A DNA stretch of 64,000 bases from Gordius albopunctatus (lineage: Eukaryota), in the NCBI GenBank assembly GCA_964276515.1, contig OZ193909.1, positions 15,500,001 through 15,564,000 on the forward strand, read 5' to 3'. Made by a program: the position numbers and the translations under genes. The notes below the pieces were generated by a model. It worked only from the letters and a program-made list of their open reading frames with translations, made no database searches and was not told where the DNA came from. Positions 1 through 64,000 of this stretch are shown here, one piece after another. Position 1 is the stretch's first letter; every line of letters begins with the position of its first letter.

Positions 1-1
1 C

Positions 2-295
2 TACGGCTCTACGTCTCCAATCCGTGCCTGGTCCTGTTCCGTACAATGTTCGTCGAGATGCGTTTAACGAAACCATGAAAGTGACGTTGGCTAAGTTGGC
101 GAGGGAAGAAATGAGAAATATAAGGGAATAGAGAATTATGGACAAGAGATGTGCATCGGTAAAAATTAAATCGGGATCTTTGATGAAGGATTGGTTACTT
201 GGTTTTGAACTATTCGTACTTACTCCACTCTCTGTCATTGTAGCGAAAGGCTTGGTCGAAGAATGTGAATGAAAATTATTGATTGAGAAGTACAT
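2..295 (-). CDS. 5' part of a rhodopsin-class GPCR, GnRH/AKH-receptor-like (N-terminus + TM1); runs off the window edge
   Basis: Manual translation from ATG at 295: MYFSINNFHSHSSTKPFATMTESGVSTNSSKPSNQSFIKDPDLIFTDAHLLSIILYSLIFLISSLANLANVTFMVSLNASRR..., open to position 2. Ser/Thr-rich N-terminus with NxS sequons, then a hydrophobic helix; DLIFTDAHLLSIILYS resembles the pre-TM1/TM1 of AKH/GnRH-family receptors. Not in the ORF track because it lacks a stop in the window. Confidence 0.55.
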   Translation of the reverse strand, partial: MYFSINNFHSHSSTKPFATMTESGVSTNSSKPSNQSFIKDPDLIFTDAHLLSIILYSLIFLISSLANLANVTFMVSLNASRRTLYGTGPGTDWRRRAV

Positions 296-2962
296 ATTTT
301 GGCTGTGGTTTGTGTAATAATTTACGGTAAAGTTAGGTACTGCGACCATTTTGGTAAGCAGGATGATATTCGCGTTGCTTCCAGTGGTGGTTGAGGGTGA
401 TATAGGCGATATCATATGGTACAATCAAATGACAGCGTGGGATGGGGGATTAATATAAATTTCGGCAGGAAAAACGATCAAAAAATGACGTTTAATTTAA
501 TATTGACAATAATAATTCGACGACATAATTTATGTGAGTGGGGTGGGCCACAGTTAAAAGAATTAATCAATGAGCACTTAAAGGAATTTTAAGCTAGGCC
601 TTAATACGGCAAAAAATGTGATTTATCGAATTGGTTGGTACAAATAATTCAAACTTTTCCTCAAACCAATAATTGTAAGATTAGTAAAGGGGGAAGGCGT
701 GACAATACCTAATCTTTTAATTCGCATTTAATCTTTTACCCCCATTTTATTCAAATAAATTATTGACATTTTTAACATTTTATTAACAACATCCGACATC
801 CGATCGGGAAATTAAAGTATCAACGAATTTTAAATGATCCATCCATCCTCAATGCTAGTGATCTCGTAAAGATTAGATTTTTATGCCTAAAACTTTTCCC
901 ATTAAATAATGACAGTGACAAGATTTTTTGATGATACGCTCACAAGATTCCAAAGAGTCTATAATTTTTGGGATTAACATTGGGGCACTAAGGGGGGAGG
1001 GAGGGGGCGGGCTTTTGAAATGTTTTTGAATCCAAAGATAACTAGGAGGAGAAATTGTATTAAAGTGACATTTGGATTTTTTATTTGCAAACAAAATCAT
1101 ACATTTGCTGTTAATTATCCTGACAGTGTAAAATAAAATTTGGAATAAGTTACAAAGAAAAGTTTAATTATCGATTTTTAACTACTTAACTACTTGTAAA
1201 AACATATAACTACTTATGTCAAAATTATACAACAAACACTTTGAGCAATTTAGTACTGAAACAATTTACTTTCGGGGCACGCCAAAGTTAACCTTGGCTC
1301 AAACATTACTAAAATTTGTAGAATTCGGACCTAGGATATCGGAATGATACTTTATATGGTCCTTTATAAAAAAATTTAATTGAAATGTTACTTATTTTTT
1401 CTTCGTAATAAGTTAATTTCTAATACCCAATAAATTCATTTCATTTAAATCTTGCATACGGTATGAAAGGTTTGAATGTATGAATCTTGAATCGGCTTGC
1501 ATAAAATAACTGGGCTTTTATTGGGCCTTCTAAACAATTACTATTGTTGGTAAGCGTTTAACAATATAAATTATTCAACACCTAATTTCCTTTGTCAATA
1601 ATTAATTTTTTCCCATAACAAACAACAAGAGGAGACCATGATTTTGCCGATTCCTAGTTAAGCCAAATTTAATGTGAAAGGTAAATAGGTGAGAGTATGC
1701 AGCTACTATTTCTTCAAAAAAGAATCACATTTTATCGAGTAATCTTTAAAGATCTCGGTCACAAATTAAATGTATATATCACAAGGGCTCTTTCATCACC
1801 GCATCATCCAAGGTTAATACTTTAAGTTTTATCGATCAAATGATTTATGGAGGAAGGATGATTTAATATTTTAGTATTGACATATAGTAAATGTATTCCA
1901 TTTTTGATCCAACAATATTTATGCAGGGCATTTATAAAACTTTTTATTAATACTACAACCGTTGACTTATATAAAAGAGTAAATTAAATTGCGAGCCTAA
2001 ATGATAAATCTGCCCCGCTGACACCAAACTACTACTACATTGACGAGTTGTTTTTTGATCTCGCATATACCCTTATGCATCGGTAAAGAGTATTCGCTTA
2101 ATTAAATAGGCTAAATGCTTGTTTTAACTCACCAACTGACTGATTGATTAGTATGGTTGTTGTGAAATATTAAAGGCATGAGTGTCAAAATCACTATTTT
2201 TTTAAATTTATTGAAATTATGGATCGCAAAACATTTATTTATAATCACCAATGCCCTCCCCTCTTTTAGTTTATTCCTTGCTTGCTATGTCAATGATTAA
2301 AGGTGAAATGCAAATTTTTAAATCTAAAAAAAGATATACAATATGCCTGCTTGTTTTTATATAAATAAAATATTGTGTGTATGAAAAATTGAACTTGAAT
2401 TTCCTAACCCAGCAAGGACATAGCATCACACGGTTAAATTAAAACCTATTAGAGGCTCTCACTTATGCCTAATTACTTTAAAAACACAAATTTTTTATTA
2501 TTGTACATAGATTCTAACACTTTTAAATTATTTTTGGCACATGGTTAAATTGATGCCTTTAAGGCTATACATTAGTGTATACATTTCAATTAGTTCATTA
2601 AAATAGTGTGTTGGGCGGGGTGATTTAACAATTTTTTTTTTAAAAATCTAAAGTAAGGTATACAAAGTTATTAGGGTGTTCGAGAGCATAAAATAAATAT
2701 TTAAAGATAGTTTTATAACTTTTAAAATAATATCCAAGATCGAAAACATTATAATCATATTTCACTAAGACCTAAAATACGATATAAATTTCTAAACAAA
2801 ATATCGTCCTCTAAATAAGAATTCTTCCTTAAAAACAAATTAATTTATAAAATTAATATTTAACAGTGTAACAAAAAATGATTAAGCAGTGTAAATAGGT
2901 GATAATTAATACAAACTTTTGCTCCGAGGAAACTGAACCTAAAACGGGTAATGACTCTTTAC

Positions 2963-4387
2963 TAGTGCTGAACGGCGTTCTTTTATTTTTTGGTGAACTT
3001 TGAACGTGAACGCGTTCCTTTTTTTGATGAACGCGTTCGAATTTAACGTTCGTTCAATTTTGAAAACCCTTTTTTATTTTTATTTTTTTGAAAATTAAAG
3101 TTAATCCGAATTTTTAACAAAAAAGTCTTATATTTTTTAATCAGCTGTTTTTCCTGTTTCCTATTAGCGATTCCGAAATACTTTTAACATACTATAACGT
3201 GCAAAGGAAGATAAGAATAAAGTTAATTAATTTGATATTATTAATTATAGTTTAATTTATAGGTTAATATCTAATTCGAGAAAAATTCAGCTTTGTATAT
3301 ATGACGTCATTATTGTATATGCTGCTATAAATTAAACTGGCCGGGAAATGTGCGATATTTTTAAAACGAAAAGGTATTTTAGGATTCTGAAAAAGCTATT
3401 TTACCCCTGGCATCCCTCGGCATCTACGGATAAATTCGCGCGAATCGGGCCGTTAGTTTTAGAATTAAGCTATTTTTTAAAACTAAAAGGTCCATATTTT
3501 TAAAACTAAAAGGAATTTTAGGATTCTGAAAAAGCTATTTTACCCCTGGACGCACTGGGCATCTACGGTTAAATTTACGCCCGAATCGGGCCGGTAGTTT
3601 CAGAATTTAACCTCTTACATACACACATACATACATAGACTTTACTTTATATATATAGATATGGATAATCATAATATTATATCGTCGTCATCTTCAGATT
3701 CTGAATATTCAAAATCAGCAGATGAATTGAAATTGCCATGGCCAAAATATGAAAAATATTTTTCACTCGTTTAATATAAAGGATCGAATTCAATAATTAC
3801 CAAATGTAAAATGTGTCCAAAAAGTATTATCTCTGTCAAGGTGGCCTTGAATTGAATTTCGAGAAAATGAACCTTTAAAGAATAAACTTTTAGTGTTATT
3901 GAAACCCCTAGAATTGATAATGAAAGAGCTATCAATTCCGAGATATCATTTTTTGACGAGGAAGTAGAGGGCGGATGATATCTTGTCGCAATTTTTTGAA
4001 GCGAGGGACAAAACATTAAATGTTTGTAATAAATTTCCTCCTTTAAAAAATTTGTTTATTAAGTATAATACTCTAATCCCCTCATCTGCCCTTTTGGAGC
4101 GGGTTTTTAGTATAGCTAATGCTGTATTAACTGCCAAGCGTTACTCCTTATCAGACGACAATTTTGAAAAATTATTATTAAAAATCAATAAGAAAATGGA
4201 TTATATTGATTTATAATTATATTGTCGAAATAAAACTATTATTTTTTATCATGGCTATTTATCGTATTAAAAAATATAAGAAATTTATTTTTATTAAATT
4301 AAATTTAAAAAAAAATTATCATATAATTTTGAACGAACGTGAACGCGTTCCTTTTTTTCGATTTTTTTACAAATGTTTACAGCACTA
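2963..4387 (+). mobile_element. Internally deleted hAT DNA transposon
   Basis: TIRs TAGTGCTG (2963) / CAGCACTA (4387); 8-bp TSD CTCTTTAC (2955-2962) / CTCTTTGC (4388-4395); subterminal GAACGCGTTC repeats; transposase remnants include a BED-like CKMC (~3805) and a hAT dimerisation-type C-terminus in ORF 3983-4216 (PSSALLERVFSIA...LSDDNFEKLLL). Confidence 0.8.
3300..3659 (-). mobile_element. 5' fragment of a non-autonomous Helitron nested in the hAT element
   Basis: Similar to 18500-18692 (TCTGAAAAAGCTATTTTACCCCTGG block, here internally duplicated; CATA microsatellite); 5' terminus A|TCTATATA on the minus strand. Left boundary approximate. Confidence 0.6.
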
Positions 4388-5267
4388 CTCTTTGCTTATA
4401 TATTCAATCGAATGACAAAAATGTTTTTTATAAACTGCTCTCGAGTATGAAAAATGATGCTATTAAACACGACTCAAAATAAGCCATTATAATTAAAACA
4501 TTCCCCTTTATTAATTAGTAACATATCTAATGGATTCGTGCCCAGTCCATTAGCAATTACATTGACTCTAACTGCGAAAACTCATTTTTCCTTTACTCGC
4601 GGTCCCTCATAAAATTTCAAACACGCTATTTATATCATAAATAAAATCATAATTTTAGCCACACAAAGGATATATTTTTTGCCATTTTAAAGACATTTTT
4701 TGAACAATTGACCATTAGGAAATTAATTTAGTAGCCAAAGTTTACTCAAGCAAGGGTATTGTTGTCCGTAAATATATAAAGGGCACCAAATTTTATTATT
4801 CGATATTAGGTTAACCAAATATAAAATAATTAGTAGTCCCAATTAAGTCAAATTTCTTTTAAGCCCCAATTATATTATTAGTTGTCAATATAATCCCAAA
4901 TGTCCAGCTAGCGGTCACACAATCATCACTAATTGCCTTTTATAATATTAACAACTATTTTAATGGGCTAAAGAGCATTAGATACAAAGGTCACATTTTT
5001 CTGCCCGAACCCGGCCCGGTCCAATTTTTTAGCTAAATTGCCGGCCCAGGTCCGCCCGAACCCTTTTAAGTGTCCACCCGACCTATCCCGAATCATTAGA
5101 GTTGCCCTCACTGCCCGACCCAAAGTAATATTTTTCAAATTTTTACCAGTGATTTTGTTATATACTTGTTTTTAAATTTAATTCTCGATTCTTTTGCATA
5201 AGAATTACGATTAATAAATATTTCAATCAAAAATGTGACAAAACAATATACGAAAAAAATGATACAC

Positions 5268-6852
5268 TGTAATATATATACCGTGATTTGTAATATCAGT
5301 TTATACAATATCTTTTAATCTGCATTCCTTGTGAATTAATAATATATGTTGTTCTAATTATTAATGGATAATAAAATCTGGGAATTTCCTAGTTAGTAAA
5401 TTGGCGCGGTCGTTTTGAAAAAAAAATGGAAGGAATACCTCAATATAAGGCAGGTGATAACATAAATACATATTTGTTCACTCTTGATAATATATTTGAG
5501 TCTAAAAATGTCCCAAAAGAAACTAGAACAAAAACTATCTTGGGTTATATGGGACAGAAAAACGTTGAATTACTGATCAACTTTGTGTATCCAGATAATA
5601 TAAGCTCACTTGAATATGATGATTTAATCAAATTAATAAAGAAGGTATTCCAAACTAAATACACTGTTTTTCAAGCAAGGTTAAATTTTATGAGATGCAT
5701 AAAAAAGGATGATGAATCTTTAATAGAATACGTTACTAGATTAAAAGCCTCTGCTGAGTGCTGTAGTTTTAAATTGTTGGATGAACGATTGCGAGATCAA
5801 TTTTTAAATGGACTGCATAATACACAACTAGAGATAGAGATAAGAACCAAATGGCCGGATGCTGTAAAGCATACAGGACTAGAGGTGACCTTCAATGATG
5901 TTTATAACTTAGCTGAATCAATGCATCTTGCAAATAAGGAGGTTAATTCTTCCTCAAATGAATTAAACAAAATTCAAAATTATAAAAAACCTACTCATCA
6001 AAATAATAGGCAAACAATAAAACAATTTGCTACAAAGAAGGATGAACATCAACAATCATTCATAAGAAATTGCTATAGATGTGGTAAGTCACATGCAATG
6101 AAGCAATGTCCAGCATTTTTAAAAGAATGTTCCACATGTCATCATAGAGGACACTTTGCAAAAATGTGCAAAACCTCAAACAAAGTAAAGCATATCATCA
6201 ATACAATTTGGGTTAATTATGATATAAACAATTTATATCAAAACAAGCCATATATAAGTGTTATAATCAATAATAAGAAATTCACCATGTTATATGACAC
6301 AGGATCTTGTGTATCTCTGATTAACAACAAGATGTACAAAATTTTGAACACACCAATTTTACGTCCTACTCCTGTTTTAAAAGCTTATGGAAATCATACA
6401 ATACCAATTAATGGAGAAACTTTACTACAGGTATGTTGCAATAATAAAATAATGAAATTACCTGCTGTTGTGACAACTTCAGATGAAGAACCTATTTTTG
6501 GTTTAAATTGGATGCAGGCTTTTAACCTAAAACTTCCTCATCAAGTTAAGATTAATGCGATAGAAGAAAAACCTATAAAAATAGAAGAGGAATGGGTTGG
6601 AAAGTATACCAACGTGTTCAGTGATGGCACTGGCTGTATTAAAGACTATGAGGTAAATCTTTTTGTAAAGGAAGAAGCCAAAGCCATAGCATTTCCTGCA
6701 CGAAGAGTTCCTTTTCCTTTAAGGAAGAAAGTTGAAGAAGAAATTAAAAGATTATTGGATAAACTGATATTACAAATCACGGTATATATATTACATTTCT
6801 CCCTATTTTAAATGTGAAATTCCTCGTAGAACCGTACAGGTGGTTTTGACGT
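5268..6852 (+). mobile_element. Truncated, rearranged Gypsy LTR retrotransposon (5' LTR, PBS, gag-protease, inverted 3' end)
   Basis: LTR starts TGTAAT at 5268; PBS-like TGGCGCGGTCG at 5402; inverted copy of the LTR start, PPT and integrase end at ~6760-6852. It sits inside a CCCG-rich MITE (~5001-5130 and ~6865-6945). Confidence 0.85.
5426..6811 (+). CDS. Gypsy Gag (two CCHC-type knuckles) + aspartic protease, truncated before RT
   Basis: CYRCGKSHAMKQC...CSTCHHRGHFAKMC knuckles; LYDTGS protease; IFGLNW; ARRVPFPLRKKVEEEI pre-RT motif; the last ~17 aa derive from the inverted LTR. Confidence 0.85.
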   Translation: MEGIPQYKAGDNINTYLFTLDNIFESKNVPKETRTKTILGYMGQKNVELLINFVYPDNISSLEYDDLIKLIKKVFQTKYTVFQARLNFMRCIKKDDESLIEYVTRLKASAECCSFKLLDERLRDQFLNGLHNTQLEIEIRTKWPDAVKHTGLEVTFNDVYNLAESMHLANKEVNSSSNELNKIQNYKKPTHQNNRQTIKQFATKKDEHQQSFIRNCYRCGKSHAMKQCPAFLKECSTCHHRGHFAKMCKTSNKVKHIINTIWVNYDINNLYQNKPYISVIINNKKFTMLYDTGSCVSLINNKMYKILNTPILRPTPVLKAYGNHTIPINGETLLQVCCNNKIMKLPAVVTTSDEEPIFGLNWMQAFNLKLPHQVKINAIEEKPIKIEEEWVGKYTNVFSDGTGCIKDYEVNLFVKEEAKAIAFPARRVPFPLRKKVEEEIKRLLDKLILQITVYILHFSLF

Positions 6853-7917
6853 AAAAAATCTCATTGAGCCCGAATTGCCCAAATCTTGTTATGGTGCCCG
6901 CCCAGGCCCGCCTGAAAGTCTAATTTTCCGACAGTTGCCGGAAACCTTACAGAGGCATATAAATATTTATCACTCAAGTTATTTTGTTTTTAAAAATAGT
7001 CAATAAGTTCTATAATTTACATTGAATAGGCCTAAAAAATATTTGGTTTTGAAAAACATGTCTTATTGATGTGAACGTGATCTACTGTTCAGTTGGACCG
7101 GATCAAGCAAAAAAGTCTCTATTTTGGTCAGAACCTAAAATTTTGAAATTGGCACACCTTTAGCAATAGAAGGTAATAATAATTGGAAATGAAAATTTAT
7201 ATTAAAATCTAACTAATAAAACACCCATTATGTTATCACTCCTAAAAATGATATATGAAGGAACAGGCTAGATGTAAGGGAGAGAAGTTTTCTGTCACTC
7301 GGTTAACACAACTTAGCATCTAAATTCTGTCATAATAATATAAGGATATATATTAAACAAAAATGTCTTTTTGGGGCTACTTGATGATGTTTAAAAATGT
7401 AAACTTCCAGGTTTGCATCACAAGTTCAAGGATAAAATAACATGGATCCAAAAAATTGACTGATTTCTAGGTTTTTAGCTATATATACAAGTAAAAAATT
7501 AACTCACAAACATAATTAGTTTTTTTCCCAGAAAATCCGGTATAATGTATTTAAATTATTTCGAAAATGCTAAAAAAAAATCAAAGAAAATTTACTAACA
7601 TTTTATAAATTATTATACGATAAAAAGTTAAACGAATAAGTAATTTCATATTTTTGAAAAGCTTCAAACCTGGGTGAGGCAATTAGGTAAGAGCTATACC
7701 ACAACAGAGGATAAAATATTAACGAATTAAAAGTAGGAAAAATAGGAAGTGTCAGACCAATTAAGGCTTTTTGTCAAGTGGTATAGGGTTTATCACACAG
7801 TTTGAGCAATTTACTCAATTAAGGAAAATTTTTAGAAAAAAGTAGTTAAATAGATATGCTTAAAGTGACATATTTAAAAAATGGGCTTTATCCTATGGTA
7901 ATGGAGGCCTTTTACTT

Positions 7918-8490
7918 CTTTTTTTTGAATTGACATGCTTTATTATAAAAAGTATTAAATATATAGTGTAATTAAAAAAAAAGATACAAGAACGAAAACA
8001 TTAAAAAAAACGATTAAAACACATTATCCGTTTCTTCATCTTCTTTAAGAATGGGCATTGAGTCCATCAAAGAATAGAAATTGGATTTAGCGATCGCAAT
8101 GGCGATTGATTGTCTTAGTAAAAAACTATTCGATATTTTTGAAGGAGGCGAGCGTTTATTGAGTTCTTTAAAAAAATTTAATGCACTCTTCCCAAACGTC
8201 CCTGAACACGACGAGACGATAGGAATAAAAATGAAGGTTTCTGATGAAGCTGAGTATTTTAAGGATGTCGTGAGTATCGTTGGAGGGGGCAAACAGGTCA
8301 ATACAGGTGTAGTCCCATTTTAAGAAAAGGCCTTTGTCCCATGGGATAAGTGACGAACCGTCAGGGCGCATCCACTCTTCGAGAGAGGGATCAGACGGTT
8401 CAAGGATGGAAGGAACTTTTGCCCGTTTGAGGGCAGCTTGAAGCAGTGTATTTATTTTTTGGTGCCTACTATACCGGCTTTTGTTAAATT
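7918..8490 (-). mobile_element. 5'-truncated CRE-like (RLE) non-LTR retrotransposon with a long TSD
   Basis: RPDGSSLIPWDKG..WDYTCIDLFAPS restriction-like endonuclease motif; AATAAA and poly(A) at the 3' end (T run ~7919-7927 on +); 45-bp direct repeat 7873-7917 / 8491-8535 with 2 mismatches. Confidence 0.8.
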
Positions 8491-10238
8491 TTTAAAAAAT
8501 GTGCTTTATCCTATGGTAATGGAGGTCTTTTACTTATATAAGGGTATGTCATAGTGAACAGGTAAGCTCGGCAACAAAATAGTATATTACGTGTTTAAAA
8601 GAACTTTGAATTTAAATTTTACCAAACTAAGACAAGCGTGACTTCTTAAAGGCCGATTTGCTGAAGGCATAATAAAACAACGCATTCTGAAAATCATAAA
8701 TATATTGGTGGTTAATCAAAGAGCATTTTATTAAACGAATAAACATCGGATTACAGGGCATTTTATAGACCTTCTTCAAATATAAACATTCCCTTGGTCA
8801 ATTAGTATATAGTGTTCAGATGGAAAGAGGATCCCCGGGAGCTAAATTTTGAATCAACTATAACACAATTAATATAATTGATCTTCAAATTTCTTAGACA
8901 TAAAAACTCACTTTTAGTTTTGTTACGTTAGTTGCTATATTAAATACGTTATTTGATTCAAGTTAGATATATTGATAATTATAAATACCCCAAAATTTTT
9001 ATTAGTTCAAGTGGCATGGGACAGCAATCCCCTGATGGAAAGAATGTAAACACATTAGCAAATAAATTTTTAATGAAGTTATGCTGATTTATATACCTTT
9101 CAACATATTTAGTTAGATAAGAGTATGAAAGTAAAACAAAGGTAATTTATTTAAATGCTGGTTCTAAGTAACAAGTTAAAAGATATTTTTAAGCCTTATT
9201 CAATTATAAAAAACTATGCCCTACCTAACCGTTGTTATGTCTTTCATAAAAATCTAAGAACATTTTAATAATGTAAAGCGTAAAAGTCGTTTAATCCATG
9301 ATTAGTCATGATTTATAATAATAACAAAATTCCATTAAATCTATCAATCTTGCTACCATCTATCCGTCCATTAAGGATTACCTTGGTTTTTATTCAAATG
9401 AATATGGTTCTAATAATAATATTTGATTTAAGACATTTGGTATATTCATAAAATTATAAATTCAATAAATAGTGCTCTTTAATTTTGTTCTTTAATTATA
9501 TACCATAATAGTATTTTGGCAAATAAAATATATAACTTTTTAAAATTTTAACAATTAAATTCAATAATAAAGTAAAAGTGTTTTATCAAGTAAATAAATT
9601 TGCCGACTATAACGTGTAATTTATTCACTTTAAGCCAAAGAACAGGTAAGGGCTCATTTATAGCTAACGCATTATACACCAAGAATGTTCGGCAATTTAA
9701 TCAAATATGAAAATAATTTTAACCAGAGTGCCATTCATGAGAATAGCCAGGATATGGCTTACAAGGCAGTTCGCTAGAAAAGGGAGGGGCAGCATAATAA
9801 TAAAAAAAATAATTCAACTTCAATTAATCTTTAAGAAGTTTCAGACTTGAGGGCCCGTCTTAATATACGATTCAACTTCAAGCGTCATATTTTTGTTTTG
9901 TCTAAATATGCGATATACATATACATGTCGTGGAATCAACAATTTTAGTTTAGTTACCATATGAATAATATGCATTAATAAGCGTAATTAAATGATAAAT
10001 ATTTGTTTTACGAGCAAAAAAACAAAAATAGAAAAAAATGAGGTGACGCTCGTATTAAGACGCGGCTATGTTCTAACATGCATTCGTTTTTTTGCATCTA
10101 TGCAAAATCGCATTTTAAGACGCACCCTATGGAGGGGGCGGCACTGCCTATCCTTGTCGGCTATGTCCATACTCCATAGTGCCCTTAAATAACTTAAACT
10201 CGAACGCTTTTAAACTTATTAAGTTAATAAGTTATTTT

Positions 10239-10667
10239 CATAGGCGTAGGCAGGGGGGGGGCGGCCGCCCCCCCCCCCTGAATGAGAATTTTTCTATTTT
10301 TTAATGTAAATTTATGTAAAAATTGGAAAAAATTAGTGTTTCGCCCCCCCCTGATTGAAATTAAGTTTTATGTTGAAAATTTTATTTCACGAACTTTTGA
10401 CGCAAATTTAAATTATATAAGAATTAAATATTGAGATTAGTAGTTGCGTTTGTGTTAGTTCCTTCATACATCGTTTACATATCCTCTGTACACTGTACTG
10501 TTGATTAATAATGAGTTTTTATGTGGGTTGAGGCCAAAGAATAGCAAAATATTTTAATTACTAACGTTAAATACCAAAAAAAGGTCTTGGCGACCTTTTT
10601 TTTCACTTAGTCTCGGCGATTTTTTTTACTCGCCCCCCCCCTGATCCGAAAGCTGGCTACGCCCATG
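10239..10667. mobile_element. hAT-type MITE
   Basis: TIRs CATAGGCGTAG / CTACGCCCATG; perfect 8-bp TSD GTTATTTT (10231-10238, 10668-10675). Confidence 0.85.
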
Positions 10668-10734
10668 GTTATTTTTCACTTTTTACAATGCTATTCCTCG
10701 ATATTACTAATTTATTAGAAATTTCACCTACAAC

Positions 10735-11814
10735 CAGTGGCGTAGCTAGGTGCCCCCCCAAGAGCCAACCCCGGGCCCAATGCCCCCCCCCCCCCAAGGG
10801 AAACATTTTGGGCCCCGTAAGCCATTTTTTTTATTTTAATTAAGAAAAAATATGAAGATTATAATTATTGGGTTTTGAATATAACTTTTAATTATAATAT
10901 AAAGCCCAAATATTTGTTCAATAAATGCAATTTCAACGGGTAATAGCCTAATATTAACTTTATTTGATATTAGAAATGAGGATCACTATCAAATTCTTTA
11001 TAATAAGGCGAAAGATTTAGCTTCAATTTTTGATTTAGTACCTTCTAAACGTATTAAAAAACCAAAAAAGTATGACACTTTTACTCTTTTGAATCCACCA
11101 ATTCATTAATTGATTTTAAAATTGATTTATATTATCCTATAATCGATAGAATAATAGCAGAATTAAGCATAAGATTTTCGGAAATTAAGTGTAATTTACA
11201 TAGGTCCTTAGAAGGTTTCATGGGCGTAGCCAGAATTTGAATTAGAGAGGGTCAATAATGATTTAGGGAGGGGGAAAATGATTATTTTTCAAATTTAAGC
11301 CATAATTTTAATTAATTTCAACAAATTTTTGGATTTAGAGAGGCGGGCCGCGCCCCCCCCCACCCTTGGCTACGCCAATTTTTTTGCGATAAATCTCTTT
11401 TATCACAAGTAATTAACCATTATGAATTAAAACTGCAAGATGCCGAAATAATAATAGCAAAAAATTATGTAATATATTATAATTCTTTACTTCGAATTTA
11501 ATAAAATGCAATGATATTTTTTCAATTATTAAAATTTTGCCCTCAATAGTGTTTCCAAATTTTATTATTTTGATTAAAATAATTTTAACTATCCCAATAA
11601 CTTCATGTTCATGTGAAGGATCGTTCTCATTGTTAAAATGGGTTAAAAGTAAAACTATCTTCGTTCCACAATTGGACAAGATAGGTTATCTTCCTTAGCT
11701 TTATTGAGCTTAGAACATGACTTTTTAAATGTTATTCCCCCGGATGATATTATAAATTCGTTTGCAACATCGAATAAAAGGCGTATTGAACTAATATTAA
11801 AAGACTAATTTTAA
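10735..11814 (+). mobile_element. Degenerate hAT transposon remnant with a nested MITE (~11219-11378)
   Basis: CAGTGGCGTAGC terminus; decayed transposase C-terminus ([14 protein letters not shown]...[13 protein letters not shown]), paralogous to 43290-43800. Confidence 0.65.
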
Positions 11815-14312
11815 TCTTCTTCTTCTTCTTTATCGTGTTGAAAATGCCACAGACGTGGGGTACGTTTTCAGCAGCCTCTTCCATCTGAGTCGCGTAAATG
11901 CCATGCCAATTTCCATCTGTTTGACGTCCATATCCTTTTCGACCAGTCGGTTCCAGGTGGCACGTGGTCTGCCCCTTCCTCTTCTTCCAGGCACTTCCAT
12001 CTCAAGCGTTCGCCGTGTGACATCGTCTTCGCCTCTTCGTAATACATGGCCGTACCACCGCAGTCGATTTTCTCTTAAGAAGTCCTTCGTCGCTTGTATA
12101 CCCATCTTTGTCATCAAGGATTCGTTCGTCATGCGATCCAGCTTGGTGTAGCCTAAGCTCAATCGCACCATTCTCATTTCCGTAACTTGCAAGAGTTTCT
12201 CCTCCGCGGTGGTTACAGCCTATGTTTCGCTCCCGTAAAGCAAGACCGGTCGCACGATGGTTTTGTACGCCTTGCTTTTCAACCAAATTGGTATCTTTTT
12301 GTCACACATGACACCGGAGATGCTGCGCCACTTGAGCCACGCTTTCTTGATCCGAGAATGGACTTCGGCGGTACATCCTCCCTCTTGATATAATAGCGAG
12401 CCAAGATATGTGAACTTATCAACCTCCGTGTACATTGGACCGTCATTTTTGTGCATTTGCGGACTAACGCCCATCGTTTGCATGTAAACCGTTTTCTTCT
12501 CGCTGACCTTTAACCCGAATTCCGAAAAACGTTCTTACCATTTTTTCGCTTGATGAAAAACCTCTTCTCTTGTTTCATCGCATAGGAAAATATCATCGGC
12601 ATATAGCATAGTCCAAGGGGCTGGCTTGTGCAAGTCCTTTGTTATTTTATCCATAATTAGATTAAACAAGAATGGGCTTAACGCTGACCCTTGATGTAGT
12701 CCAATCATTACTCGGAAGGGTTTCGTTTCTCCTACGGTAGTCCTAACAGATGCAACCGCGCCATTCTACATTTCCTTGATAAGTCGAACATATCCTTCGG
12801 GTATATTTCTGGCTCTAAGGGACCACCATATTAAGTCTCTCGGAACCGTATCGTAGGTCTTTTCTAAATCGATGAAGACCATGTGTAAGTTCTTTCTTAT
12901 GTCGCCATATTTTTCCATCGTCCGCTTCAACGCAAAGATTGGATACATCGTTGATTTACCGGCCACGAATCCAAACTTATTGGGCGAGAGACAAACTTCG
13001 TCATTGAGCCTTTTCACTAGCACCCTTTCTAGTAGTTTTAGTGAGTGGCAGGTCAACTTGATACCTCTAAAGTTGCCACATTCCTGCGCGTCTCCTTTGC
13101 CTTTGTATATGTGTATGATCGTACTTTCCCTCCATTGGTCAGGGATACGACTCTCATACAGCATAGCGTTAAATAGGCCTGATATTATGTCGATTCCTTC
13201 TCCTTTGCACCCAAGCCAAGCTTCGATCGGTAAATCATCGGGACCTAGCGCTTTCCCTTTCCGCATCTTCGTTAGTTGCGCTCCTACTTCATAAGCCTGC
13301 AATGGTAAAACTAAGTTCGAGTTCGGTTCCACCCTCTCTAGCGGTCTTCTATCATTCGTTTTGTTCATCATATTTTGGAAATAATCTTTCCATCTTTTGA
13401 TGACTTCCTTCGGTTTGCACAACGTTCGCCCCTCTTCGCTTTTAATGACTTTCAGTGTCCTGACATCTCGACTTTTTTCTTCCCTAATCTTTGCTACATG
13501 ACTATGTCGCCGTCCTTGGTATCGAGCTTGTTTGCCATCTCGGTGTAAGCCTCGTTCTTCGCTATCGCAACCGCTATCTTAGCTTTGCGTTTCGCTTCAC
13601 GATATGCCACGTAGTTTTCTCCTTTCTTCGTTTTGTACCATCGTAGGTACAACGCCTTCTTTTCTTCTATAGCCTCTTTGACCGAGTCATTCCACCACCA
13701 TAGTTCACGCTTGTGAGCTCTGCCGCCCTTAGATAGTCCCAAGATTTGAAAGGCCGTTTCCTTTAAGACATTTGCAACGGTTTCCCACCTTTTTTTAATG
13801 TCGCCCCCCAAGCTTGCAACCTTCAAGAGCGGAGTTGCTCGAGCGTGAAACATTTCATTTGCACGATCATCCTTAAGCTTTTCGTACTTTGTCCTTGGTG
13901 TGTAGACTTTTCTCCTTACGGGAAAAATCTTTCTTGCTATATCGAGGACAACTGGCCGATGTTGTTTGGCGATTTCTTCCCCCGGTATAACCTTGCAATC
14001 TTTAACTTGCCACAAATTTTTGCGCTTCACTAAGATGTAGTCGACCTGTGTAAGGTGATCCCTACTACTGTACGTCGCTAAATTTTCGGTACGCTTCTGA
14101 AAGAAGGTATTCACAATGGCCATATCATAAGCTTGCGCCATCTGTAGTAACTTCTCTCCCTCTTTATTTTTCACCCCGCGGAGGCGCACCTAAGGGTCGC
14201 AACGTCAAAAAGGGCGCGGCCCCTGCCAGGGGTTAGAAAGCGCCTCCACAAAGCAGCAACAAACTGGGAGTTCGGGCCCGATGGCTTACCGACTCCCAAC
14301 GGTGACAAAGAT

Positions 14313-16146
14313 ATGGCTTCCCCCACGTGGCTTAAAAATGTTTTTCATTTTCTTAGGGAAGCGCGACGCATCATCTTTTCACCGCCCAAGGACGACGATC
14401 CGAAGCTGCCGGACACACCACCGTCCACTCCGCCGCCACAAAACGACGCTCCACCATCACCCACTGAGTCGGAACAACGACTCAAGGACGCCGAACCTTC
14501 CCTCGTCCGGGACGCGGGATCGGGACAAATCCGGTCCCTGATACAAGCACACAAAGTGCTATTCGGCTGGAGTAAAGCGTCAACCACTGCTAAACCAAGC
14601 GGGAGTCTCGACATTAGAACTTCACGCCTCACACCACACGACTTAATGTCACCGTTTAGCAAGAAAGTAGCCACCTTTGGCTACAAGGCCATCCTGGATG
14701 CCTACAACATCCGGCTGAATGGGGGACTGATACAACCCCCTAAATCGAAGAGGTACTCAAAGGGACCTCCGGCCTACTTTTCGGAAATGCTGAATGCGGG
14801 TATTGTATCTAGGACAGCGAAACTCCTTATCCGCTCCGCCACCTTCTTCATCGCCAAGCCGAACGGGGATGCTAGGGTAATCACTGATTTGTCTCATGCT
14901 TCTAGGAATTTTCTGCCAAAACCCTTAAAGCTAGCAAACATACCGCTTACCGCCAAACACCTAGGCAGCTAAAGTAGACTTCAAGGCTGCGTTCTTCTCT
15001 ATACCCATCCACCCCAGCACCAAGAAATACCTGGGGTACGTTTGGAAAAGAAAGCCCTACGAATAGAACGTGCTGCCCATGGGGGCCTCTTTCTCCCCGT
15101 TCGTGCTACAAATGATCATCAGCGATCTAGCAAAAAAGGCTGTCAAACGCTCCAAGTATAACGTATACCTGGACGACCTACTAATCTATTCTCCCGAATA
15201 CGACGACGTCCAAGAAGACCTCGAAAGTCTAGCCGACTTAGCTAAAGCCTGGGGACTCACGATCAACGTTAGCAAGTCCTCTATTATGCCGTCTCATCAC
15301 ATCGAGTACCTTGGTATGGAGCTTAAACTCGACGTCTCCGCAGTAAAATGCAAACCAGGAACGGCTGATCGACTCCAGATCGCGGCCGACATCCTCTTTC
15401 TAGCGCTCACACGAGACGTCCCCACAAACACTCTGCTCGAAGCGCTGGGCATCCTTAACTACTTTTTTTATAATCTCACAGGCATGTCTAAACTCTTTTC
15501 CAGCTTCTACAGCCTCACCAGAGATAACCCCCCATGGTTCGATAAAAGCCTCGCCGCACACAAACTCATGGGTATTCTAAAACTCACGCACGAAACCATA
15601 CCACTCTGGGTTAAACCCTCCAATGTCGTCTACGTAGACGCATCAGGCTCGCACATCGGGGTATCAGATGATTACGGCGAACACTCAAACAGCTTCCAAA
15701 ACGCAGCAGCCTTCCTGGGGTGGAAATGGAGGGAACCATACCACATCACCCTGTCAGAAACGGTCGCCGTCCTGTACGGATACGTCCGATCTTATCTTAG
15801 TGGGCACGATCACCCGAAACTGTTCACGGACTCAGCCACGGCATATTACGTGTTGAAAAAAGGGGGATCAAACTCCCCGGTTATCGAAGAAGTCATAGCC
15901 ACCTTCGTCAAAACATGGGGCATCAAACACCTGCTCAACATTCACTTTAACCTCTCTTGGATCCCCACACACCTAAACCCGGCTGACCACCCATCCCGAG
16001 TATGGGCTCCCGATCAACCAGACAGGGAACAAACAAACACCGATATCGATTACGTTCTCCAGCAGGGACTCCCCGAAGAAGGCGATATCGACTTGGGTTT
16101 TTGGGAAAACGAAATACCGGTCGAAATAGTCGATCTAGAACCCTAG
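14313..16146 (+). pseudogene. RT-RNase H polymerase, hepadna/DIRS-like; one frameshift and two in-frame TAG stops
   Basis: ORF 14313-14972 gives FFIAKPNGDARVITDLS; after a frameshift near 14960 the frame reads *AAKVDFKAAFFSIPIHP...YE*NVLPMGASFSPFVLQ...YLDD...IEYLG; RNase H D-E-D-D set: VYVDAS, LSETVAV, FTDSAT, WIPTHLNPADHPSR. Confidence 0.85.
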
Positions 16147-16165
16147 CAAACCCTACGCATCCAGG

Positions 16166-16378
16166 TATAAATACACCCGTCTGCCCTCCGGGTATCACTT
16201 GTTTGTTTTCCTAAGTGACACCCTCCTCACCTGTTTCGCCCGTCTTGTCCCCAAGCCTATTCCCCAAATTTCGTTTTCTGTACACACCATGATTTTCTTA
16301 CTTATTCATGTACGCGATTTTGCACCGCCTTCTTATACTTTTTACAAATAGTTTATTGCGTCGATTCGCGTGAATAAA
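16166..16378 (+). promoter_or_regulatory. Putative TATA + initiator + poly(A) signal cassette downstream of the Pol ORF
   Basis: TATAAATA at 16166-16173; TCACTT with the A at 16197 (31 nt from the TATA start); AATAAA at 16373-16378. Confidence 0.45.
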
Positions 16379-17048
16379 AGGCCCCTAGCGAAAGTTTCTT
16401 ACGAAACGCCTCTTTCTTTCCCAACGTGCCCATTAAAGTCTGCTCCGATGATGCATTCTCGTCAGGCTTCACGTAGCGTATTTCTTTTTCGAGCTTCTCA
16501 TAGAATTCGTCCTTCTCATTTTCGGAACATCCAACCTGGGGCGAATACGCACAAATAACATTGACAAGGCCGCCTTGATCCGCCAGCTTTATGCACATCA
16601 ATCTATCTGAGCATCGTTTGACTTCGACTACCTTGTCCTTAAAGGAATCGCTAAGCACTATACCTACCCGGTTCTTCCGTGATGGGGAACCCGAGTAGTA
16701 TAGCTTGTAACCATCTCCTAGCTCCCTGGCTTTTGTTCCATGTCACCGCGTTTCTTGTAGACACGCTATGTGTATCCTTCGCCTTTTTAGCATCTGTGCA
16801 ACCTCGATGCCCTTCCCCGTCAGCGTGCCCACATTCCAGCTGGCCACTCTTGTCCGTTCGACAACTAGATTCCTTAACCGCCTTCGTTGTGAGTGAGGTG
16901 GTGACCGTTGTATACTTTTCACATTGCACGGACGGATAATGCAATGCGCGTCGTTTGGGGAGGACGCCCTAGCATTCTGGTATAAGTTCATGTTTGTAGC
17001 TGCCATGGTGTTTGGAGTTGCTTTTTTTACAGCCGGCTTCCAACCTGA

Positions 17049-17098
17049 CGCTAACCTTCCACTATTTTCACACGGACTTGGGACCGTCGTTGTATAGT
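17049..17098 (-). ncRNA. Twister-ribozyme core (3' cleavage-product side) at the RTE 5' end
   Basis: Minus strand ACTAT-AC-AACG-ACGG-TCCCAAGT-CCGT-GTGAAA-ATAGT-GGA-AGG-TTAGCG fits the twister P2/T2/P4/L4/T1 layout; the UAA cleavage strand is absent. Confidence 0.65.
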
Positions 17099-17707
17099 AA
17101 ATCAGTAGAAATTTAATTTGTGAAATATGCGATATAATACAATTTAGAATAAATTAATAAATTGTAAAACTCTTAATGTGCGCAAATCAGGAGCGCAATT
17201 GCGCACCCGCACCAGCTTAATCAGGTGCGCGCACCCACACTCGCTCTTTGTTATAAAAAATTGGGCGCACCTTAACAACTCTGATCATACCCTTATGGCT
17301 CCACCGAAAAAAGAGCCTAGTCTCCTGACCATGGTGATTTGGGGTTCGCATAGAGTTACCAATAATCTTCTATGCTAAAAATTTTCAAATTTTAACCAAT
17401 TATTATCTCCAGCTATAATTCTATGGAGAAATAATTTTATTTTGTTACTTGCTAGCAGCCTTTCACAATTTTCTTTATCTACCCGATGCCATTCATTCAT
17501 TTCGTATTGAACCAATTTTTGCGCCAAATCCCCAAGAAAATTCACCTAACACTAAAAAGGCTGAGTGAAAATAAACGCTAACGCTTGCAGGCGACTAATA
17601 AAAACCCTTGATTTTTTACAAGACTAACATGAATATATATATATATATTAATCGATAGAAGTTTATTTCCAAATAATAATGTATGGTATATGCTAAAATA
17701 TATTAAT

Positions 17708-18692
17708 CTAGATGAACCCGGCAAACGTTGTTTTGCCATTTACCCAGGTATATTAAATTATGTTGGAATTTTAGAGCATATATGATGATAAAGCGGTTAT
17801 TTAAATAAAAATAAAGTTTGATGTCTATATCTCTTACTTCTATTGTTCTATTATTTCCGTATAATAGATTAAGAATATATCAAATATAATTGGTAAGTGT
17901 TTATTATGCAAAAATATTTAAACAAATAGTTAAAGAGGTTCCAAGGCCCAGGTCCACCCAAGAGAGAAAACCTGACCCATGCCCCCCCCTCCAAGGGAAA
18001 AATCTTTGGCCCCCTGGCCCTTCAAGCAATTTTTTTTAATTTTTTGTAATTAAGAAACGATATCATATTTATAATTATTTGTTTCTGAATAAAAAATTTA
18101 ATTCTGAACTTAATAATGTCTGAAGAACTGAGATATATCAACATTTATTGGCACTTTGTTAAAAGTATTTTCATTTTTCTCCTTATTTAACACGCAAAAA
18201 TGATAAAATGAGATTTTTTTTATTTATTTAGCCACGCAGGATGGGACACGACCGTCCTATAATATAAATTGACGTGAAAAATGAGCGAAAAAATGACTTT
18301 GATTCAATATTTCAAATCGTAAAATGTTTCCATTTTCCGCAGCACATGCCTACATTTATCACACTAAACTACCTACACGCATGACGGTCTAGAAAATACT
18401 ATAAGTGATACACTTTTATTAAAGAACTGTATATTCAAATTTTACAGGAACACGATAGATACGCAGTACGTCATGAGGTTGCGTTTGATTGACATTTTAT
18501 TAAACGTCAAAACGTATAAAACCGGGAAATGTCCGATATTTTTAAAATTAAAAGGAATTTTATGAATCTGAAAAAGCTATTTTACCCCTGGCCGGCCTGG
18601 GAACCTACGGGTTAAGTTTCGCGCGAATCTGACCGGTAGTTTCAGAATTTAGCCCTTATCCACATACATACACTTTACTTGATATATATAGA
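17708..18692 (-). mobile_element. Non-autonomous Helitron (Lep1-like)
   Basis: 5' TC after A (18692); 3' CTAG (17708-17711) with the hairpin GGCAAA-ACAACG-TTTGCC just upstream; CATA microsatellite; second partial copy at 49857-50347. Confidence 0.7.
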
Positions 18693-18693
18693 T

Positions 18694-19226
18694 TAATAAG
18701 CTGGTATCGAACCATGGATTGAGATTGTATTAGATTTCAGTGTGTGTTGGAGGTTATAAATTTTGATGTTTGTTTAAGGTATTGGCTGCCCTCGGGACCT
18801 AAATTACCTAGGGTCGTGGCTACTACTGGTACAAAAGTAATTGCTGAGGTATTTGTATTTTTCCACTTTCCTTCTCTCAGTAGAAGAGATGAGGTCGGAA
18901 GAGGCGTTAGATTTGGCAAATATATCCACTGTAGTGAAGTCCCAGCAGGCATTTAGGCCAGGAGCCCACGGGATAATCGTTACACCGTCAGATCTTTTAC
19001 CATCAGTGGAGCTTAGGCCAGTGGGTTCCATTGAGTTGGCAAAGCCGACTTTCTTTAAAAATTGTCCGATTATTGTATTTATTGTGGCATGACGGGGATG
19101 CCGCCCCTTGCTGTATTGGCAGTGTGGAGGATGATGGGCGTTTGCTAGAACGGGTTGGCGACAGAGGTCGCAGTTGAATGGGGACACGATTTCGCAGCCG
19201 AGGAGTAGGCCTTATATTACTATTTT
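18694..19226 (-). mobile_element. CRE-like RLE retrotransposon 3' fragment
   Basis: CDLC...HPPHC zinc knuckle, RHATIN, KRSDGVTIIPWAPG...WDFTTVDIFAKS, FVPVVATTLGNLGP; frameshifted. Confidence 0.75.
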
Positions 19227-21523
19227 TCACTAAATATTAAAAATACTGTGGCAATATAGCCTCAAAAAGGCTTAAAAAGGGCATTTTTGGCACCTTCAAA
19301 CTCGTATATCTAAAAAACTAGTAATTGTAGAAAAAACTAAAAAAAAGATTATTTTTCAGCGAAAAATTCTCTATCAGAATTATTGGTCGGATTGCTGGAT
19401 GTGATCAAAAAGTCAAAATTTGTAGAACTGTGTGCCAACCTACTGCCATGATTAGAAATATACCTTTGCGGAATAAATCTTTTATCTTTTTATGGATTTT
19501 ATATCGTTTAATAAGCATTTGACACGATTTAAACGCGTTTTTGTAGCTCCATTATTCACTTTTAAAAGACAATTCAATAATTAAGCGATTGTCAAGATAT
19601 TTTCTAAATATACATTGAAAGAGGCAAAATTGAAAGGGAGCTAAGGATTTATGACAGCTCTAATCCTCTTTCATTCTTGAACAACGATAACATGACCTCT
19701 TGGTTGTTCGAAGGTAACAAGATAGCGAGTTTTAGGGGCCTTACACCACATCTTAAAACGAAATCTAAAAGGTTTACCTTTTATGAATTACTTTGATGTG
19801 TGATGGTTATAAAAGGCACCACGGATTTATTTTATTTTAAACCTATCATTTTAAATATCCAGAAAACTCAAACCTTGAAAAATTGTGTTTGGACTGTCTA
19901 GAGTTGTCTGATTATGTCTTGAAACTGAATTCTACTCATAACATTGAATATTATATTGTTGAGGAATAGGACTTCTTAAGTTTTCAAAACATTAAGACAT
20001 TTTGAGAGACTAATAACAGTTATAAAAATTATAATATAAATATTAAATACCTTGATCGTTAATTTTAATTTATGGATATGGGTGTGTTTTTTTGCATATA
20101 AATTAAAGATATAAAGCGAAAAAAATATCCTTTTATTTGAATGGGAGTAACGACAGTCAAATTTATATTTTCGATCTCGTCTAACTTTTTATAAGGGTGG
20201 ACTTATTGCTACAAACCTAAATATGGAACCATGTTTTCAAAAGTCCACTATCTACGATTAGGGTACATTCTATAAAAATATCATAAAATCAGAATTAAAT
20301 ATAGAAATTTAGACCGAGCCAGTTTTAAAATTATCAATTTAATTAATTATAACCGTATTTTGAATATTAGGAGGTACAATTTAATGTATAAATATCATGT
20401 ATCCGCCATATTTCTATTTCCTATCAAAAATAAGAGAAAATTGAGAATATCGTATTACCAAGACTTTTTATAGCTTAAAAACGCAAAATTTTTGTTATTC
20501 TTGACTATTCTACCCCCACCCTCTTTATACTATCAACTTTTGCTAAGAAAAATTAAAAAAATTGTTAGTGGATTCATAGTTTTATAATTTAATCATTAAA
20601 AGGGTTGCGCTAGGCACATAAGCTCTGCCCAGTGTAACCTTTAGGTGACGTTCAACTTTAAGGCAAATTTTAAACTCTTTAAAGTACTCACATAAATTTA
20701 AAATTACTATCAAAATGTTGGAAAAATTTTACAGATTTTAAATATGTAAATTGAGTTGCAAAAACATATTGTTGAGTGCACATAAATATTGAATAAAAGA
20801 AGGCAGGTCGGAATTGCGATCTTTACGATTTTTGAACGAGTAGCCCGAATCTTGTTACGATGCCGACCGAAATAAATTTAAGAGATTTTTTTGACTCGGT
20901 CAGTGGTCATTTGGGCCAGACATGTCTGATCTCTGGTTAAATTTCCAGCGGGAAATAAGGATGGGAAATGGCTAATCGTTTTAATACAGTTATGCATGTA
21001 AAATACACCCTATTCAATAATTTGTATTTTGCGGCAATTATAATCGTTCTGATTAAGGATATTGATTGTGAGTATTTATTTCAGGTACTTGGGTGCTAAT
21101 TCAATAAAAAACTAAATAATCGTAAAAAAGCGATCTATATTATCTAGTCTACTAAACACTTGATAAACGATTCTAGTCTTTAGTTTAGTCAAACCTTTGA
21201 TGACTCAATTCAGTCGGAACGGAAGCGTAGCCTAATAATAAGCAGCCCTAGTATTTATTTTACTATCTTCCCCTAGGTAGACAAAATTGATAATGTTCGT
21301 TTCTGTTCAAAATTGTGCAAAAGGGGGGGGGGGTGGATAAGGAAGCCAAAACCCTGTTCTTTGGGCCCGTTTCCTCAAGCGAAAACCATTTACTTATTTA
21401 TAGGTATACAAAATTTTTAGTCAAAGCTAGACTATTGTTTTGCACTTTTTTGTCATTAAAAAAATTTTTATCGCAAAAGTTCTTAGCATTTTGTCGTTAT
21501 GTTTATAATATCACAACATTAAT

Positions 21524-21663
21524 CATGGGCGTAGCCAGGTTTTGGATAAGGGGGCGGCGGGGCAAAACATCTAAAAGTTCAATTAGAGAGGGGTAAAACA
21601 TAAATTTTTTTAATTTTCAAGGGTCGTTGCATTGAAAACATTTTTTTTCGTCAACCGCCCATG
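21524..21663. mobile_element. hAT-type MITE
   Basis: CATGGGCG...CGCCCATG termini; 8-bp TSD ACATTAAT (21516-21523, 21664-21671). Confidence 0.85.
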
Positions 21664-22278
21664 ACATTAATCGTATTACGATATAATGTATAATACCTCA
21701 ATTTTTTTTCTTTTAAAGTACATTTTTGGCCGCTTGCAATTTTTACCAGCGGCCGTTTAATACCCTTTCCAACTAAGAAATTCCATCCCCCTTAAGAGTA
21801 AAATGCTTATTATTTAAGACTTTTTTGTACAACTTTATTTCAATTATACTTTTTAGGTAAATACATAGTAAATTATTGATATTTTTGCAATAATTAAACT
21901 AGCAAATAAAATGTCTAAAAGAACATCTAATCTACCTAAAAAGAGAGAAAACATTTAAACATATCCCAAGTCAAAATATGTAGCAATTACAATTTATGCC
22001 CAAATTATTTCCAATAGATTTAAATAATAAATTAATATAATTAATGAAATATTAAAGGACCATCAAGATTCTATATAAATGTTACAACTTTGTTATCCAA
22101 AAAGTATCTACAAATTAAGTTATTTATGAGATACAATTAGATTATAGTGTTCCTAATTAAAAAGCATTAAAGGATTAAGATTGCTTCATTAAAACAAAGA
22201 GATAAAAACTATTTGTTTTCTATTTAATTAAATGTAAAGAATATATGAACAGTTTTTGCATTGGAAAGAGTTGTATAA

Positions 22279-22776
22279 TTATATTTTATTAAATATTTTT
22301 TTGTATAACCTATAAAAAGAAACTTGGAATGATAAAAACAGAAGTTCAATATGTCTCATATACCAAGTACTATATATATATATATATATTTAAAAATCAT
22401 TACTAATCATACTTATTGTATATTTTATGCTTTTGTAAATTATTATTCAATATTTGTTTGTAAAATATGCCCATATCTTTGTAATCATGATCGTTTTCTT
22501 TTAAACTTTGCAAAAAAACATCCCGATTCTATTAAAAAAAGGTTAGATATATAAATATTACAAAACCTTGATAAAATCTAGGTTATGATGGTACCAAAAC
22601 CTATGATTCCACCTATAAAGTTTTATCTTTTTTAATCGAAATAATCTTTCTAAGCGACTTTCTTTAGGAGGTACAACAAACTTAAGCTGTCGTAAATTTG
22701 TTATTGGATGAGGAGGCCCAATAAAATCACAAAAGGTTTTGCAGTTAACTTTAGGGACTAATTTTGTTGCTAACAT
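22279..22776 (-). CDS. COA8: Cytochrome c oxidase assembly factor 8 (APOPT1 family), 3 predicted exons
   Basis: Exons 22776-22567, 22528-22413, 22369-22279 with GT-AG introns of 38 and 43 nt. Spliced product DFIGPPHPITNLR...RWNHRFWYHHNLDFIK-NRD...MGIFYKQILNNNLQKHKIYNN-TWYMRH matches the APOPT1/COA8 pattern. An additional upstream exon is possible. Confidence 0.85.
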
Positions 22777-24240
22777 ATCTTTCTGAAATCACATGCCACC
22801 CTATTACTTGGTACAATTCGATACATTTAAATAATGTCGTAATGATTTGTATTAAAGATAAAGACTAACCAGGAAAAAATGTAATTAAAATTAAAGTTAA
22901 CAAAATATATATAACAAATAATATGACCTCTTTGCATAAGTTTCGTAAAGGATGTAAGGGAGAAAACAGATTGCGATTATTGACATTTCATTCAAGTCTC
23001 GTCAACAATATATTTCGTTCAAAAGATTCATTTTACTAAATAGATTTTATCTCTTTTTTATTTAGGTTATAACAAAAATTAATTAGATACCCAAAAAACC
23101 TTATTTTTACTTTAAAAACCTTTAAAAACCATACTAAATGTGAACAGTGTAATAATATAGTACATTACTTTACTCGATAGTATAGAGATAGTTACTATTT
23201 AATTAATATAATTATAAATAATAAAAGGCAATTTTTTTTACAATTTTTAAGGTTATTGCGTCTTATTGTCTTAATGAAATGGGGGGGGGTTTAAAAATTA
23301 AAACAAAAATTACTATAAAACAAAAATTTATCAAGATTATATATATGGGCGAAACTTTTTAAAGTTCAATTAGGAAGGGGGGGGGTGGCAAAACATAAAA
23401 TTCTTAATTTTTAAGGTTTTTTGCATTGAAATTTTTTTCGTCATTTAGGGGGGGGGGGGCGTACGCCAGTGACCTAGGAAGTAATGTCTAACGGGGGGGG
23501 GGTTAATTTTGTGTCAAAAAAATCAATGAATCAAAAATACATTCAATATCCATGATGGGCTTTTAGAAAAAAAATCGAATAATATCTTCATTAATTTATT
23601 CCTACGCATTAATCAAATCATTTAAAGTTTGCAAGCCACTTCCACTCAATTTGCAATGAGCGCCTTTTATTTTTATGAATATACCAACTAGGTCAATTTT
23701 TTGCACTAGATAGATGCACAAATGTATTTCTTTGTATAAAATGGGTGGCTTTGTATTGACTCGATTTTATGCATAATACACAATATGGATTGAATATACA
23801 ATTTATAATATGCACAGATTTTTTAGCTTATTTGGCAGACCACTTTGAAGAATTAACCCTGGCTCGGCCCAAGCCCCTTAAGATTAAATTATGGACCCAA
23901 GCCGAGAATTCTAATTTACTTTTGGAAAGTACGGGCCAAACCCCATGTTTTCTCAGAAAAGCTCTTTTATTTTGTTGCTTTTTAAATGCTAAATTTGTCA
24001 ATATTAATACAATCATTGATTATATGTTGAAAATGTCCTAAAAAATTATCAGATTCAGACAGGTTTTTATTTCTTCCAACCAGGAACCCGACGTTAAAAT
24101 TATAACAAAAATATCTAGTTTTCAAGAGTTTTATTAAATTTTATAAAGTCGGGATTCGCTCATTTTAAAATCACAACATCTATAAATAAATCAGAGGAAA
24201 AGTTAATAAAATCATTATTATAATAATTTCAAATTCATAT

Positions 24241-24282
24241 ACGACGGTCCCAAGTCCGTGTGAAAAAAGTGGAGGGTTGGCG
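24241..24282 (+). ncRNA. Partial twister-ribozyme core at the second RTE 5' end
   Basis: ACGACGG-TCCCAAGT-CCGT-GTGAAAAAA-GTG-GA-GGG-TTGGCG; the 5' P2 strand is missing. Confidence 0.55.
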
Positions 24283-25625
24283 ACAGGTCGGAAACCGGCT
24301 ATAAAAATCAACTCCAAAATTATGATAATTTCAAGCAAGATTTTACAAGAAAAGGCTAAGGCGTCCTCCACAAACGACGCGCACTGCATAACCCGCCCGT
24401 GCAATGCAAAAAATACACTAGGGTTACTGCCTAACTCACAACGAAGGCGGTTAAGGAAACTAGTTGTGGAAAGAATGCGAATTACGTGCTGGAATGTGGG
24501 AACGTTGACGGGGAAGAGCATCGAGGTCGCACAGATGCTGAAAAGAAGAAAGGTACACATCGCCTGCCTACAAGAGACGAAGTGGAACGGAAAGAAAGCT
24601 CGGGAATCAGGAGAAGGATACAAGCTTTTCTACAATGGGTCACCAATTCGTAGAAACGGGGTCGGTATCGTTCTAAGCGAATCTTATAAGGACAAAGTGT
24701 AAGAAGTCAAGCGTTGTTCCGACAAGCTAATGTGGGTGAAGATCGCAGATCAAGGGGGCTTCCTAATCGCCCGAAACTAGATGTTTGGAATCAGAAAAAG
24801 ACACTTCTTCGATTTATTGGAAAAGGAAATACAAGGAATAGGACAGGAAGAAAGGCTAATTATTGGGGCAGATTTCAACGTTCACGTTGGGAAAGATCGC
24901 CTCGGGTATAACGCAATGATGGAGGCTATGAGCATGGTTTTAAGAACAAAGAAGGGGAATGACTTCTTCAAGTATCCCAAGCATATGACATGGCGATCGT
25001 TAATACCTATTTTCAAAAGCGCGAGAATCATATTGTGACCTATAGAAGTGGGAAGTATTTCAGTGAAATCGACTATTTGCTTATACGGCGAAATGACTTA
25101 GGTTGCGCAACGGAAGTCAATGCCCGGATCCAAAAAGGATGGCATAAATGGCGAAGTATATCCGGTGTAATGTGCGACAAGAAAATGCCAATATGGTTGA
25201 ATAGCAAAGGTTACAAATCCATCGTAAGACCGGTGTTACTCTATGGAAGGGAAACATCGACATTAAACACCACGGAAGGAAAGCTATTACTCTACAAGCC
25301 ACGGAGATGAGAATGATACGGTGAAGCTTGGGGTATACTAAGCTCGACCATACGACAAATGACTTTCTCATGACAAAAATGGGTATTCAACCTATGGCGG
25401 ACATGATTAACGAAAATCGGCTAAGGTGGTATGGGCATATACTAAGAAGAGACACGGATGACGTAAATCGAAAAGTAATGGACATGGAGGTACCGTGGAA
25501 GGGCAAGTCGATAAAGTTATGGAAACTAAAGAGATTATTCAAGGCATGGCACTCACCCGGTCAAGATGGAAGAAACTTATCAAAACAAACCCCACCAATG
25601 GGAGAAGAAGAGGAAGATAAAATTT
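24241..25625 (+). mobile_element. Internally deleted RTE-clade LINE, same family as 11815-17098
   Basis: Shared 5' end; APE motifs (CWNVGTL, ACLQETKW, GADFNVHVG, EIDYLL) fused near 25098 directly to the post-RT region (EVNARIQKGW); RLRWYGHILRR; GAA-rich tail. Confidence 0.85.
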
Positions 25626-25987
25626 GATAAACGTCTTAAATAACACACCATATAAATTACAAAAATAAAACCATTATTTAAATAATTTTTTGGTCCAGAC
25701 CAGAGCCTACTTATAGCTAGTTCAGACCTGATCCTTTACATAAACCCCATCCATGCCCAGCGCATTCTCAGGCCATCCGCAGGCTAAAATTTTGCAACAA
25801 TAACATTGCCGGTGTCAACTATATCTGCTTTGAAAAAATTGGCTTAGTCATGATCATTTAAAAATAAGGTTTAAAAATCAATTTACTAAACCATGAGGAG
25901 TATTAATATTCAATTTCTAAAGAAACAAAATTCTAAAGCAAATTTGAATAGGCATGCTCTCTCTAACACTTAGAAAAATAAATTAAT

Positions 25988-26325
25988 CTTTATTAAATGG
26001 TATACAAAAAATTAGATTCGCGACTAAAGAAAATATAAAAATGCGCTATAAATAAACGGATGTCATTGATCCGTGTTTGGAAATCGTGTTGGATTTCACG
26101 ATTTCCATTGTGATCTTTTGCTTGATAAAAAAGTACTCTTTCAAATCTAATGAGACGTTGGAGATGGCTTTTCCTATTTGTTTCAGGAGAGCGACAGCTT
26201 CGGCGCCTAAATTTCCAATTGTGGTTGCCACTATGGGAATAAATATTGTATCCACGAGGGACGAATATTTGGTTGTCTTTCTATTCTCTGCATTGACTAT
26301 AAGGTCGGGAAAGGAGTTGGTTCAT
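25988..26325 (-). mobile_element. Short CRE-like RLE retrotransposon 3' fragment
   Basis: FIPIVATTIGNLGAEAVALLKQIG...FFIKQKITMEIVKSN is homologous to the C-termini at 8014-8301 and 18737-18850; AATAAA on the minus strand near 25990. Confidence 0.65.
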
Positions 26326-26774
26326 TAACACGATTACTAATTTTGGCTTGCATTAGTATTCTCCTCCTTTATTTTAGAAATGGGGGTGTGTTCTTAGGGG
26401 AAATCTTTTCATTTTTAAGCACGCACTCGAACCGGAAAATATCTGTGTAATTGGAATAAAATAAGTAGATTTTAATCTAAAATTGAATTTAAAATTAATT
26501 ATGATAATAAATTGTTTTTATGATTCCTATTAATATCATTAAGTTTTTTCATATAATTCGGGTAAAGATTTTTTCAAGGCGTCCCCCCCTTGCGTACGTG
26601 ACTGTAACTAATTATTAATAAAATTTAAAGGGTATTCTTCAAGATCACTTCCTCCGACACGGGTTTTGACCGTTAGCAAGCACGTGAGGCAGGATCTTCT
26701 AGAAGTCTTCGACAGACAACAAACGTTTTCTTCGTGGTATCCACAACAGTAATAAGATCATTGTGTCTAATTCA

Positions 26775-28281
26775 CAAGCGCGTAGGGAAGGGGGGGGGGG
26801 GGTTTTCGGGTTTGAACCCCCTCCTGTTCCTGGATATTATTTTTTTTCAAAACACAACACAAAATTATTGATAATCATAATTATAATTAATTTAGCTAGT
26901 GCCAAGTGCTGCGTTTATATTTATATATATATGTTAAAAAATTAAGTCGACAAGTTAATAAATTTTGAATTTCGGAATTTGTATTTTTGATTAAAAGCTT
27001 CCAAACTGATCTTATTTGTAAATTTAAGTTTGAAGCGATATTCGGACCCAGTAATGATAAAAGAAGTCTTTCTGCAGTATATCAAGATAGATGATATGTC
27101 TGGAAAAGGTATGTTTGACATAGTGATGCAAACTTTAGAACGTTAAAAATTGACATGACAAAGCTTCGGGACAAGGTTATGATGGAGCCCCAGCCATGAG
27201 TGGTTCTAAAAATGGTTTGCAAAGTCATATAAAAAGCCTATATCCAAAAGCCATTTACATTCACTGTGCATCCCATAATCTAAATCTGGCCATTAAAGAT
27301 TCCTGTAAAATTCCTAACATTAGGAATTGTATGGGTAAGATTCATTTTTTAAATCTATTATGTTATATTTTTTTAAAAGGTGTTGTCAAAAAAATAACTG
27401 ATTTTATATCAACCCCCAAAACATTTAATCTTTTCACTTCTAAAGTATTGTCGTTGCCGGATAACCCTAAATTCACAAAATTAATATCACTGTGTGAAAC
27501 TAGATGGACACAAAAGCACAATTCTGTTGAAAGATTCTGTGAAGCGAAGGAAGCAATATTTGCTACCTTGGAGGAGATGTGTGAATTGGACGATGATTCT
27601 TCATCGTCCAATGCGGCGATTTTGCTTTCATCATTAAGGACATCCAACTTTTGGCTGGTCCCCTGTCATGCTCTCAACAGAGATATTAAATAACTTTCTT
27701 CAATTGGCAAATTTTTATGAAGAAGATCTTGACGGCTCTCAAGAACAGTTCAAATCGGATATGAAATTGTGGTATCAGTCGTTCAAGGACTGTGAATTAG
27801 AGAATTTGCCTACCAATGCATTGGAAACATTAACCAATCATGCGTCCAAATTAAAATTACATCCAAATATAAAAACATTATACCATATTTTAGCCACACT
27901 CCCCGTTACAACATGCTCTAATGAGAGATGTTTTTCAGCTTTAAAAAGACTAAAAACTTACCTCAGGAACACAATGGGACAAGAAAGGTAAATTAAATGG
28001 TTTTACTGATTTTTAATTTAGGCTTACTGGATTAACCTTGTTAAATGTACATAGACAATATACCTCCAAAACAGAAGATATTATTAATGCATTTTTATCT
28101 AAAAAACGTCCATATTAATTGTTTATAGTTTTTAAATATTTTGTTATATTATAATTTACTTTTGTTGTATTTTTACTTTACTTTCAATAATATATGTAGA
28201 AAATAAAATTACTTCCAAAAAAATATGGTTTCAAAAATTTTAAACCCCCCCCCCCTCTAGCAAATCCTGGCTACGCCCTTG
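26775..28281 (+). mobile_element. Deleted hAT (Tip100/ZMYM1-like) transposon
   Basis: Termini CAAGCGCGTAG / CTACGCCCTTG; flanking direct repeat TAATTCA; transposase motifs GQGYDGAPAMSG, YIHCASHNLNL, LCETRW, LPVTTCSNERCFSALKRLKTYLRNTMGQER; small introns. Confidence 0.85.
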
Positions 28282-28417
28282 TAATTCATAAGCAACATAT
28301 ATTTAACTTAATTATAAATTTAAGTTAGCTGGGATCCTTTATTAACACTGGCTATAACTCATAGTAATGCCTTTAATTGTATATCATTTTGAAGATTACG
28401 ACTAATGTATTTCAACT

Positions 28418-28722
28418 ATGACGTTTTGCGCTGTTTCATTTTGTTCCATCAGAAGAACTCGGGATAAACAATTTTCTTTCCATAAGTAAGTACTATTTGT
28501 TAATATATATAATATTTTTTTACAATTTTAGGTATCCAATTAAAAATCCCCAGATTCTCAAAACATGGATTCTTAAGATAAAAAGGGAATTCCTACCAAT
28601 AATGTATTCTAGCTAGAGTATGCTCTTATCATTTTACCAGGGATATGATCTATCCAAATTCAAAAAACTATCATCAATTGAGAGAAAATGTGATTCCAAC
28701 AATTTTTGATTTTCCAGCACAG
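28418..28722 (+). pseudogene. THAP zinc-finger domain (P-element/THAP9-type transposase N-terminus), frameshifted
   Basis: MTFCAVSFC...FSFHK|YP...W...RVCSYHF...VIPTIFD (C2CH plus AVPTIF-like box), with a ~45-nt intron. Confidence 0.7.
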
Positions 28723-29379
28723 AGCCTATAAACTTTCATTATTAAGATTATTATTTACAAAATTAAATTTTATATTATTTATTCTTATTTTAATATTTTC
28801 CAAATAACAAATTTACTATAGGAAAAAATTGAAAGAAGAAAAACTTTTAATTCTAAGGACACTCCTTTAAAGGATATTTCTAATTAGAGACTAGATAGAC
28901 TGCTTAACAACGCACAAAATGTGTACCCATTTTTCCGCCATTTTGATGTTAAGAAGGTAAAGTAGTGATTATATAGATATTAGTTATTTTTGTAAATTAA
29001 ATAATCTTAAAAAGGTAAATAACAAAATATTAAATTGGGTAGATATCAAAACAGCATTCTAAAATAAATATCTTGTCTGTTTAATAAATATAGTGCCATC
29101 TATATTATGTAATATTAATTTATTGACGCTCGTTCAAATTTATTATAAACTAATGAGAAAGAAATAAAATATTTTTATTCAATTTATTTCTTATATTAAT
29201 TCTTAATATGATTCATATTACGGGAATGATTATAAAAAAGAATTTTAAGATTTTTCAAAACTATCAAATTAATGAAAATATTTTAGAACCGATTAGATGA
29301 GAAAATCTTTTAAATATTATTAAATTCATTAAAGATAGAGTACGTAGTTTTACATAATAACACTAATTCTTTAGAGGCA

Positions 29380-30235
29380 TATATTAAGCCAACATTATTT
29401 TTTATATTAATTAAATGATAATTCTTATTTAAACAATAAGTAGGAATAGATGATAAAAAAGAAATGCATTCAATACAAATCAATTTACCTTTCTTAATTA
29501 GCTTTCTTACAATAAAACCAGCGACATAATCAATTGTGTTGTCACATAAATTTGGTAATGGGCATTTTTTTGTTATAAGTGTTAATTAAAGTTCCATCCT
29601 GAAACTTTAATAATTCCAGGCACTTTATCATCTCCTTGTAGAAGCTTTTCGGGTGATATAATGACTTCTTGAAGATAGGGGCCTTCCATTCTTTTGCTAA
29701 AACATTTCTACCGTTTAAGTTATTAAATAGGCTATGGTTACCTAGGCAATTTGAATAAAGCAACTGAACATCGGTTACCTAGGAAAAAACTTAACCTTTA
29801 TTATTCGAGCATTCACAACCCTCACTATTCATAAATCTTAACCTTATTATTTGACCACTCATTATAATTTAAATCTCTCGTTATTATTCACACAAGTAAA
29901 CTTACTAGATGTATATAAACACAATATGTTACATAAAAGAATCCATTCTCTTGAATCATTTGGGTTATATTAAAAGTAGAAACTTTTTTCTCTACAAGCC
30001 TGAACTCATAAAATAATTACATCACAATGAGGATTATTAATATAGAAGGAAACAAATAGAAGCATAGACTTTATAGACTGCTCAGCTCATGTCATATGTT
30101 TCATATTGTAAATTCTGAGCCAATATTTCCTTCATTTTGATGATAACAACTGGTATATAGCATACAATGTGTTTTACGCTGTGCCTTTTTGTTTTAACCA
30201 TATTTTCCAGCACATATAAGCCTAATCATCTAATA
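29380..30235 (-). pseudogene. P-element/THAP9-like transposase fragments
   Basis: LFNNLNGRNVLAKEWKAPI...LKFQDGTLI (ORF 29542-29763) and DYVAGFIVRKLIKK resemble THAP9/P transposase core and C-terminal motifs; heavily decayed. Confidence 0.55.
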
Positions 30236-30732
30236 AACCATTATTTATTGTTTTTATTAAGATTATTATTTACAGCACTAAATATTTTATTATTTATTCT
30301 TATTAAGACATTTAATTTCAAGTAACCTATTAACTATTGATATTATATTTATGTTATGTAATAAATAAATTTCAGAAAGAGTTAGTTAAAAAATTTATAT
30401 TTCTAAGTTTTTTGAAAATCTAATTTTGGCATTTATATAGCTATTTCTATAGATGAATTGGTTGAGAAAGGTGTAGTGTAAAGATTTATATGATATTTCT
30501 TTTTTATCATCTATTCCTAATCTTTAAATAATAATTATCATTCAATTAATATAAAAATTATTTTGACATAAAGTACCCCTCTAAAAATTTATTTTTATTA
30601 TATAAAATTACATACTCTATCTTTAATAACTTTTAAAAAAATTATTAAATAAAAAAATAAAATTAATTTATATTTAATAAAATATTTTCTCATCTAATCG
30701 GCTCTAATATTTTAATACATTAAACATCAGAA

Positions 30733-31138
30733 ACAACTCTCAGATTCATGACTTATCATTTGTGAATTTATTCAACGGGAATTAGAAAATGATGGTAAAG
30801 TGGGATAATTAGCAAGGAGGCTATGTAGGACAGCTAAAGGAGAGATGATGGGGAGAAAACCTAGACGATCTATGTAATGATCGAAGGAGGAAAAAAAGGT
30901 AATCACATAAAATAAAGACTGAAGACCATAGACACTTTACAACTCTCAGATTCATGTTTGTGAATTTATTCAACAGGAATTAGAAAATGATGGTAAAGTG
31001 GGATAATTAGCAAGGAGGCCATGTAGGACAGCTAAAGGAGAGATGATGGGAAGACAACTTAGACCATCTATGTAATGATCGAAGGAGGAAAAAAAGGTAA
31101 TCACATAAAATAAAGACTGAAGACCATAGACACTTTAC
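30733..31138. repeat. Tandem duplication of a ~200-bp unit
   Basis: ACAACTCTCAGATTCATG...GACCATAGACACTTT occurs at 30733-30938 and 30939-31138 with few differences. Confidence 0.9.
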
Positions 31139-31670
31139 TATCGATTATTCACTTACACAAAAATTTACAGTTTTCTCGGAATATAGTCGCGGACTTTGCA
31201 TTGGATATACATTGGAATTTAATTATATTTTTATCGGTATAATGTTAATATTGGAATTTGTTTATATTTCTATCACGTATAATATACTATCATAAAATCT
31301 CCCTTAAGGTACACTTACGTTATTACACATAACACCACCTTATAATAACTATCGCCCCGCACCAATTTACTTTTGCACCCACTACTTGACCACTAATCAA
31401 TTCACTGGACCTTTGGGTTGACTAAAATCAATAAAATTTAGGTTGATACAAGACTAATTAATACCAATAAATCTCAATTTATGTTTTGTAGCAATTAAGG
31501 AATGTATATGTTAATGTTTAAAATATATTTTTATTACGATATTTACAAACTTCCAGAATATATCAAATTTTAAATAAACCAACAGTCGCAGCACAAGCAT
31601 ACAAAGGGACATTATATAAATAAAGTTTGATTACAAAGCATACACTAACAATTCAACGATTTGCATAACA

Positions 31671-34600
31671 TTATATATTAATAGAAATTTTGCAGGAAAT
31701 TTTTGTAGCAGAAGAAGACCCAGCGGTGGTAGGGCGATGCTTTTTAGATGAGGTTTTGATGGCATTTAACAAGGCTTTCGAATTTTTGGACAATTTTGTT
31801 TTGGGTTTGGTTGTTGGTAATATATCGCGACTCTGTATACTTTTTCGTTTATCCCTTTGATTTTCCGTGCAATCTTGAAATGAAAAAAGCACACGATTGC
31901 GACATTACATACAAAAATGTTGGATAATAAATTTAATTTAAAAGATGCGAATTGGTGATGTATTTTTAAAATAAAACATCTAACTCAAAACTAATACGTG
32001 GATTAAATTAAAAACACACCTCTATATATCGAGGTATAAATAAGAGTGTTAATTCTATATTTCTTGGAAAAACTTTCAACCCTTATTCCGTTCGACTTTT
32101 AATTGCTATATTTTTGAATTTCAATGATTTATTTCCGCACTGGGCAATAAATAATGGACTTATAGAATGGCCGGCAAACTGTTTGCAAATTTTTGTAGAG
32201 TTTTTTACGGTGAACACGAATATATTTTAAATTTTCCCGTATACGTAATTTTTTGAAATATATGCTGTCAAAGTTGCTAAAAACAGCAATTTTACCGTTT
32301 TTTAAACGTCAATAACTTGCAAATTAGGCGGTAAAAATGTTGTCTAATAGATTTAATACGTAGAGATAGAGGAGAGGAATGTATTTACAATTTTTTTATC
32401 GTATCACCTTTACTTTTTAAATTATATACAAAATTAATTATCCCTACTATCTTTTACATTGACAAATTACACCAGACTTGAGGGCGCCCTCCCTTCTCTT
32501 CAACACTAGGAATTAAGTGCGTGTTGTTGTTTTGGTAATAGTAGTAGTAGAGTAGATAATTAATTTTGTATATAATTTAAAAAGTAAATGTGCTAGGATA
32601 AAAAAATTGTAAATACATTCCTCTCCCATATATCTACGAATTAAATCTATTAAGCAAAATTTTTACCGACTAATTTGCAAGTTATTGACGTTCGAAAAAG
32701 GCTAAAATCGCGTTTTTGTCAATTTTGACAGCGAATATATAAAAAACTTGACGTATAGGGAAAAAACTAAAAACATATTTGTGTTCATCGTGAAAAACTC
32801 TACCAGAATCTGCAAACAGTTTGCCGGTTGATTTTTCTTGTTGAACAGTGTAATTTTTAAATCCAAAATTAATTAAGTATTTTTCTACATTAAACAGAAA
32901 ATCAGTATAAAATTTTAAAATCCAATCAAACTTTTATCAATGGCTCTATGCCTGCACATTAATTCAATATATTTTAACATTTATCTTCATAATGAATTGG
33001 AAGTAAAATAAATTCTCTTTTTAAAATTTTTTTAATGTAATTACCTCATCCAGCCCCTGGCTTTTAAATACATCATCCAAAAAGTTTAATTCGTTTAAAT
33101 AACAATTTACAATAAAATTTTAGAGAAAGTGTAGCCTACCCTTTCTAGAATTTTGCAGTATCATTTTTGCTAGATAGTCGTCTTTCTTCAGCTTATCAAC
33201 TATAGGTATACTAAGGGCAAATTTATCTTTCAGCCCCTCCTTTTCCTTGGTTTTTGCTATATCTTCTTTTTTAGCTTTCTAAATTTCATACATTTTATTG
33301 CATACATATAGCCTAGGCAATAACCGAAAAGAATTTATTTCTTGAAATATTAATAATAATAGTATTCCAAAATATCTAAAAGTTTTTAGTATCAAAATGT
33401 AAATTATTGGCCAGCGTTACCCCGCGTTAGTGATGAGTGATGACGCGCGAAAGCGAAAAAAAGCCAAGTGAATTTTTGTGCTAATTTATCTGACTTTTCA
33501 TTATTTTTCTTAATATCTTCATATTCGTCGTGAATTTTATCATATACACATCACGAAAATAACAATTGTAAATAGGAGACGGTGTTCATAGTGAAACCGC
33601 AGACCATCATTTTCGCCCGCGGCAAAAAGCGAACGAAAATAAGGTACAAATCATTTTTCACTTTTCACGCATTTTTTATATAATTGTTGTATATGTTTAT
33701 AGAATAATTACGATCTTGTCAATGAATACCATTGATATATGATAAATTTCACGGCGAATATAAAGATATTAATAAAAATATAGATAGTTTGATAAATTAG
33801 ACCAAAAAATCACTTCGCTTTTTTTCGCTTTCGCGCGTCATCACGAACGCGGGGTTATAAAGTCATTTTTCATCCAGTTTAAATAAAAGCAAAAAAATCT
33901 CCAATTTTTTACATTAAACAAAAAATCGCTGGATCCAGGGTTCTGTATAGGCTCATTAATTATAAATATTTTTAGCGTGTATTTTAGTGATTATTTTAAA
34001 CGCGTATTAAAAAGTGTAAATTAAACGAAGGATAAATGTGCATTTAAAAAAACAAATTCGCTTTTAATCGATAAACTTAAATAGTAGAAAAGGGGTAAAA
34101 ATACAATATAAGAAACTATTTTAAAAATTCATATGTAAAGTATTTATCTTAAATACGCTAATTTACCAATAAATTTTAAAAATAAGAATATATTAAACCC
34201 GAAGTGTATCACGCATTTTTTTGTTTTGTGCAAAGTCGTCTTCCCAAAAACTCGATTGAATTTCGATCAACCTTTCCATGTTAGGTTTAAAAGCCATCTT
34301 TTTGCCTTCATCTTCAATTACTCTCTCCAATTTATACATGGAATCTTGCTCCATACGTGCATGCTCTTTTTTTTCTAATAAATTTTTAGGAATAGGCAAA
34401 TATTGTCAATTTTGTAATTTTAAAAAAAAATAATTTCTGAATATTTAGCATAAATTAGATACAAAATCAAATTTGTCATAGCTTTTTAAATATTAGATGA
34501 CGTATAAAGGAGAAATTTCATTATGATTAAGTATAGTCATTGCGAGAGTATAATATTTTTTATTTATACAATCTCGTGGGCATAGCCAGGATTCTTATCA

Positions 34601-35534
34601 TAAAAGAGGAACAAAAGTTTATCAGTATTTTAAAAAGAATTAAAAATTGTTTTTAGAGGTTTAAATTTAATTATAGTACAATAAAAATGTTAAATTTAAG
34701 GGGGCATTGTCCCTCCCTAATTCCTACATGTTATGCATGTAAAAGTTCAAAAAATTTATGATATTTTAAAATCTCAAAATATAATATTAACCTTCAGCTT
34801 GAATTTGTTCATTGGCCAAGGCATCCCATCTTTTTTCTTGTCTTCGGGCACCACTCAATATTATGTAGTCAAGATTCTATATGCAACAAATACAAAATTA
34901 AGTTAGGCTCAAATTGATATAATTATGTTTATAATTTTTAATTTACTTGAGGGTCAGTTTGCATAATAATGCGATTGGGACACAGATGACACTTCATGTT
35001 AAATTTGTAGATTGGTGTAGAATAATATGCTCCAACCCTGGTTTTTTCAGAATTATACCTAACACCCATTCCTATATGATTTCCACATCCCTCACACCAT
35101 ATATTATAAGGCATTTCAAACCTTAAAAATTTATAAAAAAAAAATATATATATAATAGATAAGTATAGCTGTAGAATGAAAATCTAGATTAGGTGATGAG
35201 AATATTAGCTAAATTTGTTGCTTTTATAAGAAGTCATTAAAATATATTCATTTACAAATTTTAATCACTCTTATATAAAATTGAAATATGCTCAGCAACT
35301 TATTTACATAGTTAATTATGGGTGTAATGCATAAAATTGTATAGAGATCATATACCTAATGATAAGAATGCCTTGATCCAACTTCCTAGCCCTTTCTCGC
35401 AAAGCATGGGTTCCATGATATTGATTCAAGCTATGGTGCTTACTTGGATCAAAATCGGGAGGATAATATTTATTGACTTGTTTTCTTTCAGCCTTAAAAT
35501 ATGTTATTCAGAGAAAAAATTAATTTCTTACCAT
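31671..35534 (-). CDS. YJU2B: Splicing factor YJU2B / CCDC130
   Basis: Predicted exons: ATG 35534-35532; 35492-35356 (AERKQVNKYYPPDFDPSKH...ILIIR); ~35121-34947 (FEMPYNIWCEGCGNHIGMGVRYN...KCHLC...TDPQ); ~34877-34792; ~34390-34199; ~33279-33140; ~31873-31671. Matches the CCDC130 pattern closely. Confidence 0.9.
32138..32850. mobile_element. Foldback MITE in a YJU2B intron
   Basis: Long imperfect inverted arms ~32171-32449 / ~32551-32826 (CCGGCAAACTGTTTGCA.../...TGCAAACAGTTTGCCGG); CACTG...CAGTG ends. Confidence 0.7.
33420..33854. mobile_element. Foldback MITE, piggyBac-like ends
   Basis: CCCCGCG...TGATGACGCGCGAAAGCGAAAAAAAGC / GCTTTTTTTCGCTTTCGCGCGTCATCA...CGCGGGG inverted arms. Confidence 0.65.
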
Positions 35535-37568
35535 TTTTCTTGTATGAATGAATGTATACTACAACGTATGATCTTAAATATTATGCCTGTTATAGTACAA
35601 ATATATTCTGCAAATCCAAAAACATGGCATTCTAATAAAATCATAATTCATATAATTTTTATTTGTTAATTTTTTACTTATAATAAATTAGTTTTTTTAG
35701 AACTTTTTATGCAACTTATTTAAACATAAAAATGATGTTAGCCATTCGACCATTATATGATAAAAACAATTTTGAAGTTTGTATTGAGTATTTTCTATAT
35801 TTCATGGTAGAAAGGCATTACCCGTCCAAATTTTAATCTCCTTAATATTGGAATGTTTGTTATAATCTCATCGATTATAACCCTACGCACACCTTAAAAA
35901 AGAATTTTTTAACTAACAATTTTTCTAATAAAAAATAAGTTTCAGAAAAAATTGGAGCCTATTTCATAATTATATCTGGACAAGTATTAAAATATATAAT
36001 TAAAAAAGTTAAGTTAATGAATAAGAATAATTTATAATTCTTAAGAGAATGCACGAAAACAGACACTTAGGTGTAAAGCCTTATTCGCTTCAAATGCTTA
36101 TTTTGAAGGTCAATCATAATATGTTAGATTAAATCTAAGATGTTTAATGACTTTGATATTAATAATTAATAAATTTAAACGGAAATTGTCAAACTTTAAA
36201 TATTTTTAATTTATTGTTAGCTTAGCCCATTAAAAGCCCTTAGATTTTTTACCTCAACATCCGCAAAAAATTTAAATAATTCCACACTCTAGGATTTATT
36301 ACCAGTAATTTTATTACTGAGAAATTTGTCAATTTAAAATTTAACCATGATCATTGAGTTCTAGCCAAAAACGTTAAACTTGGTAAGGAATGATTAGGGT
36401 CTCACTAATAAGTAAAAAAATTGTTTGAGGGGATTAAAATCAACTGAGGGAGAGGTTGGTTCATTGAACTTTAATAACATTTTTATTACTGTCTGAAAGT
36501 ACAAATTATTATGCCCAGTATTTAATTCGATTTTTTCTCAGTAGAATAATCAAATGCTCAGTGAAATATTCAAATGTTCAGTAAATAATTTAATATTAAA
36601 TATTTTAATTATTTGTTCAGTATTTTATTTATTTGCTCAGTTTTTTATTTCAATGTTGTTTGGAAATTTTTACCTCATTAACTGAAATTCAATTTTAAAA
36701 TAAAATAAGTATAGTAGTGAAGCGAGATTCAAACGTCAATCTTAGAAGTCTTAATTGTCAAACACGCCTTTCTTATACTATTTACAAAAAAGGGAATATT
36801 TTCTATATTATATTAATAAAATGGAATTTATTTAAAATTTAAGTAAACAATGGCAAAGCGCTTTAATAATAATAGGTCATTATAATTTATTCTTATCGTA
36901 ATTGTTTAAAAATTGCTTGCCATTAACTTGATTGGAGGCAGAGAAATAGGGGATTTGACAAAAAAAGTTTTAGTTTTTTCATAAAGACCTTTTTAAAAAT
37001 CATTTTATTATATAAAAAACAATAATATTATGATAATTAAAATTTAAATCAGTGAGCAATTTTTTTGAAACTGAGCATTTTGAATTTAAAACTAAGCATG
37101 TTAAATTTAATCCACTACTTTTTGAATTTTTAACTAGTTACATTTATAAAATACTGAGCACAATTTACTGAGCATTTTTGAATTTATTACCGAGCATTTT
37201 AATAATATCCCTTATCTATGAAAAACCATATAACTAAAAGAGGATATTCACATAATAAAAATTGACAATATTGACTAAAATTTTTCTCTTAGTAACGTGT
37301 TCAATATATTTATAGAATCGATGGTTTTATTTATATTTAAAATAATATTATTCAGATCCTCCTGATACATAATCTTAAATTTGATGGCTTATGCAAATAT
37401 ATAAAATGAAGTAAAGTCGAGCAAGCTATTAATCGTCGTTTAATTTGGTTAAAAAATTTTTATGCTGAATCTTCACATCCCTATAATGGGCACCGACATC
37501 ATGTATGCATAAAAATAAAAATTTTAAATTATAAAATATATAGGTACATCACGCATAAAGTGTATAAA

Positions 37569-40500
37569 CTAAAGGGAATCAATGTTATGAAGGTTGCTGA
37601 TGCTAACGCTATTAAATGCGTGATCCATAGGAGAAAATCCACGGAAGTAATTTTGGCAATAAGGGATGTCTTCTAAATCATACAAGAGGAAATAAATCTA
37701 ATTACAGACTTAAAAATATGAACAATTTTGAATCAATTCAATATATCCATTAATTACTCTACACTCTAAAATTAAAAAATCTTTATATTACCCTTTGTAA
37801 ATTATTGTCGAATTATATTTGTACACTTTTAATTCGGTCTAGGACACTTTCTAGTTGAGTAGTTAATAAAATGTTTGATCAAAATTAACATTTCTCATAT
37901 ATTTTATAATGAATTTGAGATCGTTTTTAAAAAATAATTCAACTTAATTTATGAGATAAATATTAGATAAAATTAATTTGATTTGCTATTTATAAAAGAT
38001 TTTCACACAAAGTTTTTAGTTAGCAAAAAATACTTGTCCAAATAACAAACTGAAAATTTACCAATTCGATACTTAGCGCTAAAGCTCCTGGTTGGTAGTT
38101 CGGTTGTGTTGGGGTTTGAATTATCTGTATCGTTTTGAGCCAGGTTTATCCGATATAAAATTAACATCTCGGAGCCGATTGATTTAAATAATTTATTAGC
38201 TGGCAGGTCATACCCGCATAGCCTAAAAAATATTTTAGACTACAAAGACTACTGTAAATTAATCGCTGAAAAGAATATTAAAACCCAAAAGCTTCAATAG
38301 GCATTACCTATTAAATTTATAATTTAAATAAACATACGCTATGTGCCAGTCTATAAAAAATAATCCACATCTTCACATAAGAACTTTGTGACCCCAACCC
38401 TTAATTTGACAAAACATTATGATAGAGAATTTTACCCTGATAAATTATGTGTCTTCATGGGCTAAATGACGAAATTTTTTTTCAATGCAAAAACCCTTTA
38501 AAATTAAAAAAATTAGGTTTTGCCCCCCCCCCCTAATCCAAAACCTGTCTACGCCCATGTGTGTCTTTAGTTTTTTTCTAAACTAGTGTGGAAATGGCCC
38601 TTTTAACGTTTTTCACTCTATTTTACTTTTTTTATTAACTGTTATATGATCTTATAGATCATTGATTAATCTACAGAGCTATAATAATATTTCATCAACT
38701 TCACTTATCCGTGTTATTTTGAACCCCTTCTCCCCAACTCCTCTCAATTTGTCTGGAGAGTATTTATACGATGTTCATTCCCATGCCCTCACTCTCTCCC
38801 TCCACTTACTTTCTCTCAATCTCCTCTAATGCTGCCCCTTGTGTGCTTTGCTAGATATGGGGTCGGGGCGATAATGGAAGTAAGATGAAAGAGGGGAGAG
38901 CGAATGAAATGTTAGTAAGCATCGCATAAAGCACCCTTTTTGCCAGAACATAAAAGGAGGAATTTTAGTGAATAATTTTAGAGCCCTCTAGATTAATCAA
39001 TGATCTAAAAGGTTGTATGACTATGAATAAAAATAAACTAAAAATAAAAAAGTAATTTGTTTTTATAAAACTTAAAATTGCCTTTTTTAACCTTTATCCT
39101 CATTTATCTAAAAATCTAAGCCAATATTCAAAGAATAATTTAAAATTAATTTCAATCAATATATGCGATTAAAATATATATGATAAAGTTTATGCCTGGC
39201 GCCAGTCAGGGATAAATCAGCATTGGTCCGAAATTCAATCCAATTCAAACATCTAATACCATCTTCCGCGATACCTCCTATACTAACTTGGATAACTTCA
39301 AGATGTATAAGCTGACATGGGAGAGCCTCAATATTAAATACACAAAAAATTTTTGCTTTAATTTAAGTGAAATTATATTGTCATTAGCTTAAATTATTAT
39401 AAAAATTACCTAAAAAATTTAAACTTAATTCTAAATTAATTATAGTTGATCTTAAAATAAACTCGGGCCTTCGGCCCTCGTGGGAAGGGGGAAGGGGAGG
39501 AGGGGAAGGAAGGGGGAACTCATCTACACTCCGTATAAATGTATCATATTTGCTATGCAATTTATGGAAATACTTACGTGAATATTGCAAAACGAAGGTT
39601 GGAAGCACTAAATAAGTGTATATGCCAAATATCATAAAGGGGGAGAGAGGGAGCGAAGGGGAAGCTTTATGGTTAGTTAAATTCTACGGGAGTTGTATTA
39701 CCAAAAAGTCATAATAGCAATGGTAGGAACAGGAACAATCATAATAGTCAAAAAAAACGAAAAAAATAATTTCGATTCACATTTTGGCCAATGGTCATTT
39801 TTTTCCATTGGTCAGCAGCCAGGACACGGTAAAAGTGGATATAAATTCATAACAGTCAAAAAAAAAATTTTCGAATCACATTTTGGCCAATGGTCATTTT
39901 ATTCCATTGGTCAGCAGCCAGCGGACGGCCAAAAAGTCATAATAGCAATGGTAGGAACAGGAACAATCATAATAGTCAAAAAAAACGGAAAAAATAATTT
40001 CGATTCACGTTTTGGCCAATGGTCATTTTTTTCCATTGGTCAGCAGCCAGGACACGGTAAAAGTGGATATAAATTCATAACAGTCAAAAAAAAACGAAAA
40101 AAAAATTTTCGAATCACATTTTGGCCAATGGTCATTTTATTCCATTGGTCAGCAGCCAGCGGACGGCCAAAAAGTCATAATAGCAATGGTAGGAACAGGA
40201 ACAATCATAATATTCAAAAAAAACGAAAAAATAAACTCGGATACACATTTTGGCCAATGGTCATTTTTTTCATTGGTCAGCAGCCAGCGGACGGCCAAAA
40301 AGTCTTATTATCATTGATAGTAACAAGAACAATCATAAGAGTCAAAAAAACTCCGGGATTCTAACCCAAAAACTAGATAAATTGCATAGCAATTATTAAA
40401 AAGTATAGGGTAATTATCAATGTTAACCTATTCAAAAACGAACAAAAAATTTTGATTTATTTGGCCAATGGTAATTTTTTTCAATTATCAATGTTAACTT

Positions 40501-43500
40501 ATTCAAAAAGGAAAAACGAAAAATTAGGATTTATTTGGCCAATGTTCATTTTTTCATTGGTCAGTAGCCAGCGGACGGTCAAAAAGTCATATTATCAATT
40601 GTATTAACAAGAACAAAATATTAAATTAATTAAAAAAATAATAATTTTGCCCTCTCCGGGATTCGAACCCACATTAAATAGAGGCATAAGCCTTTGGAGG
40701 GGAACAGGGAACCATATAAATAGAGCCACAGGCCCTTGTAGGGGAGGGCATAGGGTAATTATCAATGTTAAACTATTCAAAAACGAAAAATTAAAAATTT
40801 CGATTTATCTGGCCAGTGGTCATTTTTTCATTGGTCAGTAGCCTGCGGACGGTCAAAAAGTCATATTATCAATGGTATTAACAAGAAAAAAATATTAATT
40901 TAATTTAAAAAAAAAAAAAATTTTTGTCCTCTCCGGGTCTCGAACCCGCAACCTCCAGGTCGGGAAGCTGGTGTAAATAACTTGGTGGACGGACGGACGG
41001 ACGGACAACCAAAAACGAGCCCATAAATTTCATAGCAATTAAAATTGAAATTGAAGATACTTGTATTAGCCAGCTGCAAGAAGTCGTGTTGAATGTTTCG
41101 TTGCCTGGCGCTTCGGCGTTGACACGCAAAAACCCTTCTCTTTGCCTCAAAATTCCAGGCCCACACTCTTCAAAAAATTAGAAGGATAAAAGCGATAATC
41201 ATTTGATTTATAACTATAAGTAACATTTAAATTATTTCGAGTATATTTTAAACATTCTAAAATAATTGTTAATAATAATGAAATCACAAATTATTCCATT
41301 GTGCTAGCTCTAAAATTACGTATTTTAAACACAATTAATAATTTAACCTTTATCAACCATTAGGACTGATTCGCAATACAACCCTCCAAAGCCATCAGGA
41401 CATTTGCAACGGGTACAGTTATTGGGATCAGGGTAGCCGTTGCGCATGCATTTACTAGCTCTGTATTCGTAACCGCAAGTTTCTATATATAACCAAAATT
41501 TTAAAAAATAAAAATTTTTAAAATTAAGGTATTGACAGATTTTTCAAGCCTTAAATCATAAATATGCATTCTCATTCTACCCCTGAGAAATTAGATGGCA
41601 GAGGAATTATAACATTTGTGACAGCGCGGTTGAAATATTCGAAATAAAACATATTTATTCGCAAAAACGATTTTTATACTTTACATTTTAACCACATTTG
41701 GATCAGTAATTAAAATAAAAAAGTTGTAGATGATTTTGATAGAGGCAACTAAATTAATTTTACATCATATTAAATTACAACTAGAGTGATACTAAAACCG
41801 TAAAATCAGTAGAATAATAATAGAATTATATAAATATTAATAAAAATTGCATGTTCTTACCAGAACAATATTCGTGATTTATAATTTTGGCATCCGCGAA
41901 GGTTATGTATTCACGATTCCCCATAGCAGCTTGATAACGTGGTAGTTTGGTTTTTAGCGTCGGCAAATTATTGCCGGACAATGCCTATTATTAAATTGCA
42001 ATCGAAGATAAAACTGGTATTTATTCCATTGATCTTTTGAGCAAAATATTACATGCTTCCTCTAATTAAATCTTTAAAAAAAACTATATATTTTCGTTAA
42101 CTATCCTATTAAAGACAACTGCTGGCTAATTTAATAAACGATCGGCATATTTTTTTTAATTAATGTGCCAACTAGTTACTTTCAACAGACCTGAAATACA
42201 TGGGTATCCCTAAATCCAAAAAATCTTAATGGCTAAAATTGAAAAATTGTGCCCATGCCAAAACGAATCTTTCGAAAGCCTATTTAAATTATTGAGAGTT
42301 TCAACTCTATAGAGTTGTCATCTCTGACATTCTACCTGTTGGGATCGACCCCCTCGGTCTCAAACACGCACACAAGTACACTTTTTAAATAACAAAATTT
42401 ATCTTAAAAATTATGATCCTATTGTTTTTTACATCCCAACTTTTGGCATTGGGGATGGCGGGGGACCTTAAACCATATTAATATTGGCATAGGCATTAAC
42501 CTAAAGGTTTCTGTTGCAAGAGAAATATCTTTTCTATGCTTGAAAACAGGCATAACAATAACAAGTCAGCTTTTACTGAATTTATCTCCAAACCAGTGCC
42601 CTATTTTGTAAATAAATGTCCCAAGGCCACCAGCCCATTTCTAATTACCCCACACACAGTGTCGTAGCTGGGGGGGCCCAGGGGGCCCGGGCCCCCCAAG
42701 AGCAAAAACCGGCCCCATGGGCCCCCGCCCCTCCCAAGGGAAAAATCTTGGGCCCCCGGGGCCCTTCCGCCATTATTTTTTTTATCTTAATTAAGAAACA
42801 ATATAAAGATTATTATTATTGTTTCTGAATAAAAGTTTTAATTATAATATTACAAATAAAAATAAAGATGCTGTATAAGACAATAAAGGGTGAAAATTGT
42901 ATCAAATTGTTGAGTTGACATAATTACATAATTTCAAAATTAATATTAATTTAAAACCCGAGTTTTTTATAATTAATTTCCACTTTACTTTTATTAATTA
43001 ATATGAATAGCAACAGCAAGAAGCAATTAAAGCTTAAAATGTTTTTAAAGCCCTTAGCTCCAAGCAATAGGTTAAATCAAATAGGTATTTAAAATTTTTT
43101 ATTATTAGGTTTATATAAATATAATATTAGGTGAAGAAAAAAATGCAGTCATGAAAGGTATTTACTTAGTGTTAGTGCTTTCATTCATTTATTCAAATAC
43201 AATTAGGTTACACTGAAGGTCTTAATAATTTAATTGAAAATGGCATTCTAGAAAATTCCAATCATAAAAATAAAAGATTGATTTCAAAATTGATTTATAT
43301 TATCCTTTCATCGATAGAATAATAGCAGAATTAAACATAAGATTTTCGGAAATTAATTGTAATTTATATAAGTCCTTAGAAGGTTTAAACCCTTCATCCT
43401 CTTTTTTTTGCGATAAATCTCTTTTATCAGAAATAATTAACCATTATAAATTAAAACTGGAAGACGGCGAAATAAAAAAGGCAAAAATTTTTGTAAAACA

Positions 43501-46500
43501 TTATAACTCTTTATCCTCAAATGAAATAAGATGCAATGATATTTTTTCACTTATTAAAATCTTGCCCCCAATAGTATTTCCAAATTTTACTATTTTGATT
43601 AAAATGATTTTAACTATCCCAATAACTTCATGTTCATGCGAAAGATTGTTCTCATTGCTAAAACGGATTAAAACTTATGTTCGTTCCACAATTGGACAAG
43701 ATAGGTTATCTTCCTTAGCTTTATTGAGCTTAGAACATCACTTTATAAATCTTTCCAACATCGAGTAAAAGGCGTAATGAACTAAAAAGACTAATTTTAA
43801 TATTTAATGAAAAATTATCTGGGCTTTTAAACTTGTTTTAACACTTTCAAAATATATTAAAATGTTATTAAATTTACGAAAATTCCATCCTGGTTTCATT
43901 TTAATTGTCCATTTCACATGCTTATTGTTTAACATATCTTGCATATTTTTATGTACCACATGCACATATAAAGCCAATAGTTTTCCAAAAAATTGTTTGT
44001 ACACGATTAAAATAAATTAAATATTAAAATCCCATTTAGCCCAAATGGCCCAAAAGCCAACCTCTATTTACAATTTTATAAAGTATCTCTCCACCTTTTT
44101 ACACATTTTGAATTCTATTTTAATTTTACCAGGGAATCGTAGTGCATGATTGAAGATAAATCGTAGGGCATATAATAGGCTTTGGAATCGGTTCTGGCAA
44201 TCTTAGCAAAATTTCTACCACCCCCTTGCTCCACGTTTTCATATATAATACTGACGTAAAAATCTCTATCATGCCTTGACTGTTCGTGCCATAATCCCAA
44301 TGCGTGCCCTATTTCGTGAGCTATTTCACCTACCTGAAGCAGCGGATAAATGTTTATAGCCAGCCAAATTTTTTATAAATAAAATGTTTATTGTTATGTA
44401 TTGGATACAATATAATTAATAAATAATACTACACTTATATCATGTTCGCATGAATGGAGAGTTTAAGTGAAGTGTCCTCATCTTCCTCTTTAAAAAGAGG
44501 TAAGGAATCCAAACTCAATTTGGAATTACAATTGTGATTGACTGTTTTGACAAGAATGTTGGGGATCATTTAGAATCCCTGAAAAGGCTAAAAGCCACAA
44601 CGGGAGGAAACTATAGGGATAAAAATACTAGATTCCAGGAGGGTCTTGTATTCTTGGCTATAAATTAATCACTACTTGGTCAATTAATTATAACAAATAT
44701 ATCACATTTCAATTAAAAAAACATTGTAGGCCAATATCTGAATCTAATTCTCCCAGATTATTTTAAGGGGTAAATTGAGATTTTTATCTAAACTTTCATC
44801 CCACCTTAAAATTAATAGACTTATTCTCTAAATTAAGAAATTACAAACCATCCCAATTATAATTTATCCAATTTTTAAGTTAAGTTTTGCTATAAAGAAT
44901 CTTCCATAAAACGCGATTCGTTTGTTAGTTGACTTACTCTAAAGTAATATTTCAAGTTTTTTACGTCAAATTAAGATAGGCTTTACACAGATTCAGATGT
45001 TAGGTTATGTGCGAGATTATTATATCGGTATCAAAAAAATTCATTTATTTCTCAGAGTATTTAGGTGAAAGTATAAAAAATTCAAAATTTACTTTTTAAA
45101 ATAATTTTTGATTAGTCTAAATTAGAATATTAATAAGTTAATTCATTTATGAATACATATCAATAAATAAAAATGTTGCGTTTACTTTGGGACATTTTTT
45201 TGACACCGAAACCATTTGCTCACCCCCGGTTTTACCGATATAGGACCAACACCTTTTTAATATAAAAATCCCGTTAAGCTAACTTTATTTTATGCTTTGA
45301 TACTGATGTATCAAATCAAATTTTTTAGTAAAAATTCTATTTTTTTAAATAAAAAAAAGTAAAAGGTTCCTTTATAATTTACCCGGCACCAGTAAAAAAA
45401 TTTAAATGGTCGACAGTGGACTCGTTCACTTTTTCAAATCGTATGCAAGTTTCTTTTTCCCATAAAACTGTTGCCTTGTCTATTGCTTCTCCAGTTTCAG
45501 GACCTAAGATAGGTGGGTTTTATTGTTTAGAGAGAATCCTCGTAAATTATATATAATTAAAATTTAAAAGGACTTTCCAATTGTTGCAATTATTGGTAAC
45601 CTGTATAACTGTCTAGATAAAGAAATATCTTTGGTGAATATACAATAATCTTAAAGTGTAATGTAAAAAAATTGCAACTTCACCTAATTATTATTATCTA
45701 TAGTTTATATGTTAAGCCTGCAGCTATTATACTAAATTCTCACATTTGTAAGCATTTGTTTGTAACCTGTTATGTAATGTAAAATAAATCATGGACTTTT
45801 CGCTTATAACTTTTAAAGCAACTAAGTAAGTGTTTGAAAACATAAAAAAAAATTGAGCTAAAAATGTTTATGATGCTAGACCGGGTTCGAGCTTTGATCG
45901 GCCAAATAAAATTTAGGGCTTTTTTAAGGCCCGAACAAATTGAAATTAAAAGCATCGAGGTCGGTTCGGTTGTATACTAACGTACCGTCAACGTCTGATA
46001 TGATGTAGGGAATCGGATTAATTCCACGCCATGTCGGTGTTTTCGATGTGAGTTGCTTGGTTAACTTGCCCCTTTTATAGTATTGCAGGAGGTGCAAAGC
46101 CGTTTTATGCGTCAAAACGATGTCCTTTTCAAACAGGCCATCCCATTTCTTGTAAATCTAACATTAAGTTTTGTTCAAACATGAACATTGGATATTTTAA
46201 AATATGTAAGTGATGGTATTCTTGGAATTATATTCTGTGACATAAATGTACATTCTAGAGGTTAGGAAAACTATTGAAAATTAAGTTGATATATTTGCAC
46301 ATTATGTAATTGAAAACCCTGAATGAAATATATCAGTCAAGTTTTATATTTTCCTGAATATAATCTAAATTTCTCCTTACTGACCGGTTTTATTTTTGTT
46401 TTCTTGGCTATTTCTTTTTCCAATAAATTCAACAAATCATTCACTACGGAATATTCTTCAGGCCCTCTGCCCCTGTAAATCGAAGTGTCCAACTTAACTA

Positions 46501-48703
46501 TCCTTTTTGCTTCGGGTTCGGTTGGTTTGCGTTCGGTAATTTCCGGATTAGCAAATAAACTTAGGGAACCGCTTTCGGCAGAATTTGCTATGGAAGGTGA
46601 AATAATATCTTGACTTATGCGTTGACGCCAATTACCTTTCAACGATTTGACGTTTATGAAAGAGTTTTCATCAAAATACGGTAATGGCAGATAGTATTTT
46701 GGATTTCTCCTATCTCTGGTTGCAATGGGTACCTACATATAGTATGGAAAAATGGTGAAAAATAATTATATACACGTGGACAATGATATAAAGTTGTAGT
46801 CAGCGAATCGATCAGGCAAACCTTTAGCAAACAGATTCGAAACTTATTTAGGCCCAGCGACTCGCCAGCCGACAAGTAGCTTTTAAGTATATACAAGTCC
46901 GTTATTTTGTAAAGAGGGCCCGATTTACGACAACCTAGAATCCAATAAGAATAACTCTAATTTACATGACATCTAGGACACATTTTAAATTAGAGACTAA
47001 TTTGACTAAATGATCCCTATCTCTTTTAGAATGTGAGTCGAGAATAAAAACAGACGTTTTAGCTCTTATTGGAGCTCATCAGTATGATGCCATAGTTAAT
47101 TTTCTAGTCACATAATAATCGAGATAGGTATTATATATAAGTCCAAATTAGATTGAGTTCACGTTTATGACTATGTGACTAGAAAATTGAGTATGGCATC
47201 ATACTGATGAGCTCCAATAAGAGCTAAAACGTTATATGATGTCTGTTTTTATTTTCGAGTCACATTCTAAAAGAGATAGGTATTATATATGAGTCCAAAT
47301 TAGATTGAGTTCACGTTTATGACTATGTGACTAGAAAATTGAGTATGGCATCATACTGATGAGCTCCAATAAGAGCTAAAACGTTATATGATGTCTGTTT
47401 TTATTTTCGAGTCACATTCTAAAAGAGATAGGGATCATTTAGTCAAATTAGTCTCTAATTTAAAATGTGTCCTAGATGGCATGTAAAATAGAGTTATTCT
47501 TATTTGATTTATGCTTACCTACCACCCGTCGTAAATCGGACCCCCTTTACAAAACCCGAACCGAAATCGTATTTAAAATCTTTACTTCAACAAGATCTGA
47601 AAACAAGTCCGTTAATATGATGAATTTTCAACTCCAAAATACTAAAAATCAATTTTCTATAATGAAACGGAGTTTAGTATAGATCAAATAGTAAATCAGG
47701 ATTTATAATTGTCTCGCCGACATAAATTAGAGAAGTAATCTTGTATTTTTTAGGGTTCAAAGTTTATTAGTTAAAAATTCGGAAATTTGACAACTATATA
47801 AAATAAATGCATAAGACTTATAAAACAAAGTGCGTCAATTAATAAAGATAAACTATTCTAAAAAATATATTTAGAGGAACTTCCAAAATAGGCCAAAAAT
47901 CCGTGAACAGATTAAAGTTTGATTTTGCTATAAAAAAACTATGTTTTTGTTTTACTCTTCCTAACTCCTTAAAGACTAAATAATACCTGTCTACATGGGC
48001 GTAGCCAGCTTTGGAATTAAAGACAGGCTAATTTAGTGAGGGGCAAATGTTAATTTTTTCAAATTTTAGCCATACTTTTGATAAATTTCAACAAATTTTT
48101 TGATTTATAGGGGGGCAGCCGCCCCTCGCTTCCCCCCCCCCCTTGATTATGCCCTGCCTGTCTACCAAGGTACTAGAACACGAAGCCACCAGTGGGAAAA
48201 AATGTTTGAGTTTCATAACATGTTAAATACTGATTTTTGTTTGATATGATAAATGATATATCAATTCAATGTTACATTTTGACCGGTTTTTAGGTTAAAG
48301 GTAGCATCTTTAAATTGCTTTAGTTCTTGTTTTTTTAGATAATATTGTTTTTATCAAAAAATATCTGTTTTAATTTTACTTTTTAAAAGGATTCGATAAA
48401 CAAATTCCACGGGAAAAAACTAATCGGCTAAATCTCAAAATAATCATGATTCCAGTCTTTTCGATTATCAGCGATTTAATACAGAGTATATAGTTTTATC
48501 AAATACTTTAAATGTTTTTTTATAATATCTTAATTTTAAATTAATTATAATTAAAACGCTAGAAAGTTCTGAGAAGCAATTTATAGGTATCAACCCTTTA
48601 AAAATAAATTAAAATATGAAATGTGATTATTTAAAGACAGTACCGAATAAATTTGTAAATTTGGGGTAAGAATGATGGATAAAATCCAAGAAATGAGTTT
48701 CAT
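37569..48703 (-). CDS. Secreted astacin (M12A) metalloprotease with EGF-like and CUB domains
   Basis: Predicted exons 48703-48644 (signal peptide [20 protein letters not shown]), 46732-46385, 46157-45986 (LFEKDIVLT pro-motif), 45503-45383, 45252-45186 (GCWSYIG), 44333-44130 ([28 protein letters not shown]), 41984-41861, 41482-41348 ([29 protein letters not shown]), 41167-41061, 39326-39196, 38222-38062 (CUB), 37672-37569. Phases are consistent; the last exon is least certain. Confidence 0.85.
38456..38559. mobile_element. hAT-type MITE
   Basis: CATGGGC...GCCCATG; 8-bp TSD TGTGTCTT (38448-38455, 38560-38567). Confidence 0.85.
38645..39020. repeat. Inverted-repeat (MITE-like) element
   Basis: TAGATCATTGATTAATCTA (~38656) pairs with TAGATTAATCAATGATCTA (~38989), with weaker inner symmetry. 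Confidence 0.5.
39459..41040 (-). mobile_element. Helentron-associated non-autonomous element (HINE/DINE-1-like) with an internal tandem array
   Basis: Subterminal inverted repeats TTGCTATGMAATTTATGG (41021-41038 vs 39550-39567); (GTCC)n microsatellite near the 5' end; 3' hairpin GGGCC-GAA-GGCCC (39465-39477) followed by Ts; internal repeats TTTGGCCAATGGTCA...GGTCAGCAGCC. Confidence 0.7.
42657..43800 (+). mobile_element. Degenerate hAT remnant, same family as 10735-11814
   Basis: CAGTGTCGTAGC terminus; ORF 43562-43768 [40 protein letters not shown] is a hAT dimerisation-domain pattern. Confidence 0.75.
46905..47553. repeat. Inverted + tandem repeat cluster, Penelope pseudo-LTR-like, with hammerhead-like motifs
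   Basis: 152-bp tandem duplication (CTGATGA at 47204 and 47356) plus an inverted copy (~46905-47112 vs ~47325-47553); TATATA(A/T) upstream of each + strand motif. Confidence 0.65.
47195..47248 (+). ncRNA. Degenerate minimal hammerhead-like motif (further copies ~47347-47400 + and ~47050-47090 -)
   Basis: CTGATGA-GCTC-CAATAA-GAGC-TAAAAC-G-TTATATGA-T-GTC: the CUGAUGA box, stem II, stem III and GUC triplet are present; the GAAA box reads TAAAA. Confidence 0.45.
47994..48156. mobile_element. hAT-type MITE
   Basis: CATGGGCGTAGCC left end, degenerate right end; 8-bp TSD CCTGTCTA (47986-47993, 48157-48164). Confidence 0.8.
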
Positions 48704-49856
48704 GGTCCACTTTGTTTAAAATCAATCAGGAAAATAAATTTGAAATTTATCTATATTTTTTATTAAAGAATTCTTTGCTGATAAATAAATAAATGGGTAA
48801 AGTTAAGTTTAATAGGTCTAACAAACGAATGGTGTTAATTAATATAACTCTCATACTATTATGTTATAGTGATGGTAGTGCGCACAGTTAATTTTATCAA
48901 AAGTTAAATGCTTTTAGGTCAAAGTTAATTAATTTTATAGAATGAACCAAGCCAAGTATACTTAAAAACATAAAATTAAAATTATTATTTCTTTTTCTTG
49001 AGTGAAAACTTAATAAAATACTTAGCATATAATCTTATAAAAGGAGTAATGTTAAACAAAATTCAATTTGATATTTATTTAGGTAAACTTTTCAATTAAT
49101 AAAAAGATATTATTCAAAATAAAATCAAGAAATAAAATTTGCGATAACAAATTTTTAAACCATATATTATTAAAAATTGAGAATAAACTATAAGCAACAT
49201 AACGAATAAATTATATAATTTTTCCCACTTTCAAACTTTTAAAAATTAATTATTACTATTTCTTATAAATTTGTATTATTTGAGAACTTATTACAAAGTG
49301 ACGATAATATTCAATTTTCTTAGGTCAATTCTTATTTAGAAATGGGCAAATTTACAAGGCAAAATAAATACTATAACTTTTTAATTTGTATAACAAGATA
49401 ATTTATTTGCTCCACATACTAAATTTCTTGACAATTTACCAGATAATTTTCCTGCTTTTATATTTTTAAGAATTTTGTTGTCAGGTTTTTATTTTATTTT
49501 AATTTTTTAACTTTTACGCATGCTTGGATTCTGCCACTAAAGTTTGAACGCGACAAAATAATTATAATTTCACAAACAAAATATAAAAAATTTGTCAAAA
49601 AAAATATAAAAACAAAAAATTTAGTTATATTACTTCAATCTGTTTCAATTGAGCTCGTTCCGCCCGATTTTCTATCTATCGTGTTGTCAATGTATTCTTC
49701 CGCAAACAGATATTTTTTTAGAGAATGAAACACAAGACATACAAATTTAAAGACTAAATTGAAACAAAAACAGAGAAATATTGAGTAAAATTAAATATAA
49801 AACATAAAATTATATACATTTGTAGAACATTTAAAATAAATTTAAAGATAAATATT

Positions 49857-50347
49857 TTTCACGTCAATTATTATTATTATATGACGGTCGTGTCGTGTCC
49901 CCTCCTGCGTGGCTAAATAAATTAAAAAATCTAATTTTGTCATTTTTTGCGCGTTAAATAAGGAGAAAAATGAAAATACAATTAACAAAGTGCCAATAAA
50001 TGTTGATATATCTCAGTTCTTCGGACATTATTAAGTTCAGAATTAAAAGTTTTATTCAGAAACAAATAATTATGATATTGTTTCTTAATTACAAAAAAAT
50101 ATAAAAAAAATTGCTTGAAGAGTCAGGGGGCCAAAGTTTTTTCCCTTTGGGGGGGGGGGGGGCATGGGGCCAATTTTTATCTCTTGGGTGGGCCTGGACC
50201 TTGGACCCTCTTTAACTATTTGTTTGAAAATTATCAAACTTTATTTTTACTTCAATAACCGCTTTATCATCATGTATGCCCTAAAATTCCAACATAATTT
50301 AATACACCCGGGTAAATGCCAAAACAACGTTTGCCGGGTTCATCTAG
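49857..50347 (+). mobile_element. 3' half of the Helitron family seen at 17708-18692
   Basis: Reverse-complement match to ~17708-18280; ends ...GTTTGCCGGGTTCATCTAG|T. Confidence 0.7.
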
Positions 50348-51327
50348 TTATTAATATTTTGTTTTTTTGATAGTTAAAAACGTTTTTTGTTTATTTTAAC
50401 TCTTGAGATTAAATCTAAACTTCGCTGATACATAAAAATTTAAAAAAATACAACATTTAAGCGTATGAAAAAATTTGCATCTTACAAAAATTATAGGGGG
50501 GCAATAATGATTTAGGGAGGGGCAAAATGATCATAATTTGAAAATTTAGCCATAATTTTAATACATTTTAACAAATTTTTGAGTTTAGAGGGGGGCAGCT
50601 GCCCCTTCCTGCCCCCCCCCCCTTGTCTACGCCCATGGCAGTTTAAATCGTTGTGATTTTATTCTTTTATAATATAATCTGAAAATTAAAAATTTTTGAT
50701 CTTGAGACAAACCAGTTAAACTAATTTATTCGAAATAAAATTTAATTTTGAAGAAATTGAAATTAGGACATTATATAAACGTACAATGAAGATTTAAGCG
50801 ATGAAAAAAAATCTAGTCAAATTTATTATGGCCCAAAATTGTTTATAAGCGAATTTTTCTTTTTTCAAGGAAAATTAATTTGATAAAATTTTGGGCATGC
50901 CCGAATTGCCCGAATCTTATCAGTGTGCCCGCCCGTGCCCGCCCGAAAATTAAAATTTAAGGCAGTGGGCCGGGCCGGGCGGGCCGGGCATTTCTGGTCT
51001 CTGATGCAAATCTGCCGTGAATTCGAAGTTAAGACGCGGCTATGTTATAACTCGTAGGACGATTTTTGCTGCGCAGCAAAATCCGATATTAAGACAAGCC
51101 CTTATGTGTAAATTTCTAACGAATCTTAACTTGCTGAGATTCGAAAATTTGAATCGAATCTTAAAAAAAAGATTCGAATAATCATTTAACTTTATTTTAA
51201 ATAGACGAGACTCATAAAATACAGCTGTTTTCAACTTACCGCAATTTAGTTATAGTTCCCCCTATCATTTTTTTTACTTAGTAAACATAAACACACCTAT
51301 TTAAATTCCATTTTAATATTTAATAAA

Positions 51328-53599
51328 TAAAACTCGGGCCTTCGGCCCTCGTGGTAAGGGGAAGGGGGCAATGGGAGTAGGGGAAGGGAAGGGGGAACTC
51401 TTCTATACTCCGTATAAAAGTAGCCCATTTGCTATGCAATTTATGGGCGAGAAAGGTGGGAAGGGGCGAGAATCTCCATAGGGGGGGGGGGGGTATTAAA
51501 TGCAAAGGTTATTTTGCATTAATATAGTGAATTAATATCATTTCTCAAATCTATAATGAAAAATATAATATTAATCAAATGTAACGTTTAAATGTATATA
51601 TCGCTCGCACCCAGCAAATAAGCTTGGTTTGGCGCAAATATTACTTGTATATTTATTAAGCCCTAATCATGCTTTCAAGCATGTAATGGCTGCAACCCCC
51701 TCGACAGATAATTTAAGAAATATAAATTATTATGACAAATGGGGGGGGGGCCGCTAAAAAATTATAAAATATTTGGGGGGGGGAGGTCGCGTGTATAAAA
51801 AGGTTAAGAACCACTGATTTAAAACACTTCAGCAATAGGCGTTTTTTGATCACCAAATATTCAAGAAATTGGTTTCGTATTTTATAATGATTTTGGGAGA
51901 AGCATTTTGAAATTTGAGCCTTTACTTAAAAACAATATGGCCTCATTTTTCCATTGGTCAGTATCAAGAGACGGTCTATAAATACATACGAGTTAAAAAA
52001 ACGACAAAAAAATTTCGATCACAATTTGGCCAATGGTCATTTTTCCATTGGTAAGTAGCCAGCGGAAGGTCAAAAAGTCATAGTATCAATAGTATTAACA
52101 AGAAAAATAAATATTAAAATTTAATTTACAAAAAGTCATATTATCAATGGTATTAACAAGAACAAAATATTAATTTAATTTAAAAAAAATAGAGGCATAG
52201 GCCTTTGTAGGGGAGGGCATAGGGTAATTATCAATGTTAACCTATTCAAAAACGAAAAATTTGGATTTATTTGGCCGATGGTCATTTTTTTATTGGTCAG
52301 TAGCCTGCGGACGGTCAAAAAGTCATATTATCCATGGTATTAACAAGAAGATAATATTAATTTAATTTAAAAAAATAAAAATTTTTTGTCCTCTCCGGGT
52401 CTCGACCCCCAAACTGCAAGTCAGTAAGCTGTTGGCTATAACCACTCATACCATGCTGGTATTAAATTGTAGAAATTTTTATGTTATTTATATAGATAAT
52501 GAAATAATAAAGTTTTGTTTTATGTTTATTATATAATAAAATTAAACAATAATAGAAAATCAATATATTATAGATAATTTAACAAAAATTGAGGGATTCA
52601 GTTTGTGCAGCATAATACTTCTCTAAATCTTTAACGAATTTTGGGTGAACCGCAAATTTTTTGTCAAAAAACATTTTGGGGACCCAAGCAATTGTAGTAG
52701 ATGCTTCGTAATCTTTCAAATCCTTAAAATCTTGATGCATCTCTGAGGGGGGGGGGGAGAATGTCGACGTTTCAGATCATTACAACGGTCTATAAATACA
52801 TACGAGTCAAAAAAAATTTTTGATTCACATTTTGGCCAATGGTCATTTTTTTCCATTGGTCATTACTAAAAGATATTCTATAAGTCAATGATAGCCAAAA
52901 AAAACGGGGAAAAAATTTTTGATGCTCACTTTGGCCAATGGTCATTTTTTCCATTGGTCAGCAGCCAGCGGACGGCCAAAAAGTCATATTATCAATGGTA
53001 TTAACAGGAACAATCATAAGAGTCAAAAAAAAACGGAAAAAAAATTTCGATTCACAATTTGGCCAATGGTCATTTTTCCCATCGGTCAGGAGCCAACGGA
53101 CGGCCAAAAAGTCATATTATCAATGGTATTAACAAGAACAAAATATTAATTTAATTTAAAAAAAATAAAAATTTTTGTCCTCTCCGGGTCTCGATCCATA
53201 AATTGAGAACGTTCGCCGGGATTCAAACCCACATTAAATAGAGGCATAAGCCTTTGGAGGGGAACAGGGAACCATATCAATAGAGGCATAGGCCCTTGTA
53301 GGGGTGGGCATAGGGTAATTATCAATGTTAAACTATTCAAAAAAGAAAAATTAAAAATTTCGATTTATTCGGCCAGTGGTCATTTTTTTCATTGGTCAGT
53401 AGCCTGCGGACGGTCAAAAAGACATATTATCAATGGCATTAACAAGAACAAAATATTAATTTAATTTAATTAAAAAAAAAATTTGTCCTATCCTGGTCTC
53501 GATCCCCAACCTTGCAAGTCGGGAAGCTGGTGTAAATAACTTGGTGGACGACGGACGGACGGACAACAAAAAACGAGCCCATAAATTGCATAGCAATTA
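51328..53599 (-). mobile_element. Second HINE/DINE-1-like element, same family as 39459-41040
   Basis: Same subTIRs (53579-53596 vs 51429-51446), (GTCC)n, 3' hairpin at ~51336-51348 and internal repeats; longer through additional inserts. Confidence 0.7.
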
Positions 53600-54525
53600 A
53601 TAATGTCCAATGCTATTGTCCATATTTGTTTTTTGTTTAATATATTTTTAAATAAAATTTTTGAAATGTATTTGTAGTGTTTTATAAAAATCTATCGAGT
53701 TAGAATATTTAAATTTCTTTCGAATCGAATCCAAATCTTCAGTTTATTATTCGACGAATATCGATCGAATCTAAGATTCGAAATCCACAGGCGTAAAATA
53801 CTAAAAATCGCATTAATATAATATATTTTAAAAAATATACTCATAAAAAGACAAAAATTGAAAATAAAAATATTAAAGGCGAACAAATTGGTAAAATATC
53901 GATGTGGCCAGTTTTTGTTTGCTATATAAAAAAAACTTTCACAATTATCACAGGTAGCATTATTCGACAATTCATTATATGTGAAATGGTCCCAAACTAT
54001 TAAAAAATTTTCTATTCCGTTCAAATTATATTATTTTTAGTTTAATAATAACATATATGTTAAAGTATAAAGGATAAGTAAAAAAGTAATATAAAACATT
54101 AAATAACGATTAACAATGTTAGAGAAAATAGTGACATTTTTTGCAAGTTGAAACTTATATTATATGCAAAAAACAATTTTTTAATATATTTTGTGTATGT
54201 TATGAAATTTAAAATTTTTGATAGTGAAAATAACTAATTTGCGGGAAGTTAAAAACAGCTTAATTATACTAGTCTGTCTGGTATACTTAAATTAAATTTA
54301 AAGTATATAATTTTTCGAATCCTATAGATTCAAGTAAATATTCAAATCCTAATTTATACATAGGGATTCCGTCGAATCAGAACCGAGTCAAGAATATTTC
54401 CTAGAGACTTAACACAAAATATTATATTTGAAGACAGAAATAAATTTATTTTTGGCATTTGTAAAGACTCTGCTATTTACGAAGGATAAAAGTTGAATGT
54501 TAGGCAAACTACTAGGAGGGAGAAG

Positions 54526-57500
54526 TGTGGGGTTTTAGACATTGACGACATCAAGTAACCAATTGACCACTTTGCTACTTTGAATCCTATTCATCCACCC
54601 ATTTAAAATTCTAGGATAAAACTTTCTCAATCACATCACCGCGCAAGATATTACAACTCACACTATTGAATATTCTATCATACCAAATCTCGCTCATATT
54701 CTATTTCATTGTTAATTGATATTTGTCCTTATTGTGTGTGTGAAAATAAATGTCTTACAACCATTATATTGGCGACCTGAAACGTGATGGAAACAAACAC
54801 AACAATCCCAGACTCCAATGAACCAAGAGAAAGCGCAGTTCATGTGAATTCCATCCTAAAAATGTACGCATATGGTTGTCACAAGTAGAAGCTGTGTTTA
54901 ATACACACAACATATCCTCGCAAAAGACTAAGTATTCCTACCTAGTCGAATCGCTACCTCCAGAAGTCGCGGAAGAGGTGGCAGACCTCATATTTGTGGT
55001 TCCAGAATATGTCCTTTACGACAAACTGAAGGAAGCAATCGTGAAAAGACTAGGAGACAGTGACGAGAAGAGAATAAGGAATTTATTCTCTGAGATATTC
55101 CTTGGAGACCGCACCCCCTCCCAGTTGGTAAAATACTCTAAATCTCGTTTAGGTAATAATGTAATGGACGAAAAGATCCTAAAAAGCCTTTGGATGGACA
55201 AGCTACCCCAACATGTTGTAACCATTTTGGCTACTATTGGAGATGATCAATCACTAGATCGTATCGAAGACGTTGCTGATAGTATTCACGAAACTTTCAG
55301 AGTCAGCAGCTTGGCATCAGTAGCTACTCCCTATAACCTTATTCCCAATAACATTATTCCCAACATTCTTATCCCCAATATTCCTATTCCCAACATTCAA
55401 ACAAACGAAGTGCAGGAACTTATCAAAGCAGGATCACAATTAGAACCCAGACTAAATCCATTAATAGGTCATCCTAACGGCAGTAGAACGACATGGAGAA
55501 GGTCAAGCAGATCTAGGTCATCATCCAGACAACGCCCAACTAACATATGTTGATACCATTATAAATTCGGAAAGGAAGCGAAGAATTGCATGCAGCCATG
55601 CAATTTAACCCCAACAACCATTTAGGCGACTATCGGAAATTGCCGTACTTTCAACCGCCTATTCTATTTATTCGACCGGTCCACCAAAAGGAAATACCTC
55701 GTCGATACGGAAGCTGAAGTTAGCGTAATCCCACCCCCTACAAAAAATCCATTGATCCCGTATGGCCCAATTCTACAAGCGGCTAACCAAAACAGCATCC
55801 ACACATACGGACAAGTCGTATTGAGTTTACACCTTGGCTTGCGACTGGAATTCAAATGGGTATTTTTCGTCGCCGACGTACACATCCCATAATTGGAGCT
55901 GACTTATTACATCACTATAGGTTGGTTGTGGATATTAACAATAAACGACTCATAGGTAGTACTACCCAGCTATCATCCAAAGGCACAACTTTGCAACATC
56001 AGATATTCGGTATCAGTGTAGCACTAAGCAATCACAGCACAAAATTCGATGCAATTCTGTGTAATGTTATAGAATCTGTTTTTATACACGTTATTTATAA
56101 TATTATTGAGATCTATATACCTTGTACATTAACACATTGAATAAAACAATTCTTTATTTAAAGTCCTAATATCACAGTAGTCCTATTATTATAAAGGGTC
56201 GCTGTCTAAAAAAACAAAAATGGACGGAATACCTCAATATAAGGCAGGTGATAACATAAATACATATTTGTTCACTCTCGATAATATATTTGAGTCTAAA
56301 AATGTCCCCAAAGAAACTAGAGCCAAAAATATCTGGTTATATGGGACAGAAAAACGTGGAATTCGAATTACCGATAAACTTTGTTTATCCAAAGAATATA
56401 TCATCACTTGAATATGAAGATTTGATCAAATTGATTAAGAAGGTATTCCAAATGAAATCCACCATATTTCAAGCAAGACTAAACTTTATGAGATGCGTAA
56501 AACAAGTAGATGAATCGTTAAATGTATATGTTACTAGATTAAAAGCCTCTGCTTAGTGCTATAGTTTTAAATTGTTGGATGAACGATTGCGAGATCAATT
56601 TTTTAATGGACTGCATAATACACAATTAGAGCTAAAGGTTATGAGCAAATGGCCAGATGCTGTTAAGCATACGGGACTAGAAATAACATTTAATGATATA
56701 TACAATCTAGATGAATCAATGGAGACAGCTAATAAGGAAGTTAACACATCAAAAGATTTAAACAAAATTCAAAATTATAAAAAATCAAATCCAATGTACT
56801 CAAATCAGAAGAATAGGCAATTAATAAAACAATTTCCTCAAAGAAGGAAGAACATCAACAATCATTCATAAGAAATTGCTATAGATGTGGTAAGTCACAT
56901 GCAATGAAGCAATGTCAGCATTTTTAAAAGAATGTTCCATATGTAATCATAGAGGACACTTTGCAAAAATGTGCAAAACCTCAAACAAAGTAAATCATAT
57001 CATCAATACAGTTTGTGTTAATTATGATATAAACAATTTATATCAAAACAAGCCTTATATAAATTTTATAATCAATAATAAGAAATTCACCATGTTATAT
57101 GACACAGGATCTTGTGTATCTCTGATTAACAACAAAATGTACAAAATTTTGAACACACCAATTTTATGTCCTACTCCTATTTTAAAAGCTTATGGAAATC
57201 ATACAGTACCAATTAATGGAGAAACCTTACTACAGGTATGTTGTAATGATAAAATTATAAATTTACCAACTGTGGTGACAACGGTTGATGAAGAACCTAT
57301 CTTTGGTTTAAATTGGATTCAAGCCTTCAATTTGAAACTTCCAGATCAAGTTAAAATTAAATATATTCAAAATAAACCGATAAATTGTGAAGAGACATTC
57401 ATTGAAAAATATCCAAATGTATTCAATGAAGGAACTGGCTTCATAAAGGATTATGAAGTAGAGATTTTTCTAAAGGAAGAAGCTAATCCAATAGCTTATT

Positions 57501-60500
57501 CAGCCAGGAGAGTTCCTTTTCCAATACGAAAGAAAGTAGAAGATAACTTGCAAGATTGTTGAAAGACGATATTATTGAACCAGTCCATCCTTCAAAAACA
57601 CCAATCCATTGGGCAACACAATAGTTAATGTAATGTAATGAAGTCTAATGGTACAATTAGGATTTGTGGTGATTTTCGTGTCACAATAAATTCTTATTTA
57701 ACCTTAAATAATTACTTACTGCCAACTTTCGATGATCTGATCATGAAGATTGCAGGAGGTCAAAAATATACAGTCATTGATTTACGTGATGCATATTTGC
57801 AGATGAAGGTCGAGGAAAAATCTAGACAATACCTCACAATCGCAACTCATATCGGCTATTTTAGATACAAACGGCTTCCATTTGGATTGTCGATAGCCCC
57901 AAACTTATTTCAACGTTACATGGAAAATTTATTGAATGGTATACCACAAGTAGGTGTTTTATTAGATGATATCATTGTGACTGGTACAACCGAAGATGAT
58001 CATATAAAGAATTTAAATGAAGTATTACAAAGAATCCAACATGCTGGGATAAAGGCGCGAAAGGAAAAGATAAAATTCTTTCAGACATCCGTAATTTTTT
58101 TGGGTCATAAAATCGATGCATCAGGAATACATCCTACAGAGGAAAGAGTTGAAGCAATAAAGAATTTTAAGATTCCTGCGAACAAGAAAGAACTTCGTTC
58201 TTTTTTAGGGTTGGTAAATTACCAGGAAAGGCTTATACCTCAGTTACATGAAAAATGTACTGAACTACATGCCATAACCGGTTCACTTGTTCAATGGCGT
58301 TGGACAATGAAAGAACAAAAGATTTTTGATGAAGGAAAAAATCTTGTATCAACTAGGGATACAGTGATGCCATATTCCTTGGAGTTGCCACTAATTTTAT
58401 CAATTGATGCATCGTAATCGGGCCTAGGAGCCATATTAACTTATTTATTCCCTGACGGTTGCGAAAAACCCATAGCTTACGCTTCCCGCACCCTAAGTGT
58501 AGCTGAAAAAAGATATTCAACTATTGATCGGGAAGCGAGAGCGATCGTGTATGGCGTTGAGAAGTTTAATCAATATTTACGTGGACGGCAGTTTACCTTG
58601 ATGACTGACCACAAACCACTGGAAAAGGTATTTGGGAAACATCGTGATTTACCCAAAGTGGTGAATAACAGATTAATTTGTTGGGCACTATTCTTGAATG
58701 CGTATCAATATGAAATCAAGTATAGATCTGGGAAGACTAATCAATGTGCGGATGCATTGTCAAGACTTCCAAATCCTAGAGACACGGATACAAAATACAT
58801 TAATAATATAGGATTATTAATGTTGGATGAATTAAAATTAAATCATGAAACATTGAAGAATTGTATCGAGCGTGATTCTCTATGCTCCGAATTAATTTTA
58901 TCAATTAAACGAAAATGGCGTCTCGATAAAAAAACGGCCGATTTGATTTAAAGCCTTATCATCGTAGAGAAGAACTATCCTTCTAGGATGGATTATTATT
59001 CTATAATATTGATATTGCCGGCTCGGTTGAAGGAAATTATTGGCTAGTGTTAATAGATGCGTTATCTAAATGGGTGTAGGTAGCAGTTATATCTTCTATA
59101 ACTGGTTTGAAAATTGTGAGACAATTACGTAATTGGTTTTGCAGGTTAGGAATTCCATCGAAAATAGTATCTGATAATGTACCCCAATTTGTTGGCGGGG
59201 AATTTAGAAATTTTTGTTTGTCAAACAACATACAACACATAACATCAACACCCTATCACCCGAAAACGAATGGATTAGTAGAGAGGATAATAAGAACATT
59301 AAAGTCAAGGTACTGGGCTGGAAGAAAAGGTGGGAGTTATAAGGAAATTTGTCTTTTGCATATCCTTATGGCTTATAGGAACACTCCACAGGCGACAACG
59401 GGTAAAGCACCTTCGGAACTTTTTTTCGGAAGAAGTTTAAGGACAGCATTTGATTTAATTCGGGCGGATCCAAAAGACAAAATGAATCGAAACTTGGCAA
59501 GACAAAAATTTTACCATGATAGGAAGTCGGTAGTTAGGCAATTCGGGGAAGGAGATTTAGTGTGGATTAAAAACGAAATAATTCCAGGTTGGTATAAAGG
59601 AGTGATTAAGGAACGAAAAGGCGAACACTACTATAACGTTCGTACCAATAAAGGAATTCGAAGAAAACATGGAGATCAGTTAAGAACGCGATACATGTCA
59701 ACAATTATAACAACTTCCGATTTTCCGATCGAACAAAATATGGAACCGGAAAAGGAAATTATTGAAGAAGTTCCGTTAAGAAAGCAAATAATTGAAGAGG
59801 TTCCATTAAGGCGATCGACCAGAAAGCGAAATCCTCCGTTACGTTATCCTGAACAGTTTTAGCATTTGAAAGTGGGAAGAAATGTAATGTTATAGAATCT
59901 GTGTTTATACACGTTAGTAATAATATTGAGTTCTATATACCTTGTGTATATGTTGTACATTAACACATGATTATGTTAATTTGAATAAACCAATTCTTTA
60001 TTTTAAGTTCTAATATCGCAGTAGTCCTATTATTATATTCTGCACGAATTTCCGTCACTTATATCCCCTCTAAACTTTAACCGACAGATTCCACCGCACG
60101 ATGTACGACACCACATTCTGAGAAAAGGCTCAGCACAGCACCCACGCCCCAGACGATTGGCGCCCGATAAATTAAGTGCAGCCAAAAAGGAGTTCGAATA
60201 CATGCTGAAACTTGGTATCATCAGAGAGTCAAAAAGTAATTGGGCATCCCCATTATATCTGGCTGCCAAAAAAGTCAGGCGACTGGAGATCGTGTGGGGA
60301 CTATCGCAGTCTGACCAAAGTCACATTGCCTTATCGGTATCCCATTCCTCACATACATGATTTTTCCGTCAACCTCCACAACAAAACAATATTTTGCAAG
60401 CTCGACCTGGTAAGAGCATATCACCACATTCCAATTGAAGCAGGTGACATCAGCAAAACAGCCGTGACAACGCCATTTGGTTTATACGAATTCACTAGAA

Positions 60501-62507
60501 TGCCCTTTGGTCTAAGGAACGCGGCTCAGATATTTTAACGGTTCATATATGAAGTATTAAGAGGATTTGACTATGCCTACGCTTATATCGACAATATACT
60601 TATAGACTGCACCTCGGAAAAAGAACACGAAAATCACTTAAGAACCATTTTACAACGACTACAGGACATTGACCTCCGAATAAGTCCTTTAAAATGCAAG
60701 TTTGGAACTCACGAACTCGAGTTTCTGGAGCATCACATATCAAAAACTGTTATTGCTCCACTAATAGATAAAGTCGAAGCTATCCGCGAATTTCCACTAC
60801 CGGACTCAACAAATAAGCTTCGCAGATTCTTGGGGATGATACATTTTTATCGTAGATTCCTACCCGGAATTCCCCGAACCCTTCAAACTTTAACGGACTT
60901 GTTAAAAAGCCAAAAAAATCTCTAACTTTCAACGACGACCAGATAAAAGCGTTCAAAAAAGAAAAATCAGCTTTAGCAGATTTTACGGCACTTAGTTTCT
61001 TAGCTACAGATCCACGAACAGAAATACGGTTAACTACAGACGCATTGGACTCAGCAGTCGAAGCAGTATTGGAACAGGTAATTTTAGACAAGATAAATCA
61101 AATAGCATTTTATTCGGTCAAGCTGCAACTAACGCAGACGCGATATGGCACTTTCGGCTGGGAGCTTACTGCAATTATTTAGCTATTAAGCACTTTCTCC
61201 ACATTTTAGAGGGTCGAAGTTTCTCCGTGTATACTGACCACAAACCACTAATTTACGCCTTTAACGCTAAACCTGGCCAGTATTCACCTAGAGAAACAAG
61301 ACAATTCGACCTAATATCGCAATTTACAACGGATATTCGATACATCAAAGGTGAAAGTAACACAGTTGCAGACGCGCTCTCTCGGACGGAGGTAGATTCC
61401 ATTAATTTACCTGAAATCCCCAACCTAGAAGAAATTAGTAAGCATTAAAGGACTGACCAAACCCTGAGTAACTTAAAGGAATCATCATCGTTAAAGCTAC
61501 AACTAATTCCTATCCCAGGATCAGAGTGTAAAGTTCTTTGTGATTTTTCAACCACTAAACCCCGACCGGTATTACATGAAACATTCAGAAGGAAGGTTTT
61601 CGATAACTTTCATGCTTTTTCTCACCCTGGCATACGAGCGACAAGCAAACTGATTTCATGAGTGTATGTGTGGCCTTCGATGAAGCAAGACGTTAGAAAT
61701 TTGGCTAAGTGTTGTTTAAAATGCCAACTAAACAAAGTTCATAAAAACACTATAACGATGCCCGGGACTTTCGCACAACCAGACGCAAGATTCTCACACA
61801 TATATGTCGATTTAGTTGGACCACTACCATCTTCAAACGGTTTTACTCACATTTTGACAGATACGATCGTTTCTCGAGATGACCTATTACCGTTCCACTC
61901 AAAGAAATATCTACCGAAGAGATCGCTTCCAAGCTAATCGAAAGTTGTATAGCCAATTACGGTGTCCCAAGTACAATTACTACCGACAGAGGATCTCAAT
62001 TTTAGTCAGGACTATTCAGACAACTCTTCAACACATTAGGATGCAAACATATAAATCCAGTGCCTATCACCCATCCGCCAACGGACTGGTGGAACGCTTC
62101 AACAAAATTAAAGGCATCTTTAAAAGCCACCGAAAAAATCAAATGGAGTGAAGTTCTTCCACTTGTGTTACTTGGTATCCGAGCCACAATCAAGGAAGAT
62201 ATTGGACTAACACCATCCGAACTCGTATATGGAACCATAATAAGACTGCCTGGAGACTATTTTCTACAGCTACCCGAGACCAACCAACAACCCGAAATGG
62301 AACTGCATAACTTTGTAGACAAACTAAGAAAGACAATGATTGCAATACCGTACCGCAACACCACATAAAGACAAAAGAACAGGTTAGTCAAGATCTGTTA
62401 GAAAATTCTCATGTTTTTGTCAGAAACGACGCGGTTCGCAGGCCACTCACCTCACCGTACAACGGACCGTTTAAAGTGTTAAAACGCGAACCAAAATACT
62501 TCGTCTT
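54526..62507 (+). mobile_element. Decayed Gypsy LTR retrotransposon (host of a nested element); 3' LTR absent
   Basis: LTR TGTGGGG from 54526 to ~54768; PBS TGGCGACCTG at 54770; gag ORF 54876-55553; protease YLVDTEAEVS; RT ([25 protein letters not shown]); RNase H (YTDHKPL, ADALSR); integrase (HIYVDLVGPLP, TDRGSQF, NGLVERF). Confidence 0.85.
56060..60037 (+). mobile_element. Nested Gypsy element with both LTRs and a 5-bp TSD
   Basis: LTRs 56060-56193 and 59883-60037 (TGT...ATA); TSD TTCTG (56055-56059, 60038-60042); PPT GAAAGTGGGAAGAAA before the 3' LTR; gag-PR-RT(LLDD)-RH-IN, with stops, frameshifts and an internal deletion near 59000. Confidence 0.92.
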
Positions 62508-62508
62508 C

Positions 62509-64000
62509 ACATTTGATTTTTTTCGATGGCTTTTAAAGATGCCTTTAATTGTCTGTTTCCACCAGTCCGTTGGCGGATGGGTGATAGGCAGTGGTTTTTA
62601 TATGTTTGCATCCTAATGTGCTGGAGAGTTGTCTGAATAGTCCTGACTGAAACTGAGATCCTCTGTCGGTAGTAATTGTACTTGGGACACCGTAATTGGC
62701 TATCCAACTTTCGATTAGCTTGAAAGCGATCTCTTCGGTAGATGTTTCTTTAAGTGTAACGGCCATAGGCCATCTCGAGAAACGATCTATTGCTGTCAAA
62801 ATGTTAGTAAACCCGTTTGAAGGTGGTAGTGGTCCATGTTGCGTCTGGTTGTGCGAAAGTCCCGGGCGTCGTTATAGTGTGTTTATGAACTTTGTTTAGT
62901 TGGCATTTTAAACAACACTTAGCCCAATTTCTAACGTCTTGGTTCATCGAAGGTCACACATACACTCTTGACATCAGTTTGCTTGTCACTCGTATGTCAG
63001 GGTGAGAAAAAGCATGAAAGTGATCGAAAACCTTCCTTCTGGGTGTTTCAGGTAATACCGGTCGGGGTTTAGTGGTTGAAAAATCACAATGAACTTTACA
63101 CTCTGATCCTGGGATAGGAATTAGTTGTAACTTTAGGGATGATGAGTTTTTTAGACCTAAGGATTCATCCGTCCTCTGGTGCTTGCTAATTTCCTCCAAA
63201 TCCGGAATTTCTTGTAATTTAGTAGAATCTATTTCCATCCGGGATAGAGAGTCCGCTACTGTGTTGCTTTAGCCTTTAATGAATCGTATGTCAGTATTAT
63301 ATTGCGATATGAGGTCCAACTGTCTTGTTTCTCTTGGGGAATACTGGTAGGGTTTTGCGTTGAATGCATAGGTGAGTGGTTTATGGTCGGTATAGATGGT
63401 GAAATTACAACCTTCTAAGATGTGGCGGAAATGCTTTATGGCCAAATAGATTGTGAGAAGTTCGCGGTCAAAAGTGCTGTACCGGGTCTGACTGGGTTGT
63501 AATTTCGCTTAGAAGAATGCTAATGGGTATACCTTGTCCGAAATGGTTCTCTCCAAAACTGCTCCAACCGCCTTGTCTGATGCATCAGTGGTTAGTGTGA
63601 CTTTTGTTAGGTGGTCCGTATTCAGGAAGGTTAAATGGTAAGATTCGCTAATGCTGCTTTTGATTCTTTGAATGCCTTGACCTGAATGTCGTAAAGCTTA
63701 CGGACTTTTTAGACTTCTTCAGTAAATCGGTCAGAGGTTGAAGGGTTTGGGAAATTCCGGGTAGAAATCAACGATAGAAATTTATCATTCCTAGAAATCT
63801 CCGGAGTTTCTTTATAGTTAATCAGGCAGGGGAAACACGTTGATGTCATTAACTTTGCCCAGTAGTGTGGCAATACCAGCGCTTGATACCTGAAGCCCGA
63901 GAAATTCGAGTTCGCCAACTCCGAATTTGCACTTCGAAGCGTTGATTCTAAGATCGTAGTCTTGCAATCGTTGAAGAACGATTCTCAAGTGCTGTTCGTG
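62509..64000 (-). mobile_element. Inverted Gypsy pol segment (IN-RH-RT), related to 60630-62145
   Basis: Reverse-complement similarity to the host element; ORFs 62545-62799 (IDRFSRWP...TDRGSQF) and 62954-63238; continues past the window edge. Confidence 0.85.

Follow-up and report, generated by a model that had tools for sequence, protein, structure and literature searches.

In the 64,000-nt stretch of DNA that we analysed as a whole (the window), a broken polymerase (Pol) gene is directly followed by what look like a promoter and a poly(A) signal, and the question raised by this locus is which kind of template would place such elements behind, rather than before, the gene. The initial annotation answered it with a complete 2.2-kb circle that had been opened just past the poly(A) signal.

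The cassette downstream of Pol

Pol ends at a TAG (16144-16146). Only 20 nt further on, a motif scan identified the TATA-like box TATAAATA (16166-16173), a putative promoter element, followed by an initiator-like TCACTT (16195-16200) whose A at 16197, 31 nt from the start of the TATA-like box, is the predicted start of transcription. An AATAAA (16373-16378) lies 227 nt past the Pol stop and, together with the 26 nt that follow it, reaches the right end of the insert, where the transcript would be cleaved (16373-16404). All these elements are on the forward strand, as is the stretch between them, which is T-rich and A-poor (38% T and 17% A from TATA to AATAAA). It contains several indels of 1-3 nt among the copies present in the contigs of X1 and X2, and is therefore non-coding; it is the predicted terminal redundancy (R, 16200-16372). 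X1 and X2 are two DNA-like runs from one organism and study that are not independent of each other, and one of them may be the source of the window.

The positions that the initial annotation gave for the TATA-like box, the initiator, the AATAAA and the arms of the hairpin discussed below are all exact. In addition, 14100-16500 contains a single TATAWAW and a single AATAAA. There is thus no comparable cassette 5' of the ORF, just as had been claimed, and the corollary that this cassette could serve as the promoter of Pol only if there is a second copy, or a closed or tandem template, is in our judgement likewise right. In 20,000 dinucleotide shuffles of positions 16147-16404 (258 nt), TATA alone was found in 7.4%, AATAAA alone in 6.5%, TATA plus an initiator at a spacing of 26-34 nt in 0.2%, and the ordered trio in 1 of 20,000, a figure that is generous since the motifs were selected after inspection of the sequence. 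Across the AT-rich window, the same trio is present at three places on the forward strand and at none on the reverse strand. We regard the promoter-like and poly(A) motifs as real, and consider it likely that they serve a larger, probably circular, template. The layout alone, however, is not diagnostic of a circle, because the arrangement of a promoter and then a poly(A) signal downstream of pol is found in 3' LTRs as well as on circles. What stands of the annotated circular layout is the look of the cassette and its avihepadnavirus-like order; this order is equally standard in LTRs, in which TATA, initiator and AATAAA follow each other with an A-poor stretch in between (PMC3601003, in part).

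Folding also bore out the claim of a hairpin with one mismatch that spans the predicted start (16190-16223, forward strand). Its arms, GGGTATCACTT (16190-16200) and AAGTGACACCC (16213-16223), give -12.8 kcal/mol and a z-score of -2.9 (3 of 200 shuffles) in a 46-nt segment drawn around the hairpin itself, and most of the contig depth has a different base at position 16214, which breaks one loop-side pair. We rejected this hairpin as a 5' epsilon because its 5' arm precedes the predicted start and an RNA beginning at 16197 would lack it, so that the structure could form only in the read-through (3') copy or in DNA. RNAs starting at 16197 fold like their shuffles (z +0.99, -0.05 and +0.50), with no epsilon-like fold beyond shuffles after this position; nor was there an Rfam match, or did the scanned parts of the insert ends contain convincing DR1/DR2-like repeats. 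The left end of the insert (14178-14300) folds better than its shuffles (z -2.7; 3 of 200).

The ends of the insert and the 2.2-kb circle

The insert interrupts a LINE on the reverse strand (about 12000-17090) that has frames for an endonuclease and an RT and that we take, from its motifs, to be of the RTE type. Translated frames place the 3' part of this LINE, with the remainder of the endonuclease and the RT, at 12000-14177 and its 5' part at 16406-17090. A LINE allele without the insert exists, as shown by a joint from 14176 to 16423 in the X1 and X2 contigs, and the LINE letters on both sides of it in these contigs indicate that the insert replaced about 31 nt. The match to other copies spans 14178 to 16404; it is followed by one extra A, and the LINE resumes at 16406. 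The junctions of the window copy show no target-site duplication. This copy also has no TG..CA end (CA is absent from 16378-16410) and no polypurine tract, its longest purine run being 8 nt and lying inside Pol, and no repeats of the ITR/ICR or split-direct type were found inside the insert. A distance of 26 nt past AATAAA is the usual one to a cleavage site, and the right end of the insert may thus indicate that the molecule that was captured had the same 3' end as the RNA. Elsewhere in the window (24241-24759) there is a 76% identical fragment of the 5' part of the same LINE, which does not cover the insertion site.

Other copies of the element overrun both of these ends. Before 14178, four contigs of X1 and five of X2 continue into one shared sequence that is not part of the insert, including, in X2, the contig with the greatest depth at the left end (2,398, record 9). 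Behind 16404, three contigs of X1 and one of X2 continue into a shared sequence unlike the left end of the insert. Comparison by eye of 30 letters of each overhang showed no overlap, and the missing part of the element is therefore at least about 60 nt long, and probably much longer. In addition, there is an open Pol frame right from the left junction. The window copy is therefore incomplete: the insert (14178-16404, forward strand) represents part of a longer element with RT and RNase H that exists in multiple copies, and it has been cut at both ends.

These results contradict the proposal of a complete 2.2-kb circle. A joint from 16404 to 14178, which the initial annotation had expected in other copies, is absent among the joints listed for the X1 and X2 contigs (15 of 22 in one comparison and all three in 15900-16440). 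The order of the cassette, the right end 26 nt past AATAAA and the absence of a target duplication would all suit such a circle. We nevertheless regard it as very improbable, because copies extend beyond both ends with sequence unlike the opposite end, the Pol frame runs open into the left junction, and the 15 joints listed of 22 include none that closes it. With regard to membership among circular genomes of 3.0-3.5 kb, closure at 2.2 kb is what the X1 and X2 contigs contradict. The backward joint expected of a split repeat of the B1-A2-B2 type is also absent from the three joints in 15900-16440. The loose ends of contigs, 12 of 76 of which were listed, leave room for varied host flanks before the cassette.

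Pol, its copies and its relatives

Pol (14178-16146, forward strand) consists of a proline-rich N-terminal part, RT, RNase H and an acidic tail. The stop is where the initial annotation had placed it, but a frameshift near 14960-14972 and an in-frame stop at 15064-15066 disrupt the frame. The RT, with a conserved N-terminal block and YLDD (14643-15324), is supported by Pfam RVT_1 (E 3.5e-17) and by the alignment with proteins of Gordionus sp. described below. The RNase H (15625-15999) is recognised by this alignment, by the motifs D-A-S, E, T-D-S and NPADxPSR (here a terminal NPADHPSR), and by weak Pfam matches to RT_RNaseH (E 0.03) and DNA_pol_viral_C (E 0.1). The frame then continues for 48 acidic residues (16000-16143), after which there is no integrase, recombinase or methyltransferase. 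Besides Pol, no ORF of at least 90 codons lies over the RNase H or downstream of it, so an integrase or recombinase is absent from these parts; more generally, the 2.2-kb insert contains no integrase, tyrosine recombinase (YR), methyltransferase or hepadnaviral terminal protein. A recombinase upstream of the RT/RNase H, as in VIPER/TATE, is possible. As for a DDE integrase, Pol stops 48 residues past the RNase H and its RT is not Copia-like, though an upstream Copia-type integrase is conceivable by sequence. The terminal protein profile PF00242 gave no match at E values up to 10, with both controls (P0032 and P0115) matching; this result covers Pol from 14178, and the start of Pol may lie upstream. 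BLASTP found no similarity between Pol and P0115 or P0032. In the atlas search, a hepadnaviral Pol cluster appeared only at 0.79, which is a lead, next to unnamed or RVT_1 clusters; the PDB search gave weak RT matches only, and the single-sequence structure prediction (pLDDT 35) was unusable. Another frame, open for 115 codons (14194-14538, forward strand), Arg/His-rich and without a Pfam match, overlaps the N-terminal part of Pol and may represent the end of a capsid- or gag-like gene located upstream.

X2 contigs that differ by 9-15% from the window copy have depths of about 2,250-2,400 over 357-392 nt, compared with 71 for the X2 contig that shows no difference from it. According to the warning attached to these values depth is not copy number, and we did not take depth profiles as copy counts; they would suggest tens of near-identical copies, or else episomal DNA. 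Summed X2 depth is about 5,000-10,700 over 16090-16279, against 2,900-3,700 over 15900-16089. This rough doubling over the cassette may weakly point to two cassette copies per element; a raised depth is also expected from diverged subfamilies or overlapping contigs. Among the differences listed (40 of 455 and 40 of 94), third codon positions account for 29 of the 39 located in Pol up to 16000 (p 2e-7) and for 12 of the 22 in the tail. Judged by these codon positions, purifying selection acted on Pol while the copies diverged, and the excess in Pol indicates that the spread of the family involved replication subject to selection.

Searched in full with HMMER, 1.84 billion representatives yielded 307 matches, two of them below 1e-30 and both 37% identical to Pol. 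These two, XP_065317776.1 and XP_065315139.1, belong to a horsehair worm, Gordionus sp., in which 11 entries on five chromosome-scale contigs, annotated only as uncharacterized proteins, are the only close relatives that were found. The Gordionus proteins share the N-terminal block and, where they are long enough, the acidic tail (P0002, P0003 and P0151). Word-index protein searches with the C-terminal piece of Pol returned nothing at near or longer lengths, and single-protein locus searches detected no relative in viral or metagenome contigs.

For phylogenetic placement, the references were 13 hepadnavirus records, 120 metagenome loci with an RNase H motif and the HMMER matches. By way of a 171-row FastTree, 46 rows were hand-picked from about 250 proteins and locus ORFs and analysed with IQ-TREE over 396 RT and RNase H columns. 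P0089 and P0093, in which the catalytic motif was not located, were left out, as was P0114, a long, non-homologous row that had been grouped with the family by FastTree. The window and Gordionus proteins form one clade (100/100) in a basal polytomy. This clade lies outside the Blubervirales (100/100), a HEART-like core (96/81), a wider set of 19 rows that holds both (84/97) and a DIRS/YR set (91/96). The label of the HEART-like core rests on how P0120 resembles, by eye, the tick HEART rows that have been published, the published HEART sequences themselves not being in the tree, and that of the DIRS set on a motif after the RNase H in six of its eight rows and a Dam match in one. AU tests rejected neither a position as sister to the Blubervirales (p 0.237) nor one as sister to the DIRS/YR set (p 0.358). 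On this tree, the window element is best regarded as an unplaced lineage among virus-like retroelements.

The best metagenome locus, L062 (25% identity), was considered as a relative and did not group with the window family. On its 3,007-nt contig (48-2857), a 205-codon ORF overlaps a 790-codon RT-RNase H ORF and there is no recombinase; it is another unplaced lineage. P0120, P0030, P0047 and P0163 are HEART-like Pol proteins without a terminal protein on contigs of 3.0-3.8 kb, a size close to one genome unit in the relatives of hepadnaviruses. The unnamed P0032 and P0115, on contigs of 3.0 and 3.3 kb, combine terminal protein, RT and RNase H and resemble proto-nackednaviruses and nackednaviruses; P0032 extends 400 residues past the RNase H.

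Known systems and rival explanations

HEART elements are reportedly the hepadnavirus-like retroelements of arthropods described by Gong and Han in 2018, and are defined as genomic RT-RNase H elements without integrase, recombinase or terminal protein. The 2.2 kb of the window insert agree with this definition in all three absences. Further likenesses are a genomic Pol with RT and RNase H, about 600-700 aa long, a low-complexity N-terminus and an end soon after the RNase H (PMC12691608 and PMC12440569, both in part). On the other hand, the tree places the window family apart from the HEART-like core, and the family has YLDD and an acidic tail, whereas tick HEART rows have YIDN or HLDN. With the Blubervirales the insert shares RT followed by an RNase H with a terminal NPADxPSR, a promoter and poly(A) signal just past the stop of P, the lack of an integrase and an integration that resembles end joining. 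In the avihepadnavirus-type records L004 and L007, two of the five checked, AATAAA is located 242 nt past the P stop, compared with 227 nt in the window; it is at +290 in L001 and absent in the remaining two within the up to 420 nt that follow the stop. For the proto-nackednaviruses, a TATA box, a poly(A) site and a short redundancy are described (PMC12691608, in part). Unlike the Blubervirales, however, the insert contains no terminal protein, spacer or core gene, an epsilon-like fold or a DR was not found in it, and it lies outside their clade.

The order TATA, initiator and AATAAA after pol is also that of a 3' LTR in LTR retrotransposons (Metaviridae, Troyka, Kuafuorterviruses), from which the window element differs in having no protease-RT-RNase H-integrase Pol, polypurine tract, TG..CA end or target duplication; a 100/100 branch divides its family from the integrase-bearing outgroup rows. 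DIRS, PAT, Ngaro and VIPER/TATE elements have an RT/RNase H of the DIRS grade, as the window element does, and this can be their final ORF; the difference is that the 2.2 kb of the insert contain no recombinase, methyltransferase or repeat structure, and that the family is placed outside the DIRS/YR set. Circular intermediates have been proposed for tyrosine-recombinase retrotransposons. In VIPER/TATE, gag and YR precede RT/RNase H as the third ORF, the direct repeats are split, and TATE occurs in tandem (PMC6681497, in part). The closest likeness of all is that to the Gordionus proteins, with 37% identity over RT and RNase H in addition to the shared block, tail and clade.

The explanation to which we give close to an even chance is that of a larger pararetrovirus-like unit that makes a terminally redundant RNA and enters chromosomes by break repair. 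The 3' cassette would then probably be the single promoter and poly(A) region of a larger unit, circular or head-to-tail. Transcription would begin near 16197, read past AATAAA once, continue through the missing part, which probably holds a capsid- or gag-like gene, and then through Pol, and end near 16404, giving an RNA with a terminal redundancy of about 200 nt. Pol would copy this RNA into DNA, and end joining might now and then insert linear products at chromosome breaks, as has been proposed for the capture of hepadnaviral linear DNA in the case of endogenous copies (PMC2946954, in part). The start site, the RNA ends, the priming and the circularity of the larger unit are what we infer here. 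Several lines of evidence support this larger circle: the overhangs in nine contigs on the left and four on the right; the absent target duplication and the loss of about 31 nt of LINE, which is the pattern of end-joining capture (PMC2946954, in part); the absence of an integrating enzyme in or after Pol, of LTR marks and of a backward joint; and the distances of TATA (20 nt) and AATAAA (+227) from the stop, which are close to those of avihepadnaviruses. Against it count that no read or contig closes a circle, that X2 depth is higher over the cassette (weakly), that many copies, together with 11 Gordionus relatives on five contigs, look like a transposon, that no terminal protein, no epsilon-like fold after the predicted start and, in the insert ends scanned, no DR1/DR2-like repeat was found, and that the tree places the element outside the Blubervirales.

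It is also quite possible, if somewhat doubtful, that the cassette belongs to a repeat, LTR-like or split direct, of which it forms the 3' copy, that a recombinase or other integrating enzyme is encoded in the missing upstream part, and that the window copy was 5'-truncated and captured by break repair. The textbook LTR order with its A-poor stretch (PMC3601003, in part) would fit such a terminal-repeat or recombinase element, as would VIPER/TATE, with RT/RNase H as the last ORF after YR and split direct repeats (PMC6681497, in part), the many copies, the higher cassette depth (weakly) and the AU test for the DIRS/YR set. Yet the window copy has neither TG..CA end nor polypurine tract nor target duplication, the joints in 15900-16440 include no backward one, and the methyltransferase-like tail of DIRS1-type rows is absent. 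Moreover, the recombinases that Pfam detected in nine of the 34 neighbour ORFs scanned at metagenome loci belong to loci whose three tested members form a separate 100/100 clade. We think it unlikely that the window copy is a retrocopy, that is, a polyadenylated RNA of the element that was reverse-transcribed and inserted in 5'-truncated form, in which case the cassette would not address the topology of the template. The right end at the predicted cleavage site with one extra A, the 5' truncation and the abundant LINE as insertion site agree with it, but there is no poly(A) tail or target duplication and there is a target deletion. Besides, a retrocopy explains the ends of the window copy and not the replication of the family, and it fits the larger circle and the terminal repeat alike.

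In its furthest form, the larger circle would make this family an undescribed animal reverse-transcribing lineage, shared with horsehair worms, that has a hepadnavirus-style circle and a terminally redundant RNA without terminal protein, integrase or recombinase, and that is intermediate between retrotransposons and Blubervirales, recently active and possibly episomal. We consider this rather unlikely as a whole. If true, it would offer a direct handle on the movement of HEART-grade elements. The mobilisation of HEART elements, and the replication and genome entry of integrase-less hepadnavirus-like retroelements in general, are described as unresolved (PMC12440569, in part), and HEART elements are the proposed source of proto-nackednaviruses and hepadnaviruses (PMC12691608, in part). 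The assets of the family are its clear promoter and poly(A) cassette, the signs that Pol was selected, what seem to be tens of near-identical copies, and the presence of relatives in the chromosome-level assembly of a horsehair worm. A recombinase element would still be a new animal lineage, of modest interest. Our literature search found no description of such a horsehair-worm family; Repbase, the original HEART paper and the figshare supplements lay outside this search and may catalogue it. The available text of the Gordionus genome preprint, whose repeat table is an image, mentions neither DIRS nor retroelements.

The window contains several other repeats. Two related Gypsy-like elements (5418-6811 and 56212-59862) are 85% identical in gag-protease, the second including RT and integrase. 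Long imperfect inverted repeats of 75-80% identity are present at 60626-64000, 46905-47554 and 32171-32827, and a family of 128/238-nt tandem units is common to 39701-40554 and 51946-53600.
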